Positions 1 through 64,000 are shown, numbered from the stretch's first letter. The stretch: 64,000 nt of DNA from Haplodiscus bocki (GCA_965655095.1 OZ296649.1:80290001-80354000); one strand, 5' to 3'. Notes: generated from the sequence alone by a model not told the origin. Numbers and translations: made by a program.

Positions 1-3000
1 TTGATCCATTTCATTCAACGTCAGTGAAAACTAGGGACTAAATATACAACAACCATCAAAAGCATTTTTTCTGACACTCTATCAAATTTGGAAGGAAATT
101 GGTGAATGCATGTACTAAGTGTAGAAGTAAGTTTTTCTGTTTCAAATAAAACGGTTGGGAAAAGCAAGTTTAAAATAAACTTCCATGAAGATTAAAAAAA
201 GCATTTTGTTTCAAGTTTTAGAGTGATATGAAAAAATGTTCAAATTGTTCCATGTGATTAAATTAAAAATGTGTTGTTACCAATTAGATTTAAGAGGCTG
301 AAGTTATTAAAAACAACAATTTAATCGTCACAAGATACTGATGAAAACTAACAGAAGAAGGGAAGGAGTTTTTTCAATTGATGAAGATAGTTTTGGTTTT
401 GGAAATAATTAACTGAGTATAATCAATCTGTTTTTCTAAGTTTTGAGAGCTTTCTGGGAAAAGGGGAGTCGAAGATGAAGATAAAAAAAGAAAAAAACAT
501 AATCTTTTGTTCTCACATTCATTCAACTTGAAGTAACGCCGAGATTTCCTGAAAGAATGCCACCAGATTAGGAGTCGAATTGAACCGAATATTACGTTTA
601 TGTTTGAGATTCATCTAAGAACGCAAAAATAGAAGTAGGTAAAATTTTAACTGTTGATTGATAATTGTTTTCCCATTTTTTACGGTGTTATAATCCAAAC
701 TGGAATTCTTAACCTAACCGTACTGAAATTGGTTAGAGAACTGCGATTGCCTTCAAGATTGATACAGTTCATATAAAAATAGATTGTAGAAGGAAACGTT
801 TTAAATTGTGTAAGGCAACCTATTTCATTTAGTTTTGTTCTAAATGAACAACCAGGTTTTAAATATTTTGTTTAACCGGAACTTTTACATTCAATATTAC
901 TTTTAAGTCTACCTGGAAAACTTATACCTTCTTTTCAATCTAATTACCTTTTAGGCTGAGTTTAATCATAAAACTAAGACCATTACACTTTCGGTATTGA
1001 AATCATTGTTTTATGCTCTCCAAGTAAAGTCTTTTCTCTAAACAAAAGTTTTTTATAAGGTTAAGGTCCTGACAAAACTCCAAAACGAGATCTGTTTGAA
1101 TTGGCGGGCGACATTATTCGACTACATTAAGTATTGTACGTGAAACAACACATGATGATAGACACACTTTGATTCTAACTGTGGTAAATGTGATAGAAAA
1201 GAATCAAGGACTGATAATGGCAATTGTAGAAAAACAGAAGGTTTAGGTAACCTTATTGAAAATACAGGGCAACCTTCTGCAATAGCAGTTGAAAAAAGTA
1301 ACTACAACTGCTTCGATTACTCCCGGAAAGTTTTGGAGGTGGGGGCAAAAATTGGTAGTGCAGCCATATCTAAAAATCTTTGGTGGAGAACTCCTTTTGA
1401 TTTTTGTGGCGATAAGAAAAGGTTGTGACACAAAGAATATTCAATAAAACAAATCTCAAAAAATTTTCACGAAAACGGAAAACTACTTTTTTTAAGTTTT
1501 AAATAGGATTTTGTAGTTATATAAATGTTTGCTACCAAGTCATCTCTTTCCGCACATCTGCAGCTAATTACAACTGTTGAAGAAGGAGTGGAGAAAAAAA
1601 GAATGATGGAAACAGCTTCTGAAACTCTCACGAAATTCCTAAAGGAACTGTGTTTTGGCAATTTTAGCGGTGAAACTTTAGTTTTTACTATTTTGTGAAT
1701 TGAAAGAAGTCTGTAAATGGAGTTAAACATACTCATTCCCAGAAAAGTACTTGAATTGGTGTTACTTTTAATTACTAATAAAAACAGACAATATTGAAGC
1801 CGTTTCATTCAACGTCACAAAAAACTAGGGACTATATATACAACAACCATCAAAAGCATTTTTTCTGATACTCTATCAAAGTTAGAGGGAAGTTGGTGAA
1901 TGGATGCTCTAAATTTAAAAATATTTAATTCTGTTTTAAAAAAAAACAAATGGGGAAAACGAAATCAAAATAAATTTCCATGAAGATTAAAAAAACATTT
2001 TGTTTCGAACAGATACGTTGCTTCAGATGGATATTAGAAAATAGTCAGTTTTTTTCAGGTGAGTAAATTAAAAATGAGTTAATACCAATTATATTTAAGA
2101 AGACGAAATTAATAAAACAACAGTTTAACCGTCACAAAAAACGGAAGAAAACTAACAGAAGAAGGGGGAGGAAGTTTTTTAACTGATGAAGAAATTTTTG
2201 GTTTTGGAAAAAACTAATTAAGTATAATCAATCTGTTTCTCTAAGCTATGAAATCTTTCTTGGAAAAGGGGTGTCGAAGGTGAAGATGAAAATTGAAAAA
2301 ATAAAACTTTTTGTTCTCAAATTCATTCAGTTTGCACTGAAGCCGGGATTTTCTGAAAAAATGCCAGCTGATGTCGAGTTGAAAAAAAGGTAAAATTACG
2401 TTCATGTTTGAGATTATCTATGAACGCAATCAAAGAAACAAGTAAAATTTTACCTACTGATTGAAGCTCGTTTTCCAATTTTTTGAAAAATATATAATCC
2501 CAACTGGAATTATGAAGCGAACAACACTCAAATGGGTTTCAGAATTGCGATTGCTATAAGATTGATGCAGTTCATTTAAAATTAGATTGTGGAAGGAAAC
2601 ATTTTGAATTGTGTAAGGCAACCTCTTACCTTTAGTTTTTTTCTAAATGAACAACCAGGTTTTAATTTTTTTTGTTTAACCGGAACTTCTACATTCAAAA
2701 ATACTTAAAAGTCTACCTGGAAAACTTTTCCTTCTTTTCAAATTAATTATTATTAAAGTTGATTTTATTGAAAAACTAAGACAATTTCACTTTTGGTATT
2801 GAAAATATTGTTTTTTATTTTCCAAATAAAGTCTTGTTTCCCAACAAAAGTTTTTTGACAAGGTCTCCACAAAAATCCAAAAGGAGTTCTGTTCGAATTG
2901 TCGGGCGACATTTTTCGTCCAGAGTCAGTATTGTACGTGAAACAACACATGATGATAGACACACTTTGATTCTAACTGCGATAAATGTGATATAAATCAA

Positions 3001-6000
3001 TCAAGGACTGCTAACGGCATTTGTAGAAGAACCGATGGTGTAGGTAACCTTATTGAAAATACAGGGCAACCTTCTGCAATGGCAGCTAAAAAAAGTAGCT
3101 ACAAATGTTTTGATTAGTCCCGTGAAAGCTTTGGAGGTGGGAGCAAATGTTGGAAGTGCAACTATATCTAAAACTGCTAAAGCAGTTTCATCTACTACTC
3201 CAGTTATATGAAAGTTTCATCAAAGTGTGAAGTGTTTCTTGTGATTTTTGTGTCGATAAAAATTTTTTAAAACACAAATAACATCGAAAAAAAAACAAAT
3301 CTCTCTTAATTCATACGAAAACTAGTTTTTCTAAATTTTAAATAGGATTTTGTAGGTATAAAAATGTCTGCTACAATGTCATCTCTTTTCGCACATCTAG
3401 AGCTAATTACAAATGTTGAAGAAAGAGTGGATAAAAAAAGATGGAAACAGCTTCTGAAACTCTTATGAAATTCCTAAAGTAACTGTGTTTTGGCAATTTC
3501 AGCGGTGAAACTATGGTTTTTACTATTTTGTGAATTGAAAGAAGTTTGTAAATGGAGTTAAATATACCCATTCCCAGAAACTTGCTTGAATGGTTGTCAC
3601 TTTTAATTACTAAAAAAGGGACAATATTGAAGCCATTTCATTCAACGTCACAGAAATCTAGGGACTAAAAATACAACAACCATCAAAAGCATTTTTTCTG
3701 ATACTCTATCAAATTTAGAAGGAAGTTGGTTAATGGATGCACTAAGTTTAGAAGTATTTAATTCTGTTTTTAATAGTACAATTGGGGAAAACGAAATCAA
3801 AAGAAAATTCCATGAAGATTGAAAAACATTTTGTTTCGAATAGATACGTTGCTTCAAATGGATATTGGAAAATAATCAAATTTTTTCAGGTGAGTAAATT
3901 AAAAATGAGTTTTTACCAATTATATTTAGGAAGACGAAATTATTAAAGCAACAGTTTAATCGTCACAAAAAACTGAAGAAAACTAACAGAAGAAGGGGAT
4001 GGATCTTTTTTTACTGATGAAGATAGTTTTGGTTTTGGAAATAATTAACTAAGTATAATCAATCTGTTTCTGTAAGTTTTGAAATCTTTCTTGGAAAAAG
4101 GGTTGTCGAAGGTGAAGACGAAAATTGAAAAAATAAAACTTTTTGTTCTCAATTTCATTCAGTTTGAACTGAAGCCAGGATTTTCTGAAAAAATGCCATC
4201 TTATGTCAAGTTGAAAAGAAGGTAAAATTACGTTCATGTTTGAGATTTATCTCTGAACTCAAATAAAGAAACAAGTAAAAGTTTACCTATTGATTGAAAC
4301 TCGTTTTCCAATTTCTTAAAAAAATTTAATCCCAACGGGGAATATGAAGCAAACAACACATAAAGGGGTTAAAGAACTGCAATTGCCATAAGATTGATAC
4401 AGTTCATTTAAAATTAGATTGTGGAAGGAAACATTTTGAATTGTGTAAGGCAACCTCTTACCTTTAGTTTTTTTCTAAATGAACAACCAGGTTTTAATTT
4501 TTTTGTTTAACCGGAACTTTACATTCAAAAACACTTAAAAGTCTACCTGGAAAATTTTTCCTTCTTTTCAAATTAATTATTATTAAAGTTGATTCTATTG
4601 AAAAACTAAGACAATTACACTTTTGGTATTGTAGGTATTGTTTTTTACTTTCCAAATAAAGTCTTTTTTCCCAACAAAAGTTTTTTGACAAGGTCTCAAC
4701 AAAAATTCAAAAGGAGTTCTTTTGGAATTGGCGGGCGACATTTTTCGGCTAGAGTCAGTATTGTACGTGAAACAACACATAATGATAGACACAATTTGAT
4801 TCTAACTGCGATAAATGTGATAGAAAAGAACCAAGGAGCGATAATGGCAATTGTACAAAAACCGAAGTTTAAGGTAACCTTATTGAAAATACAGGGCAAC
4901 CTTCTGCAATGGCAGTTAAAAAGTCGCTACAGTTGTTTTGATTGTTCCCGTTAAAGCTTTGGAGGTGGGAGCAAAAATTGGTAGTGCAGCCATATCTAAA
5001 AAACGTAAAGCAGCTTCATCTACTACTCCAGATATATGAAAGTTTCATCAAACTGTGAAGAGTTTCTTGTGATTTTGTGTCGATAAAAATTACTTAGGAC
5101 ACAAAAAATTTTGAAAAAAAACAAAACTCTCTTAGTTCATACGAAAACTAGTTTTGTTAAATTTTAAATAGATTTTTGTAGGTATATAAAAGTCTGCTGC
5201 CATGTCATCTGTTTCCGCACATCTAGAGCTAATTACAATTGTTGAAGAAGGAGTGGAGAATAAATGAATGATGAAAACGGCTTGAGAAACTCTAATAAAA
5301 TTCCTAAAGTTAATATGTTTTGCCGTTTTCAACTGTAAAACTAGAGTTTCTACTATTTTGTGAAAAGATAGAAATTTGTAAATGGAGTTATTTATTTATT
5401 CCCAAAAAGGTACGTGAATGGTTGTTGCTTTCAATTACTAAAAATAGAAAGACAATAATCAAGCCATTTCATTCAACGTCACAGAAGACTGAACACTAAA
5501 CATGCAACAACCATCAAAAGCATGTTTTTTCTGATACTCTATCAATTTCAGAAGGAAATTGGTTAATGGATGAACTAAGTTTAGAAACATTTATTTCTGT
5601 TTTTAATAAAACAATTAGGAAAAACGAATTTGAAAACAATTTCTATGAAGGTGTAAAAAATGCATTGCTTATGGAATAGATACGTTTTTTCAGATGGACA
5701 TGAAAATTAGTCAATTTTTTTCGGGTGACTAATGTAAAAATGAGCTACAACCAAATGTATTTAGGAAATTAAAACCATTAAAGCAACAGTAAAAACTTAA
5801 CGAAAAACTGAAAAACTGACAAAAGAAGGGGAAAAAATCAGATTTTGTAACTAATAAAGGTACTTTGCTTTTAGAAAACATTAAATAAGTATAATCAATC
5901 TGTTTTTCTAAGTTTTGGAAGATCTTTTAGAAAACAAGTGTCGAAACTCAAGATAGAATTTAAAAAAATATTTTTATTCTCAATTTCAATCAACTTGAAC

Positions 6001-7200
6001 TAAGGCCAGGATTTTCTGAAAGAATGCCACCTGATGACGAGTTGAAAAGTACTGAATATTACGTTTGTGTTTGAGATTTATATATGAACGCAAATTTGGA
6101 AACAAGTAAAGTTTTACCTATTGAATAAGACTTGTTTTCCTATTTACTGGTATCATAAACTATACTGGAATAATGAATGTAACAAAACTTAAATTGGTTA
6201 GAGAACTGCGATTTTCTTTAGGATTGATAAAGTTCAATTAAAAGAAGATTGTAGAAGGAAGCCTTTTAACTGGTGTAAGGCAACCTATTTCATATAGTTT
6301 TGCTCTAAATGAACAACCAGGTTTAAAATTTTTGTTTCACCGGAAATAATACAATGTAATATTTTTGGGTTTACCCGGGTTCCTATTACTTTCTTCTGCG
6401 AACACATGTCTTTGAACTTGATTTAAATGAAAAAACTAAGACCTTTACTTTTTTGGTAATGAATTTACATGTTCATACTTTCCAAATAAAATCGTATTTC
6501 TGTTCCAAAAATTTTGTGATAAGGTCTTATCAAATGTTCAAAAAGAGTTTTGTCTGAGTTGAGGGGCGACATTATTGGGCTACAGTAAGTATTGTACGTG
6601 ATACAACACATGATGATAAACATTTTTTTGGTTCTAACGGTGATAAATGTGATAAAAAGCAATCAAGGACTGATAATGGCAATTGTAGAAAAACCGAAGG
6701 TTTAGGTAACCTTTTAAAGAAACAGGGCAAAACTCTGCCATATCTGCTGAAAAAGGTACAATTGTTTTGATTAATCCCGGAAAAGTTTTGGAGGTGTAGG
6801 CAAAAATTGGTAGTGCAGCTATATTTAGAAAACCAAAAGCAGCTTCATCTACTACTGCAGATATTTGGAATTTTAAACTCACTGGTCATAAATTTCATCT
6901 TGGGAAACTTTTGTTGATGCAAAATACATATGACACAATTAAAACTGCGTAAGACAGTTTCATCCTAAATTTTACATAGAAAGATTCTTTTGATTTTGTA
7001 GATTTATAATTGTTTGACACCAAGTTACAGCGTTCTGCTTTTTTAGGACCAATTACAACGTTTGAAGAGGAATTAAAATGGAAAAATTGATACGAACAAC
7101 TTTAAAACCTCTTTCAAATTCTTCAAACAAATGATTAACTACTTCAAAGTGAAAGACAGTAAATGAAAAGAGAGGTGGAAAATTTACAAAAAATTTTCTT
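1..7200. repeat. Diverged tandem array, ~1.8-kb unit, about 4 copies (continues off the left edge)
   Basis: Landmark CCATTTCATTCAACGTCA-like words recur at ~6, ~1800, ~3633 and ~5463. GTATTGTACGTGAAACAACACA-like words recur at ~1131, ~2928, ~4758 and ~6588. Short ORFs recur between units (2765/4595/6465). Right boundary approximate. Confidence 0.9.
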
Positions 7201-7949
7201 TCAAATTGAAAACAGTTGATACTTTTGTTTTTAGTGCTACAACTTCCACTTTTGTAACCTTATCTGTTGCTGATTTTGCAACATTAGTAATACTAATTTC
7301 AAGGGAATGGCTTGTGAATTAACACTAACTAATAATGTTTTTCGTGGACGACATTTGAATAAATCTTATCGGAGTGAAAAAATTTCAGAGAGCTCAACAC
7401 ACTTTTAAATCTTTTGATGAATTATATAGAAAATTTTTATATAATATTGTGGTTTATGAGAAAGATTTTGATTCTCTTTATTATCCTTTTAAAGTACCTG
7501 AATGAAAACAAAAATGGTTCTTTTTTAAAATTAGATTATGACGACAAACATAATTAGTAACTATAAAATTTAGGTAAACTCTGCCTGAAGTAGTGTGGCT
7601 CTGTGAGTGTAGAAAATTGCTAGAGGTGAACCTAGATCTAGGTCTTAAAGTCTCATTCCTAAACACAACTTTGTCTTTTTGTAAGTAACGTAAAAACTTC
7701 TTAGAAGGTGACAAGAACTATAGAAAGGTGAAAAAAAGTAAACATTGTTTGATTGAAGAAAACTAACGTCAGTTTTGTGAATTGTTTGACATGAAAAAAT
7801 GGTTACGAAAAACAAATGCGGAAGGAAGAAGAAAAAAGAACTTCGATTTTAGGTCCTCGTTTTTTGTGGTAAAAGTTTTTTTGTAATGAAAATTGTAAAA
7901 TTTGTCTTCATTGGATCTTTTTTCAATATAGGTAGATTGCCTGAACTGT

Positions 7950-10650
7950 ATGATGACGGAAATAAAAGAAGAGAAGATATTAAATAGATAAGTGAATCCA
8001 TTAAGCAATATCCGAGAAGAGAAGAAACGCTAAATAGGCGCAAGTATCAATTTTCTGAGTAAAATATTTACAAAAACATTCAAGAATAAAATACGAAACG
8101 TACGAACTGTAGGCAGGACATGCCTGCTAACTGGAATTATGGGAAACATGCGAGTTTGAGAAAGAGCACTGGTTGGCTAAAACCCATTTGGTTGCTTTTC
8201 AGAAAGACATTCTTTGAATTTGACATAGGTAAATCATGTCTGTTTTCCAGATTAGAAGACAAGAAAATTTGCGACCGAAGTCTCAAACACGACACATCGG
8301 TTTCCCTACAAAGGTTTCATCTTGGATATTTTCAAACGTTCATTGACTAGTGCATAACTGCAAACTAACAAGTAGACTCCATGACAAACGAAGGGATTCC
8401 ACGATAAGGTCTCTGAACAGCCAAAAACAAATCATCAAAACTTTTGCACACTGTGAAACTTCCGACCTTTGACAAACCTAACTGGATACTCTTACGTCTT
8501 TTTTTTCTGAGCTCTGAGTGAACACTAAACAGCTGCATTCCATCAAGTAGTCTCCGATAACGCCATTTCGAACAAACAACCAGGAGAATCGAAATTCATA
8601 AGAGCGGTCAAGACGTTCGGGAGAGAAAAGTAAATCGGGAAGTCCAGGCTTTTTCGTAACTTTCTTCGCTGCATATTTTGAGCACCAGAAGACTGCTACG
8701 ATTCATTGCTCATTTTTTGAGAAGAACAGCGTCGCAAACTAGACGCGCAAGGAACAATTATCCGAAAAAAATTCATTCAAAGTGTCTAATGAACAGAGTA
8801 CGGTACGCACCAATTGTAAGTACGACATGCCTGCTTCCTGGAAATGTTTTACACATGGGAATTTCAGAACGAGGGTTGATGGGCTGAAATCAAACATTTT
8901 GCTTCTCTTGCACACGTTCTTTGCAAATGACAAAAGGAAACTATCTTCATTTTCCAGACTACTGTATTGTAAAACAAAAAATTTTGCGACCAAAGTCTCA
9001 GGCACTTGAAATCAGTTTCTCCCCGAAAAAAAATCATTTGGGAAGTTTTCGAACTTCCAATGACTTCTGTTTGGCTGTAATCCAACAAGCACTTTCAAAG
9101 GCAATGGAATTGGAAAAGGACTGGAAGATTTAGTTTTCTGATTCATCGAAAAAGGTCATAACAGTTTATGCACAGTTTGAAGCGAACAAAACTTGACACA
9201 TCTACCTGGATCTGCTTCAGCTTTTCTTTTCTGAATCCTGAAAGAACATCAAATGGCCGCAATTTGACAAGTAGTCTGCGACTAGAAAGATTCTGAGGAA
9301 ACAACCAAAAGAATCGCGTTTCAAAATACGGGTCGAGAAGTTCCAGGACAAAAAATTGAAAGCGGATATCCTGCCCTTTTCGTAGATTTCACTTTTCTTG
9401 AGAAATTGAAAACTCAAAAGATTGCTTCATTGAATCAAACAGTTTACGACAAAGTTAAATACGCAAAATGAACGCAACTATCATTTCCCGTACTGAATAA
9501 AATTAGTTAAAAACATTCATGGACCGAGTACGAAACGTTGAAACTGTAAGGGTGACAAGCCTGATTAATGGAATCGTTTCCAATGTGAGAGTATCGGAAC
9601 TAGCACGTGTTGGCCGCAATCCATTAGGTTGCTTTTGTTGAAGAGATTCCTCGAAAAAGACCCAAGGAAGTATTTTTGTTTTCCGGACTACAAGACAAGA
9701 AAAATTGCGGCTAATTTCAAACACCAGGTTTTGTTTTACTCACTAAATTTTCAATTTGGGTGCTTTCAACCTCTCAACAACTTTTCATCAGCTGCAATTC
9801 ATCAAGCATTCTCATTCAAAAGAAATTGACGTTGAAAAAGAATACACTATTTACTTCCCTTATGCGCCAAGAGCACGTCATCATGCTTTATGCAAAGTGT
9901 GAAAAGTACAAACCTAAGGACAAAAAATGAATGTTTCTAGCTTTTCCACTTTTGAGTTTTGAATGAGCATGATATGGCTGCAGTTCAACATAAAGTCTCC
10001 GATGCAAGCCTATCTGAAGGAACAACCGGAAGAAACGGAGTTCAAAGTACCGGTCAAGACGTTCCGGTAGAAATAAACCAAACAAGACATCCAAGTTTTT
10101 TTTCGTAAACTCTTTTTGGGAGCTTTAAAAACCAGCAGACTGCTGCAAACTATTAGACAGTCTTCAAGAAAAGAAACATTGCAAAACAGACCCAAGTAAC
10201 ATTTCTCCGATTAGAGAAATAGTCGAAAGTTTTCATCGAAAGAGTACGATACGTAAGAAACAAAAAAGTCACATGCCTGCTCGTTGGAATTTATTCAAAA
10301 GTTCTGCTCGTTGTAAAAGCCACATTCTTGCTCGTTGGAGATTGATAATGAGCATTAGTTGGCTACAAACCATCCGGTAGTCTCTGAGATAGACATTTTT
10401 TGAAAATGACAAACTTATAGTACATTTGTTTTCCAGACGACAAGACATGAATTTTTGTCACCAAAGTCTCCAACCCGGCAATTCGATTTATTGACAAATT
10501 TTTCGTTTTCAGTGCTTTCAAACCTTCAATGACTAAGGTATGTCTACTTCCTTACAAGTGAATTCGAAAGCAAACCTCTTCGAAAAAGAATGAAAAAAAT
10601 TGTTCTCTGATCAAGTAAGATCAATTCATCATTCTTTATGCAACTACAAA
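7950..10650. repeat. Highly diverged tandem array, ~715-bp unit, about 4 copies
   Basis: GAGTACG..ACG...ACATGCCTG..TGGAA motif at ~8100, ~8800, ~9527, ~10243. TTTCCAGA...ACAAGAAAATTTG.GACC motif at ~8243, ~8951, ~9680, ~10430. CGGTCAAGACGTTC at ~8605 and ~10051. Confidence 0.75.
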
Positions 10651-11199
10651 ACCTTACCAAACTACCAGCTTTTTATCAGATTTTCAATTTTAGGAAAGTT
10701 GAAGAAAACACGACGGCTGCAGTACAGCAAGTTGTTTCCAACGAAATCCATTCCGAAGGAATAGGCCAAAAATTGAACTTCAAATTAACCGTCATTTCCT
10801 TTCGAGGGAAAATAGTGACCCGGGATTTTCAGGATTCCTTGGATTTTACTTTTCTTAAAATTTGAAAACTTGGAATAGAATCCGAGACAGTTTTGTTCAG
10901 GAAGACTTGATTCAAATTCTGAAAAAGGTTGTGAAGTCTGAAAACTCAAAGCTCACAACGCATTACTGCTGTAAGCTGGGAAATATTATTAGCTGGGATA
11001 CATTTGGATCTTTTACGAGGCCTATTCGATCCAAAATTCTTAGTAGGCGGTCTGACTCTTTTCATTATGACTTTCAGAGTTTTTTCGGGGAACCAACTGC
11101 GGAGAGCTAATATGTTCTCTTCGAGGTATGCTAACATTGAGAATTTTTGGTTACAACTAAAAACATGAAGAAAAAAATTTGTCGTCCAGATCTTTAACA

Positions 11200-11870
11200 C
11201 TAGGAGTTGGGGATTAAAAGGTTTCGAGGAAGTCGGTTGATAACGTGGATGCTAGCTTGAAGCAATTTGAGTTTTGGATTGTGGGTGTTTGTGTTTTATC
11301 ATAATCAAAATGATGGCAACCGTTGCCTAGCTTGGATTTTCGGAAGTTATTGAAATTTCGCTTGTAAAGACTAATTATGTGTGGATCAAAAAGAGTTTTG
11401 GAAACAGTGAGACTTATTTTTGCAGGCGGTGGAAAAATATGGGTTCATGCTGTCGGTAATTGGAGATCTGCTTGCGCAAAGCAATTAGTCTACTATCGCG
11501 CTTCATTAGATAAGCGTTAGATTTGAAGGGTGCTGCTAAGGAAAATTTGTTTAATCGATTTGGCAGGTTTTTATCTGAGCGGACATAGTGTTAATGAAAG
11601 ATGGCAAATCGGTATTGGCGAATCAAGAAAGTATCCCATTCAAATTTTAGGTGCCTAATTAACGAAGACGCGACAGTACAAAACTGGTAAATTTCATGAA
11701 TGTGAAGCGAGATACAACGAAAAGGATCTAGTTGACAAGTTTATCAGGAACTGAGTCAATTGGTCGCACCAGGTAATTTGATCAGGCTTCCAACCTAAAT
11801 ATGCCTCTCAATCCTGAGGCTACGACCCAACAGGAACCTCTATAACCTTATTGTTGAAATCATCTGTACC
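11200..11870 (-). mobile_element. Possible very degraded non-LTR (LINE) RT 3' fragment
   Basis: Minus-strand translation near 11740-11800 (IKLPGATN*LSS) weakly resembles the LINE thumb motif IKYLGVTID. No intact ORF. Confidence 0.25.
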
Positions 11871-12651
11871 GATTGCCTGATATACTAAATATGAACGAAA
11901 ACATTTCTTTCAATTATTTATTCTGGTAGTCTTACAATTTCTTGTATTCAATATTATATCATGTTCTAATTGGTTCGTCTTTCCACCCATTCTTTGAGTT
12001 CTTACAATTCATTGATTGATGGTCTTTTTATAATTTGTTGTAGTTCAGTCCACTATCCCTAAAATGATCACCTTCATGCCTTGAAATAACTTTTTCCGGG
12101 CGATTCTTAGTTCGCGCTTTTTGCTACTGTGGTGCTTATCCTGGGCATCCATTGTTTTTTGGCCTGAGTTTGATTCTTGGCTGCCATCATCTCTACGGAT
12201 CTCTTCGAAACTCGATTTTTTTCTGGGAAAACTCGAGTGAAGTTTAAAATTCTTAAGAAACGAATCTGCAAGAAATTGCTGCCGGTTGACTTTATTCAAA
12301 TGGGCGAATTTTTTCAACATCGAAGTAAGTTAGCATTTCTTTCATCCTTTTGTGAGACACACAAACACCGACCGGTATGTAGTTTACGTTATTTTTCACG
12401 AAAGAGTTTTACCCACCGAAAACTTTATTTTACTTTTTGGTTACTAGGTATCAATTTTCTGTAATTTACATCTAAACGTATTTTAAGAAATAATTGCTCT
12501 GAATGCAAAGCTTTGAGCTTTGAGTACTGCAACAGCATAATAAAGGAAAATAAACATTTGTTTAAGAAATAAAATGAATAAAAGTACCATTTACAGGTCA
12601 GAAAGTTCAGCAATGACAGTATAAAGTTCAATAATTGGCAGCTCGCAGCTT

Positions 12652-15600
12652 TTACTCCGTCTCATTGTTAAGGTTTCCATTGTATATGGTCTCAGGGGAA
12701 GACTTGTAAACTGCAACTCGCATTGGAGGCAGAGAGGAGACTCCTTTGATGTCATCAGAAATTTTCTCTGCAGTCATTATAGTAGCAGCATTCAAATTCC
12801 CACTAACCTGAAAAAAAAACAATGACATAATGACTAATAAGCACATTTGAGTATTGCTGGTTGAAATGGACTGTTCAGAGAAATTTGATCAACCACACCA
12901 ACAGTAAACTATCATGCTCCAAGCTAACAGATTTGCAATCAAAAACTTGTGCTATCTCTCAATTATTTCATAGCAAAAATTGAACTAACCATGCTGGGGA
13001 ATATACTTGAATCAACAACCCGCAAGCCTTCCACGCCAATAACTTTTCCGCCTGGAAGAACAACGCTCGCTTCGTGTGAATCTTCTTCCATCGCTTTTGA
13101 CTCAGGGCCCATTCTGCAAGTGCACGAATGATGATAGGCAGTATCTGCGTTATTCCTGATAAATTCTTCAACAGCTTCTTTTGACTGAATTTTTTCACCA
13201 GGAGAAACTTCAAAATCTGAACATCAAATTTGAAAAAACGCAAAAATGATTCTTTAGGTTGCCAATTCTGATATATGTAGAAACTTTACTACCTCTATAA
13301 GCATCAAAAGCAGGCTGTTTAAATATGTCTCTTGTAATTCGAATTGCGTCAACAAACTCAGTCAAATCTTCAGGTTCACTGAAGTAATTAGGATCAATCA
13401 AAGGAGCATCTCTTGGGTTTGCACTGACCAGCTTCAGAGTTCCTCTGCTCTTCGGTCTCAGGGTTCCAACATGCGCCTGCGAAACAGTGAAACTACTTTA
13501 ATTATTTAACATTGCACTCTAATTTATAGCAGACTTCCATTAAATTTCCTTCATTAGGGAGTTGGAAGGAGGTTTTACTTAACAGGTCCGAAAAATTTAC
13601 CTAGATGTCAAGGATTTACAATCAATTCTTTCATAGTGATTCTCAAAAGTTAAGAAAACGGTCTTTATTCAAGTTGAAACTCTTTCAAAATAGACTGGAA
13701 CAAAACTTAGCAACCTGGTAACATTCGAACGGAGGGGCAATTCTTCCATGATCGATTACAGTTGATGGCAAAAAATGGTATTGTATATTTGGATGAGGTA
13801 GTAGTGCGTTTGTTCTGATGAAGCCTCCTGACTCCATATGACTGCTTCCGCAAGGACCTTTCTGCGTCAGGAACCACTGCACTCCAATAAAAAGTTTCTT
13901 GGGATACCTTTGTGCACTGTACAAAGTCACAGGTTTAGCGCATTTGTGTTGAACGTACACTTCCAGGTGGTCCTGCAAATTCATTCCCACTCCTACAAAG
14001 GCATGCCAAAATGAACGCGAGGATTAGGATGCAATATATACCAATGCATGAAAAATTGCTTAAAGTTACCTGGTAAGTGTTGCATCACTTTAATGCCCAT
14101 GTCCTTGAGATGCTGCTGGTTTCCAATACCTGACAGCATCAATAATTGGGGCGACCCAATAGAACCAGCACTCAGAATGACTTCTTTGTGTGCCCGAATC
14201 TTGATAGGTTCCGATCCCACCGGCTGTTCGACCATCAACCCAACCGCTTTGTTGCCCTCAAAAATTACTTTGTTGACAACAACTTTCGTCAACGTACCTG
14301 AAATGTAGAATTTCAGAAAAAATCAATACTGAGTAGATTAGTCAATGCATGTTTTTAAAACAAAAAATTGTTTCCTAAATGCTATTTCAGGTGACTATCT
14401 GACCTGAAAATGATTTATACAGCTCGCAATTCTCAAAAACAGAAAACCAACAGTATACTAACTAAGTTGACTACGAGAAAGCGCGGGTCGCAAATAAGCG
14501 TTTGCTGTGCTCCACCGAACTCCCTTTCTCACAGTTAGATCCATCCAACCAACGCCTTCTTGTTGGTACCCGTTCTGATCGTCAGTGAAAGCAAACCCAG
14601 CTTCCTGGCCAGCCTTTATCCAGACGTCATGCAGCTCATTTCCAGAGCTGCCTCTAGAAACAAACAATGGCCCATCTCCACCTCTATATTTACTCGAACC
14701 GTATTGGTGTGTCTGAGATCGTTTAAAGTACGGAAGACAGTGGTGATAATCCCATATCATCCCAACACCCTCTTTGTACGCCCACCGATTGTAATCTTCC
14801 GCGTGACCCCGAACATAAGCCATTCCATTGATAGAAGAGGACCCACCCCAGCCTGTAACATGATTATTAGAAAAAAATCGTTCTCAAAAGTTTATCCACA
14901 AAAATTTTATGCCTACCTTTAGCTCATGATGAAAAAAGAACCCACGTGCTGAGTAATTCTAAATTTTTGCTGGAAAGTAAGTACTTTGACCAAATTTCAC
15001 TCATTTGACTAGCCGCCCAAATTTCAATATCGAAGGAAAATCTATCACTGTGCGGATTTTTTACGTCAACTTACCAATTGCGCGATTCTGGTAAAATTTC
15101 ACGACTTTGACAAACTTGCTTATAATGCGCCTAAAATTGAACAATTTTCGACCAAAATTTGAGGTTCTTTGAAAGAAAACCTGATTTTTTCTGGGTGGTA
15201 GCAAATTTGCCGTAGGATGCGAATAAAATGGTCGGTATGTAATACAATTTTTGGGCCGATTTTTTCCCGGACCGGAATGTTTTTTAAACATCTTTTTTGC
15301 TCGCATGCAATAAGAAGATTTTTGAACAAGTTTCAAGTCGATTGAGAAGCATTTGAGGGTGAAATCTCAAAAAAAAACGATGTTTCTATCAGTACTAAAA
15401 CCTTCCGGTTTTTCAAAAGTTTTATTATTTTCCGCCCAAATTTAAATATGGAAGCAAAATCATCCACTCAACGGGTGCGTTTTTTCAACGATTACTTGCC
15501 AGTTCATGATTCATAAGATATTATGAGTTTGAACATTTTTACCACCAAATTATAGCAAATTTGTAGTAGAATGAGATTGAAATAGTAGGGTTTCTTGAAA

Positions 15601-16384
15601 CGTATGAAGAAAGGGTTTCTTACTGAAAAGTATTTTGAAAAATGAAATTTTTAAATATTGGAAAAGTAGCAAATTTGTTGTTGAATGCGGATAAAATGTA
15701 ATATTTCTTATAAATGCCTTTTGCAATCAAAATTTTGGGTTTTTTTAATGAAAACTCCGATTTTTTTTTGAAAAAATGGCCAATGTGATAGAGAACGCAA
15801 ATAGAAGGGTAATTTTTCCTTATTTTCCGAAAAAGTGCATTTTAAAAAAGTCGGAGGGCCGAAAATATTCCGGTGGTAGCCGGGCGTCTTGTTTTCTTAA
15901 AATGGGCGTCTAAAATTAATCTTTGGCAAATTTGTAAGGCAAAAAACCGTGCTGCTAGCTAGGCGTTTTAATTTGCATCATTCTATCTTATTTCAGCATA
16001 CAAGCAAGATACATTGTTCTCCATTAGCCGTTCTTTTAAAACAACACGGCACATCTCAGTTGAACGTCATATACGACATGAAAGTTCGATTAAAGCAGGA
16101 CTAAAGAGAAATAGACGCATAATCAACCAACCTTTTCCACGGGGACAGTAAATGTTTCTATTGTTCATTTGCTTTTGGGGAACAGAGTAATAATTCCAGT
16201 TGAACTTAGTTGTGTCATTTCCCAGATTATACATCAAGGCAACTGGCATGTGCACTGTCCAAGAATAGTCTCGAGGCCCAGCTTCTACAAAACATATCTT
16301 ATCTTCATTTAAAAGGTTACTTCCTCACCGAGATAGCAAGTACTGAATGCAGCAGCTGCTTCGAGCAAGTTTTGCACACTTCAT
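12652..16384 (-). CDS. CHDH: Choline dehydrogenase-like GMC oxidoreductase, spliced; 5' end apparently defective
   Basis: GT-AG exons join in frame: ~16310-16132, 14852-14463, 14297-14070, 13992-13715, 13476-13293, 13216-12990, 12807-12652. Motifs: VEAGPRD, PRGKGWGGSSSINGMAYVRG, EVILSAGSIGSPQLLMLSGIG, GMNLQDHLEVY, AYHHSCTCRMG (catalytic His), SGNLNA (Asn). Putative first exon 16384-16329. Confidence 0.9.
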
Positions 16385-16689
16385 GACACATTTTCCTCTC
16401 AATATCAAGCATTGACATAACTTAACGAACGTTTTTAATTATTCCAACTGGTATGCATGAAATGATCATGTTTCAACAAGAACTTTACAGGCAGCTAAGT
16501 TGAGATGAAACTGAAATCAAAACTTTCCAAGAGAATTTAATGTACACAAGTTTATTAAATGCAAAAATGTCCACCGGTATATTCAGTGCAAAATGTCCAC
16601 CGGTCCACATTTTCACAGGTTAATTTTGGATAGAAATACTCCATTTTTGCTTCAAAACAAATGGTCAACATGGGCATTCTCCAACAAGA

Positions 16690-17280
16690 AATAGGAGCAA
16701 AAATTTTACCACACAGAGCCGATGTGAACTTCGCAACACATTCTGACTTGCCAGCTGAGATCACGGACCCCGAAATACGTCTGACATCATGATTGCACGT
16801 GATTAGACACTTTTAGAATTACTACACCAGCTGTCAATCAAATTTTATTGAAAACGTTGAATTAAAACAAGTACCTGTCACAGTGTCCCATACTTGAAAT
16901 GTTGACGTGTCAATCATGTCTATTCAGGTTACGACATTTTGCTGTCCAACGCTTAAGGAGTTTGCACAGTAAATAATACAAAAATGAACTAATATCTGCC
17001 TGATTTTCTCATATTCAAAACATTGACGCCAATCAAGTTTTTTTTTCAGGTTACGCCATTGTGATGTCCAATGTTGAATCGAATTGCACAGTGAACAACG
17101 CGAGAATGACCATGTATTTAGCAAAAGGGGACCGTTTTTGAACGTTTACACTAGACAGTCTGATGATGTCAAAAAATGCAAGTTTTGAATAGGATAAAAA
17201 ACTGGACATAAGCCAGTTTCAACTCACATTCTTCCTTTCAGTCAGAATGTGTGAAAACATGGCTATCAAGGCTGCTAATC
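16690..17280 (+). repeat. Interspersed repeat family A, copy 1
   Basis: TTCGCAACACATTCTGACTTG and AAACAAGTACCTGTCACAGTGTCCCATACTTGAAA are shared with ~24440-25000 and partly with ~17900-18065. Confidence 0.75.
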
Positions 17281-17292
17281 ATTAAGCGCTAA

Positions 17293-17433
17293 NNNNNNNN
17301 NNNNNNNNNNNNNNNNNNNNNNNNNNNNNNNNNNNNNNNNNNNNNNNNNNNNNNNNNNNNNNNNNNNNNNNNNNNNNNNNNNNNNNNNNNNNNNNNNNNN
17401 NNNNNNNNNNNNNNNNNNNNNNNNNNNNNNNNN
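17293..17433. other. Assembly gap (141 N)
   Basis: Run of n. Confidence 1.
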
Positions 17434-17899
17434 GAAGCCATTTTAAAAAAGCATGAACGATCATGCTGGTAAATTGACAAATTTCCGAGGAATATTGATT
17501 CACTTAACTTGAAAGAACTGAACTATTTTACAGCCATTTGAAAAAAAAATTATCTGCATTTCATCCCTTCAAAAGCGTACGAAAGTAAATAGAGAGCTCA
17601 GCAGAATTAGTAGAATGAATGATTTTCACAGCCGGGATTACCAAAAAGTAAGAATACTCAGACTACTCTACTCACTCTAAAATTTGTTCGTTCGCTTTCT
17701 CCATTATTCACTGCAGTGAAATTCGCGAAAAAAGTCGAAGCTAAGAAAAAAACAAACTAATATTAATGTGCTTTAAGCTATTGCTTTATGCCTGAAAATC
17801 CTGACTACTTGGGACAAAAAACTTGAAATATAATTAAAGATCAAATGAAACTATCAGCTGGGGGAACATGTTCGAAAGCTTCGATCGATATCAATCAAG

Positions 17900-18065
17900 A
17901 TCAATATACACATTTCAAACAAATTTACAGAGGCGAAGCGGAACTTCGCAACACATTCTGACTTGTGAGTTGATATCAAACATGTCGATAGACATTTGAA
18001 AACATGATCCGAGATGTGAGTTCCAGATTTAGAACTGCTACACCAGCTGTCAATCAAATTTTTGA
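17900..18065 (+). repeat. Interspersed repeat family A, partial copy 2
   Basis: GAACTTCGCAACACATTCTGACTTG...CTACACCAGCTGTCAATCAAATTTT matches ~16727-16846. Confidence 0.7.
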
Positions 18066-18479
18066 AAAAACAAGCGCACTAAGACGTATGGAGGAGGTTC
18101 GCTTTTGGTTAGTAGATCCCGTGATAAGAATGCAGTTTGAAGAACTGTAGACAAGGGTATTCGCAGCTATGACATGTGTTTTTATCCCATTCTTCTATCA
18201 GGACGTGTTTCTAGCTCATTCTATTAGGACAACTAATAAAAATGTTCCAGCACAAGTCTCACTAAAAAAGGGAAAGGTCGAGAATTTTCAAATCAATATT
18301 TGCAAAAATGAACATGAATATTTTAATGTACCCAAAAAGATGATTTGCGCAATCGCAACTAAAATGTTAAATTTTGGAGGCGAACTAGGGACAAAAACCA
18401 ATAAAGGCATAATCAGCAAATTTTGCTGTCTGAAAGTATTGTTTGTGTACGTTTAATGATGATCAGAATTGTCATGTTT

Positions 18480-19520
18480 CAGAATTCTGAACTCCTTTCC
18501 AGGTTTGGGCGTTTCGCATTTCATGTTCCATCCGCGTGGACGAGGCTCTTCTTCAGCAGGTTTCACCTTCCCGGCGTTCTGAAAGCTTTTTACCAATTAA
18601 CGGTTGTTTCTGTGAGTTTTTCTTCCGGGGGAGTCACTGATTCAGATTTTACCGCTACAGGTGTTGGTGTCATAACCGTTGTCTCGGCTTAATTACCGGA
18701 CAATCCGCGATGACTGAAAACGGCTTCTCTGATGACTTGAACCCTTCGTGACTCCAACTACGCGCATTTTTTATTGCCGCCTTTGTTCGCACTAATTTCC
18801 GTGCAATCAAGCCTTTTGTATGCGTTATTTCACTGGTACCAGTCCCCGCCATCGGACCACTTGATGTTTACTCGTCTGCTTCACATTGACTGCCACCGCG
18901 ATTCAGCATATCACATTTTGAAATCTCATCTTACCCTTTTTTGGGAGCAAGGAAATTATATGCAAGGACTCAGCGACCACTTCCCCTTCCTGGGTGAGAT
19001 AGTTGCATCCAGTTGGGAGCCACGTGCTCTTTCGCGAACCGAAATGGTAGATTCCAGATCGTTTGGAGTATAATCCAATTCTTTATCTTCAGCTGAAAAA
19101 GCATCAGGTACTTCTGTAATCAATCTTCTCACCCTACTAGAAGGCTTTTTCGTATGGCCACTGTCTTCCTTTCACCCTATTTTCTCTATACGCGAAAAGA
19201 ACTTCCGTCAGGATCTCTTTCAAGCACTAATGTAGTATTTGTACACAGCTCTTCATTGGATTAGTCTTTCGACTTTCCCATTTCCTTCATGATCACCCAC
19301 GCTACACTCAATCTTTTCAATTTGATCTTCAAATGACTGTTTCATTTCACAATTCACCTCTTGTTGCAGCTGGATTGGATCTTTCCTCCACTTAAGGTGT
19401 TCGAGTCACCTCTTTTAATCTAATTTTCAATTCGAGTCCGGTCATTTTTCCTTGTATTGTAACTCTTCAAAATCTTCAGAAGTCACTTGATTTTGTTTAC
19501 ACACCCACTGTCAATTGATT
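18480..19520 (-). mobile_element. Degraded LTR-retrotransposon integrase and C-terminal tail remnant
   Basis: Minus strand ~19330-19250 reads IEKIECSVGDHEGNGKVERLIQ, resembling the rve 'NG.VER' third catalytic motif. Surrounding frames are broken. Boundaries approximate. Confidence 0.45.
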
Positions 19521-20999
19521 GTACTCACTATCGACTGGTGGTCTGCATTGAAATGACGTAATCTAATCGCGTCCCAGTATCGAGTTTTTGCCTTCCGGTG
19601 TGACCAAAAAGCGTACACGCTTTACTTGTCGACTCCCAACTTTCACATGACATTTAACAACCAGAAATTTCTAACTGTTTTTGATTGAAATTCGCGTATA
19701 CATAGCCTTTCGGTGATACAAAAAGTTGAGTTTTCAAAATATTCTATGGGTTAGACTACGTAGAAATGGCGAGAGGAGGTCCTGAAGGATCGTAGCTTCA
19801 AAATGCCTCTCTTTTACTTTCCTTGTCATTGCAAAGGGTTCACGGTCATCTCGACACCATTTAATCTACGTTTTGTCAGGAACTATCTTCCGCGCTTTCG
19901 TCCCCCACTATAAACACCAGTCTCGTCGCCAGCTAATTTTTTTGAACTTGCTGAGAAAAATTAGCAAAATAGCCTACTCCGTCAAACTTAGTAATATTCT
20001 CTTCTGCCCGACACTTTCAAATTAGCTGGAGTAAAATTCGCGTGGCAGCGATAACTGTTTGTTTCGAATTAACTTCCCCAATATATACTTCACTTGGTTC
20101 CACTCTGACTTGGTTCGTCCTCTAAGCACCTCTTCCGAGTGACTTGTATTCTCACTCCTTCTTCTTAGGCTATTGAAAAAAGCTCAACACTTCTTGTGTC
20201 CTCTTTGGTTCGGTGCGTAATCCTCTACTAAAAGAAAACGTTTCCTATGTTAAGCAGAAGGATGACATGCACAAACTTTTCGTTTGCCCTCGACATCACA
20301 TTCACCGCTAAACCATCAGTGACTTTTTGTGGAATTGTTCCGAAGACTCAACTGAACTTTGTTTTCGAGAGAAAAACTTGAACCTATCAAGAGTTTTGTT
20401 CCTTGGTACGTCGAACATTCATTACCACAATGTAACAAACTTTCCCAGTCCATTGCAATCTCAACAGAGAATTTATCCCAGAATAAGTTTCTGGTTGCAG
20501 TACCTGAAGAACACGCTTACTGTCTTTTTCGCCAGCTGTACTCCAAGAGCCCCTATAAATGCCAATTCTATCTTCCCGTGTAGATTTCAAAAGTTCTTGC
20601 TGCGAAACACTTGCGCCAGCGGAATGCTAGTGAACAAAACGAGTAATCATTAACTGAGTTTTGAAGTGCCACGACAATACGAGTACTACTGATAACAAGT
20701 ACACAGAAACTCAGTCATTTCTTCTACACTTATATACAAGAAGTAAGCAACGCTATATAATTTCATTCGCTTGATAAAATTTATGACAACACTTATTCTG
20801 AAGCGGCAATGGCACAAACAGTAGACGATGCGAATATGGCGCGAAAAGTCCCAGGTTCGCGCCTATGACACTCCTCCTCTTTGGCCGAAAGTACGAATTT
20901 GTGTGAGGTTTTGTTACAAATGAGGGTTTTTCATTCGAGAACGTATCAAACATAAACGACCGACAACGCCAGGAGGCTCAATCATGACACAGAGACTAG

Positions 21000-22455
21000 T
21001 TTACTTTACAGTGATTGAGTTTGAAGAAGTTGTAGCAGTAGCGTTTGAAACAACTGATGCAATTGTAGCCAAAAGGCTGATTTGGGGAGCGAAAGAACAA
21101 AAACTTTACGGAAAATAGCAAACTATCGCAGTTTAAGGTCATTCCTGGAGTACAAGAAGTACCTTTTTGCGTGAAATTTTCGGGAAACACACATTTCTGG
21201 AAACACACTTTGGAAGGCAAACGAGCAAAATTACGCACAATCGTACATTTTGCTATTTTTGCTGATTAAAAAAACTAAAAACGGCCCTTCTCAAGTATAA
21301 GGTCCAATATTTCATGCAAAATCCTTTATTTGTGTTTTCAATGCAGTTGTAGCCGAAAAACAAAATTACCAGGCAACCAAGCGGAACTTCCGTAAGAGAC
21401 GAAAAACTAGATAATTCTTAACATCAAAACAACGAAAAGTCCCCTAAGGAACAGTTAAGAAGCTTCCTTCTGTAGTTATCGATATTTTCAATGCTGCATA
21501 GTCGCAGGATGGTTAAGGGAGGCAAAAGTGCGCAAAATTTGAGGAAAACGCGATATTAGCTACTCGGGCTTATTTCATAGCATCAAAAACTCCATTTGAG
21601 CCAATCAAAAAGCCTCCAAAAACTTCAAAACATCTACTGTGACAAAGTTTGAGCTTCCTGTTGTCTTTGCTGGGACGTGCTGCTAAAAGTTGATGTTGAA
21701 ATCGGAATTGCGAAAATTTTGACAAAATCGGGAAATTAGCTCAACTTGGCGCTACTTTAAAACACTAAAAACACCCATTTTTGATAGTGACTTTCAACAT
21801 TCGGAATAATTCCGCGAAACTGAAAGTCTTGTACTAAATTAGGCTGCATGCCCAGTTGAAAAGATGAATTGCCAGCCAAATTAGTGAAAATCGCGAAAAA
21901 GCTATTTTTATACACTGAACTTACAATTTTTTTCGTTTTTTTCCGAACAAAAACCGTAAAAAAATTCGAATTACTTTCGCTGGTGTTAACTTTGTCAGCA
22001 CCCTTCCGAAAACTATGGAGTTGTGGGGAAAAATCAAAAAATGGGGCGAAAGTAGCAAAATTCAATTTAAACTGTCGAAAAAGTCAGCTCAAAGTGATAA
22101 ACTGAGTTTTTAAACCAATTTGAAATCTCGAGAATAGTCAATAAATTCAATCCGGAGTGAACTTGCAAAAAAATCCTCAACGCAGAAAGCATCTCAGCTG
22201 ATTGAGAAATTAGGTCATTTTTCCAAAAAAAAATACGCCAAATTGAGAAAAAGGAAAATATTGAGCTCAGAAAAAATTTGCCCGAGATGGGATTGGAACC
22301 CGGACGGTCCAGTACCAAGCGCACATGCCTGTCGTCATTAATAAGCAGCCGAAATGATCTATGATTTTGACCGATTCACCTCACTATCATCTTGTGGGAG
22401 GGAACGATGCGGTAAAAAAACGTGGGTGGACCATAATAAGCCTGCGTTTGCCAAC
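21000..22455. repeat. Interspersed repeat family B (~1.4 kb) with a tRNA-like segment, copy 1
   Basis: Collinear with ~58220-59580 (AAAGGCTGATTT.GGGAGCGAA, GCAAACTATCGCAGTTT, GGAGTGAACTTGCAAAA, CACTATCATCTTG). B-box-like GGGATTGGAACCCGG at ~22289. Confidence 0.75.
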
Positions 22456-23348
22456 TCAATCAACAACAACTGCTCATTTTAGGGTTCTGTTATAGATCGC
22501 TCTCGACCACAAGTCTTGGTCAATTCGCTTTCCGCCTCTAAGAAAATGGGAGTTATAATACACATTCTTTATCTACTCTCGGTCAGAATGTTCTCAAATA
22601 TATTTTCTCATTTTAAATTGGCCGGAACAACAATCTAAATGAATTAGGCATCTTTTGACGCTGGCATGTACAACTAGTAAATTTTCAAATTGACAATTTT
22701 GACCCTCCATATGTCTGCAGAAACGGTCGAGCTGAGCTACAAAAATAGAAAAGCTTCGGCTTCCATATTAAAACGGAAACGTGAAAAGAATGCTCCACTC
22801 CAATCAATTTGTATAGTACGTTTCCCGATTGGCCTTGATTAGAAATGAGAAAAATATAACAAAATACGATTTTCTAGATGTTAGAGCTGTGGTAGGAAAA
22901 GAAAAACTCCAAAAGCATTAATGTCATTTTTTTTGTCAAAAATTCTAAAACTCAGTCCTTAACAGCATTAGTGATACATCCTTAAGCTTGAAAAAAAGGT
23001 AATCTAATATCATGTTTCTATAATTAGGTCGCTCCCTATAAACAGAAGCCGGTCTGTAGTATTGACTTTCCATCTTTTTGCAGCGCTTGCGAACCAGAGG
23101 TGTGTTAACGACAGCGACGCTATTAGCGAATTTTGGAAATTCGAGATTCTCCGTCCATTCAGAAAAACATTCCAGTATTCCAAATGCTTGAAACATTTGT
23201 CAGAAGCTTGTCGTTCAAATACGTTACATGCAACGCAAAGAAAGAAGCCTGCTAACTTTGGGGACGCATTTTTGTGTGGCTGATTCCTTTTGAACCGCAA
23301 AGCGATTTCGTTACCCTGCTATTACCCCGGCAAAAAGGGTAGTGCTAT

Positions 23349-23672
23349 TACCCTGGTTAATCTGTCTGACAAAAGTAGCAAGATTCTTGGAAGTTTCTTG
23401 CAATATAATGCATTATTCTTGCCGAAAATTGCAAAAAGTTCATGAAATGCAAAGTCTTGGAAGATTCTGGCAAGAGACTTCTGGTTTGTCCTGCAAGAAA
23501 TGTCTGTTCAGCAGATCAGAAGTTTCCTTGCAAGATTCTTTCAAAGAAACTTGCAAGCTTTTTCTGTACTTGCAAGAAAACTCCGTTGTTGTAAGATTCT
23601 TGCAAGTATTCTCTGATGCGAGCCTTTCTTGTAAGATCTTTTCAAGATATCTCTGGAGGATCATCTTGGGTA
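23349..23672. repeat. MITE-like element rich in the palindromic word TCTTGCAAGA
   Basis: Ends TACCC...GGGTA. About ten variants of (T)CTTGCAAG(A) inside. No coding capacity. Confidence 0.5.
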
Positions 23673-24439
23673 ATTTCTGGGTTAATAATATTAAGTATAA
23701 CTTAGAATCCTTGATAATGCCATTGTTGACTAGCAGTAGCGATTTGTTAGCGGTTGTCAGTAGCGGTAACTAGCTAATAGCGATTATTCCAATAGTGGCA
23801 TTAGCTGATAGCGATTTTTCATTAGCGAAACACACCTCTGCTGCGAACATACAGCTGTTCTGGACACTTTCGTTGATTGAGAGTCAGTCATTGTTCTCTA
23901 TTTTGACAGCAGTTACTTCAAAGGCACTTCGGACCCCACTGAAAACCAAAGGGAGCACGAAATAGAACTAAAAAAAGTACGCCACAACAAATTTTCTCAT
24001 GTTACTCCGACAAAAATAACTAGGCAGAAAGTTGGGACATTTTCACATGACTAAAGGCTCCCACAATGAAAGGCCAACATGAAAGATTTTCGCAAAATGC
24101 GAATTTTTGGGCTATTAATATGTTCCAAAAGCAAAAGCTTCCTAAACCTCTAATGCTACGCCGACCAATATTTTGAAAACTTTGGTCTGCGCCTACTTTT
24201 GCGATGCGCTCAACAAGATACTATGCAGCCAATTATATGGAATTCAAGCACGCCGGAAAACCTACGCCACAAACACACCGGAAAGGCTACATCGCAAACA
24301 CGCTGGAAAAGCAACGTCGACACTCGATATCGGTTTCAAAAATTGAGGGATGGTAGCATGACAAATTGTAGCATCTGCGTTTTCAAACTTTTCTAATGGA
24401 GGAAACTTTTTTTAATGGAGTAATGAAAACTTTGGCACT

Positions 24440-25000
24440 TGGGTTCCGGAAAAAAAATCAAACGGCACATAGGCGATGCAGAATTCGCAACATATTCTGA
24501 CTTGTCAGTTGAGATCAAACATCCTAAAATACCTCTGAAACGATAATCAGAGATGTGATTACACACTTTTACAATAATTACACTAGCTTTCAATCACTTT
24601 TTTTTTTAAAAAAGTCGAATCGAAACAAGTACCTGTCACAGTGTCCCATACTTGAAAAGTTGATTTGTCAATCATGTCTTTTTAGGTTACGCCATTTTGC
24701 AGGTCACAGTTTAAGAAAATTGCTCAGTGAAGAACTCGAAAATGATCAAATTACCGCTCACACTCTCTAATATCCAAAACATTGACATTCTTATGACGCT
24801 GCTCTTCATTTTCAGACGAATGTTTGAAAAATAGCAATTTTTTCAAAGCGAAAATAAACAACTACCTGGCAAATGTCCGAAAAGAGGAAGTTTTTGACCG
24901 TTTACATTTGATTACTAGACTTTGATGACATCAAAATTGACAGTTTTGAGCAGGATTAAAAAAACTAGGCAAAGGCCCGTTAAGTCAGAATGTTTAAGAG
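24440..25000 (+). repeat. Interspersed repeat family A, copy 3
   Basis: Collinear with 16690-17280. Confidence 0.75.
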
Positions 25001-26030
25001 GATCAGGAAAAAATTGCAAAGAACTCTGAAGGAAATGTTATGGCGGCCTGGCGAAATATGGCTATTTTTACGTATCTTCAAAAGAGGGCAAAATACAGCT
25101 TTTCTTGTGATTCGAACATGAAACCTATGCATTCGGATCTCTTTCGTCTAAACCAATATGCCACGAAGCCAATGATTTCTACCAATTCTGAGCAAAAACT
25201 ATTTAACTTGAATTGGCTCTAAAAAATGGTCCTTTGGTTATCTCACGAAAAAAAGTTTGACTAATTTTGCACAAAGATTCATCTCCGAGCACAGACATTT
25301 CCCCTTCGTGCACTTTTGGGAGTGAAAAGATAGTTCCTCTGAAAGATTAATTTGCCTTTGACATAACAATTCCAAGCAGTTTAATAAATTATTAAGTAAA
25401 TCATTGCACGTGACAGAGGGAAGCAACCAGATAGAGGCACAAAATTTGAGAGTTGTTGTGTAATGCAAATATTAGAACTACGATTGCACATATCAAGAGT
25501 CCTCCACATTTTTGCAACCCCCGCAACTAACCAATCTAAATTACTGCCGTTTTTAAAAAGAGTGCGAGTCTGCTCTAATTATACGTCAACTCTGACCACA
25601 TAAATACACTAATGATTTTGATTAAGTCAACTCCTGAGCGAAAGTTAAAGTTTGGAGGCCAATTACTCAAAGCACGACAGTTTATCGAGAGAACAGAAAG
25701 ACGAAGAGTTTTAGATTTTTCAGATTTTGTGTTTTTTGTTTTGAAATCGGAACACTCGTTAAAAAGTTATGACCACCGTAATTTTGGTCAAATTTGAGCT
25801 TTTCCAAAAACTTCAACACATTCAAAAGATGCAAGCATTTTTCAAATGAAACCATTTAGCTTTCAATCTCGCCTGAATTACCGGATTTTTATATCTTTGA
25901 AAAATTCTTACTTCAAAAGTTCACGCCTACAAAGTGAAGTGCAATCGCTACACCCCATTTTAACACATGGAAAAAGCATTTTGGCACCTAAGACCGTGAA
26001 TTCTCTAAAGTTTTATCTCCAAAAGAGGAA

Positions 26031-26180
26031 AGTAGTTATAAGTGAGCAGTAGTGGCGGGTCGAAAGAGACGAGGTCTGTTAGCGGGATTCGAACGCGCTC
26101 GAACGAAGTGGAAAAGTAAATCCGGCCGGCGGTCGTATCCGCGGCGTCACGGGAGCTATTAATCCGCGGACCGGGAGTTA
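26031..26180 (+). repeat. Polinton left TIR
   Basis: Reverse complement of ~55470-55619. Includes the exact 29-nt core CACGGGAGCTATTAATCCGCGGACCGGGA; the outer part is visibly diverged. Confidence 0.95.
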
Positions 26181-26334
26181 TTAAAATCCTTCACCGTACG
26201 TTCGTTGCACCCGGTCGGAGTCGTTGACGTATCGCTGTTCAGAAAAACATATCCCTCTTCCATTGATTGGACGACAACCTTCTCTTCCAGGATTTTGCTC
26301 ATTCATTAAGAGCTGAAAACTTACAGAGACAATA

Positions 26335-27243
26335 TTGTTCCATAGTCACTGGAAACTTGAAAAGTTGAAGTTAAAACTGAAAAGGAAACTTACAAATTCA
26401 CAGAAAAATAATGAAAACGAACGTCGAGCATATAAAGAAAATCCGGAACCAGAATCACTAGACTTCTCGAGTGCTACAATTCCGAATAAACCTCCAAACT
26501 ATCCCACCAACTTGTTCCAATGTTTCGAGGATCTCATGAGTGATCTCTCACCGACAATTGCTTGTTTGATGGATACTACTGAAGTCAAAACAACATTTGG
26601 AACTTCTGTGTTGGACAAATATCGTCAGAAAGGATTTTTAGCAGATGCAAATTCATCACCGAAATGCTGGGACTTTTCCTCTGTACCAGAAAGAGTTTTA
26701 CGAATTTCACTTCCGAATGTTGAAGTTTAAGGAAACGCTCCAACTAATTGGGTTCATGTGAAAATTTTCAAGGAGAATATGGGAGAGATGAAGTTTCATC
26801 AGTTGATCATTCTTTCGATTCGGGAAATGCGGAGAGTTCTATTTTCTCTTGACGAAGTTCTTGGTGAAGCCAAGAGGTGGTTCCTGAGTCTTCTGGAATC
26901 ACAAGAGTCCTTGAAGAGGGAAGAGATGGGTACAACAGGCCAATTCCAGTTTGCAAACTATCCAACCCCTCTGGAGGACCGAGAGACTTGCGACAAGTTC
27001 TGGGAGTCACGTGAAACAGCCAGGCGAAAAGTGTGTGCATCTCTCATGTCATATGATATAGGAAACTTCAATCGTTCATATATTCAATTGAAACTTTTTA
27101 CACGTTCGGTAGTTGCAGAAAACTTCACACGGAGAGGAGTTGTGAACATCAGAGTTGGAGAGATTGACAAAATCTCATGTGGAGATCATGGAGAGTTTAG
27201 TGCGCGAGCCTTTACACAAGAACAAAAAACTTACCTCATCTAA
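26335..27243 (+). pseudogene. Polinton ORF with two similar beta-rich modules, possibly PC4-like; one in-frame stop
   Basis: ORFs 26335 and 26758 are in one frame, split by TAA at 26728. Modules ERVLRISL..WVHVKIFKE..HQLIILSIREM and RRKVCASL..YIQLKLFTR..RGVVNIRVGEI. Confidence 0.5.
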
Positions 27244-27370
27244 AACTCTTCGTTCAATTTTTGTGTAGTAGATTTCTTTCTGAATATTCGGAATTGCTGT
27301 TTGTTAACTGTCACCTTCTTCCAAATCAATTAACTTTTGAAATTCGTTTTCATTTCAGATTTCGAAAAAT

Positions 27371-28180
27371 ATGGTACCAAATGAAGTAAGAGAGGATCTT
27401 GATTTCAGTATAGGGCGTAGCGGTTGACTTATCGAAATCAAAGGATGCCGAAATAGTGAATGGGAGACACTAAAAAACGAATTTTCCGGCAATTGATAAC
27501 GTTACCTGATTTCTGTAAAGGAAATGATAATCGTTTATTTATAATTAGAAACGGAAAAAGGATGTTGACAATAGAATTTAATCCAAAACTCTTTCAATAT
27601 CGTTTCTTTTTGCACACATACAGTCTTGTGAAACTCATCACCAAACAGGTTACACTTTTCTCCTGTGCAGAATATACAACGATTTGCAAATTCGCAAAAA
27701 GAGTGGATGGGACTGAGTTCCATAACAATCCCTTCGAATATTGATCGAGTCACTTTGATGATGCGAATACAGGACATTCCTTCTTTAGAGCAGGAAATTA
27801 ATTGAGATCCAACCTTTGCCAAAAATTCCAAACGACAAAAATCCTCGCGGCTTGTAAAAGCATCAATTCTCAGGTTGACTTGTATGATGTTAACGTGAAG
27901 TGTCCTTTCGGTGGTCTGATTGGCGTGGATGACTCGAAGGTATATTTTGTTTTTCAAAAAATATAAGATGCATGCAGTGCTTCATGATGCGACTGGTTTC
28001 ACCTTAAAGAAGGAAACGGGTATTTTTATGTATTGGGAACACACTCTCCAGAACTCTTGAACACATGCTTGTTTGGGCATATCACGGGTATCTTATATTG
28101 TTGCTTCCTGAAAGTTGATCCTAATTTTTTGAAATCATTCGATGTAGGATCTTGTCAAGACCGAGAATAAGTTCAAATCG
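27371..28180 (+). pseudogene. Fragmented Polinton ORF with PFGGLIG / HAVLHDA motifs (possibly PLA2-like HD)
   Basis: VKCPFGGLIGVDDS (~27895), YKMHAVLHDATGF (~27962) and CLFGHITGILYCCFLK (~28065) lie across frameshifts. Confidence 0.4.
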
Positions 28181-28329
28181 TTTTCAAACGAAAAAAGGTA
28201 AATTTCAGTTGGTCGGCCTCGCTGAGTATGCAAAAACAACCGAATCGGGTCCCCCAAAATCTTGCGAAGGAGATAGTTTTCAACTCTGCTAGTGAAGAAC
28301 GTCCGCCTTAGAGCGTATGTGGACGGAAG

Positions 28330-28510
28330 TGTTCTCAATCGGCGAGTTTAATTATAATTCAAAGTATTGTTGTTTTTATTTTGATCATTACATCCGTAGT
28401 TTGTATTATTATTTCAAGAAGTTGTGAGGAAAGAACTGTTTGGGTAGCGCTGTTATCCAGTGTGGTCGGTTTTATTCTTCCTATTCCTAGATATAAATTT
28501 AAAAGAAGAA
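28330..28510 (+). pseudogene. Small two-helix hydrophobic Polinton protein
   Basis: ILIITSVVCIIISRSCEERTVWVALLSSVVGFILPIP lies immediately upstream of the ATPase. Confidence 0.5.
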
Positions 28511-28519
28511 AATTATCCC

Positions 28520-29130
28520 AACCGAAGATCGAGTATTCATGTCCTTGTTTGGACCAGCAGCATCTGGAAAGTCCCATTTAATTTGCCAAATGTTGAAAAC
28601 GGGAACTTTTGTCCGACCTTCCGACAAAACTAACTATTTTTATCTGTACTTCCAAAAACTGTACGCTGAAATGCAAAAAAAAAACAAAGCAATATCCAAT
28701 TCATTGGTAGTCTGGACTTTGACTTCATCGAGAACCTTCCGAATGATGGAACCAACTTTTGACGACTCTTGCGATAAAATTTCAAGATCAAAACAATTCG
28801 AGAAAATAGCTATTGCAGGAAGGCATCGGAAACGCAATTGCATCTATATAAACCATAATTTGTTCCATAAAGGTGCAAATCAAAGGGACACTGAGTTGCA
28901 AAATGCACATTGTTCTGTTCAAGTCACCACGCGATGTTCAACAAATTGATGTAGCAGGAAAACAACTTGGTTTGAGAAACACTCTGCGGACGTGGTATGC
29001 TGATGCTACATCGATTCCATATGGTCATTTAATGATTGATTTATCACCAAAAACGATCTTTTACGTTACTGTGCCGATGTTACTTCATTTCTGTCTAAAT
29101 TCTATTTTCCGAGCAGTAGGTCAAGAAAAA
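28520..29130 (+). pseudogene. Packaging ATPase (A32/FtsK-HerA type), frameshifted
   Basis: Walker A GPAASGKS, Walker B FDDSC, AGRHRK..IYINHNLF, HIVLFKSPRDVQQI, DATSIPYGHLMIDLSP. Confidence 0.92.
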
Positions 29131-29139
29131 CACAAACAA

Positions 29140-29954
29140 ATGATCAAAAATCTGGACTACTATTCTCTAAAGCTCTTTTTAACTTCCAGCAGAGAAATTT
29201 CCTCAGAAATTGTTCCAAAGATTTCATTAGATTTCTCTGTGAGTGTTGTAAAAATCTACAGGGAAATCTCAAAACTATTGAGAAGACTACACTCTATCGG
29301 CCGAAAAACATTATCAGAAAGCTGGTTCCGAAAAAACTTCATGTACAGCTCGTCGTTTCCTACTGGCTTCCAAAAAATGATTCTACCTTTTGAACATTGT
29401 TGGTTGCGCTGTATTAAGAAAATTCTGAGAATCGATAGAACATCGAAAACAATAAATGTGTACTAATTCCAATACACCTCTGGGAACAAGGAGCATTTCC
29501 ATTTCCCTCAATTGACAATAACTCTGGGGACGCTAGGATACATTTTTTCAAACGCAAGCAACCGATTGACTCCAGCTACATAGGAGAGGACCTAATCGCA
29601 TTCAACAAAACTACCAAAGACACTGATTCACCGACACAAAAGGAACGGGTGAAAGAATACCTTCTTAATGACATTAGGAAAGATTCGAATGCAAAGAAGA
29701 TCATTTCTGAGCTTTTCGAAAACAAAGCAATAACTTCCTCTCTCGATAATACAATTTTTGCGGATAACACTGACACTGAAGTCCCTGCACGGGATTGTAT
29801 TCACAATTTGAGACGAAAGAATGGAAGCTTTGCTCTGAAGTATTCCATAAAACTAAATACTTTGAATTTTCCACAGAGTTACATGACTAACACTGTAGCT
29901 TTAACTGATGATGACAACACAAGGTTCTTTTTCTTTCTGAAAGACTCAAGTTGA
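29140..29954 (+). pseudogene. One or two uncharacterised Polinton ORFs between ATPase and integrase
   Basis: Open stretches 29140-29466 and 29649-29954 (DNTIFADNTDTEVPARDCIHNLRRKN), in tandem with the core genes. Confidence 0.45.
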
Positions 29955-30700
29955 ATAAGCTGTACAGGAGTGGACCAAGAGCTTTTGGATCATTGAAACT
30001 TCTGTCAAACTCTGTCTTGGAATTCTAACACAAAGTTTAATATGGTATCTCAAGGCATTTTGTCTCGCTCTGCCCGAGTGCAACCGATGAGCAATAAAAA
30101 CGCTGAGACTACCCGAACAGCTTTTATCCGAATGTGCTCTGACAAAGGTAACAAGCACATCTTTCCAAAAAAGTTGCGGGTGGATAGCGGGAAAGAGCTT
30201 TTGAGATTTCCGAGAATTCTGCCACGAGGTAGGAATCCACAAAAATCATACTTTCAGCGAGACGAAAGCCTGCTTCGCTGAACATGCCATTAGATCATTG
30301 GAATCTGTGATTTACAAGTATCTTGAAGAAACAAGAAATGATTGCTACCTTCTGAAACTTCAGAAATTCGCCAAAACTCTCAACTCTCGCGTCAATAGAT
30401 CCACAACTTTAACGGCTGAGAGAATACAAAATGGAGATTTCATAAAAATGTTCAGCAAAATTCGTTAAAAACTAGCAGTTCTCCTTCATTGAAAGTTGGA
30501 GAATATGTTCGTATCGCAAAAGTTACAACTTCGTTCTGTAAAGGATATAGGCCTCAGTTTACTAACGTGATCTTCGAAATTATAGACAATAGATCAACGG
30601 TACCTAGAGTCTCCTACGAGCTGGAAGATTTGAAAGGAGAAAAGTCCTTGGTGCCTTTCATCACGAATAACTTTCCAGACATTGTTCCTCAATTAGACGA
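29940..30700 (+). pseudogene. Polinton retroviral-like integrase, frameshifted and internally deleted
   Basis: LNKLYRSGPRAFGS N-terminus; SR.ARVQPMSNKNA; PKKLRVDSGKE; KACFAEHAIRSL; LNSRVNRST; KVGEYVRIAK..F.KGYRPQFT..IFEI. Confidence 0.9.
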
Positions 30701-30742
30701 AATTTCCAGACATTGTTCTTCAATTAACTCAATCACTTAGCG

Positions 30743-31500
30743 ATGGAAACCTCTACTGTTGAGTTACATTCATCCGCCTCATCCAATCTTCACCCAGAGA
30801 ACTCAATTCCTTCTTTCACGAATTTCTTACCTAATCAAATAAATCTGTACGGAAAATGGGAAGTGGCTCTAACTGATATGTTTCCCCTCAAAGTCTTTTT
30901 ACCATCACGCAAGGTAGATTTGGAATTAGTGTGTCCACAGGAGGGAAAGTTATTGAATCAGAAAAATACAAACTTTTCCCTGGCTACTACCCAACAATAA
31001 AAGCTGTAGTCTCTACAATTGTTTGTAAAGGTATTCGCTGGTTCGCATTTCCACAACTACCGCAAACTGGAATCCAAATTTATTGATTTTTTAGTTGATA
31101 GCATTAGTCAACGAATCTTCATCAAAACGATGCCTGATTTGAAAATATTTTTGGACAGTGGAGATTTACAACACGTTTTCGGCTTCATGCCTTCAAATGA
31201 ACCTCTTGGGATTGATGATAACCAATCAGTCTCTCCGTATGTTCATGATATTCAGAGGTTCCATTCAATTATAGTTTATACCGATTTTATCGATAATACT
31301 ATTTTGGGAGATCTGAAAGCTCCTGTTTTGAAAAGCTTTCCGATCGAGAAACCCCACTTTGAAACCGCACAAGGACTAATATCCAAATCTTTCCAAAACT
31401 TTGAATTGCGGAGAGTCCTTAAAAACTCATTTCATTCCATATCTATTGATCTGAGATCACCAAATGGAGAAAAAATTCTTTTTTTTTCTCCACCCATTTA
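30743..31500 (+). pseudogene. Polinton minor capsid (penton/PX), frameshifted
   Basis: ELHSSASSNLHPENSIPSFTNFLPNQINLYGKWEVALTD ... IIVYTDFIDNTILGDLKAPVLKSFP ... SFHSISIDLRSPNGEKI. Confidence 0.85.
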
Positions 31501-31578
31501 TCCCTTCTTTTCAGGAGGATGCAGAAATAGGGTCACTGATTATTTTTCAAGTCATTTTCTTTGTAACCTTCATACTGA

Positions 31579-31900
31579 ATGGCTAGTTATACAAACTTAG
31601 ATTATTTTAAAGGTACTCCTCGACGAAGAGGAAGGGGGTTTGGAGCTTTAGCCGGTACGATTGGACGAACAGCTTTTCCCATTTTTCGGAAATAAGTTCT
31701 ACCCAATTCAAAGAAGCTAGGGGAAGACGCAACAGAGGCTGCTCTTCCAGAACTGGGGGAAGGAATCGCTGGCAGATCCTCGATCAAGCCACTAAAAGAG
31801 CAGCAAAAAAACTGAGAGAAAGCAGTTAGGAGGGGGGGGGGGAGAAGAAAAACAATCGAAAGAAAAAACGAGGACCAAACCAAGCCATTAAATCAAAAAA
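31579..31900 (+). pseudogene. Small basic virion-core-like protein with RGRGFG motif and amphipathic helix
   Basis: MASYTNLDYFKGTPRRRGRGFGALAGTIGRTAFPIFRK*VLP; sits between minor and major capsid genes; not in the ORF track because of stops. Confidence 0.65.
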
Positions 31901-31948
31901 CTACCAACAGCCTAGTCGGGAAGATTTTTACAAAAGGATATCCTACTC

Positions 31949-32735
31949 ATGTCAACTCCTCGAGCAATGACACATTCTTCCTCGGACCTATTCGACAGAG
32001 TACCAATTTTGGAACCAATTGAATGTTCCAATACTCAAAAAATTTACCCTACGAATTCCCTAAATGATGCGTTTTTGGTCTTGCAGTTTGAATTGGACAG
32101 AAACATGATGATAGGCTTGCAGGAAACTTTCCTATTCTTGAAAGTTAAACTGAGCAAAGGAAACGTAGCATTGGAAGCTGCTGACGATGCAATGTTTGTC
32201 AATAATATCATGCACTTTTTTTTCAAATTGCGAGGTTTATTTTAATAATTAACAAGTTTGTACTTCCAATGGATTCTATGCTCATAAAGCGTTCATCTTT
32301 AATGAATTTTCTAACACAAAAGGAACCAAGAGTTCTATTTGCGCATGTCAAGGCTATAGGTACGAGAAAGAACGGGTATCATTTGCAGACGAACCTTTCC
32401 TCCTTCGTAAGGCAACGAAGAAAAATTGCTTTTAAGGGAAATTAGCCATTGATGTTTTCACTTGCGATAAATTCCTACTCCCCAACGTCAAAATACAGTT
32501 ACCTTTAGTTCGCGCCAGACCAAATTTCTACATTATCACCATTCAGAACAAAAATTTTTCAAGTTCCATTCTCCCAGCGTCTCTCTTTAGACGACAAGTT
32601 GTAATCGAGGATAGCATTTTCTAAGACTTATATAGCTCGTGGCAACTTCTTCCAGCTCGCTATAACTTCTCCGAAGTGTTAGCGAAAACATTTGCTATAA
32701 GTAATGGACAGTATCAATACATTCATGAAAACATC
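31949..32735 (+). pseudogene. Polinton major capsid protein (PY), 5' part
   Basis: DLFDRVPILEPIECSNTQKIYPTNSL..FVNNIMH..SNGFYAHKAFI..GKLAIDVFTCDKFLLPNVKI..AKTFAISNGQYQYIHENI. Cut by the LTR element at ACATC. Confidence 0.9.
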
Positions 32736-33242
32736 TGTAAAATTTCTTGGGTTTTGTCTTTTGTTTGAAAATGGGATTCAGTCCTTTACTAGTTGGAAGA
32801 CTTTGATTTATTTTTTAGTGGCTATCTTCAGTGCGTGGTGTGAGGAAAAAAATCTGTTGAAGCTTCGAAGAATTAATTTCAGGCATACAGGCAACTATTT
32901 AGTAGCAATCCCTGAAGAGCTCTCTCTTTTAAATCTCTTTTTTATACAGCTTCATAAATTATCCAATCTATTTTTTGTCATCATGTGAAAATTATAATTC
33001 AATAAAAGTTTATACTCAATATCTCTTCTTTACATTTAATTTCCATGCGGATATTGGGTATTTGTTTCTTTTCCACTGGTTTATTGATTGTCTATTTCTC
33101 CGGATGTTAGTGATTCCGATGAGGGGAGGGGTTCCTTGTCTTTTAAACTCCAAGAAATTTAATAGCGCCAAGAATTCATGTTTTTCAAAATTAATCAAAT
33201 TAAGATCATGCTTCAAAATAAAATATTCATCAGAATATTACA
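32736..33242 (-). repeat. 3' LTR (507 bp)
   Basis: TGTAAAATTTC...GAATATTACA; direct repeat of 45397-45904 with roughly 17-18 differences by eye. Confidence 0.97.
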
Positions 33243-33324
33243 CTAGCCGACTTTAAGTTTATTTCTCCAGCTCTAGTTTTATTGGAGTAATTATTATTCA
33301 TGCTTCCGTGCAGGTTAGCTTTTC

Positions 33325-35540
33325 TTAAACGCGGTGCATTTGTCGATTGAGTTGTGCATATGTAGGTGCACTTTCTTCTCTTGCTTCCATCAGTTGAGAT
33401 TCGGGTAGGAGTAAACTTCGGTTACGCCATTGAAAATTTTCATCATTCTGTACCCGATCCAAGTGTTGGTCTTCTACCACCATTATCGGTTTGAGGGGAA
33501 TTTTTTGTTTGTCCAGTTTGTGAGAAAAGGGTTGGAATTTGTGGAGTTTTTTGTAGCGATAGAGAGCAAGCATTAGTCCCAAATGTAGTAGTGCACTAAG
33601 GATGAATACTGCAATTCCTATCATCAAATGACTTTTCCACGATATATAGTTATTAAATTGTTTCTCAAATGAGGGCTTCAACATAGTTAGTTTCTGCGCT
33701 ATAGGTTCAGCTATTTGTTGAATATTCTTTTTGTAGCCGTATTGTGGTTGGGCTTGGAGTTCCAGTTTGAGGGACTTTAGTAGTTTCATAATAGCTTCCA
33801 CTTTGGTATTGTAGTAGGGAAGTTCTTCCACTGTTGGCAATAGGCTGAACAGGTTTGCCATTGGTTGAGGCAGTTCCACTTCCAGTTTGACTGGTGGGAC
33901 TTTTGCACATGACGATAGGTCAGACCTGATTCAGATATTTTCGCCAGTTAACTGTTTACCACATTCTAGTGTTATTAAACAAATTCTACATCCTTTGACT
34001 GTTTTTGAGCCTGCCAGTGTTGTAGCATCCATATAATTTTCTTTGAAATCGAAGTTGGCCTGGGCTGAAGTTATAAGCCATATTCCATATCCCAGATTTG
34101 TTGCTTTGACTTTCAGTGGTAGTGGGACTGGGACTGTATCACAGACTTCTAATGCACCCATAATGTTTCCAAAATATAAAGTTGCGAGGCATGACGAGTC
34201 TTTATTTTCTGTTGCCAAAGTTTCATGACAAATTCGATACTTGCTTGAACCAATACATTTATCAAGTTGATCTCTCGTTACAAGCGAAGTTTCCATCAAG
34301 TTTTCTGATATTGGCAATTATTCTGCCTCCACATCCCATTTAATTGCCATGTCTTCGTCCATTTGGGGTACAGGTACCACTATTGCTTTGTACACTGTGA
34401 ATGCTGTTTGTCGTGATGCAAATGGGATTGCCATTGTCATCTAAAGACCCTCATCAAAAGTCAATACATCCAATAGTAAACGTGATTCATAATATGCCAA
34501 AAGTTCTTGTTTTGGAATGGCCAGTGTAAGTCGGTGATCGGATTTCTCCTGTGAGTCGTCAACCACTTTCAAAATTTGTTCCAAAGAGTTTGGGTAGGAG
34601 TGACATGGGGATATATTTTGAAAGTAGAGAGGGAATAGCGTTCATTATGTTCATCTGGAATGCGAATAGAGCGGCGCGATAGGCCTTGACATTGCTGTAG
34701 ACTAGCGAAAGTAGGGAAGATATTGTATCAAAATTGAAGTTCACCTGTTGTCTTGTGTATAAGAGTTGGTCGCAATTGCGCATATCGTGAATATTTTCCT
34801 GAAGTACTTGAAATTGCTTCTCGATCTTTTGCCAGTTCTCATTTTGGGTTTCTATAATTTGGTTTTGGATTTCATGAAGCAGGGCTAAATCTTTCGAGAC
34901 ACGGAAAAATTTCCCATCGGTTTCATTTGCAAGTTGTTGTAAGTTATCGCCAATGGCTGTTGCGTATTTTCCTAACTTTTCAATGTTTTGGGCATTCGTT
35001 TTGGCCTTTTCTTGGCACGAGCCAAAAATACACATAATGCCACAATCGTCTGATGCACCAAACATGATGCCTGTTCCGAATAATCCGACGACGCCAGCTA
35101 CAGCGGCTGCTATAGGTAGTGCTCTTCTAGACCTCTGATTTTTCTTGATTTCGGTACCCTTCAGGAAAGAGGATACTTCTTGTTTTATGTTAGTCAGATC
35201 TTCTTCAGCGAACACTATTTCCTTTTTTGTTTCTTTTAGAAGCCAGTCTACTTTAAACTCGTTTTCGCCTGCGTTTGTGAAAATAAGGTAACACCGACGT
35301 CGGCATTTGCCACATATTCTGTAATTCTTTTGCAACTTTGTCCAGGTTTTCAGTTAGTTGAATTTCAAATTTTGGATAGGGGACTAAGAATTGGGCGTTT
35401 ACAAACTTTTCTGCCAAAAGTATTTTTGTCTCTTCATGAAAGAATACTCCTCGTTCAAGACTACCTTTATCATCTGCTGTCACTACCATAAATAGCCAAA
35501 GTAGAATCATTGTGGGGGCTGATTCTTTTGAAGGTTGCAT
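33325..35540 (-). pseudogene. env: env: class I fusion glycoprotein (baculovirus F/errantivirus-like), disrupted
   Basis: Signal peptide MILLWLFMVVTA. Furin site RSRR followed by fusion peptide ALPIAAAVAGVVGLFGTGIMFG. Heptad repeats. Cys-rich DQLDKCIGSSKYRICHE..SSCLATLY. TM HLMIGIAVFILSALLHLGLMLALY. Several stops and frameshifts. Confidence 0.88.
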
Positions 35541-35614
35541 TATTTACTACCTTGAAATTTGGAATACTGTTGGAACACAGATGATTTGGGGGTATATTTG
35601 CAATTTAAGTTGCT

Positions 35615-35959
35615 TTAAAGTTCCTCTTCTAGATAGTCCAACAGTTCTTCTAGTTTGACTTTGAACGTTGATTCTAACTTCAATGATTTGTAGTGTTTGC
35701 TCAGGGTATCATACAGACTGTCGTATTCAATTGTGTCACTGTCAATTTCCATATAGTAGGGCTCATTGTGGGGTTTGAAGACTCCCATTCGAATGAGGGG
35801 ACAGCATTCACATTGTTGTAGTTGAATTTTATTGATATAAAGTGGGTTCTTTTCGGGTGGTGTCCACTGTAAGAGTACTTTGAATTGTAATTGAATTGGG
35901 GTAAGTTGCCAATGAACTGTAATTGTATTCTCCATATTGATCCACAGATAGGGCTTCAA
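35615..35959 (-). CDS. Accessory small protein B (CxCC), paralog of 36322-36606
   Basis: FKVLLQWTPPEKNPLYINKIQLQQCECCPLIRM...MEIDSDTIEYDSLYDTL aligns by eye with the upstream ORF. Confidence 0.7.
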   Translation of the reverse strand: MKPYLWINMENTITVHWQLTPIQLQFKVLLQWTPPEKNPLYINKIQLQQCECCPLIRMGVFKPHNEPYYMEIDSDTIEYDSLYDTLSKHYKSLKLESTFKVKLEELLDYLEEEL

Positions 35960-35989
35960 GGTATTTCTTTAATTCGATTTAGAAGGGGC

Positions 35990-36271
35990 TTAACTTAATT
36001 TCAAATTTCTCCAGCCACTCTTAGATGATTTTTTTGCCATGCAAAAAAGTTGAAATTCAGGGGCTTTCGTTTTCTTTGAGAAGGGTAATGAGTAACTGAC
36101 TGCTGGAGAACCGGTTGTAGAAAGGTTGCCGCCATAAAAAGGGAATTGTAATATCGTGAATACACATAGGGTTTTGACGGATATTACAGTTGGTGTGAGC
36201 GGGACTTCGTCGGATATTAGATTTTGTTGGTACGGTCCGGTCAGATAGGAACAGGTTGTCAGAGCTGTCAT
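35990..36271 (-). CDS. Accessory ORF, unknown (93 aa)
   Basis: ATG-initiated ORF packed tightly between the two paralogs; no recognisable motif. Confidence 0.4.
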   Translation of the reverse strand: MTALTTCSYLTGPYQQNLISDEVPLTPTVISVKTLCVFTILQFPFYGGNLSTTGSPAVSYSLPFSKKTKAPEFQLFCMAKKSSKSGWRNLKLS

Positions 36272-36321
36272 GGTTTTTGCTGGATCATGGAATGCATTTG
36301 TTAGTGTTCCAGTGGAACCAA

Positions 36322-36606
36322 TTAGGCTATTTCATTAATTTGACTTCCCATGAATTGAACCAACGGATCCAGTTCAGTCGGATGAGCAGATGTATACAGG
36401 CGTAGCAATTTGTAGAGGCTAACGAATTTCTCGTTTGTTGTGGAAATCTCTAAGATCGCTTTTTGGCCATTGTTCATGTTAGGTTCGCTGATTAAAAGTC
36501 TCAGAGGTGCACAACAGGAGCATTTTTGCCATTGAATTCGGTGTATCGTCAGCAGGGTATCTTTTCCAGGTGATTTCCACTGTAAGTTAATGTCAAATTT
36601 GTCCAT
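36322..36606 (-). CDS. Accessory small protein A (CxCC)
   Basis: FDINLQWKSPGKDTLLTIHRIQWQKCSCCAPLRL...LEISTTNEKFVSLYKLL; ATG preceded by an A-rich leader. Confidence 0.7.
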   Translation of the reverse strand: MDKFDINLQWKSPGKDTLLTIHRIQWQKCSCCAPLRLLISEPNMNNGQKAILEISTTNEKFVSLYKLLRLYTSAHPTELDPLVQFMGSQINEIA

Positions 36607-36949
36607 TTGTTGTGTTTTTGCTTTTTTTTGTCGGTTCGCACGCTGGGTAAAAAAAATGCAGAAGTGTCATTTTTTACGGGCGGATCGCTAGAGGTAATAT
36701 AGCTGTTAGTTGTTTGTTGCGGCGGATATTAATGGCGTGTTAGGTGTCCTCTGAATTTGTTTTTTGGCTGTTTTCTCAGCAATAATTTTAGTTGAACAAT
36801 GTCATTTAACCGGATATGAATTTAATTCGTTTTGTTTGCTGAGGTAATGAGTTTTCTGTCGCCGATTGCAAAGCGACCTGTTGTTTTAGGGCTTTCACGG
36901 TCTGCTGCTTTATTACATGTTTCTGAATTATGCTATTGTTTTTCAGAGA

Positions 36950-37222
36950 ATGGATTGTTCATTTGTTACTTTGTTCGCCGACGCAGTTTTAGAATGTTGC
37001 AATGATGGAACAACCGTTTGGCGGGGCTCCCGAAGGGTGAGTTTCTCTCCTCATCGTGATCCGCAGTGTCCGGGTGTAAGTTCTGGCAGTCCTCTAGCTA
37101 CTGTTTATGAACCGGAAGTGGGGAAGTTCGTCATTCTAGGGGTTTCGTTTCTGTTGTTCTTCTGCGTTCTGTTGTTCTTTTGGTTAGAGGGAAGAAAGAA
37201 CAGACAGCATGAGAGACAGTGA
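36950..37222 (+). CDS. Possible small antisense ORF with hydrophobic C-terminal segment, or upstream exon(s) of the JmjC transcript
   Basis: ATG follows TTTTCAG. FVILGVSFLLFFCVLLFFWL is hydrophobic, but the ORF contains consensus splice donors. Confidence 0.3.
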   Translation: MDCSFVTLFADAVLECCNDGTTVWRGSRRVSFSPHRDPQCPGVSSGSPLATVYEPEVGKFVILGVSFLLFFCVLLFFWLEGRKNRQHERQ

Positions 37223-37534
37223 GGGCAGACTCAGGGTTTCATTTGCAATTCATGCAGTGTAATTGCTTAATTTAGTTTGATACTATAGTTAGATGACTAT
37301 GGTTTAAGTGTAGGCGTTTAGTTAATTGGAAGTGATTTGCAAATTGAATGTGTATCTTTTGTTATTTTTTTTTGTTTTTTGAAAGAAAAAAAAATTTGCA
37401 ATTGGAATTTAATTTCACTCACTTGGTTACTGAGCATCCTTAAAAATAAGTCTATGTAGGTGCATTCTTCTGTGTGTGTGTTTCTTACAAGTCATGGGCA
37501 TGTGACTCAATGTTGCTGCTTTTCAGAGTTTAGA

Positions 37535-38356
37535 ATGGAAAAGTATAATCTACTTCTCAGTTTGTGCTCGGATAACTTCAGTGCTTTGGAGCCAACGTCT
37601 GTGGAGGAGGCTGCCAAGTTTGACAGTCCCTGTATTGTGAAGGGAGTCGGTTGTTTTTACAAGTCAGTTCCGCATCAAGAGTTAGCGGTAAATTGTACCA
37701 ATATCCGTCAGTTACTGCGGTACTTTAAAAATTGGGGCGAGGAGAAGTATAATTTATGTGCATTTCCTGAAACAAGCGTATTGACTGCACTAATGCCGCG
37801 TATTGAAAATTTGCAAAGATATGACCCATGGTTTAACAGTGCTATAATACCCGTGAGTTCAGTTCATGACCCTATCGTCCTGGTAGCTACGGGTAATTGT
37901 GTAACTGGGTGGCACAGGGATGATGATCCTCCGACAGAAGTTATTGCCTCTCTTTTGCGGGGTCGAAAAATCTGGGTTTTTGCTTCCAAAGGGTCCAGGG
38001 AGGCTGCGCAGTTACCAAGTGTAAGAGAAGCTAACAATTTTGAATATTTTATTGAAGGAGTTATTTATAAGCGATTTCGGGGTCTAAAATATTGTGTGCA
38101 AGAAGTAGGAGACACTGTTTGTTTACCTTCTCGTACTGCCCATCTGGTTTTATCGGTGGGTCCAAATGAAAGTTGGAACGTGTTATTATCTCACAACATT
38201 CGTCATTCTCCTGCTGTTGCTGCAAGATTGGAGATCAGGTGCTGGAATGTGACTAGGGGGAGCAAAGAGCGTATCCATCAGGGATTACGTCGAAAACGTA
38301 GGGGCGTCACTCGAAAAAGGTTTGGCGCTCGAAAACATCGGACCGTTCCCAAATAA
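37535..38356 (+). CDS. JmjC-domain Fe(II)/2-oxoglutarate dioxygenase, antisense inside the Gypsy element
   Basis: Uninterrupted frame (37460-38356; first ATG 37535). CVTGWHRD (HxD), LLRGRKIWVF (2OG Lys), CVQEVGDTVCLPSRTAHLVLS (distal His), basic tail RRKRRGVTRKRFGARKHR. Confidence 0.88.
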   Translation: MEKYNLLLSLCSDNFSALEPTSVEEAAKFDSPCIVKGVGCFYKSVPHQELAVNCTNIRQLLRYFKNWGEEKYNLCAFPETSVLTALMPRIENLQRYDPWFNSAIIPVSSVHDPIVLVATGNCVTGWHRDDDPPTEVIASLLRGRKIWVFASKGSREAAQLPSVREANNFEYFIEGVIYKRFRGLKYCVQEVGDTVCLPSRTAHLVLSVGPNESWNVLLSHNIRHSPAVAARLEIRCWNVTRGSKERIHQGLRRKRRGVTRKRFGARKHRTVPK

Positions 38357-38974
38357 TTCGGTTAGTTTAATATTTGTTCTAAATGATGGTTAGGGGGCTC
38401 TGTTTTTTCGTTATGTTGTGTTTTTTGATTTTTGCATAATCTGAGATCCCGTATATCCTATTGAAACAAGCTTTGTATTAGGCGTTCGGAAAGGTATGAC
38501 GTGTTGGCCTCACCCACTAATCTTAGTCAGTCGAAGTCCGCGTTCGGTCTTTTTTATAGGGTGAACATTTTTTTGTTCAAAATTTTCAATAAATATAGTT
38601 GTTTTGAAAGCAATAGGTTAGGGCTAGTATCCTACTGTAATCGGCGTTCTCTGTGCTTGATGCTGAGCTGTATAGGACTGCACTAAAGTTTTTTAGTCTC
38701 TCAGTCGAAGTGCGCGTTCATTGATGACTAGCATGGTTTTTGGGTTTTTTTGGACTTCATTGCAATACTGGTTCCATTGTTATCAATGTAGCTAGGTAGC
38801 AACCTGTCCCTGACCGTTAGATACAGAAATATTTCATTCCGCACGTTTTCCGGGGTGTTTTTTTCGTTTTTGTGAACTCTTGTACTTTTTCTGGGCTTCA
38901 GCCAGTTGGGAATTTTTTTTCTTTTTTGGGCCTTTTTCTGTCTCTTTGCCAATCTTTTTCAGTTCAATGTCTGT

Positions 38975-39421
38975 TCAGGCGTTCCGTTTCAAGACCTTAT
39001 CGTTTCTAATACAAACTGTTATACATACACTCGTCCGTTGGAAAACTTCGTGTAGAATTTTGTGCACTATTGGTGGTTGAAGTTTGTCTAGGCCACATCC
39101 AAGTTCTGGTAGTCTAATGTTTTTCACGCGATGAGCCTCAGCGTGATTGCGCATCAAGACAAGGCTGTTCCTCAGTGCATCATAGAAGGGTTTGTGGAAG
39201 TATTTTTGTTTCGTTACCAAATTGTATATCCATCTTCGTGAATAAAAGTCGTAAAATGCTAACACTGATCCCGGTGTTAGTTTTTTTCAGGCTTCTGTCT
39301 TCATTTTTGGGTACAGTCGGTCGAATCGCTTAGCAATACCTGCTACCATAAAAAAATCTGAAGAAACACAATGTCCCATGCTAGATGAAGTTCCAAAAAG
39401 GTTGTCTTCTACTATTGTCAC
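38975..39421 (-). pseudogene. TARG1/OARD1 (Poa1p-like) macrodomain at the Pol C-terminus; one in-frame stop at 39287
   Basis: VEDNLF..SMGHCVSSDFFMVAGIAKRF..WIYNLVTK..IRLPELGCGLDKL. ORFs 39287-40270 and 38975-39265 are in the same frame. Confidence 0.9.
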
Positions 39422-42400
39422 TTGCGAGGTTTTCTTAGGTGCTTGTATTTCGTTCAAGTCAGTTCTATTCTTCTTCGAAGTCGTTCCTTCTCGGGTTGCT
39501 CCTAGTCTTTGTACAAACCGCATTTGCTGGCGTTGCTGTCGACAGTTATTGAGAAGATTCACAAAGTTTCTGCCTTGTACTGATTGTCCTTGATTTGTGC
39601 GTTTACTGCTTCGGGTTTGTTTGAGTTGTTGTCCTGCCACTTCAAGAACACGTTCACCTAACCGTTTGGTCTGTTGTTCTCGTATCCTTGTTGAGCGTCT
39701 CGGTGCTGTATTTTTTTCTGCATATTCATCAGATTCTTCTGAAGAGTCCGGCAACTGAGCTGTGAGGTACGGTGGTGGTGTAAGTATTCTTCTAGGTTGT
39801 TCAGCTCTAGGAGCTTCGTGAATTGATGCCGGTTCTGCTGTCACAGCCGCGGCGTCGGGTTGATTGACTATTTGTGCTGGCAGTGGTTGTGGAGGTTGCG
39901 CTCCGAAAGAAATTGAGACTCGAACTGGGCTGTCCAAATTCGGAATTTTCTTTTCCGGCGCCACTTGGTCATTATCCAGGAGATAAGGGAGACCGTTGTC
40001 AAAGAAGTCTTGATCGCCTCTGTAACATCCCAGTGTTGTTGGGTCTGTCTGAAAATTTTCAGGGTTGATGTCCTCTATGTCTGTTACCTGATATTGAGGC
40101 TTGATTGGACGTAGTCTAATTCGGTGGACAATTTGTGTATAATTCGTTCCAGTTTTTCTGATGAGATAATTAGCGGCGGTTAAAACTCTCTCCACTCTAT
40201 ACAGAGCAAGCCATTTCTGGATAAGTTTCGGGCTGAAAGCTGATTGTTCTGTGAGTCTAGGGTTCAGCAATAAGCAATATGTGTGTTGTGAGGGGATTTG
40301 CCCTTGCCTTTTGGTCGTAATATCTCCTGTATCTGTTAAAAGATTTCGCGAGACTTTCCTTTGTATTCTGGAATTTCTTCAACATTTCATCTCTCAGTGA
40401 TTCCACAAAGTCGTAGTTGAATGCTGATTTCTGGATACATTTACTGTAGAAGCGAATATCTAAAGGCTTCACCGGATCTCGTCCATGGAAGATCACCGTT
40501 GGTGCGCATCCAATTGAGGTATGATAAGATGTGTTATGGATGAATGTTGCTAAGTTTAAGTATTTATGCCAATTTGTGAAGGTGCGGTTGCAATTTAGTT
40601 TCAAAATTCGCGTTAGTGCTGCATGTGCTCTTTCCACGACACCTATTGTTTGCGGGTTCAATGATGCATGAGATATTTTGATTTCAAGTAGTTTGGTGAG
40701 TTCATGGAAAAGTTCAGACACAAACTGTGTGCCTAAATCTGAGAGTATTTCCTGTGGTATGTAACTGTGTTGGAACATAATGGAGACTAGGGCGGTTGCC
40801 ACTGAGAGTGCACTGATTGTGGTCAGTGGGACTGCAAAAAGGTATTTAGTGAAAACATCAATAGCTTTCAGCACATACTTGTATGGTGACGATGGAAATG
40901 GTCCCAGAATGTCTATCTGCATAAGGTCGCCTGGGTAAGATTTCAATGTCGAAACCTCTTGCAGTGGTGTTTTTAGTCTCTGGGGTTGTACCTGTTTCAG
41001 TTGCAGGCACGTGGAACAGTTTCTGATACAGTCTGCAATTAATTCCACATAGTTTGGGCAATAAAAGCGTTTTCTGAATTCCTCGATGGTCCGCGTGATT
41101 CCCAAATGTCCTCCAGTTGAAGCGTTGTGTAGTCTGTACATAACTTCTTTGAGTATTGTTTTTGGTACACACAATTGTTTGTACAGCATTTTTCCATCGT
41201 GTGCGTAGTATCGTCTGTAAAGTGTTCCATCTTCTGTAAATAATCGTCGAAACTGTTTGAGGTATTTTTGTTCTTCTCCGGTAGAGTAGATGTTCGCTGT
41301 AGGTGCAGAATCACTTTCCAACCATTTGATCACTTTTGTGATCACCGAGTCAGAATTTTGTTCCTGTTTTAAGTTAGCTATTGTTGTTTCCAATTCGGGA
41401 TAGTCGTCCATTGGGTTTTTGTGCTGAGTTGCATTAATTTCTGTTGTTTTCTTCTTGTATTTCGTGATTCGTAGTTCACAGTTTGAAGTCAAATTCTGTA
41501 ACTGGTGTACGGCCTGGTCATAGTTTCCAGATTGTTTGAGTGTGATCAATGTGTTTATATCTACTACTTGAAGTAGGTCAACAGGTAAGTCATCTGCAAA
41601 GAGCTCATTGATGGTATTGTCTGGTAGCTGTGCTCGTACGTCTATTTCAATTTCTCTAATCGGGATTCTGTCTGTCAGTTTTAATTCAAGAGTTTCGTTT
41701 GGATTTTATTGCAAGCGAGATAGAAAATCTGCGGCTGCATTCGCTTTTCCTGGAATGTGTGTTACTACTATGTTGAATGCTGTAACTCTGTCAACATAAT
41801 TCCAAAGTGATGGGGGAATTGTTTCGGCTTGGAAGAATCTGGTCAAACTTTTGTTGTCAGTCAGTATGAGTACTGGTTTTTCAATTCCCCATATGAAATG
41901 AGAAAACATTTCCAAGGCAAAGTAAAGAGATAAGAATTCCTTGCAGTATATTGACATTTTTAGGTGCGCTGTATTGAAAACTTTAGATCCGAATGAGACA
42001 GGTGCATACGATTTAACAGTTTCTCCTTTGTTGATATTGACGTAGTCTTCGATCATTAGTACAAACCCGCTGGAGTGGTAACTAGCGTCACCAAGAATGG
42101 CGTATTGCAGTCCCGGTTTGGCGAGTCGAAGAGTTTGTGTTGTGGTGGTTTGGAGTTTTTCTCGTAGTACTTTAAATGCATTCTCGATTTCATCTGTAAT
42201 TTCGAAAGAGACATTTTTACGCAAAAAGTTGTAGAAGGGTATGAGGTGTTCGTTTAGGTTCGGGATGAAGCTTCGAAAGAATTGTATGAAACCTATTAGC
42301 CGTTTTACTTGTTTCACTGATTTTGGTATTTCAAGGTTTCTCAAACTTTTCGATTTTGTCTTTTTCAGGTCGTAAGCCCTCTTTAGTTATGACACTTCCA

Positions 42401-44259
42401 AGGAAACTAACTTTTTCTGATCCAAAAACACATTTTTCTGGCGATAAATTGAGTCCTGATCTGCGTAAGCATTTGAAGATAAGTCGTAAATTGGGTATGA
42501 GTTGTTCAACTGATTCCACTCCACATCCAATATCATCCATGAACTGTGTGCAAATATTTGCTGAGAGACATAGCTCTAAGTAATTTCTCACAAAAGCACT
42601 GAAGCCTGTAACTGATCTGTTCAGACCTCTAGCTAGTCTTTGGTAAGCCATAGTTCGGGAAGCAAAATTGAAAGCAAGTAGCTGGACCGAAAGAGGGTCA
42701 GCCATTTGTACACAATGGTAGGCTTGAGAGCAATCTAATTTACAAAAGATTGATTTTCCGGCGAAATGTGCTGTGGTGTCTGCCATTGTTGAAATCGGGA
42801 AATTGTTGTTATGATAATCATGTAAGAGAAGGTGGTTGATTCGGCGTAGGTCCACTAGAATTCTGAGTTCTCCATTTGGTTTGCGGTGTGCAAAGATTGG
42901 GCTACTGTATTTTGAATGATTGAGGCTTGTAATGATTCCGAAATATTGTAGGAGGGCAAGCTCTACTTGTAGTTCTTCACGTAAGTGGATCGGCGTTGGT
43001 GGGCTTTGGGTGTAGAACGGTTGGTCATGTTCTGGGGTTAGCTTCATTGAAATCTCGGAATTATATCCAACATCAAATCTATGTTTAGCAAAAATATCCG
43101 AAAATTCTATCAATAAGTCTTCAACTTGCTGTTTTTCAACCACTTTAAGTATAGATTCATTCCATTTGAATCTCTGTAGAAACTGGTTACGGTGTTCATC
43201 ATTAATGTGTGGGTCTATACTGTCTAGTTGCCTTAGCTTCTCTAGTTCGTTGTAGACACCTCTCAACACCTCTTCTCAACACCTTTCAGTGCTGTGGGGT
43301 TCTTGCATGTTTCTGGCGTTGGGAACCAGATGCTTTTGTAGTCGGGTTTCGGTCTAAGTGGTTGAGAATCTGCATTAAATTCTTCGTCAATTATCAGTTG
43401 GTTGATTTCTTTCTCAAAGTCGTCTAGATTTTTGAATTTGGCCAATGTTGGTAGTTGTGGCTCTATCGGGGTTAATGTTTCCGCTTGTTGGGGTGAGAGA
43501 AATTTAAAAAGTGCAATGTCCGAAATTCGGGGAAGAGTGATCTCATTGGTTTGGAGGTTTAAGGCAGATAAGTAAAAGTTTCCTTCAGAGTCAGTTCGTG
43601 ATAATGAAGAAGTGAGGCACAGTCCTGTTTTTTCTTCAAAACTTACTTTTGGTTTGACCATACCACATACATCAGCAAGTCGTTTGTTTTTCGTTTGGAG
43701 ATTGCATTTACCAGTGTTGTTTGTTGGTTGGGGGCAATGACGCATTTTTCCATTGTTCTGATAGTGTATTGGGGTTTTCCGGTTTTATCTGTTTGTGTTG
43801 ATATTTCGTTCAACTGAAGCGTCAAGTCTGGTAATTTCATCAGGTTTTCTCGTGGCTAGAGCTCAAAGGAGTTAATTTTGAAAAATCGGTTTCCCAAAAT
43901 AATGCTATTCGTTGTTGGGAGTACTAAAAATTGTTCTTTGAAATGGTTTTATGCTTTTGCAAAATCGAGCTGGATTTGGCCACGCACAGGTATAAGTTGT
44001 CCTGAAGCTAGTTTTACTTTATTGACTTCAGAAGGTCGTGAGATGATTGCTGTTGTTCCGAAAATTGATTTCAGGTCCTCGTAGTCCTTTTCACTGATCG
44101 CATTTGCACAGGAACCAGTATCTATCAGTGCTTTCCTTTGTTGGTTGTTAGGAAACTTCAGTGGAACATACGGTAGGACATCACCTTCAAGAGAAATGCA
44201 TGCTGTTATTTCATTTGGTTCATCCGTCGTTTCTCGTTGTTTTTCACACTGGCGTGGCT

Positions 44260-45354
44260 TCACTCGTTTTTTGGTGCGGTTTGGTATGGTATTTGTTGGT
44301 CTCTATTGGCTGGTCTCCGTTTGTTACAATCTCTTGCATAGTGGTTTGGGTAACCACAAATGTAACATATCTGTTTAGATTATGTAGTTTCCGCTATATG
44401 CTCTTGGTTGCTCGTTTGCTGGATTTGAGGTGAGTTATAGTTGGGATAGAAGCTGTAGTCCGTACGGTTTTGATTACCATTGAAAAAACCTGTTATTATT
44501 GAAGCGCCCTCGTCCTCTGTTGTTGGCATATCCTCGTCCTCTGAATCCTCGTTGATTGTTGAACCGGTAATTGCCGCGTTGTGAGGGGTTAAAACCATTG
44601 TTACTAGTAGTGGAATTTTGATGGCTTGGGAGGTTCAGAGAGTTGATTCTATTAGATAAGTCTGTTTGTTGCTGTTTCAGTTCATCTTGTTGCTGTGTAA
44701 GTTTTGTTAGTGCCCCTACTAAGTTTTCGGAAAGTGTTGAACTAACCTCATTGAAGGCAACTCTCGTCCAGTCGTCACTTGGACAAAGTTCGAAGAATAC
44801 CAATTGGCGTCTTGCAACTGTACAAAAGTCTTGCACCGTTGCTGCCTCATTTTGGTCCAGTAGTTTTCTTTTGATAAAATTTGGCATGGCGTTCGTGAAG
44901 ATCTCCTTGATTCTCCTGTTTCGCTCATTAACTGCATTGTCTAGTACCGCTTGGTTTGAACTACAATTGGTGGTAACACTTGGTCTGGGTAAGCTTGTGT
45001 TGCTTTTCTCTGCACTTGTACCAAGAAGTCTTCTGGACTACCATGCTTGTGGTCAAATTTTAAGTTGTGAAGCTGTAGTTTGTGGAGTTCTCGGAGGTTT
45101 GGGTTGCAGTAATGATTTCTCAGTGCCGTTATTGCTGCATCAAAGTCATCTCTGGTTGCTTGTGGCAATGTTCTGAAGAACTGCAGGGCTTGATCTAGTA
45201 AGTGAAGTTGAAGAAACTAGGGTCGGTTGGCATTTGGGATATTGCCAACATTGATGAGACTTTTGAGAAGACTTTCGAAATCTGGCCAGTTTTCATCGGC
45301 TTTTCCGCGGAATGGGTTGAGAGTAATATGTGGTTGTGGGTTTGCTGCTGCCAT
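44260..45354 (-). pseudogene. gag: gag with RG-rich region and CCHC zinc knuckle, disrupted
   Basis: ATG at 45354 MAAANPQPHITLNPFRG; LQFFRTLPQATRDDFDAAITALRNHY; CYICGYPNHYARDC at ~44325-44370; TGA at 44260-44262. Confidence 0.9.
44266..44272 (-). promoter_or_regulatory. -1 ribosomal frameshift slippery site A AAA AAC
   Basis: Minus strand CCA AAA AAC GAG TGA at the end of gag; the protease ORF is in the -1 frame. Confidence 0.8.
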
Positions 45355-45384
45355 CGTTTTCGAATAGTTGTATTCCTCACTTCC

Positions 45385-45396
45385 TCCTTGTCACCA
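45385..45396 (-). promoter_or_regulatory. Primer binding site, probably tRNA-Ser(GCU)
   Basis: TGGTGACAAGGA abuts the 5' LTR. It differs from the complement of a typical animal tRNA-Ser(GCU) 3' end (TGGCGACGAGGA) at two CpG transitions. Confidence 0.7.
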
Positions 45397-45904
45397 TGTA
45401 AAATTTCTTGGGTTTTGTCTTTTGTTTGAAAATGGGATTCAGTCCTTTACTAGTTGGAAGACTTTGATTTATTTTTTAGTGGCAATCTTCAGTGCGTGGT
45501 GTGAGGAAGAAAACTCTGTTGAAGCTTTGAAGAATTAATTTCAGGCATACAGGCAACTATTTAGCAGCAATCCCTGAAGAGCTCTCTCTTTTAAATCTCT
45601 TTTTTTTGCAGCTTTATAAATTATCCAATCTATTTTTTGTCATCATGCGGAAATTATAATTCATTAAAAGTTTTATACTCAATATCTCTTCTTTACATTT
45701 AATTTCCATGCGGATATTAGGTATTTGTTTCTTTTCCACTGGTTTATTGGTTGTCTATTTCTCCGGATGTTAGTGTTTCCGATGAGGGGAGGGTTCCTTG
45801 TCTTTTAAACTCCAAGAAATTTAATAGCGCCAAGATTTCATGTTTTTCAAAATTAATCAAATTAAGATCATGCTTCAAAATAAAATACTCATCAGAATAT
45901 TACA
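45397..45904 (-). repeat. 5' LTR (508 bp)
   Basis: Direct repeat of 32736-33242; flanked by the PBS and the TSD. Confidence 0.97.
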
Positions 45905-45909
45905 ACATC

Positions 45910-46356
45910 TTCAACAACGCTCCTATAGGACGACTGGCGATTGCTAAGAACACCAACGCGGCGTTCACTGGTTCACTGAAAACTAACCCTTTTCATTACC
46001 AAAAATTTAGTCTTCGATCAATTCGGATAGTTCGAGGTAGTCATGTTGTTGTGGATATGGATACCACAGATGATGTACAGTCCTACTTAACTACCATGAG
46101 GGCTTTAAACTTTGATGAAGATGGTCCTGGCATCCCTCTGCAGGAATACCTTGAGCACTTCTTTCAAGTGTTTGATCTCACTTCCACTCAAGAAGCAAAT
46201 GTTCAGATTTATTACCCTGACGTTGTCGCAGCCAGTTTGACATTGGAATTGTATTTTACTTCCCGTCTTCCTTCAGCCACAGAGGTAACTGTTTTCGGAG
46301 AGCGACTTTCGACTTTTTTCATTGACAGAATTGGGACTGTTGTGAAAAATGGATAA
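45910..46356 (+). pseudogene. Polinton major capsid protein, 3' part
   Basis: FNNAPIGRLAIAKNTNAAFTGSLKTNPFHYQKF..FQVFDLTSTQ..LTLELYF; joins the 5' part in frame once the insertion is removed. Confidence 0.92.
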
Positions 46357-46752
46357 TGATCAACTTGCTAGAACAATTTCCAGTATTGGAACTCTGAAAC
46401 ACAAGTATATAGGATCGTTCCTCGCTGATATAATTCCCAAAAATCTTCGTCCAGATTCGTTTTTTATAAGCAACACCGAAAACCGTAAAAGACCCGGTTC
46501 ACATTGGGTTATGGCAGCCAAAAAGATGGAAGTGTTTATTTTCGAGACTCAATTGGGAATGGCCCGATGTTTTATCGCAACATAGTTTTGAAACATTCCG
46601 ATTCTCCCAAGATTCTGAATCGTGTAGAATTACAAACAGAACCTTTGTGTGGCCTATATTGTATTTATATCGCATTTTCGTTGTTCTCAAACTTTCACCT
46701 ATACAATGTCGATGATAATTTTATCTTACGTTTTTTTGCGGAGACACTCTAG
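46349..46752 (+). pseudogene. Adenain-like cysteine protease, one frameshift
   Basis: ISNT..PGSHWV (His), VYFRDSIG (Asp), LQTEPLCGLYCIY (Gln/Cys). Confidence 0.92.
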
Positions 46753-46974
46753 AATGTATATCCACGTAACAAGGGAAAATTTTATATGTTTGTTCCAAAA
46801 CAATTGTCTCGTCAAAAAATGTTCTCTCTAAAAGTTCGTCTTTTCAATTCTTATGTTAAGAAGAAGAAATTAGAGAGAAGATTCTAAAAATTAGTTGAAA
46901 TCACTGAGTCAAAATGGATACATAACAAAAGAAATAAAAAAGACTTAAAACATCATATGTTTTGAAAAGAAAAG

Positions 46975-47848
46975 TCAAAAATCCCACGTTCTGCCTTCAA
47001 ATGAAAATATTCTTGATACTTCCCGCATTCGATTTCGACGAGGAGCCTGGGGAAATCGAGTATGTTCACTACTGTCATTGAGAAGTGGTGTTGTTGGAAG
47101 TGCTTGGTTGGTACGCACAGATTGTTCCGGTGCTCCCAGAACCAGCACCTCGGCTTGTTCATCATCACTGTTCGTCCAGTCTCCACCCAACGGAGGTCTG
47201 TAGCCAGGAGGGTAGCTGCTGGTTACTTCCTCGGGGAAGATGGAAGGAGTACCGATTTCCAGGTCAGTAGCGCCCACTCCCCGAAAAAAATACACCGCTT
47301 CTCTTTCCTGTTGCCCATGCTCCAAGTTCGGTCGAACTTCTTTTCGAGAGAGTTGGACTTCTGCAAATTGTTGCCTGATAACAAACGGTAAGTTTCCAAC
47401 ATCCTCCACAATCTGCATTCGGTAGGCGGGCTGAAGACTCGCGTTTGCCTGATACGTGGTAAAAACTACGTCGAAATTTACATCCACCGACGATCCATTC
47501 GTCAGATTGTGGCTTCAGCGGGACCACAACCAAGTATGTTGCATACGGAATAAAGTTTCTGGAATCACAAAGTTTTCAAAACAATCACTGCCTGTCTCCA
47601 AAGATTGTCTCAGAATAAGAACTTCGCGGCTGGCTGGATTCAGGAAAAAGTACAAAATTTGCGCACGAAACTGGTCTATGTACCTTATAAACTGGCATTT
47701 TCTTTGCAGATTGAATGGAATTGGAGAATGAATAGAAAGGAAATCGAGATGTCAATGAATTTGGAGTGAAAACTAAACGAATTCCAGAATGGAAAACCAA
47801 TTTGAATGCTTCCTGCAGTGAGATTCAATCGTCATTAAATTCGCTCAT
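46975..47848 (-). pseudogene. Uncharacterised Polinton ORF, disrupted
   Basis: ATG 47848 is in frame with 47585-47800 and leads into open segments 47264-47533 and 46975-47487. TATAAATA lies just upstream on the minus strand. Confidence 0.45.
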
Positions 47849-48765
47849 TTGCAACAGCTGTATTTATACGATATAATGTCTACTCAGGCGTGAAGAATTT
47901 CAAATTTTCAAATACTGAATAAAATCTAATAAATTAACTATCGACCAATCGGATTACTCGTTGGACATGATGTTTTGCTAAGACGCCACCCAGCGAACAT
48001 GCGTCAAAAAAATCGAATTTCCTGTGAAATGAAACTTGTGAATAAAATTTACACAAAATAACTTTCCACCAATGATAATCCTGGAGAAATTAATGCAGTC
48101 TGTCGCCATCTAGCGAGTAAGTAGAAAATAATATAAAGTTCGAATGAAAAATCTATTTTCAAAGACACGTTGAAGTGAAACAGTCTACAAATCAAAATTT
48201 GAATTGGCATGTGGGAGTTTGGACCTCTTTCCTTTATTCTTCGAAAAGTATAGCAAAAACTCTTTTCTTATTTACCTACCAAAATTTCCTTCCAGTCTTC
48301 AATTTTTCGAACAATTCGTTGTTTGTGAACATCGCGCTGACTTTTGCAAAGTCCCAAATTGTCAATACCATCTTCTCTTCCACGACAAATCATTAGATGT
48401 GGCTTCTTTCAATCTTGATATGAACTGCGATTTCTCATACCAAAGCGTTGATTGCCTATTTACCACATTCAAGTATTAGTTCCCTTGTATTATACATATT
48501 CAAGGTTTCGTGTTCCAAAAACTGTTATTACCTACTGACTTCCACAGATCTCTAAAGTTTCCAGCCTAACAAATGTGAGTTGCACGAAAAAATACGACTC
48601 CGACGAAAAAAGTTCAGAAAAGGGAATTTCTGCAAAAAGAATAACTTCTGTTTCTCGAACAAATCAAACAGCAGATTTATTGCTGAAAATTAGTTGAATT
48701 CTCAATTCAGTAAAGCGCCAGGAGTTCCTGCAAACTGTTTCCGATTTATCATCGTCCCTTCAATA

Positions 48766-51700
48766 ATGTCTGACAAGAAACAGTGTGCTCCAAATGGTTT
48801 GAAAAATCCAAATTCGCACGTCACTAGAAAACTCATCAATTCCCGTCCACGAAGTGCGGAGCGTCATTTGCCACATCTAAAAAATTGGCTGATCATTCTG
48901 TGGCGAAACTTTCTGTGGGATCATCAAATCCGAACTTTCAGTGTACTCGTTGCAACTTTCCTCTTCTAACCTTTAGCAAACTCAGTGATCACAAGCGCGT
49001 TGCTCATGGTAATAATCAACGAAATTCCTCTCAGAACGTTGAATTGAACTCTTTCGAATGTTCTGACCCACAATTCCTTCAGGAGCTACGCTCTGTGCAA
49101 CATTCTTTGGTTGACTCCAAAATCGAATTCAAGAAAAAAAAGTATTTACAATTTTCGAATAACAGTACAGTCCCAATTTCATTAATGAAAAGCTAACCGA
49201 AATCTTCAATGAATTAAGTTGTGCAGCCAAAATCAATACATCCTTGGGGTTCGTTCTTCATGACTTAGTTGAAACACAAGACTACAGACACTTTTATCCT
49301 GCTGACAACAATCTTATTTTCGAGCTCCCTCTAACGCTGGCGAATAAAGAAGATCTTGACAAATTGAAAAAAATTAAGAAGGAACTTTTCGAACAAAGTG
49401 TATCTATCTCATCGCCCAAAAACAAATGGCAGTTTTTCCAGTTAACAAATTTTATGGAACTTGTTTTTCATCTTAATCATGCACCCCCTGGTTGCCAGAA
49501 CCTATTTCTTCCTCAACCACTTTTGAGACATCCTTCGGCGAAAACATTCCTCTCTGACTCCAAAAAAACCTTATCATGACACTCTATGTTTATTTTGGGT
49601 AGTCGCATTCGAAAAATTTGGCAGAGATGGGCTCGCTGCTTCAAGAGGATACATATTATCGGAGCTTCTTTCAAAAACCGGAAAAGACTACACAAATTTC
49701 ACCGGTGTTTCACCGAGTGAATTTCATGAAGTTGAAGAGATCGTGCAAATGAACATACAAGTTTAATCCATCGGCTTTGATGAAAAGCAGAACCTTATAG
49801 GAGAACACTCTCATCAGTCTGCAAATTTGTTCTCTGACACAGTATCGCTGCTACAGTGTGACAATCACATATGCTGGACGAAGAACATTGCCAATTCCTG
49901 AAAAAGTATCATTGCCGCAACTGCGATAAGTTTTGGTGGCGATTATTCAACTTCCAGAGTCATATCAGAAATTACACTGAACGTATATCTCATTGCTATC
50001 CTACTGGACCTTATCAATTGAATGAAACTGTTTTTGAGAAGATGAGAAACTTGGAAATCGATGTTGAAAACAACCTTTTCAAAAACCTCGTTGTCGATTT
50101 TGAATCATTCACCGTGCACGATCTATCTCTTAATCATACACATTCCACAACCTTCATTGGGAAACACGTTCCCATAAGCGTTCCCTTTCATTCGAACCTT
50201 ATTTCCAATCCTACTTTTATTTGTGACATAAACCGTCGCAGTTTGGTAACCATATTTCTTCTGGAGTTACTAGATCTTTCCGAAAGTTCCAACGAATTAC
50301 GTCAATTGTTCAATCCTTTCATACAGTTGATTCAAAACAAATTAACCGAAACAAATAATAAGCTGCCGGATAAGTCAGATGACGATGAAATGGAGGAAGC
50401 ACTCAATTTGAAACTCCTACGGCGTTACGAACAGCTATGTGGGAATCAAACTAGACCTGGACAGTTATTGCGTGAACTTACCTATTTTCGCTTTTAACAG
50501 CTCACGCTATGATCTCAACATTATCAAAGAATACTTACTTGGAATTTTGTTGAAGGATTTCCATTGCTCCCCAACAGTCATCAAAACTTGCAACGAACTT
50601 ATTGCAATGAATTTCATGGGTTTACAGTTTCTGACTATTTTGAATCTTTTGGGTGGTGCAGCGTCTCTCGATAATATTTTGAAAGCAAATGGCACATCGG
50701 AACAGAAGGGATTCTTTCCCTATGAATGGTTTGATAACGTAGAAAAGTCGAGACACACTGAACTACCTAATGCAGATGCTTTCTACAGTAAACTCAAAAA
50801 CTGTAACGTGTTGGAAACGGTCTTAAGTATGTACAAATGTTCGCTGAGAAAAGGAATCACTAGCAGTGTTGCTTTAAAAAAGCTTCGACTACCGTCTCCT
50901 CCCCAAGGAAAAGAAGTAAACTATCAAGGTTTGAAAGGGGTATGGGAAGAGAACCATATGAAATCATTTCAAGATTTCCTCAAATGGTACAACAATAAAC
51001 ACGTTGTTCCTAAACTTGCAGCGTTGCAGAAAAAGATGCATTTCTATCATCAGAAAGGAATTGACATGTGAAAGTTAGGCCTCACATTACCAAACCTCGC
51101 CAATCGCATCCTCCATTCATCAACTCCACATAATTTCCTCCCATCCAACCGGGAAGACAAAAGTTTTGATGATTATATACACGGATGGCTGACAGGAGGT
51201 CCTTCGACTATTTTCACAACAGACGTGAAGTAGGTGTTACGAAAATCAAAAACAGCTCCAACACGTGTAAATCGGCGCCAGTTGGTATCGACGCCAGTCA
51301 GCTGTATCCCTTTTCAATCATGAAAGACATGCCAACAGGAGTATACACGAAATGGGAGTTGCGGAAAGACACTGGATTGTTTCATACTGGAAGAAACAAG
51401 AAAAGTTTCTTGGAATGTGTCGTTCTGAATTATTTCCAGAAGCAGAACCCATTGTTCTATTCAGTCTCATTTCACTATAACATAACAAAAACGAATTGGT
51501 GCATATTTAGTTGACGGATTTTGGTCACACTGTAACACCGTTTTTGAGGTGCTGGGGTGTTACTGGCAATTTTGGCCTTATCAGGAGATGAAAAATTTAT
51601 CCAACGAAATTGAGAACGGTGTGAAAAGAAGGGAGTACTACGAATGCCGACGTAAGTTTCTGTTGGAAAGTAGATTCAAAGTATGTGAAATTTGGGAGAG

Positions 51701-53367
51701 CGATTGGTAGAAGAAAGTGAAAAACAATGTTGATGGTGCTGGAGACTATATGAAAACTACTTATTCGTACCAGAAACCGATTTCAGAAAACAAGTTGAAT
51801 AAAAACATCAAGAGTAGCTTGAAGTTCGGCGTAGTTGACTGCTCAATTGAAGTACCCGAACGTTTGAGAAGAAAAATTCAGTGAATTTCCCCCTACTTTC
51901 AAGAATTGTGGAATCAATTTGGAACATATTGATCCGCACATGAAGGATTTTGCACATGAACATAACCTTCTGAAGCACCCTAGACAAATGCTGATATCGA
52001 GTTTTTATCAATAACAAGCAGCAGTATTCACACCTCTCCTTCAGTTTTAATTAGAAAAAAGTCTGGTATTGAATCAAGTTCATTGGTTTATCCAATATAC
52101 ACCAGAAAAATATCTTTCATCATATCCTTACTAGAAACCGCTTTCAGAAAACAAGTTGTCAACAGATCAAGAGCGGCCTGAAGTTTGGCGTATTTGACTG
52201 CTCAATTGAACTACCTGAACGTTTCCGAGAAAAACTCAGTGAATTTCACCCTATATTCAAGAATTGTGAAGTCAGTTTTCAGTTTGGAAAACATTGGTCC
52301 GCACAAGAAGGAATTTGCACATGAACATAATTTTCTAAAGAAACTTAGAAGAATGCTGATGTCGAATTTCTATTTCCAACGAGGACCAGTAATCACACCT
52401 CTCCTTTAGTTTTCTTTAGAAAAAGGTCTGGTATTGAACCAAATTTACTGGTTTATCCAATATACACCCGAAAAAAATTTCGAGTCTTCCGTCAACTCGG
52501 TCGTGGAAGCACGACGAGAAGAAAACAAAAACACATCTTCTTCATTTGCTGATGAGACAATGAAACTAATAGGTACCTATTCATATGGATACCAAATTAT
52601 TGACCAGTCAAAACATTCAAAGACTCAGTATCGCGTTGGAGCAGAAGTTGATCAACTAGTGAATGAACGGAATTTCAAAAACTTGAATCTGCTTCCTTCA
52701 TACATTTATGAGGTTGAAATAGTTAAGTCAAAAGTGAATCACAAAGAACCCATAATTGTTGGATTCCTCATTCTGCGGTATGCGAAACTCACAACGCTAC
52801 AACTGTTTTATGTTTTTCAACTGTTCTGTGATCCTCAAAAGTACGAGCTAATCGAAATGGATACAGACAGTCCTTATATGGGTCTAACCGAATCTAAAGT
52901 TGAAGAATCATTAGCCCAGAGACGAAACAAAAGTGAGAGATTAATCGAGAGAATGACTGTAGAGATGACTTTAAAGCCGATGAACAGTACTATTTTTTCC
53001 CCAGAAACTGTTGTCAGCAGCACTGGAAATTTGATCAGAGGACACCTGGATTTTTCAAATAATTTAGATGTACTGAGACGGTTGCTCTTTGTTCTGAAAC
53101 TTACTGCTGCTTGGATGAACCGTCGAGAATAACTAAGTTGAGTTGTAAAGGACTTAATAAAAACTCGTTGAATCATGAACCCATCAAAGAATATCTCGGT
53201 GTTGGAGGAAAAAGAAAGAGTAATAAATAACATGCAGAAGAGGTTTTCGGGTTGTTGGAAATAGTACGGTATGTACATACGAGCGGAAGGAAAATGGATT
53301 GTCTTACTTTTACCCCAAACGTATAGTACTCAGTGATGGAATTCATATCAAACCTCTCAATATTTAG
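48766..53367 (+). pseudogene. Protein-primed DNA polymerase B with N-terminal C2H2 fingers and a Vsr-like insert; many disablements
   Basis: CTRCNFPLLTFSKLSDHKRVAH finger. Exonuclease VDFES, FNSSRYD. KGFFPYEW. Motif A IDASQLYP. Insert VDGF..EVLGCYW..EIWESDW. Motif B KLIGTYSYG. Motif C MDTDS. C-terminus YPKRIVLSDGIHIKPLNI*. Confidence 0.95.
51765..52480 (+). repeat. Diverged ~360-bp tandem duplication inside polB
   Basis: AGAAACCG.TTTCAGAAAACAAGTTG at ~51772 and ~52133; TGGTTTATCCAATATACACC at ~52084 and ~52449. Confidence 0.9.
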
Positions 53368-53419
53368 TCTTTGATGCTTAATCTTTTTACATAAATATTT
53401 TTAGCGTCTACAAGTTTCA

Positions 53420-54787
53420 TTTTTCACTCTGTGTCCAATTCAATTTTTTCTTATATTTACTTCCGCGTCTTCCAGCTTGATAGACAGATATAAAGTTTTC
53501 AACTCTTCATCTCTTTCACCCATCAATAATTTGAATTTCAACTAACTGAATTCGAATGAGCTTTCTGATGGACTTCAGTAATTGATCTTTTTCACTCTCC
53601 AAGGATTAGGACTCCATCAAGTGAGAACATTGAATTTTTCCACACCCTGATGATTAGAAACTTTTTGCATAGATTACTTTTCGAGAGCATTTCTCGCTCT
53701 TCAGTGATTTACGAATAGAGAGGACATCGACGTTTTCCACACTGTAATGATCACCAATTTTTCGCATAGAGAACTTTTCGACAGCATTTTTCACTCTTCA
53801 ATGATTCACGACTCGAGTGAGTGAGAACATTGACTTTCTCAAACTCTCATAATTACAACTTCTTCCCGCATAGATGACCAATCGAGAATAATTTTTCGAC
53901 TTTTCATTGATTTTTTTGCAATTTTTTCAAACTTTTCTCATTTTTTTTGCTGTTTCTTTCATTCTTTTCAACTCTTTTCCCTTTCGATCAAGTTTTTCGC
54001 ACTTTTTTTCAACTTTTCTACACTTTTTTTTTTCAATTTTCGGCACTTTCTTTTCAATTTTTCTTCTTTAAAAATAATTTTCCATTTTTGATGATATTTC
54101 ACAACATTTTCACGTTTTTCCACCTTTTTTCGGCTTTTTATCAACTTTTTTGCACTTTTTTCAACTTTTTTTAAATTTAAAAGTAAGTTTTTCATTTTTT
54201 TGATGAATTTTCACAACTTTTTGACGCTTTTTTGCACCTTTTTTCGTTTCTTTTGCTTTTTTTTGAATTTTTTAAAAACTTTTTTTAATTTAATGCACTT
54301 TTTTCAACTTTTTTTCACTTTCGAAGCAACTCTTTCAACTTTCTGATGATTTTTCACAACTTTTCAACGCTTTTTTCCAGCTATTCTGCACGTTTTTCCA
54401 ACCATTTTGGAGTTTTCCACTTATTTGCATATTTTTTTTCAATTTTTTTACGCTTTTCCAAAGTTTTTTACACGTTAGAGCCAATTTCTCCATTTTTTGT
54501 GATGATTTTATCCAACCCTGAAGAGCTTTTTCGCACATTAGGAGCATTATTTCCATTTTTGGTGATTTAGTTCTCTGATTTATAAAATGCCTACTTTAGT
54601 TTCAGGATACAAATTGTAGAAGAAGTAAAGTAGTAGACATTGTAGCAAAGTTTGTAACATCTGCACAAAAGTTCGAATAGAAGCATAGTGCCTTGTTGGT
54701 TATACTAAGGATTATTATATACAAAAATAATCTCAACTTGAAATAAATTATGCTTTTCATTGATTTATGGATTGCTATGTGAGACAT
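53420..54787 (-). pseudogene. Decayed Polinton ORF: hydrophobic N-terminus, Lys/Glu-rich repeats, three ~33-codon Cys-containing repeats
   Basis: 54602-54787 and 54335-54556 are in frame. T-rich low complexity at 53900-54560. Three ~100-bp repeats start at ~53621, ~53720 and ~53821. Confidence 0.5.
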
Positions 54788-55469
54788 GCTACGGTTTTGT
54801 TCACTCGTGTTCCGCTGAGGAAATTCAAAGAATTTTTTTCAAATATTTCGATTGAAAAGGAATGTACTGACTGAAAAATCGAAATGCTGCAATTGCGTAT
54901 TCGCTAAATTGTGAGCTTAATCAACATCGGATGTATATTTATCAGTCCAAGACGTATCGTTGGCACGACGGTGTAAACAACAACCATTTGAAACACAATG
55001 TACGTTCGTTACAGACCGATCGTGCATTGGGTTAGCCTTGACTACAGGTCGCGGGGTTGGGGGAGGGTTCCCCACGTTTCAGGGCTTCGGAAGACAACTG
55101 AGATGGACAAAAACGACAAAGTAGGCATTTTTGAAGTTATTTCTCAGTTCTATTCATTTCAGTTCTTTTAGACCACAGTAAACGTCACTGAACCTTTCAA
55201 CTTGGATTATCACTCGAATCAAAATCGTAGGTCACTGCTTCAGCGTTCGTAACAGCTGACATTACTCGAGCAGAGTAAGCACTTTCAAAAACTACAATCC
55301 TTTGATGAGCTATTAGCCAACATAATTCTTAACAATAATTACCTTTTAATTATAACAGTATCTTTCATTTCTAACCTTTGAAAAGTCAGTACGCATTCGC
55401 CTAAATACTCGAATTAAGTACGCATAAAAAAACCCTCTGACGCTAATCAGCAAGCGGCGGAACGACTTT

Positions 55470-55619
55470 AATTCCCGGTCCGCGGATTAATAGCTCCCGT
55501 GGCGCCGCGGATACGCCCGCCGGCCTGATTTACTTTTCCAACTCCATCCGAGCAGGTTGGAATCCCACTGACAGACCCCGTCTTTTTAAACACCTAACTT
55601 CTGCTCACTTATTACTACT
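55470..55619 (-). repeat. Polinton right TIR
   Basis: Reverse complement of 26031-26180; ends ACTACT followed by TSD GAGGAA. Confidence 0.95.
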
Positions 55620-58219
55620 GAGGAAAACTGTGCTCTCGGGGGCTTTACTTTCCATGTTAATAGTTTGAAGAAGGTTACTTTAACACAGTGGCCAAGCTGT
55701 GATTTTCAACAATTGCTCCAATGGAAGATTAGTGAACAAATCGAACACGTAAAACTGATTTTCTAAGGGGCCATGGTACAACGGAAACTACGGTTAAACA
55801 ATTAAACAAATTAAATTAACCCAGGTATATCTTTAAACCCAGGTATGCATTTGAAACAAGCAATCACGAAAGAAACATGTCGTATGAACAAATTCTTGCA
55901 ACCCCGCGAGAGCGAATGAAAAATATTTTGCGAGAAAGCATGAACAAAATCTAGGAACATTTAAAATGTAGGAACGAATGCGAGTTGTGCACGGATCGCA
56001 ACAGAGCCGCTGACATAACACTTGCTTGATATAACACAGACAAAGCGGAACAAATTAAATTCATCCAGTCTTTCGAAAACTCGGAACAACCAGACTAAAG
56101 TTCTTTTTTTTCAGAAACTGGAAAGAAGATCAGAAAGATCTAGAAAAAAGAGATTTGCACATATGATATTTTGAGTTGACTTTCGAAAACTACACCAGAA
56201 TATATTGCCCTAGGACGAAAGGATGGTCGCTCTTTGCACAGAAAGAAGATTGTTGTACGAGGCACTTGGAGAACTCGTTCAAAACAGTGACACGTTTGTT
56301 TTCACCCAACGAGATACAAATCTAAAGAAAAGACAAAGTTGGAGACAAAACGGACAAAAACTCTCACGAAAGCAGCAAACTTTAGCACGCTTTGGCTATT
56401 TCTGGAGCACTAAAAGTAATGTTGGCAAAATTTTTCTCAAATTCGAAAAAAATATCAAAACTGAAACATTCGTTTTTTTAATTAAGCTGAAGGTGTAGTT
56501 GATTTGGAAGGCAAAAACCGCTAAAATAGAATTAGGCAAATTTGCCACCTAAAAAAACGATGTAAACGACAGTTTCACCGCAAAATTTTCAAAATTTCAC
56601 GGATAATTGCTAAATATATCCCCATTTAATTGTTATTATTTTATTTGTTGCTGAAAATAAACTCAGGAACCAAGAAGCGAAAATCCCCCAGAAGTAAAAA
56701 GAAATAGCCATCTCATTGATTTCGAGCCCTTGAGAACCTCACTGTTGATCAACTTCAGAACCTCCTGCTGTAACGAGCTTTTAGTTGTGCTTCTGTGTCG
56801 TATTGATTTGGAATACAGGCTATAAAATTGAAATGTAACGCAGAAAAAGGAAACTGCAAAAAATGCAGATATAGCTTATTATGACCCATTTTATAGCGTC
56901 AGAAACGCCATATAGGCAACAATAAGTAATAATTTCGGAAATCACTATTATAGCTATCTACCTTTGGGCTTCTGTAATGTAGAAGTATCGGAAGGCAGCT
57001 GGAAAATTGATATGGAAATGAATCTGCGAAAGTTTCCGGAAATCGCGAAAATAACTACTTTTGACGAACTTTAAAAACCATTAAAACAGCATTTATTCGA
57101 ACACAACATTGAAAAACTAGAAACAGGAAACAGTCCTTAAATTCAACATTCCGTACCGATACATGCTTTATGCATACAAAAGATTGTTTGTATGGCAAAA
57201 GTTGCAAAACGCAGCTATTTTTGAGCACTGAAGACAAAAAAAATTGCGAGTTTTTAAAAATGATCATAAAGATTTCCAGACAATCAACATTTTTAGCAAC
57301 TTTCCCAATTCACACCCGACAATGTTGACTTGCTAGGGAAAGTACCACTTTGAATTTTGAATTGCGAAAAGTATGAAATTTGGCAAAGATATATACTCAA
57401 AACTGACAAATATATACTGACAAAAAGTATGTACTCAAAAAATTGCCAAAAATAAACTTAACACTGACTGCAAATTTTGAATGCCGGATTCGGGTTGTCA
57501 ATGGTACGACACAAAAACGCGCGTCGATCTTAATCAGCTGACGTTGCCCGTTCAACAATTTTATATCTGGAAAAAGTGAAGAAAACTGGTGAAAAAGTCC
57601 AAAAAAGGGGGTCTAAAACTTCTTTTTGAATTTTGATCAGACTTGTATCAGATAAAAAGCCTTTGTATAATTTTATCCAGCTGCACTCGAAATAAACTAC
57701 AGTGGAAAAACACATTGCACGAAAATCTTCATGCTGAAAAGAACAACGCAATGAAGCATGGTGTATTGGTTCAAAAAACATTTATTTGACGGCAGATGTT
57801 TTGAATTGCACTACAGCTAGAAATGAGAATCACACAAGTTACAGTATCCAAAGTTCTTTAAAAGTTTATGTAGACTACAAAGTTCAAACAGAGAGGAGCA
57901 GTCGAGCGTCCCAAAGCTGGGAAAACAAAATCAGGCAGCTTTCTCAAATTTTGGAACAGCACTGAGCGTAAAAACAAGAAAACGCTGTCGAAAGCAATAT
58001 GCAAATTTCCGCGATTGTCCAAACAAGATTCTATCTCAATGGAATTTGCTAGACTGTCGAAAAAACCATTTCTGGGATATCGGCTAAGGACTGCGGAAGC
58101 CATTTGACAGCGCAGAGGCGTTAAAACTTCCAAAAAATTGATCTGTTTCTCGTTCGAAAACCTTACCAAAGATGAGGACCCTCGCCTGCAAGGAGTCTCT
58201 CTCATGCCCCTGAGAATAG

Positions 58220-59580
58220 TTTACTTTACAAAATTTAAACTTGAAGACCTTGTAGCAGTAGCACTTGCGTTTGAAACCAACCTGATGCGGTTGCAGGCCA
58301 AAGGCTGATTTCGGGAGCGAATATTCGAAATCTGTATGGACAATCGCAAACTATCGCAGTTTCAGAATAACTCTACAGCACAAACAGTAGCTTTGTTTTT
58401 TTTAAAAATTTTTCTGCAAATATCAATTTTGTTTTCCCAACAAATTATGCAAAAAAAGTGAACTTAGCTACTTTTGCGAAGTAGAAAAGGCTCAAAACGA
58501 TAATTCTGTAGGAAAAAGATGAATATTTATTTCACAATTGAGAGATATGACATCTCGCATTGGGTTTCAATTGAGTTGTAATTGAAATTTAAAATTAGGA
58601 GGCAACCGAGGGAAAATTCCACAAAAATTGAAAAAAAAATAGGTACATCTTGTTCACTTTAAAACAACGAAAACTTCTTACTGTATTCAAATTTGTGTAA
58701 CTGTATCATACTAGTTTGGCCTAGTGGCATGATGCTTGATAGGGAAGGCAAAAGTGCAGAGTTCGATATGTGTGTCTACTGCCGTATTAGATGGGACACG
58801 CTGCTAAATGTTACAGAAAATCGAATTGCCAAAAAGATGACAAAATTGGGAAACTAAGCAAAAGTTCGGTCTACTTTAAAACCTAAAACACCCTTTTTGT
58901 CAAAGACTTCTGAAATCCTCGAACGCAATGTTCTGTGCTAACTTAAGCTGCATACCTGGTTAACAAGTTCAATCACAAAACAAGAAACATGCGAAAAAAA
59001 CAGCAAAAACAATGCTTTTTTTGCACTGAGTCTACAATATTTTCAGTTTTTTTCGCAAAATTGCAAAAACATCTTGTATAATTTCCGTTCGTAGTAGGTT
59101 TTTCAATTTGCACCCAAAATGTGACGTGATAAGGAAACATCAAAAAATCAGGACAAATTAGCAAAAACTAACGGTCGAAAAATTATTTAGTTCAGTTTCG
59201 AAAATGATACAAAACTTATAATTTGTACTTATCTGAAATCTCGGGGGAAATAGTAAAAAAAAATCAGAAACTTTCAAATTGGAGTGAACTTGCAAAACAA
59301 ATTCTTTAACACAGAAAATACACCCCCCTCCAATTAAATCATGAGGTCATTTTTCTAAAAACAAGATGACAAATTGAGAAAGAAAAGAAAATATCGAGCG
59401 CAAAAATCTGTGCGAGACGGGATTCGAACCCGGAAGGTCGTAATTCCCAAGTTCGCATGGCTTTCATTAACCACTAGCCCATATGATCCTTGACTATATT
59501 ATGATTCATCCCACTATCATCTTGAGCGATACGACAAAAAAACGAGGTCGACCGTAATAAGCTGACGCTTGCCAGTTTAA
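58220..59580. repeat. Interspersed repeat family B, copy 2
   Basis: Collinear with 21000-22455, same orientation. Confidence 0.75.
59410..59480 (-). pseudogene. tRNA-derived segment (possibly Pro-TGG) inside repeat B
   Basis: Minus strand GGGCTAGTGGTTAA (A-box-like)...CTTGGGA...CCGGGTTCGAATCCCG (B box/T arm); stems imperfect. Confidence 0.55.
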
Positions 59581-59878
59581 AAATCAAAACTTTACAAATA
59601 GAAGAAAGGTTTGAATTTGCATTTTCTGAACAAATACATATTGCAGGTTTTTGATGTTTTGGTAAAGTTAATACTGTTATCTCTGAAAATATTTTCGCTC
59701 AATAGATGTCCTTGATTGACTTTCGAACGTCGGTCGCATTTAGTAGTATAAAAATTCTCGACATGAAAAAGTATAAAAACTTTTTTAAAACCATGAAAAT
59801 AGCAAGAACATGTTTATGAACAGGGGACTCTTGCTTTTAGACCGAGATTTCACTTGATAGAGGCAAATGACCCTCATT

Positions 59879-62800
59879 GTTGACTGCTCAATTGAAGTAC
59901 CCGAACGTTTGAGAAGAAAAATTCAGTGAATTTCCCCCTACTTTCAAGAATTGTGGAATCAATTTGGAACATATTGATCCGCACATGAAGGATTTTGCAC
60001 ATGAACATAACCTTCTGAAGCACCCTAGACAAATGCTGATATCGAGTTTTTATCAATAACAAGCAGCAGTATTCACACCTCTCCTTCAGTTTTAATTAGA
60101 AAAAAGTCTGGTATTGAATCAAGTTCATTGGTTTATCCAATATACACCAGAAAAATATCTTTCATCATATCCTTACTAGAAACCGCTTTCAGAAAACAAG
60201 TTGTCAACAGATCAAGAGCGGCCTGAAGTTTGGCGTATTTGACTGCTCAATTGAACTACCTGAACGTTTCCGAGAAAAACTCAGTGAATTTCACCCTATA
60301 TTCAAGAATTGTGAAGTCAGTTTTCAGTTTGGAAAACATTGGTCCGCACAAGAAGGAATTTGCACATGAACATAATTTTCTAAAGAAACTTAGAAGAATG
60401 CTGATGTCGAATTTCTATTTCCAACGAGGACCAGTAATCACACCTCTCCTTCAGTTTTAATTAGAAAAAAGTCTGGTATTGAATCAAGTTCATTGGTTTA
60501 TCCAATATACACCAGAAAAATATCTTTCATCATATCCTTACTAGAAACCGCTTTCAGAAAACAAGTTGTCAACAGATCAAGAGCGGCCTGAAGTTTGGCG
60601 TATTTGACTGCTCAATTGAACTACCTGAACGTTTCCGAGAAAAACTCAGTGAATTTCACCCTATATTCAAGAATTGTGAAGTCAGTTTTCAGTTTGGAAA
60701 ACATTGGTCCGCACAAGAAGGAATTTGCACATGAACATAATTTTCTAAAGAAACTTAGAAGAATGCTGATGTCGAATTTCTATTTCCAACGAGGACCAGT
60801 AATCACACCTCTCCTTTAGTTTTCTTTAGAAAAAGGTCTGGTATTGAACCAAATTTACTGGTTTATCCAATATACACCCGAAAAAAATTTCGAGTCTTCC
60901 GTCAACTCGGTCGTGGAAGCACGACGAGAAGAAAACAAAAACACATCTTCTTCATTTGCTGATGAGACAATGAAACTAATAGGTACCTATTCATATGGAT
61001 ACCAAATTATTGACCAGTCAAAACATTCAAAGACTCAGTATCGCGTTGGAGCAGAAGTTGATCAACTAGTGAATGAACGGAATTTCAAAAACTTGAATCT
61101 GCTTCCTTCATACATTTATGAGGTTGAAATAGTTAAGTCAAAAGTGAATCACAAAGAACCCATAATTGTTGGATTCCTCATTCTGCGGTATGCGAAACTC
61201 ACAACGCTACAACTGTTTTATGTTTTTCAACTGTTCTGTGATCCTCAAAAGTACGAGCTAATCGAAATGGATACAGACAGTCCTTATATGGGTCTAACCG
61301 AATCTAAAGTTGAAGAATCATTAGCCCAGAGACGAAACAAAAGTGAGAGATTAATCGAGAGAATGACTGTAGAGATGACTTTAAAGCCGATGAACAGTAC
61401 TATTTTTTCCCCAGAAACTGTTGTCAGCAGCACTGGAAATTTGATCAGAGGACACCTGGATTTTTCAAATAATTTAGATGTACTGAGACGGTTGCTCTTT
61501 GTTCTGAAACTTACTGCTGCTTGGATGAACCGTCGAGAATAACTAAGTTGAGTTGTAAAGGACTTAATAAAAACTCGTTGAATCATGAACCCATCAAAGA
61601 ATATCTCGGTGTTGGAGGAAAAAGAAAGAGTAATAAATAACATGCAGAAGAGGTTTTCGGGTTGTTGGAAATAGTACGGTATGTACATACGAGCGGAAGG
61701 AAAATGGATTGTCTTACTTTTACCCCAAACGTATAGTACTCAGTGATGGAATTCATATCAAACCTCTCAATATTTAGTCTTTGATGCTTAATCTTTTTAC
61801 ATAAATATTTTTAGCGTCTACAAGTTTCATTTTTCACTCTGTGTCCAATTCAATTTTTTCTTATATTTACTTCCGCGTCTTCCAGCTTGATAGACAGATA
61901 TAAAGTTTTCAACTCTTCATCTCTTTCACCCATCAATAATTTGAATTTCAACTAACTGAATTCGAATGAGCTTTCTGATGGACTTCAGTAATTGATCTTT
62001 TTCACTCTCCAAGGATTAGGACTCCATCAAGTGAGAACATTGAATTTTTCCACACCCTGATGATTAGAAACTTTTTGCATAGATTACTTTTCGAGAGCAT
62101 TTCTCGCTCTTCAGTGATTTACGAATAGAGAGGACATCGACGTTTTCCACACTGTAATGATCACCAATTTTTCGCATAGAGAACTTTTCGACAGCATTTT
62201 TCACTCTTCAATGATTCACGACTCGAGTGAGTGAGAACATTGACTTTCTCAAACTCTCATAATTACAACTTCTTCCCGCATAGATGACCAATCGAGAATA
62301 ATTTTTCGACTTTTCATTGATTTTTTTGCAATTTTTTCAAACTTTTCTCATTTTTTTTGCTGTTTCTTTCATTCTTTTCAACTCTTTTCCCTTTCGATCA
62401 AGTTTTTCGCACTTTTTTTCAACTTTTCTACACTTTTTTTTTTTCAATTTTCGGCACTTTCTTTTCAATTTTTCTTCTTTAAAAATAATTTTCCATTTTT
62501 GATGATATTTCACAACATTTTCACGTTTTTCCACCTTTTTTCGGCTTTTTATCAACTTTTTTGCACTTTTTTCAACTTTTTTTAAATTTAAAAGTAAGTT
62601 TTTCATTTTTTTGATGAATTTTCACAACTTTTTGACGCTTTTTTGCACCTTTTTTCGTTTCTTTTGCTTTTTTTTGAATTTTTTAAAAACTTTTTTTAAT
62701 TTAATGCACTTTTTTCAACTTTTTTTCACTTTCGAAGCAACTCTTTCAACTTTCTGATGATTTTTCACAACTTTTCAACGCTTTTTTCCAGCTATTCTGC

Positions 62801-64000
62801 ACGTTTTTCCAACCATTTTGGAGTTTTCCACTTATTTGCATATTTTTTTTCAATTTTTTTACGCTTTTCCAAAGTTTTTTACACGTTAGAGCCAATTTCT
62901 CCATTTTTTGTGATGATTTTATCCAACCCTGAAGAGCTTTTTCGCACATTAGGAGCATTATTTCCATTTTTGGTGATTTAGTTCTCTGATTTATAAAATG
63001 CCTACTTTAGTTTCAGGATACAAATTGTAGAAGAAGTAAAGTAGTAGACATTGTAGCAAAGTTTGTAACATCTGCACAAAAGTTCGAATAGAAGCATAGT
63101 GCCTTGTTGGTTATACTAAGGATTATTATATACAAAAATAATCTCAACTTGAAATAAATTATGCTTTTCATTGATTTATGGATTGCTATGTGAGACATGC
63201 TACGGTTTTGTTCACTCGTGTTCCGCTGAGGAAATTCAAAGAATTTTTTTCAAATATTTCGATTGAAAAGGAATGTACTGACTGAAAAATCGAAATGCTG
63301 CAATTGCGTATTCGCTAAATTGTGAGCTTAATCAACATCGGATGTATATTTATCAGTCCAAGACGTATCGTTGGCACGACGGTGTAAACAACAACCATTT
63401 GAAACACAATGTACGTTCGTTACAGACCGATCGTGCATTGGGTTAGCCTTGACTACAGGTCGCGGGGTTGGGGGAGGGTTCCCCACGTTTCAGGGCTTCG
63501 GAAGACAACTGAGATGGACAAAAACGACAAAGTAGGCATTTTTGAAGTTATTTCTCAGTTCTATTCATTTCAGTTCTTTTAGACCACAGTAAACGTCACT
63601 GAACCTTTCAACTTGGATTATCACTCGAATCAAAATCGTAGGTCACTGCTTCAGCGTTCGTAACAGCTGACATTACTCGAGCAGAGTAAGCACTTTCAAA
63701 AACTACAATCCTTTGATGAGCTATTAGCCAACATAATTCTTAACAATAATTACCTTTTAATTATAACAGTATCTTTCATTTCTAACCTTTGAAAAGTCAG
63801 TACGCATTCGCCTAAATACTCGAATTAAGTACGCATAAAAAAACCCTCTGACGCTAATCAGCAAGCGGCGGAACGACTTTAATTCCCGGTCCGCGGATTA
63901 ATAGCTCCCGTGGCGCCGCGGATACGCCCGCCGGCCTGATTTACTTTTCCAACTCCATCCGAGCAGGTTGGAATCCCACTGACAGACCCCGTCTTTTTAA
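59879..64000 (+). repeat. Near-identical second copy of the Polinton right end (51834-55589) with one extra 365-bp unit; runs off the window inside the TIR
   Basis: Offsets 8045, then 8410 and 8411. Identical ORF translations (52434 vs 60844, 54335 vs 62746, 54602 vs 63013). Confidence 0.97.

Follow-up and report, generated by a model that had tools for sequence, protein, structure and literature searches.

An envelope-bearing Ty3/gypsy-type element whose family carries a TARG1-like macrodomain and a JmjC-like gene

Can an LTR retroelement that already carries an envelope gene also encode enzymes that resemble erasers of host protein modifications, and, if so, are these genes a property of the element's family or accidents of a single insertion? 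This question is raised by positions 32736-45904 of a 64,000-nucleotide stretch of Haplodiscus bocki DNA (GCA_965655095.1 OZ296649.1:80290001-80354000), hereafter the window. A sequence-only reading of the window proposed that a single element bounded by LTRs and target-site duplications holds gag, a pol with a C-terminal macrodomain, an accessory block of about 3.4 kb with an antisense JmjC gene and three small sense ORFs, and a fusion-type env. We found that this observation holds, although the copy itself is decayed.

To establish the boundaries of the element, we aligned its two LTRs, which share 491 matches with 15 mismatches and 3 gap columns (97.0% identity), and found that their ends coincide exactly with the proposed interval. 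Both LTRs begin TGTAA and end TTACA, the same pentamer flanks the element on both sides, and a primer-binding-site-like 18-mer starting TGG lies directly inside the 5' LTR, although a search for tRNA genes found none in the window. The element is about 13.2 kb long, lies on the minus strand, and contains Pfam-supported reverse transcriptase, RNase H and integrase domains in that order, with a protease motif upstream. The accessory block spans the interval between the end of the macrodomain and the env signal peptide. The positions of all features are collected in Table 1.

Table 1. Features of the element and its flanks, in window coordinates.
Feature	Start	End	Strand	Description
Target-site duplication, left copy	32731	32735	.	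ACATC
3' LTR in the element's orientation	32736	33242	-	507 bp
env	33325	35540	-	F-type layout; interrupted, about 2 frame changes and 1 in-frame stop
env membrane anchor	33559	33627	-	23 hydrophobic residues, followed by a cytoplasmic tail
Furin-like site and fusion-peptide-like stretch	35054	35134	-	RSRR followed by a 23-residue hydrophobic stretch
env signal-peptide-like N-terminus	35475	35540	-
Small sense ORF c	35615	35959	-	114 aa, intact; paralogue of ORF a (33% identity over 66 aa, E 1e-10)
Small sense ORF b	35990	36271	-	93 aa, intact; no match in the searches
Small sense ORF a	36322	36606	-	94 aa, intact; paralogue of ORF c, with a shared CxCC motif
ORF upstream of the JmjC-like gene	36917	37222	+	101 aa, hydrophobic tail; no family match
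Antisense JmjC-like gene	37535	38356	+	Intact, 273 aa from the ATG shared with relatives; GTG start called by the ORF finder at 37460; basic C-terminal tail
JmjC domain match	37889	38173	+	HxD at 37913-37921, Lys at 37967-37969, distal His at 38141-38143
AATAAA	38588	38593	+	About 230 nt downstream of the JmjC stop codon; possible polyadenylation signal, by sequence reading only
pol	38975	44263	-	Protease, RT, RNase H, integrase, linker, macrodomain; interrupted, about 4 frame changes and 4 in-frame stops, one of them inside the macrodomain
TARG1/OARD1-like macrodomain	39014	39442	-	C-terminus of Pol; interrupted once in this copy, uninterrupted in sibling copies
Linker between integrase and macrodomain	39443	40105	-	Low-complexity, Pro/Gln/Ser-rich; conserved at 38-45% in relatives
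Integrase C-terminal SH3-like stretch	40106	40201	-	Weak Integrase_p58_C match
Integrase zinc-binding and catalytic core domains	40665	41168	-	Pfam Integrase_H2C2 and rve
RNase H domain	41790	42197	-	Pfam RT_RNaseH and RT_RNaseH_2
Reverse transcriptase domain	42394	42885	-	Pfam RVT_1, E 1e-18
Aspartic protease motif region	44066	44167	-	DTG type; weak Asp_protease matches
gag	44474	45354	-	Assigned by position only; RG-rich C-terminal part; interrupted, about 1 frame change and 1 in-frame stop
Primer-binding-site-like 18-mer	45379	45396	-	Starts TGG
5' LTR in the element's orientation	45397	45904	-	508 bp, TG..CA ends
Target-site duplication, right copy	45905	45909	.	ACATC

Examination of the reading frames required several qualifications to the sequence-only reading. 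Gag, pol and env are all interrupted in this copy, and its description as potentially infectious therefore does not apply here. The counts of interruptions are rough ones taken from the chain of ORFs, and one of the frame changes may be the usual gag-pol shift. For gag, open frames are present in the expected place upstream of pol, but no profile matched them. The env of this copy possesses the signal peptide, cleavage site, fusion peptide and membrane anchor expected of an F-type layout, and a low-confidence structural model contains a long predicted helix at its centre. However, no env piece of this copy matches any Pfam family by itself and fold searches returned nothing. Among 30 env relatives only two match Pfam Baculo_F, with 25.1 and 25.8 bits against a cut-off of 24.1, and these are 86-91% identical to the window's env piece.

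We next asked whether the macrodomain is a genuine part of Pol. Both of its halves in this copy hit human TARG1/OARD1 (C6orf130) first in the PDB (E 3e-15 and E 0.01; structures 4j5q, 2l8r, 2lgr and 2eee), and two uninterrupted relatives in the protein library, P0020 and P0235, align over the whole TARG1 domain (E 3e-18 and 7e-22). The fusion to Pol is unbroken in sibling copies, including P0332, a single 957-aa ORF with Integrase_H2C2, rve and Macro, and it is present in relatives down to about 37% identity. In P0334, from a lineage about 50% identical, the domain passes the Pfam Macro cut-off behind an integrase C-terminal match. A Lys and an Asp lying 41 residues apart align with TARG1 Lys84 and acidic residue 125, which form the catalytic dyad (PMC7050489), and are at least 90% conserved in 14 relatives. 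Whereas TARG1 is a free-standing cellular protein of about 150 aa, the domain here is the C-terminal module of a retroelement Pol, and its hydrolase activity is predicted from sequence alone. A further Ty3/gypsy-type Pol in the protein library, the 1106-aa P0036, also contains a TARG1-like macrodomain, but it sits between RNase H and integrase and the RT of P0036 is only about 27% identical; P0036 is a separate lineage and perhaps a separate acquisition.

The antisense gene encodes a divergent JmjC-like protein. The window ORF scores 23.4 bits against the Pfam JmjC cut-off of 24 (E 8.5e-5), and JmjC is the only Pfam family hit, over nearly the whole model, in 14 of 17 relatives and in 10 of 10 in a second set, four of these being above the curated cut-off (25.1-26.4 bits). 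Residues H152, D154, K170 and H228, which correspond to the metal triad and a 2-oxoglutarate-binding lysine, are invariant or at least 90% conserved in relatives at 37-95% identity, although the assignment of K170 to 2-oxoglutarate binding rests on its spacing. Sequence searches found no solved JmjC structure, and an AlphaFold model had a mean pLDDT of 36.8, too poor for a fold search with it to be meaningful. The weakness of this match, together with the fact that the ALC1-like macrodomain class contains readers as well as erasers (PMC7050489), leaves room for the possibility that the JmjC-like protein is a cupin-fold protein without oxygenase activity, such as a binding or regulatory protein, and that the macrodomain is an ADP-ribose reader. 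We consider this improbable, given that the metal and 2-oxoglutarate ligand positions and the TARG1 catalytic pair are conserved and that TARG1, not a reader, is the best hit.

The sequence-only reading had itself specified that other copies lacking the accessory block would count against it, and we examined where homologues of JmjC, env and Pol-macro occur. In the family at least 90% identical, all three genes lie on contigs of 118130, 198678 and 101460 bases, and five of six JmjC copies share a contig with env or Pol-macro. In a lineage about 50% identical, 4 of 6 JmjC contigs also hold Pol-macro. Moreover, JmjC and env identities to the window co-vary (Spearman 0.92, n=8). This linkage is at contig level only, on contigs of 30-640 kb that were equated by their size in database tables rather than by reading their DNA. 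Together with the opposite strand of the gene, this leaves open, as a remote alternative, that the JmjC-like gene belongs to a separate repeat or host gene family that happens to lie in or near these elements and is a nested insertion here. Against this, co-location recurs in two diverged lineages, no direct or inverted terminal repeats, target duplication or other termini of a nested insertion flank the block in the window, and the element's strand-biased composition runs through it. On the repeated contig-level linkage, the block is therefore not a one-off insertion.

A second alternative is that the accessory genes are passengers, host TARG1-like and JmjC-like sequences that were transduced by an ancestral element and are copied along without serving its replication or survival. 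LTR elements do capture host ORFs (PMC5408684), this copy has a stop in the macrodomain, some relatives are fragments, and no functional data bear on the question. By contrast, the catalytic Lys/Asp of the macrodomain and the HxD..K..H of the JmjC domain are kept at 37-60% identity, many JmjC relatives keep full-length ORFs of 255-300 aa, full-length ORFs persist in diverged lineages, and the Pol-macro fusion stays in frame across a fast-evolving linker. We consequently regard the passenger explanation as unlikely, though it is the strongest of the alternatives.

To place the element among known systems, we compared it to those with the closest organization. Env-carrying Ty3/gypsy elements with F-type env (baculovirus F / paramyxovirus F-like) are already described across Metazoa (Chary and Hayashi, eLife 2026, PMC13524379) and likewise are multi-copy LTR elements with gag (here assigned by position only), then pol (PR-RT-RH-IN), then env; the text of that study mentions no macro, JmjC, accessory or antisense gene. 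Orchid Ty3/gypsy elements have fixed an extra ORF for an Fe(II)/2-oxoglutarate oxygenase, an AlkB-type m6A RNA demethylase proposed to counter host surveillance (PMC9289625), but in a plant host and without env or a macrodomain, whereas here the family is JmjC and the gene is antisense. Plant Retand Gypsy elements regularly carry antisense ORFs downstream of pol, which encode a TRP28 domain of unknown function (PMC11963269), and rotifer LTR elements capture extra ORFs (PMC5408684). The premise of the sequence-only reading that accessory or antisense genes are typical of vertebrate complex retroviruses and not of Metaviridae is thus too strong. Complex retroviruses such as HTLV-1, with its antisense gene HBZ, do share the layout of accessory ORFs besides gag, pol and env, but this is a resemblance of organization and not of descent, and retroviral antisense proteins are regulators rather than enzymes; two of the env relatives point to Baculo_F, the errantivirus type. 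What the present element shares with the Retand elements and with such retroviruses is a conserved protein-coding gene on the strand opposite to gag-pol, downstream of pol, and no sequence relation was seen. Lastly, coronavirus Mac1, alphavirus nsP3 and hepatitis E virus provide a functional analogy, as they encode ADP-ribosylhydrolases inside replicase polyproteins that are thought to counter host PARPs. Those are MacroD-type domains of RNA viruses, none of which came back as a hit here, whereas the present domain is of TARG1/ALC1 type, in a reverse-transcribing element, and placed after integrase. The combination of macrodomain and JmjC cargo was not found in the literature searched.

Overall, the interpretation offered by the sequence-only reading is partly supported. 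We take as shown that the locus is a dead copy, inserted moderately long ago, of a multi-copy, env-carrying Ty3/gypsy-type endogenous retrovirus (errantivirus-like, with an F-type env layout), and that, with linkage in other copies resting on contig co-location, its family carries a TARG1/OARD1-type macrodomain as the last domain of Pol after a linker of about 220 residues, a separate JmjC-like gene, in this copy antisense between pol and env, and small sense-strand ORFs, two of which are old paralogues. Everything concerning activity, expression and targets is inferred, and the proposed anti-silencing and anti-ADP-ribosylation kit is a reasonable hypothesis with no direct evidence here. In the explanation we favor with moderate confidence, the macrodomain would travel in the particle with integrase as part of Gag-Pol and act as an ADP-ribosylhydrolase, removing host PARP-type ADP-ribose from element proteins or from nucleic-acid ends during reverse transcription and integration. 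The JmjC protein would be made from its own antisense transcript and, having a basic, nuclear-targeting-like tail, would act as an Fe(II)/2-oxoglutarate oxygenase on a host or element substrate, for which removal of repressive lysine methylation at the provirus is the most attractive, albeit unproven, guess. In this view, both enzymes were most likely captured from host genes and kept because they help the element against host restriction.

A broader reading, which we hold only tentatively and judge less likely than not, is that a long-lived lineage of animal env-carrying Ty3/gypsy endogenous retroviruses stably encodes two host-derived eraser enzymes, a TARG1-type ADP-ribosylhydrolase delivered with integrase and an antisense-encoded JmjC oxygenase. 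Both would act as counter-defences, against PARP-based restriction and against chromatin or other methyl- or hydroxyl-mark-based silencing, which would make this a retroelement with its own anti-restriction enzyme set.

To define the limits of the element, we aligned its two LTRs, which gave 491 matches, 15 mismatches and 3 gap columns (97.0% identity), and found that both start with TGTAA and end with TTACA and that the pentamer ACATC flanks the element on both sides. An 18-mer starting TGG, as expected of a primer-binding site, lies directly inside the 5' LTR, and no tRNA and no Rfam family was found in the window. The boundaries proposed in the sequence-only reading are exact, and a search of the remainder of the window returned no second copy of the element. 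The window does contain other repeats: long-period direct repeats (about 1.8 kb, 75-82% identical) fill its first 7 kb in a stretch of only about 30% GC, and a 3.8-kb direct duplication at 98.5% identity runs to its end. Each copy of this duplication carries a 232-aa ORF without a Pfam match, and the two copies could represent long LTRs of another element or a segmental duplication.

Coordinates of the element and of other features in the window
Feature	Position	Strand	Description
LTR element	32736-45904	-	Single element bounded by two LTRs
LTR	32736-33242	-	
LTR	45397-45904	-	
JmjC-like ORF	37460-38356	+	298 aa; most likely start at the ATG at 37535
Upstream ORF	36917-37222	+	101 aa, hydrophobic tail; upstream of the JmjC-like gene on the same strand
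Basic ORF	38728-38952	-	74 aa, just downstream of the macrodomain on the sense strand
Long-period direct repeats	6-6938		
Run of N	17293-17433		141 N
Direct duplication, first copy	51762-55589		
Direct duplication, second copy	60168-64000		
ORF in first duplication copy	52434-53132	+	232 aa
ORF in second duplication copy	60844-61542	+	232 aa
Tandem array	59880-60885		365-bp array

Pfam searches of the element identified RVT_1 (E 1e-18), RT_RNaseH and RT_RNaseH_2, and Integrase_H2C2 plus rve, in that order on the minus strand, and a DTG-type protease motif lies upstream. By contrast, gag is assigned by position only, because its pieces matched no profile, and Pfam likewise returned no match for the three small minus-strand ORFs, the plus-strand 101-aa ORF, the env pieces of this copy or the flanking ORFs. 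The copy is decayed. Rough counts from the chain of open frames give 1 frame change and 1 in-frame stop in gag, 4 frame changes and 4 in-frame stops in pol including the macrodomain, and 2 frame changes and 1 in-frame stop in env, although one frame change may be the normal gag-pol shift and the counts depend on which open frames are taken as gene pieces. The JmjC-like ORF and the three small ORFs are uninterrupted; however, with 3% LTR divergence and an ORF of only 0.9 kb, an intact JmjC-like gene is not in itself significant.

We next examined the macrodomain at the end of Pol. In this copy, the C-terminal half hits human OARD1/TARG1 chains with an E-value of 3e-15 and the N-terminal half hits the same chains first, with an E-value of 0.01, whereas Pfam Macro is only a weak match for the pieces. 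Because TARG1 is the best hit, we rejected the possibility that this is a MacroD-type macrodomain. In relatives from the protein library, the domain is whole and in frame with Pol. P0235, a 552-aa library protein that is 94% identical and has 11 members, possesses an integrase C-terminal match, the linker and a full TARG1-like domain (E 7e-22), and P0332, a 957-aa protein from the same cluster, contains Integrase_H2C2, rve and Macro in one ORF. Two further library proteins, P0020 and P0021, share the linker at 38-45% identity and have an uninterrupted macrodomain, P0334 passes the Macro cut-off behind an integrase C-terminal match, and P0025, which is 37% identical, has the same layout. The residues that align with TARG1 Lys84 and residue 125 lie 41 apart, as in the human chains, and are at least 90% conserved in 14 relatives. 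This catalytic dyad is described in a review that writes Glu125 (PMC7050489), whereas the human chains aligned here show Asp at that position.

A search of 1.8 billion representatives gave 1645 hits, of which the closest are 57-62% identical and are Pol-tail fragments, while free-standing proteins of about 150 aa, such as the library protein P0024, are near 49% identical. This is consistent with capture of a host TARG1-type gene. A distant 1106-aa Ty3/gypsy-type Pol in the library, P0036, carries a TARG1-like macrodomain between RNase H and integrase, and its RT is only about 27% identical to that of the window, indicating that Pol-macro fusions exist in more than one layout. Just downstream of the macrodomain in the window, the short and very basic 74-aa ORF has a faint SWIRM match (E 0.07) that is probably not significant.

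The plus-strand ORF between pol and env most likely starts at an ATG that its relatives share. Its only Pfam match is JmjC (E 8.5e-5), which covers model positions 6-109 of 114 but scores 23.4 bits against a cut-off of 24. Sixteen homologues of 37-95% identity exist, 14 of 17 family members match JmjC, and in a second set 10 of 10 match JmjC with four exceeding the cut-off at 25.1-26.4 bits. H152, D154, K170 and H228 are invariant or nearly so, and their spacing fits the HxD..K..H pattern of JmjC enzymes. Despite this, PDB sequence searches with the ORF, its profile and two relatives reached no solved JmjC structure, and an AlphaFold model built with 17 relatives had a mean pLDDT of 36.8, which was too poor to test the fold and rendered its fold search meaningless. 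Overall, we consider it probable that the gene encodes a JmjC-type cupin oxygenase, an assignment inferred from sequence alone. By sequence reading only, the C-terminal tail is strongly basic, an AATAAA lies about 230 nt after the stop codon and a pyrimidine tract ending in AG precedes the ATG. GT and AG dinucleotides around the 101-aa ORF upstream could mark an intron in the 5' part of a JmjC transcript, although no tool predicted one.

To explore whether the accessory block is a one-off insertion in this copy, a possibility that the sequence-only reading had named as grounds for its own refutation, we examined whether JmjC, env and Pol-macro homologues are encoded on the same database contigs, taking contigs of equal size in the protein tables as a proxy for the same contig and naming them here by their size in bases. 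In the closest family, at least 90% identical, JmjC copies lie on six contigs, three of which (118130, 198678 and 101460) also encode env and Pol-macro members, while 81885 encodes Pol-macro and 214591 encodes an env that is 88% identical. In a lineage about 50% identical, 4 of 6 JmjC contigs also encode Pol-macro members, and there are further pairs. Eight JmjC/env contig pairs show co-varying identity to the window (Spearman 0.92, p 0.001), and eight shared contigs is very unlikely by chance for any plausible number of contigs. Within the window, no terminal repeats or target duplication flank the JmjC block and the strand-biased composition of the element continues through it. Together, these data refute a one-off insertion and indicate that the combination is a family trait at the level of contigs, a level that does not reveal order or orientation in other copies.

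Of the three small minus-strand ORFs, the first and third are paralogues that share 33% identity over 66 residues (E 1e-10) and a CxCC motif, yet only traces of DNA similarity remain, 713 bp apart. An old duplication with conservation at the protein level suggests that these are real genes.

Downstream of these ORFs, the env frame chain comprises a signal-peptide-like start, an RSRR site followed by 23 hydrophobic residues, a predicted helix of about 80 residues, a Cys-rich part, and a 23-residue membrane anchor followed by a tail. Among its 58 homologues, two that are 86-91% identical and extend into the Cys-rich part pass Pfam Baculo_F over about 250 residues, although only 2 of 30 relatives match this family. 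Structure prediction of the largest env piece with 30 relatives gave a pLDDT of 55.6 with mostly long helices, and fold searches with it in the PDB and BFVD were empty. On this basis we regard an F-type env as probable.

Env-carrying Ty3/gypsy elements with F-type or gB-type env are already described across Metazoa, in a study whose text mentions no macro, JmjC, accessory or antisense genes (PMC13524379). Plant Retand elements carry antisense ORFs (PMC11963269), orchid Gypsy elements carry an active AlkB demethylase ORF (PMC9289625) and rotifer LTR elements capture extra ORFs (PMC5408684), and the premise of the sequence-only reading that accessory genes between pol and env or antisense genes are not typical of Metaviridae is therefore too strong. 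Literature searches aimed at macrodomain or JmjC cargo found no paper describing either in an LTR retroelement, though these did not extend to Repbase, Dfam or GyDB and a catalogue entry cannot be excluded. The base architecture of Gypsy plus F-type env is already known, and the macrodomain and JmjC-like cargo is what sets this element apart from those in the papers found.

Taken together, the element first noticed from sequence alone is real, and the domain calls made for it largely hold. The accompanying interpretation, a retroelement lineage with its own anti-silencing and anti-ADP-ribosylation kit, is only partly supported: our analysis demonstrates the structure of the element, the decay of this now dead copy and the contig-level association of its cargo, whereas the enzymatic activities of the macrodomain and the JmjC-like protein, and any role for either in the element's biology, are inferred. 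We hold with moderate confidence that the locus is a decayed copy of an env-bearing family whose two putative enzymes, most likely captured from host genes, would help it against host restriction, while the stronger reading, that a long-lived lineage stably encodes both as a counter-defence set, remains possible but unlikely on present evidence.

Extra enzymatic domains are rarely fixed in LTR retroelements, and when they are they point to the host defences that the element faces. Because the base architecture is already known, the interest of this family lies in its cargo and in the conservation of that cargo. A Pol-borne TARG1-type macrodomain would suggest that ADP-ribosylation restricts reverse-transcribing elements in animals, as it does RNA viruses, and would also give a natural handle on which step is targeted. 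Similarly, a family-borne JmjC oxygenase would be an animal counterpart of the plant Gypsy AlkB demethylase and of transposon anti-silencing factors.
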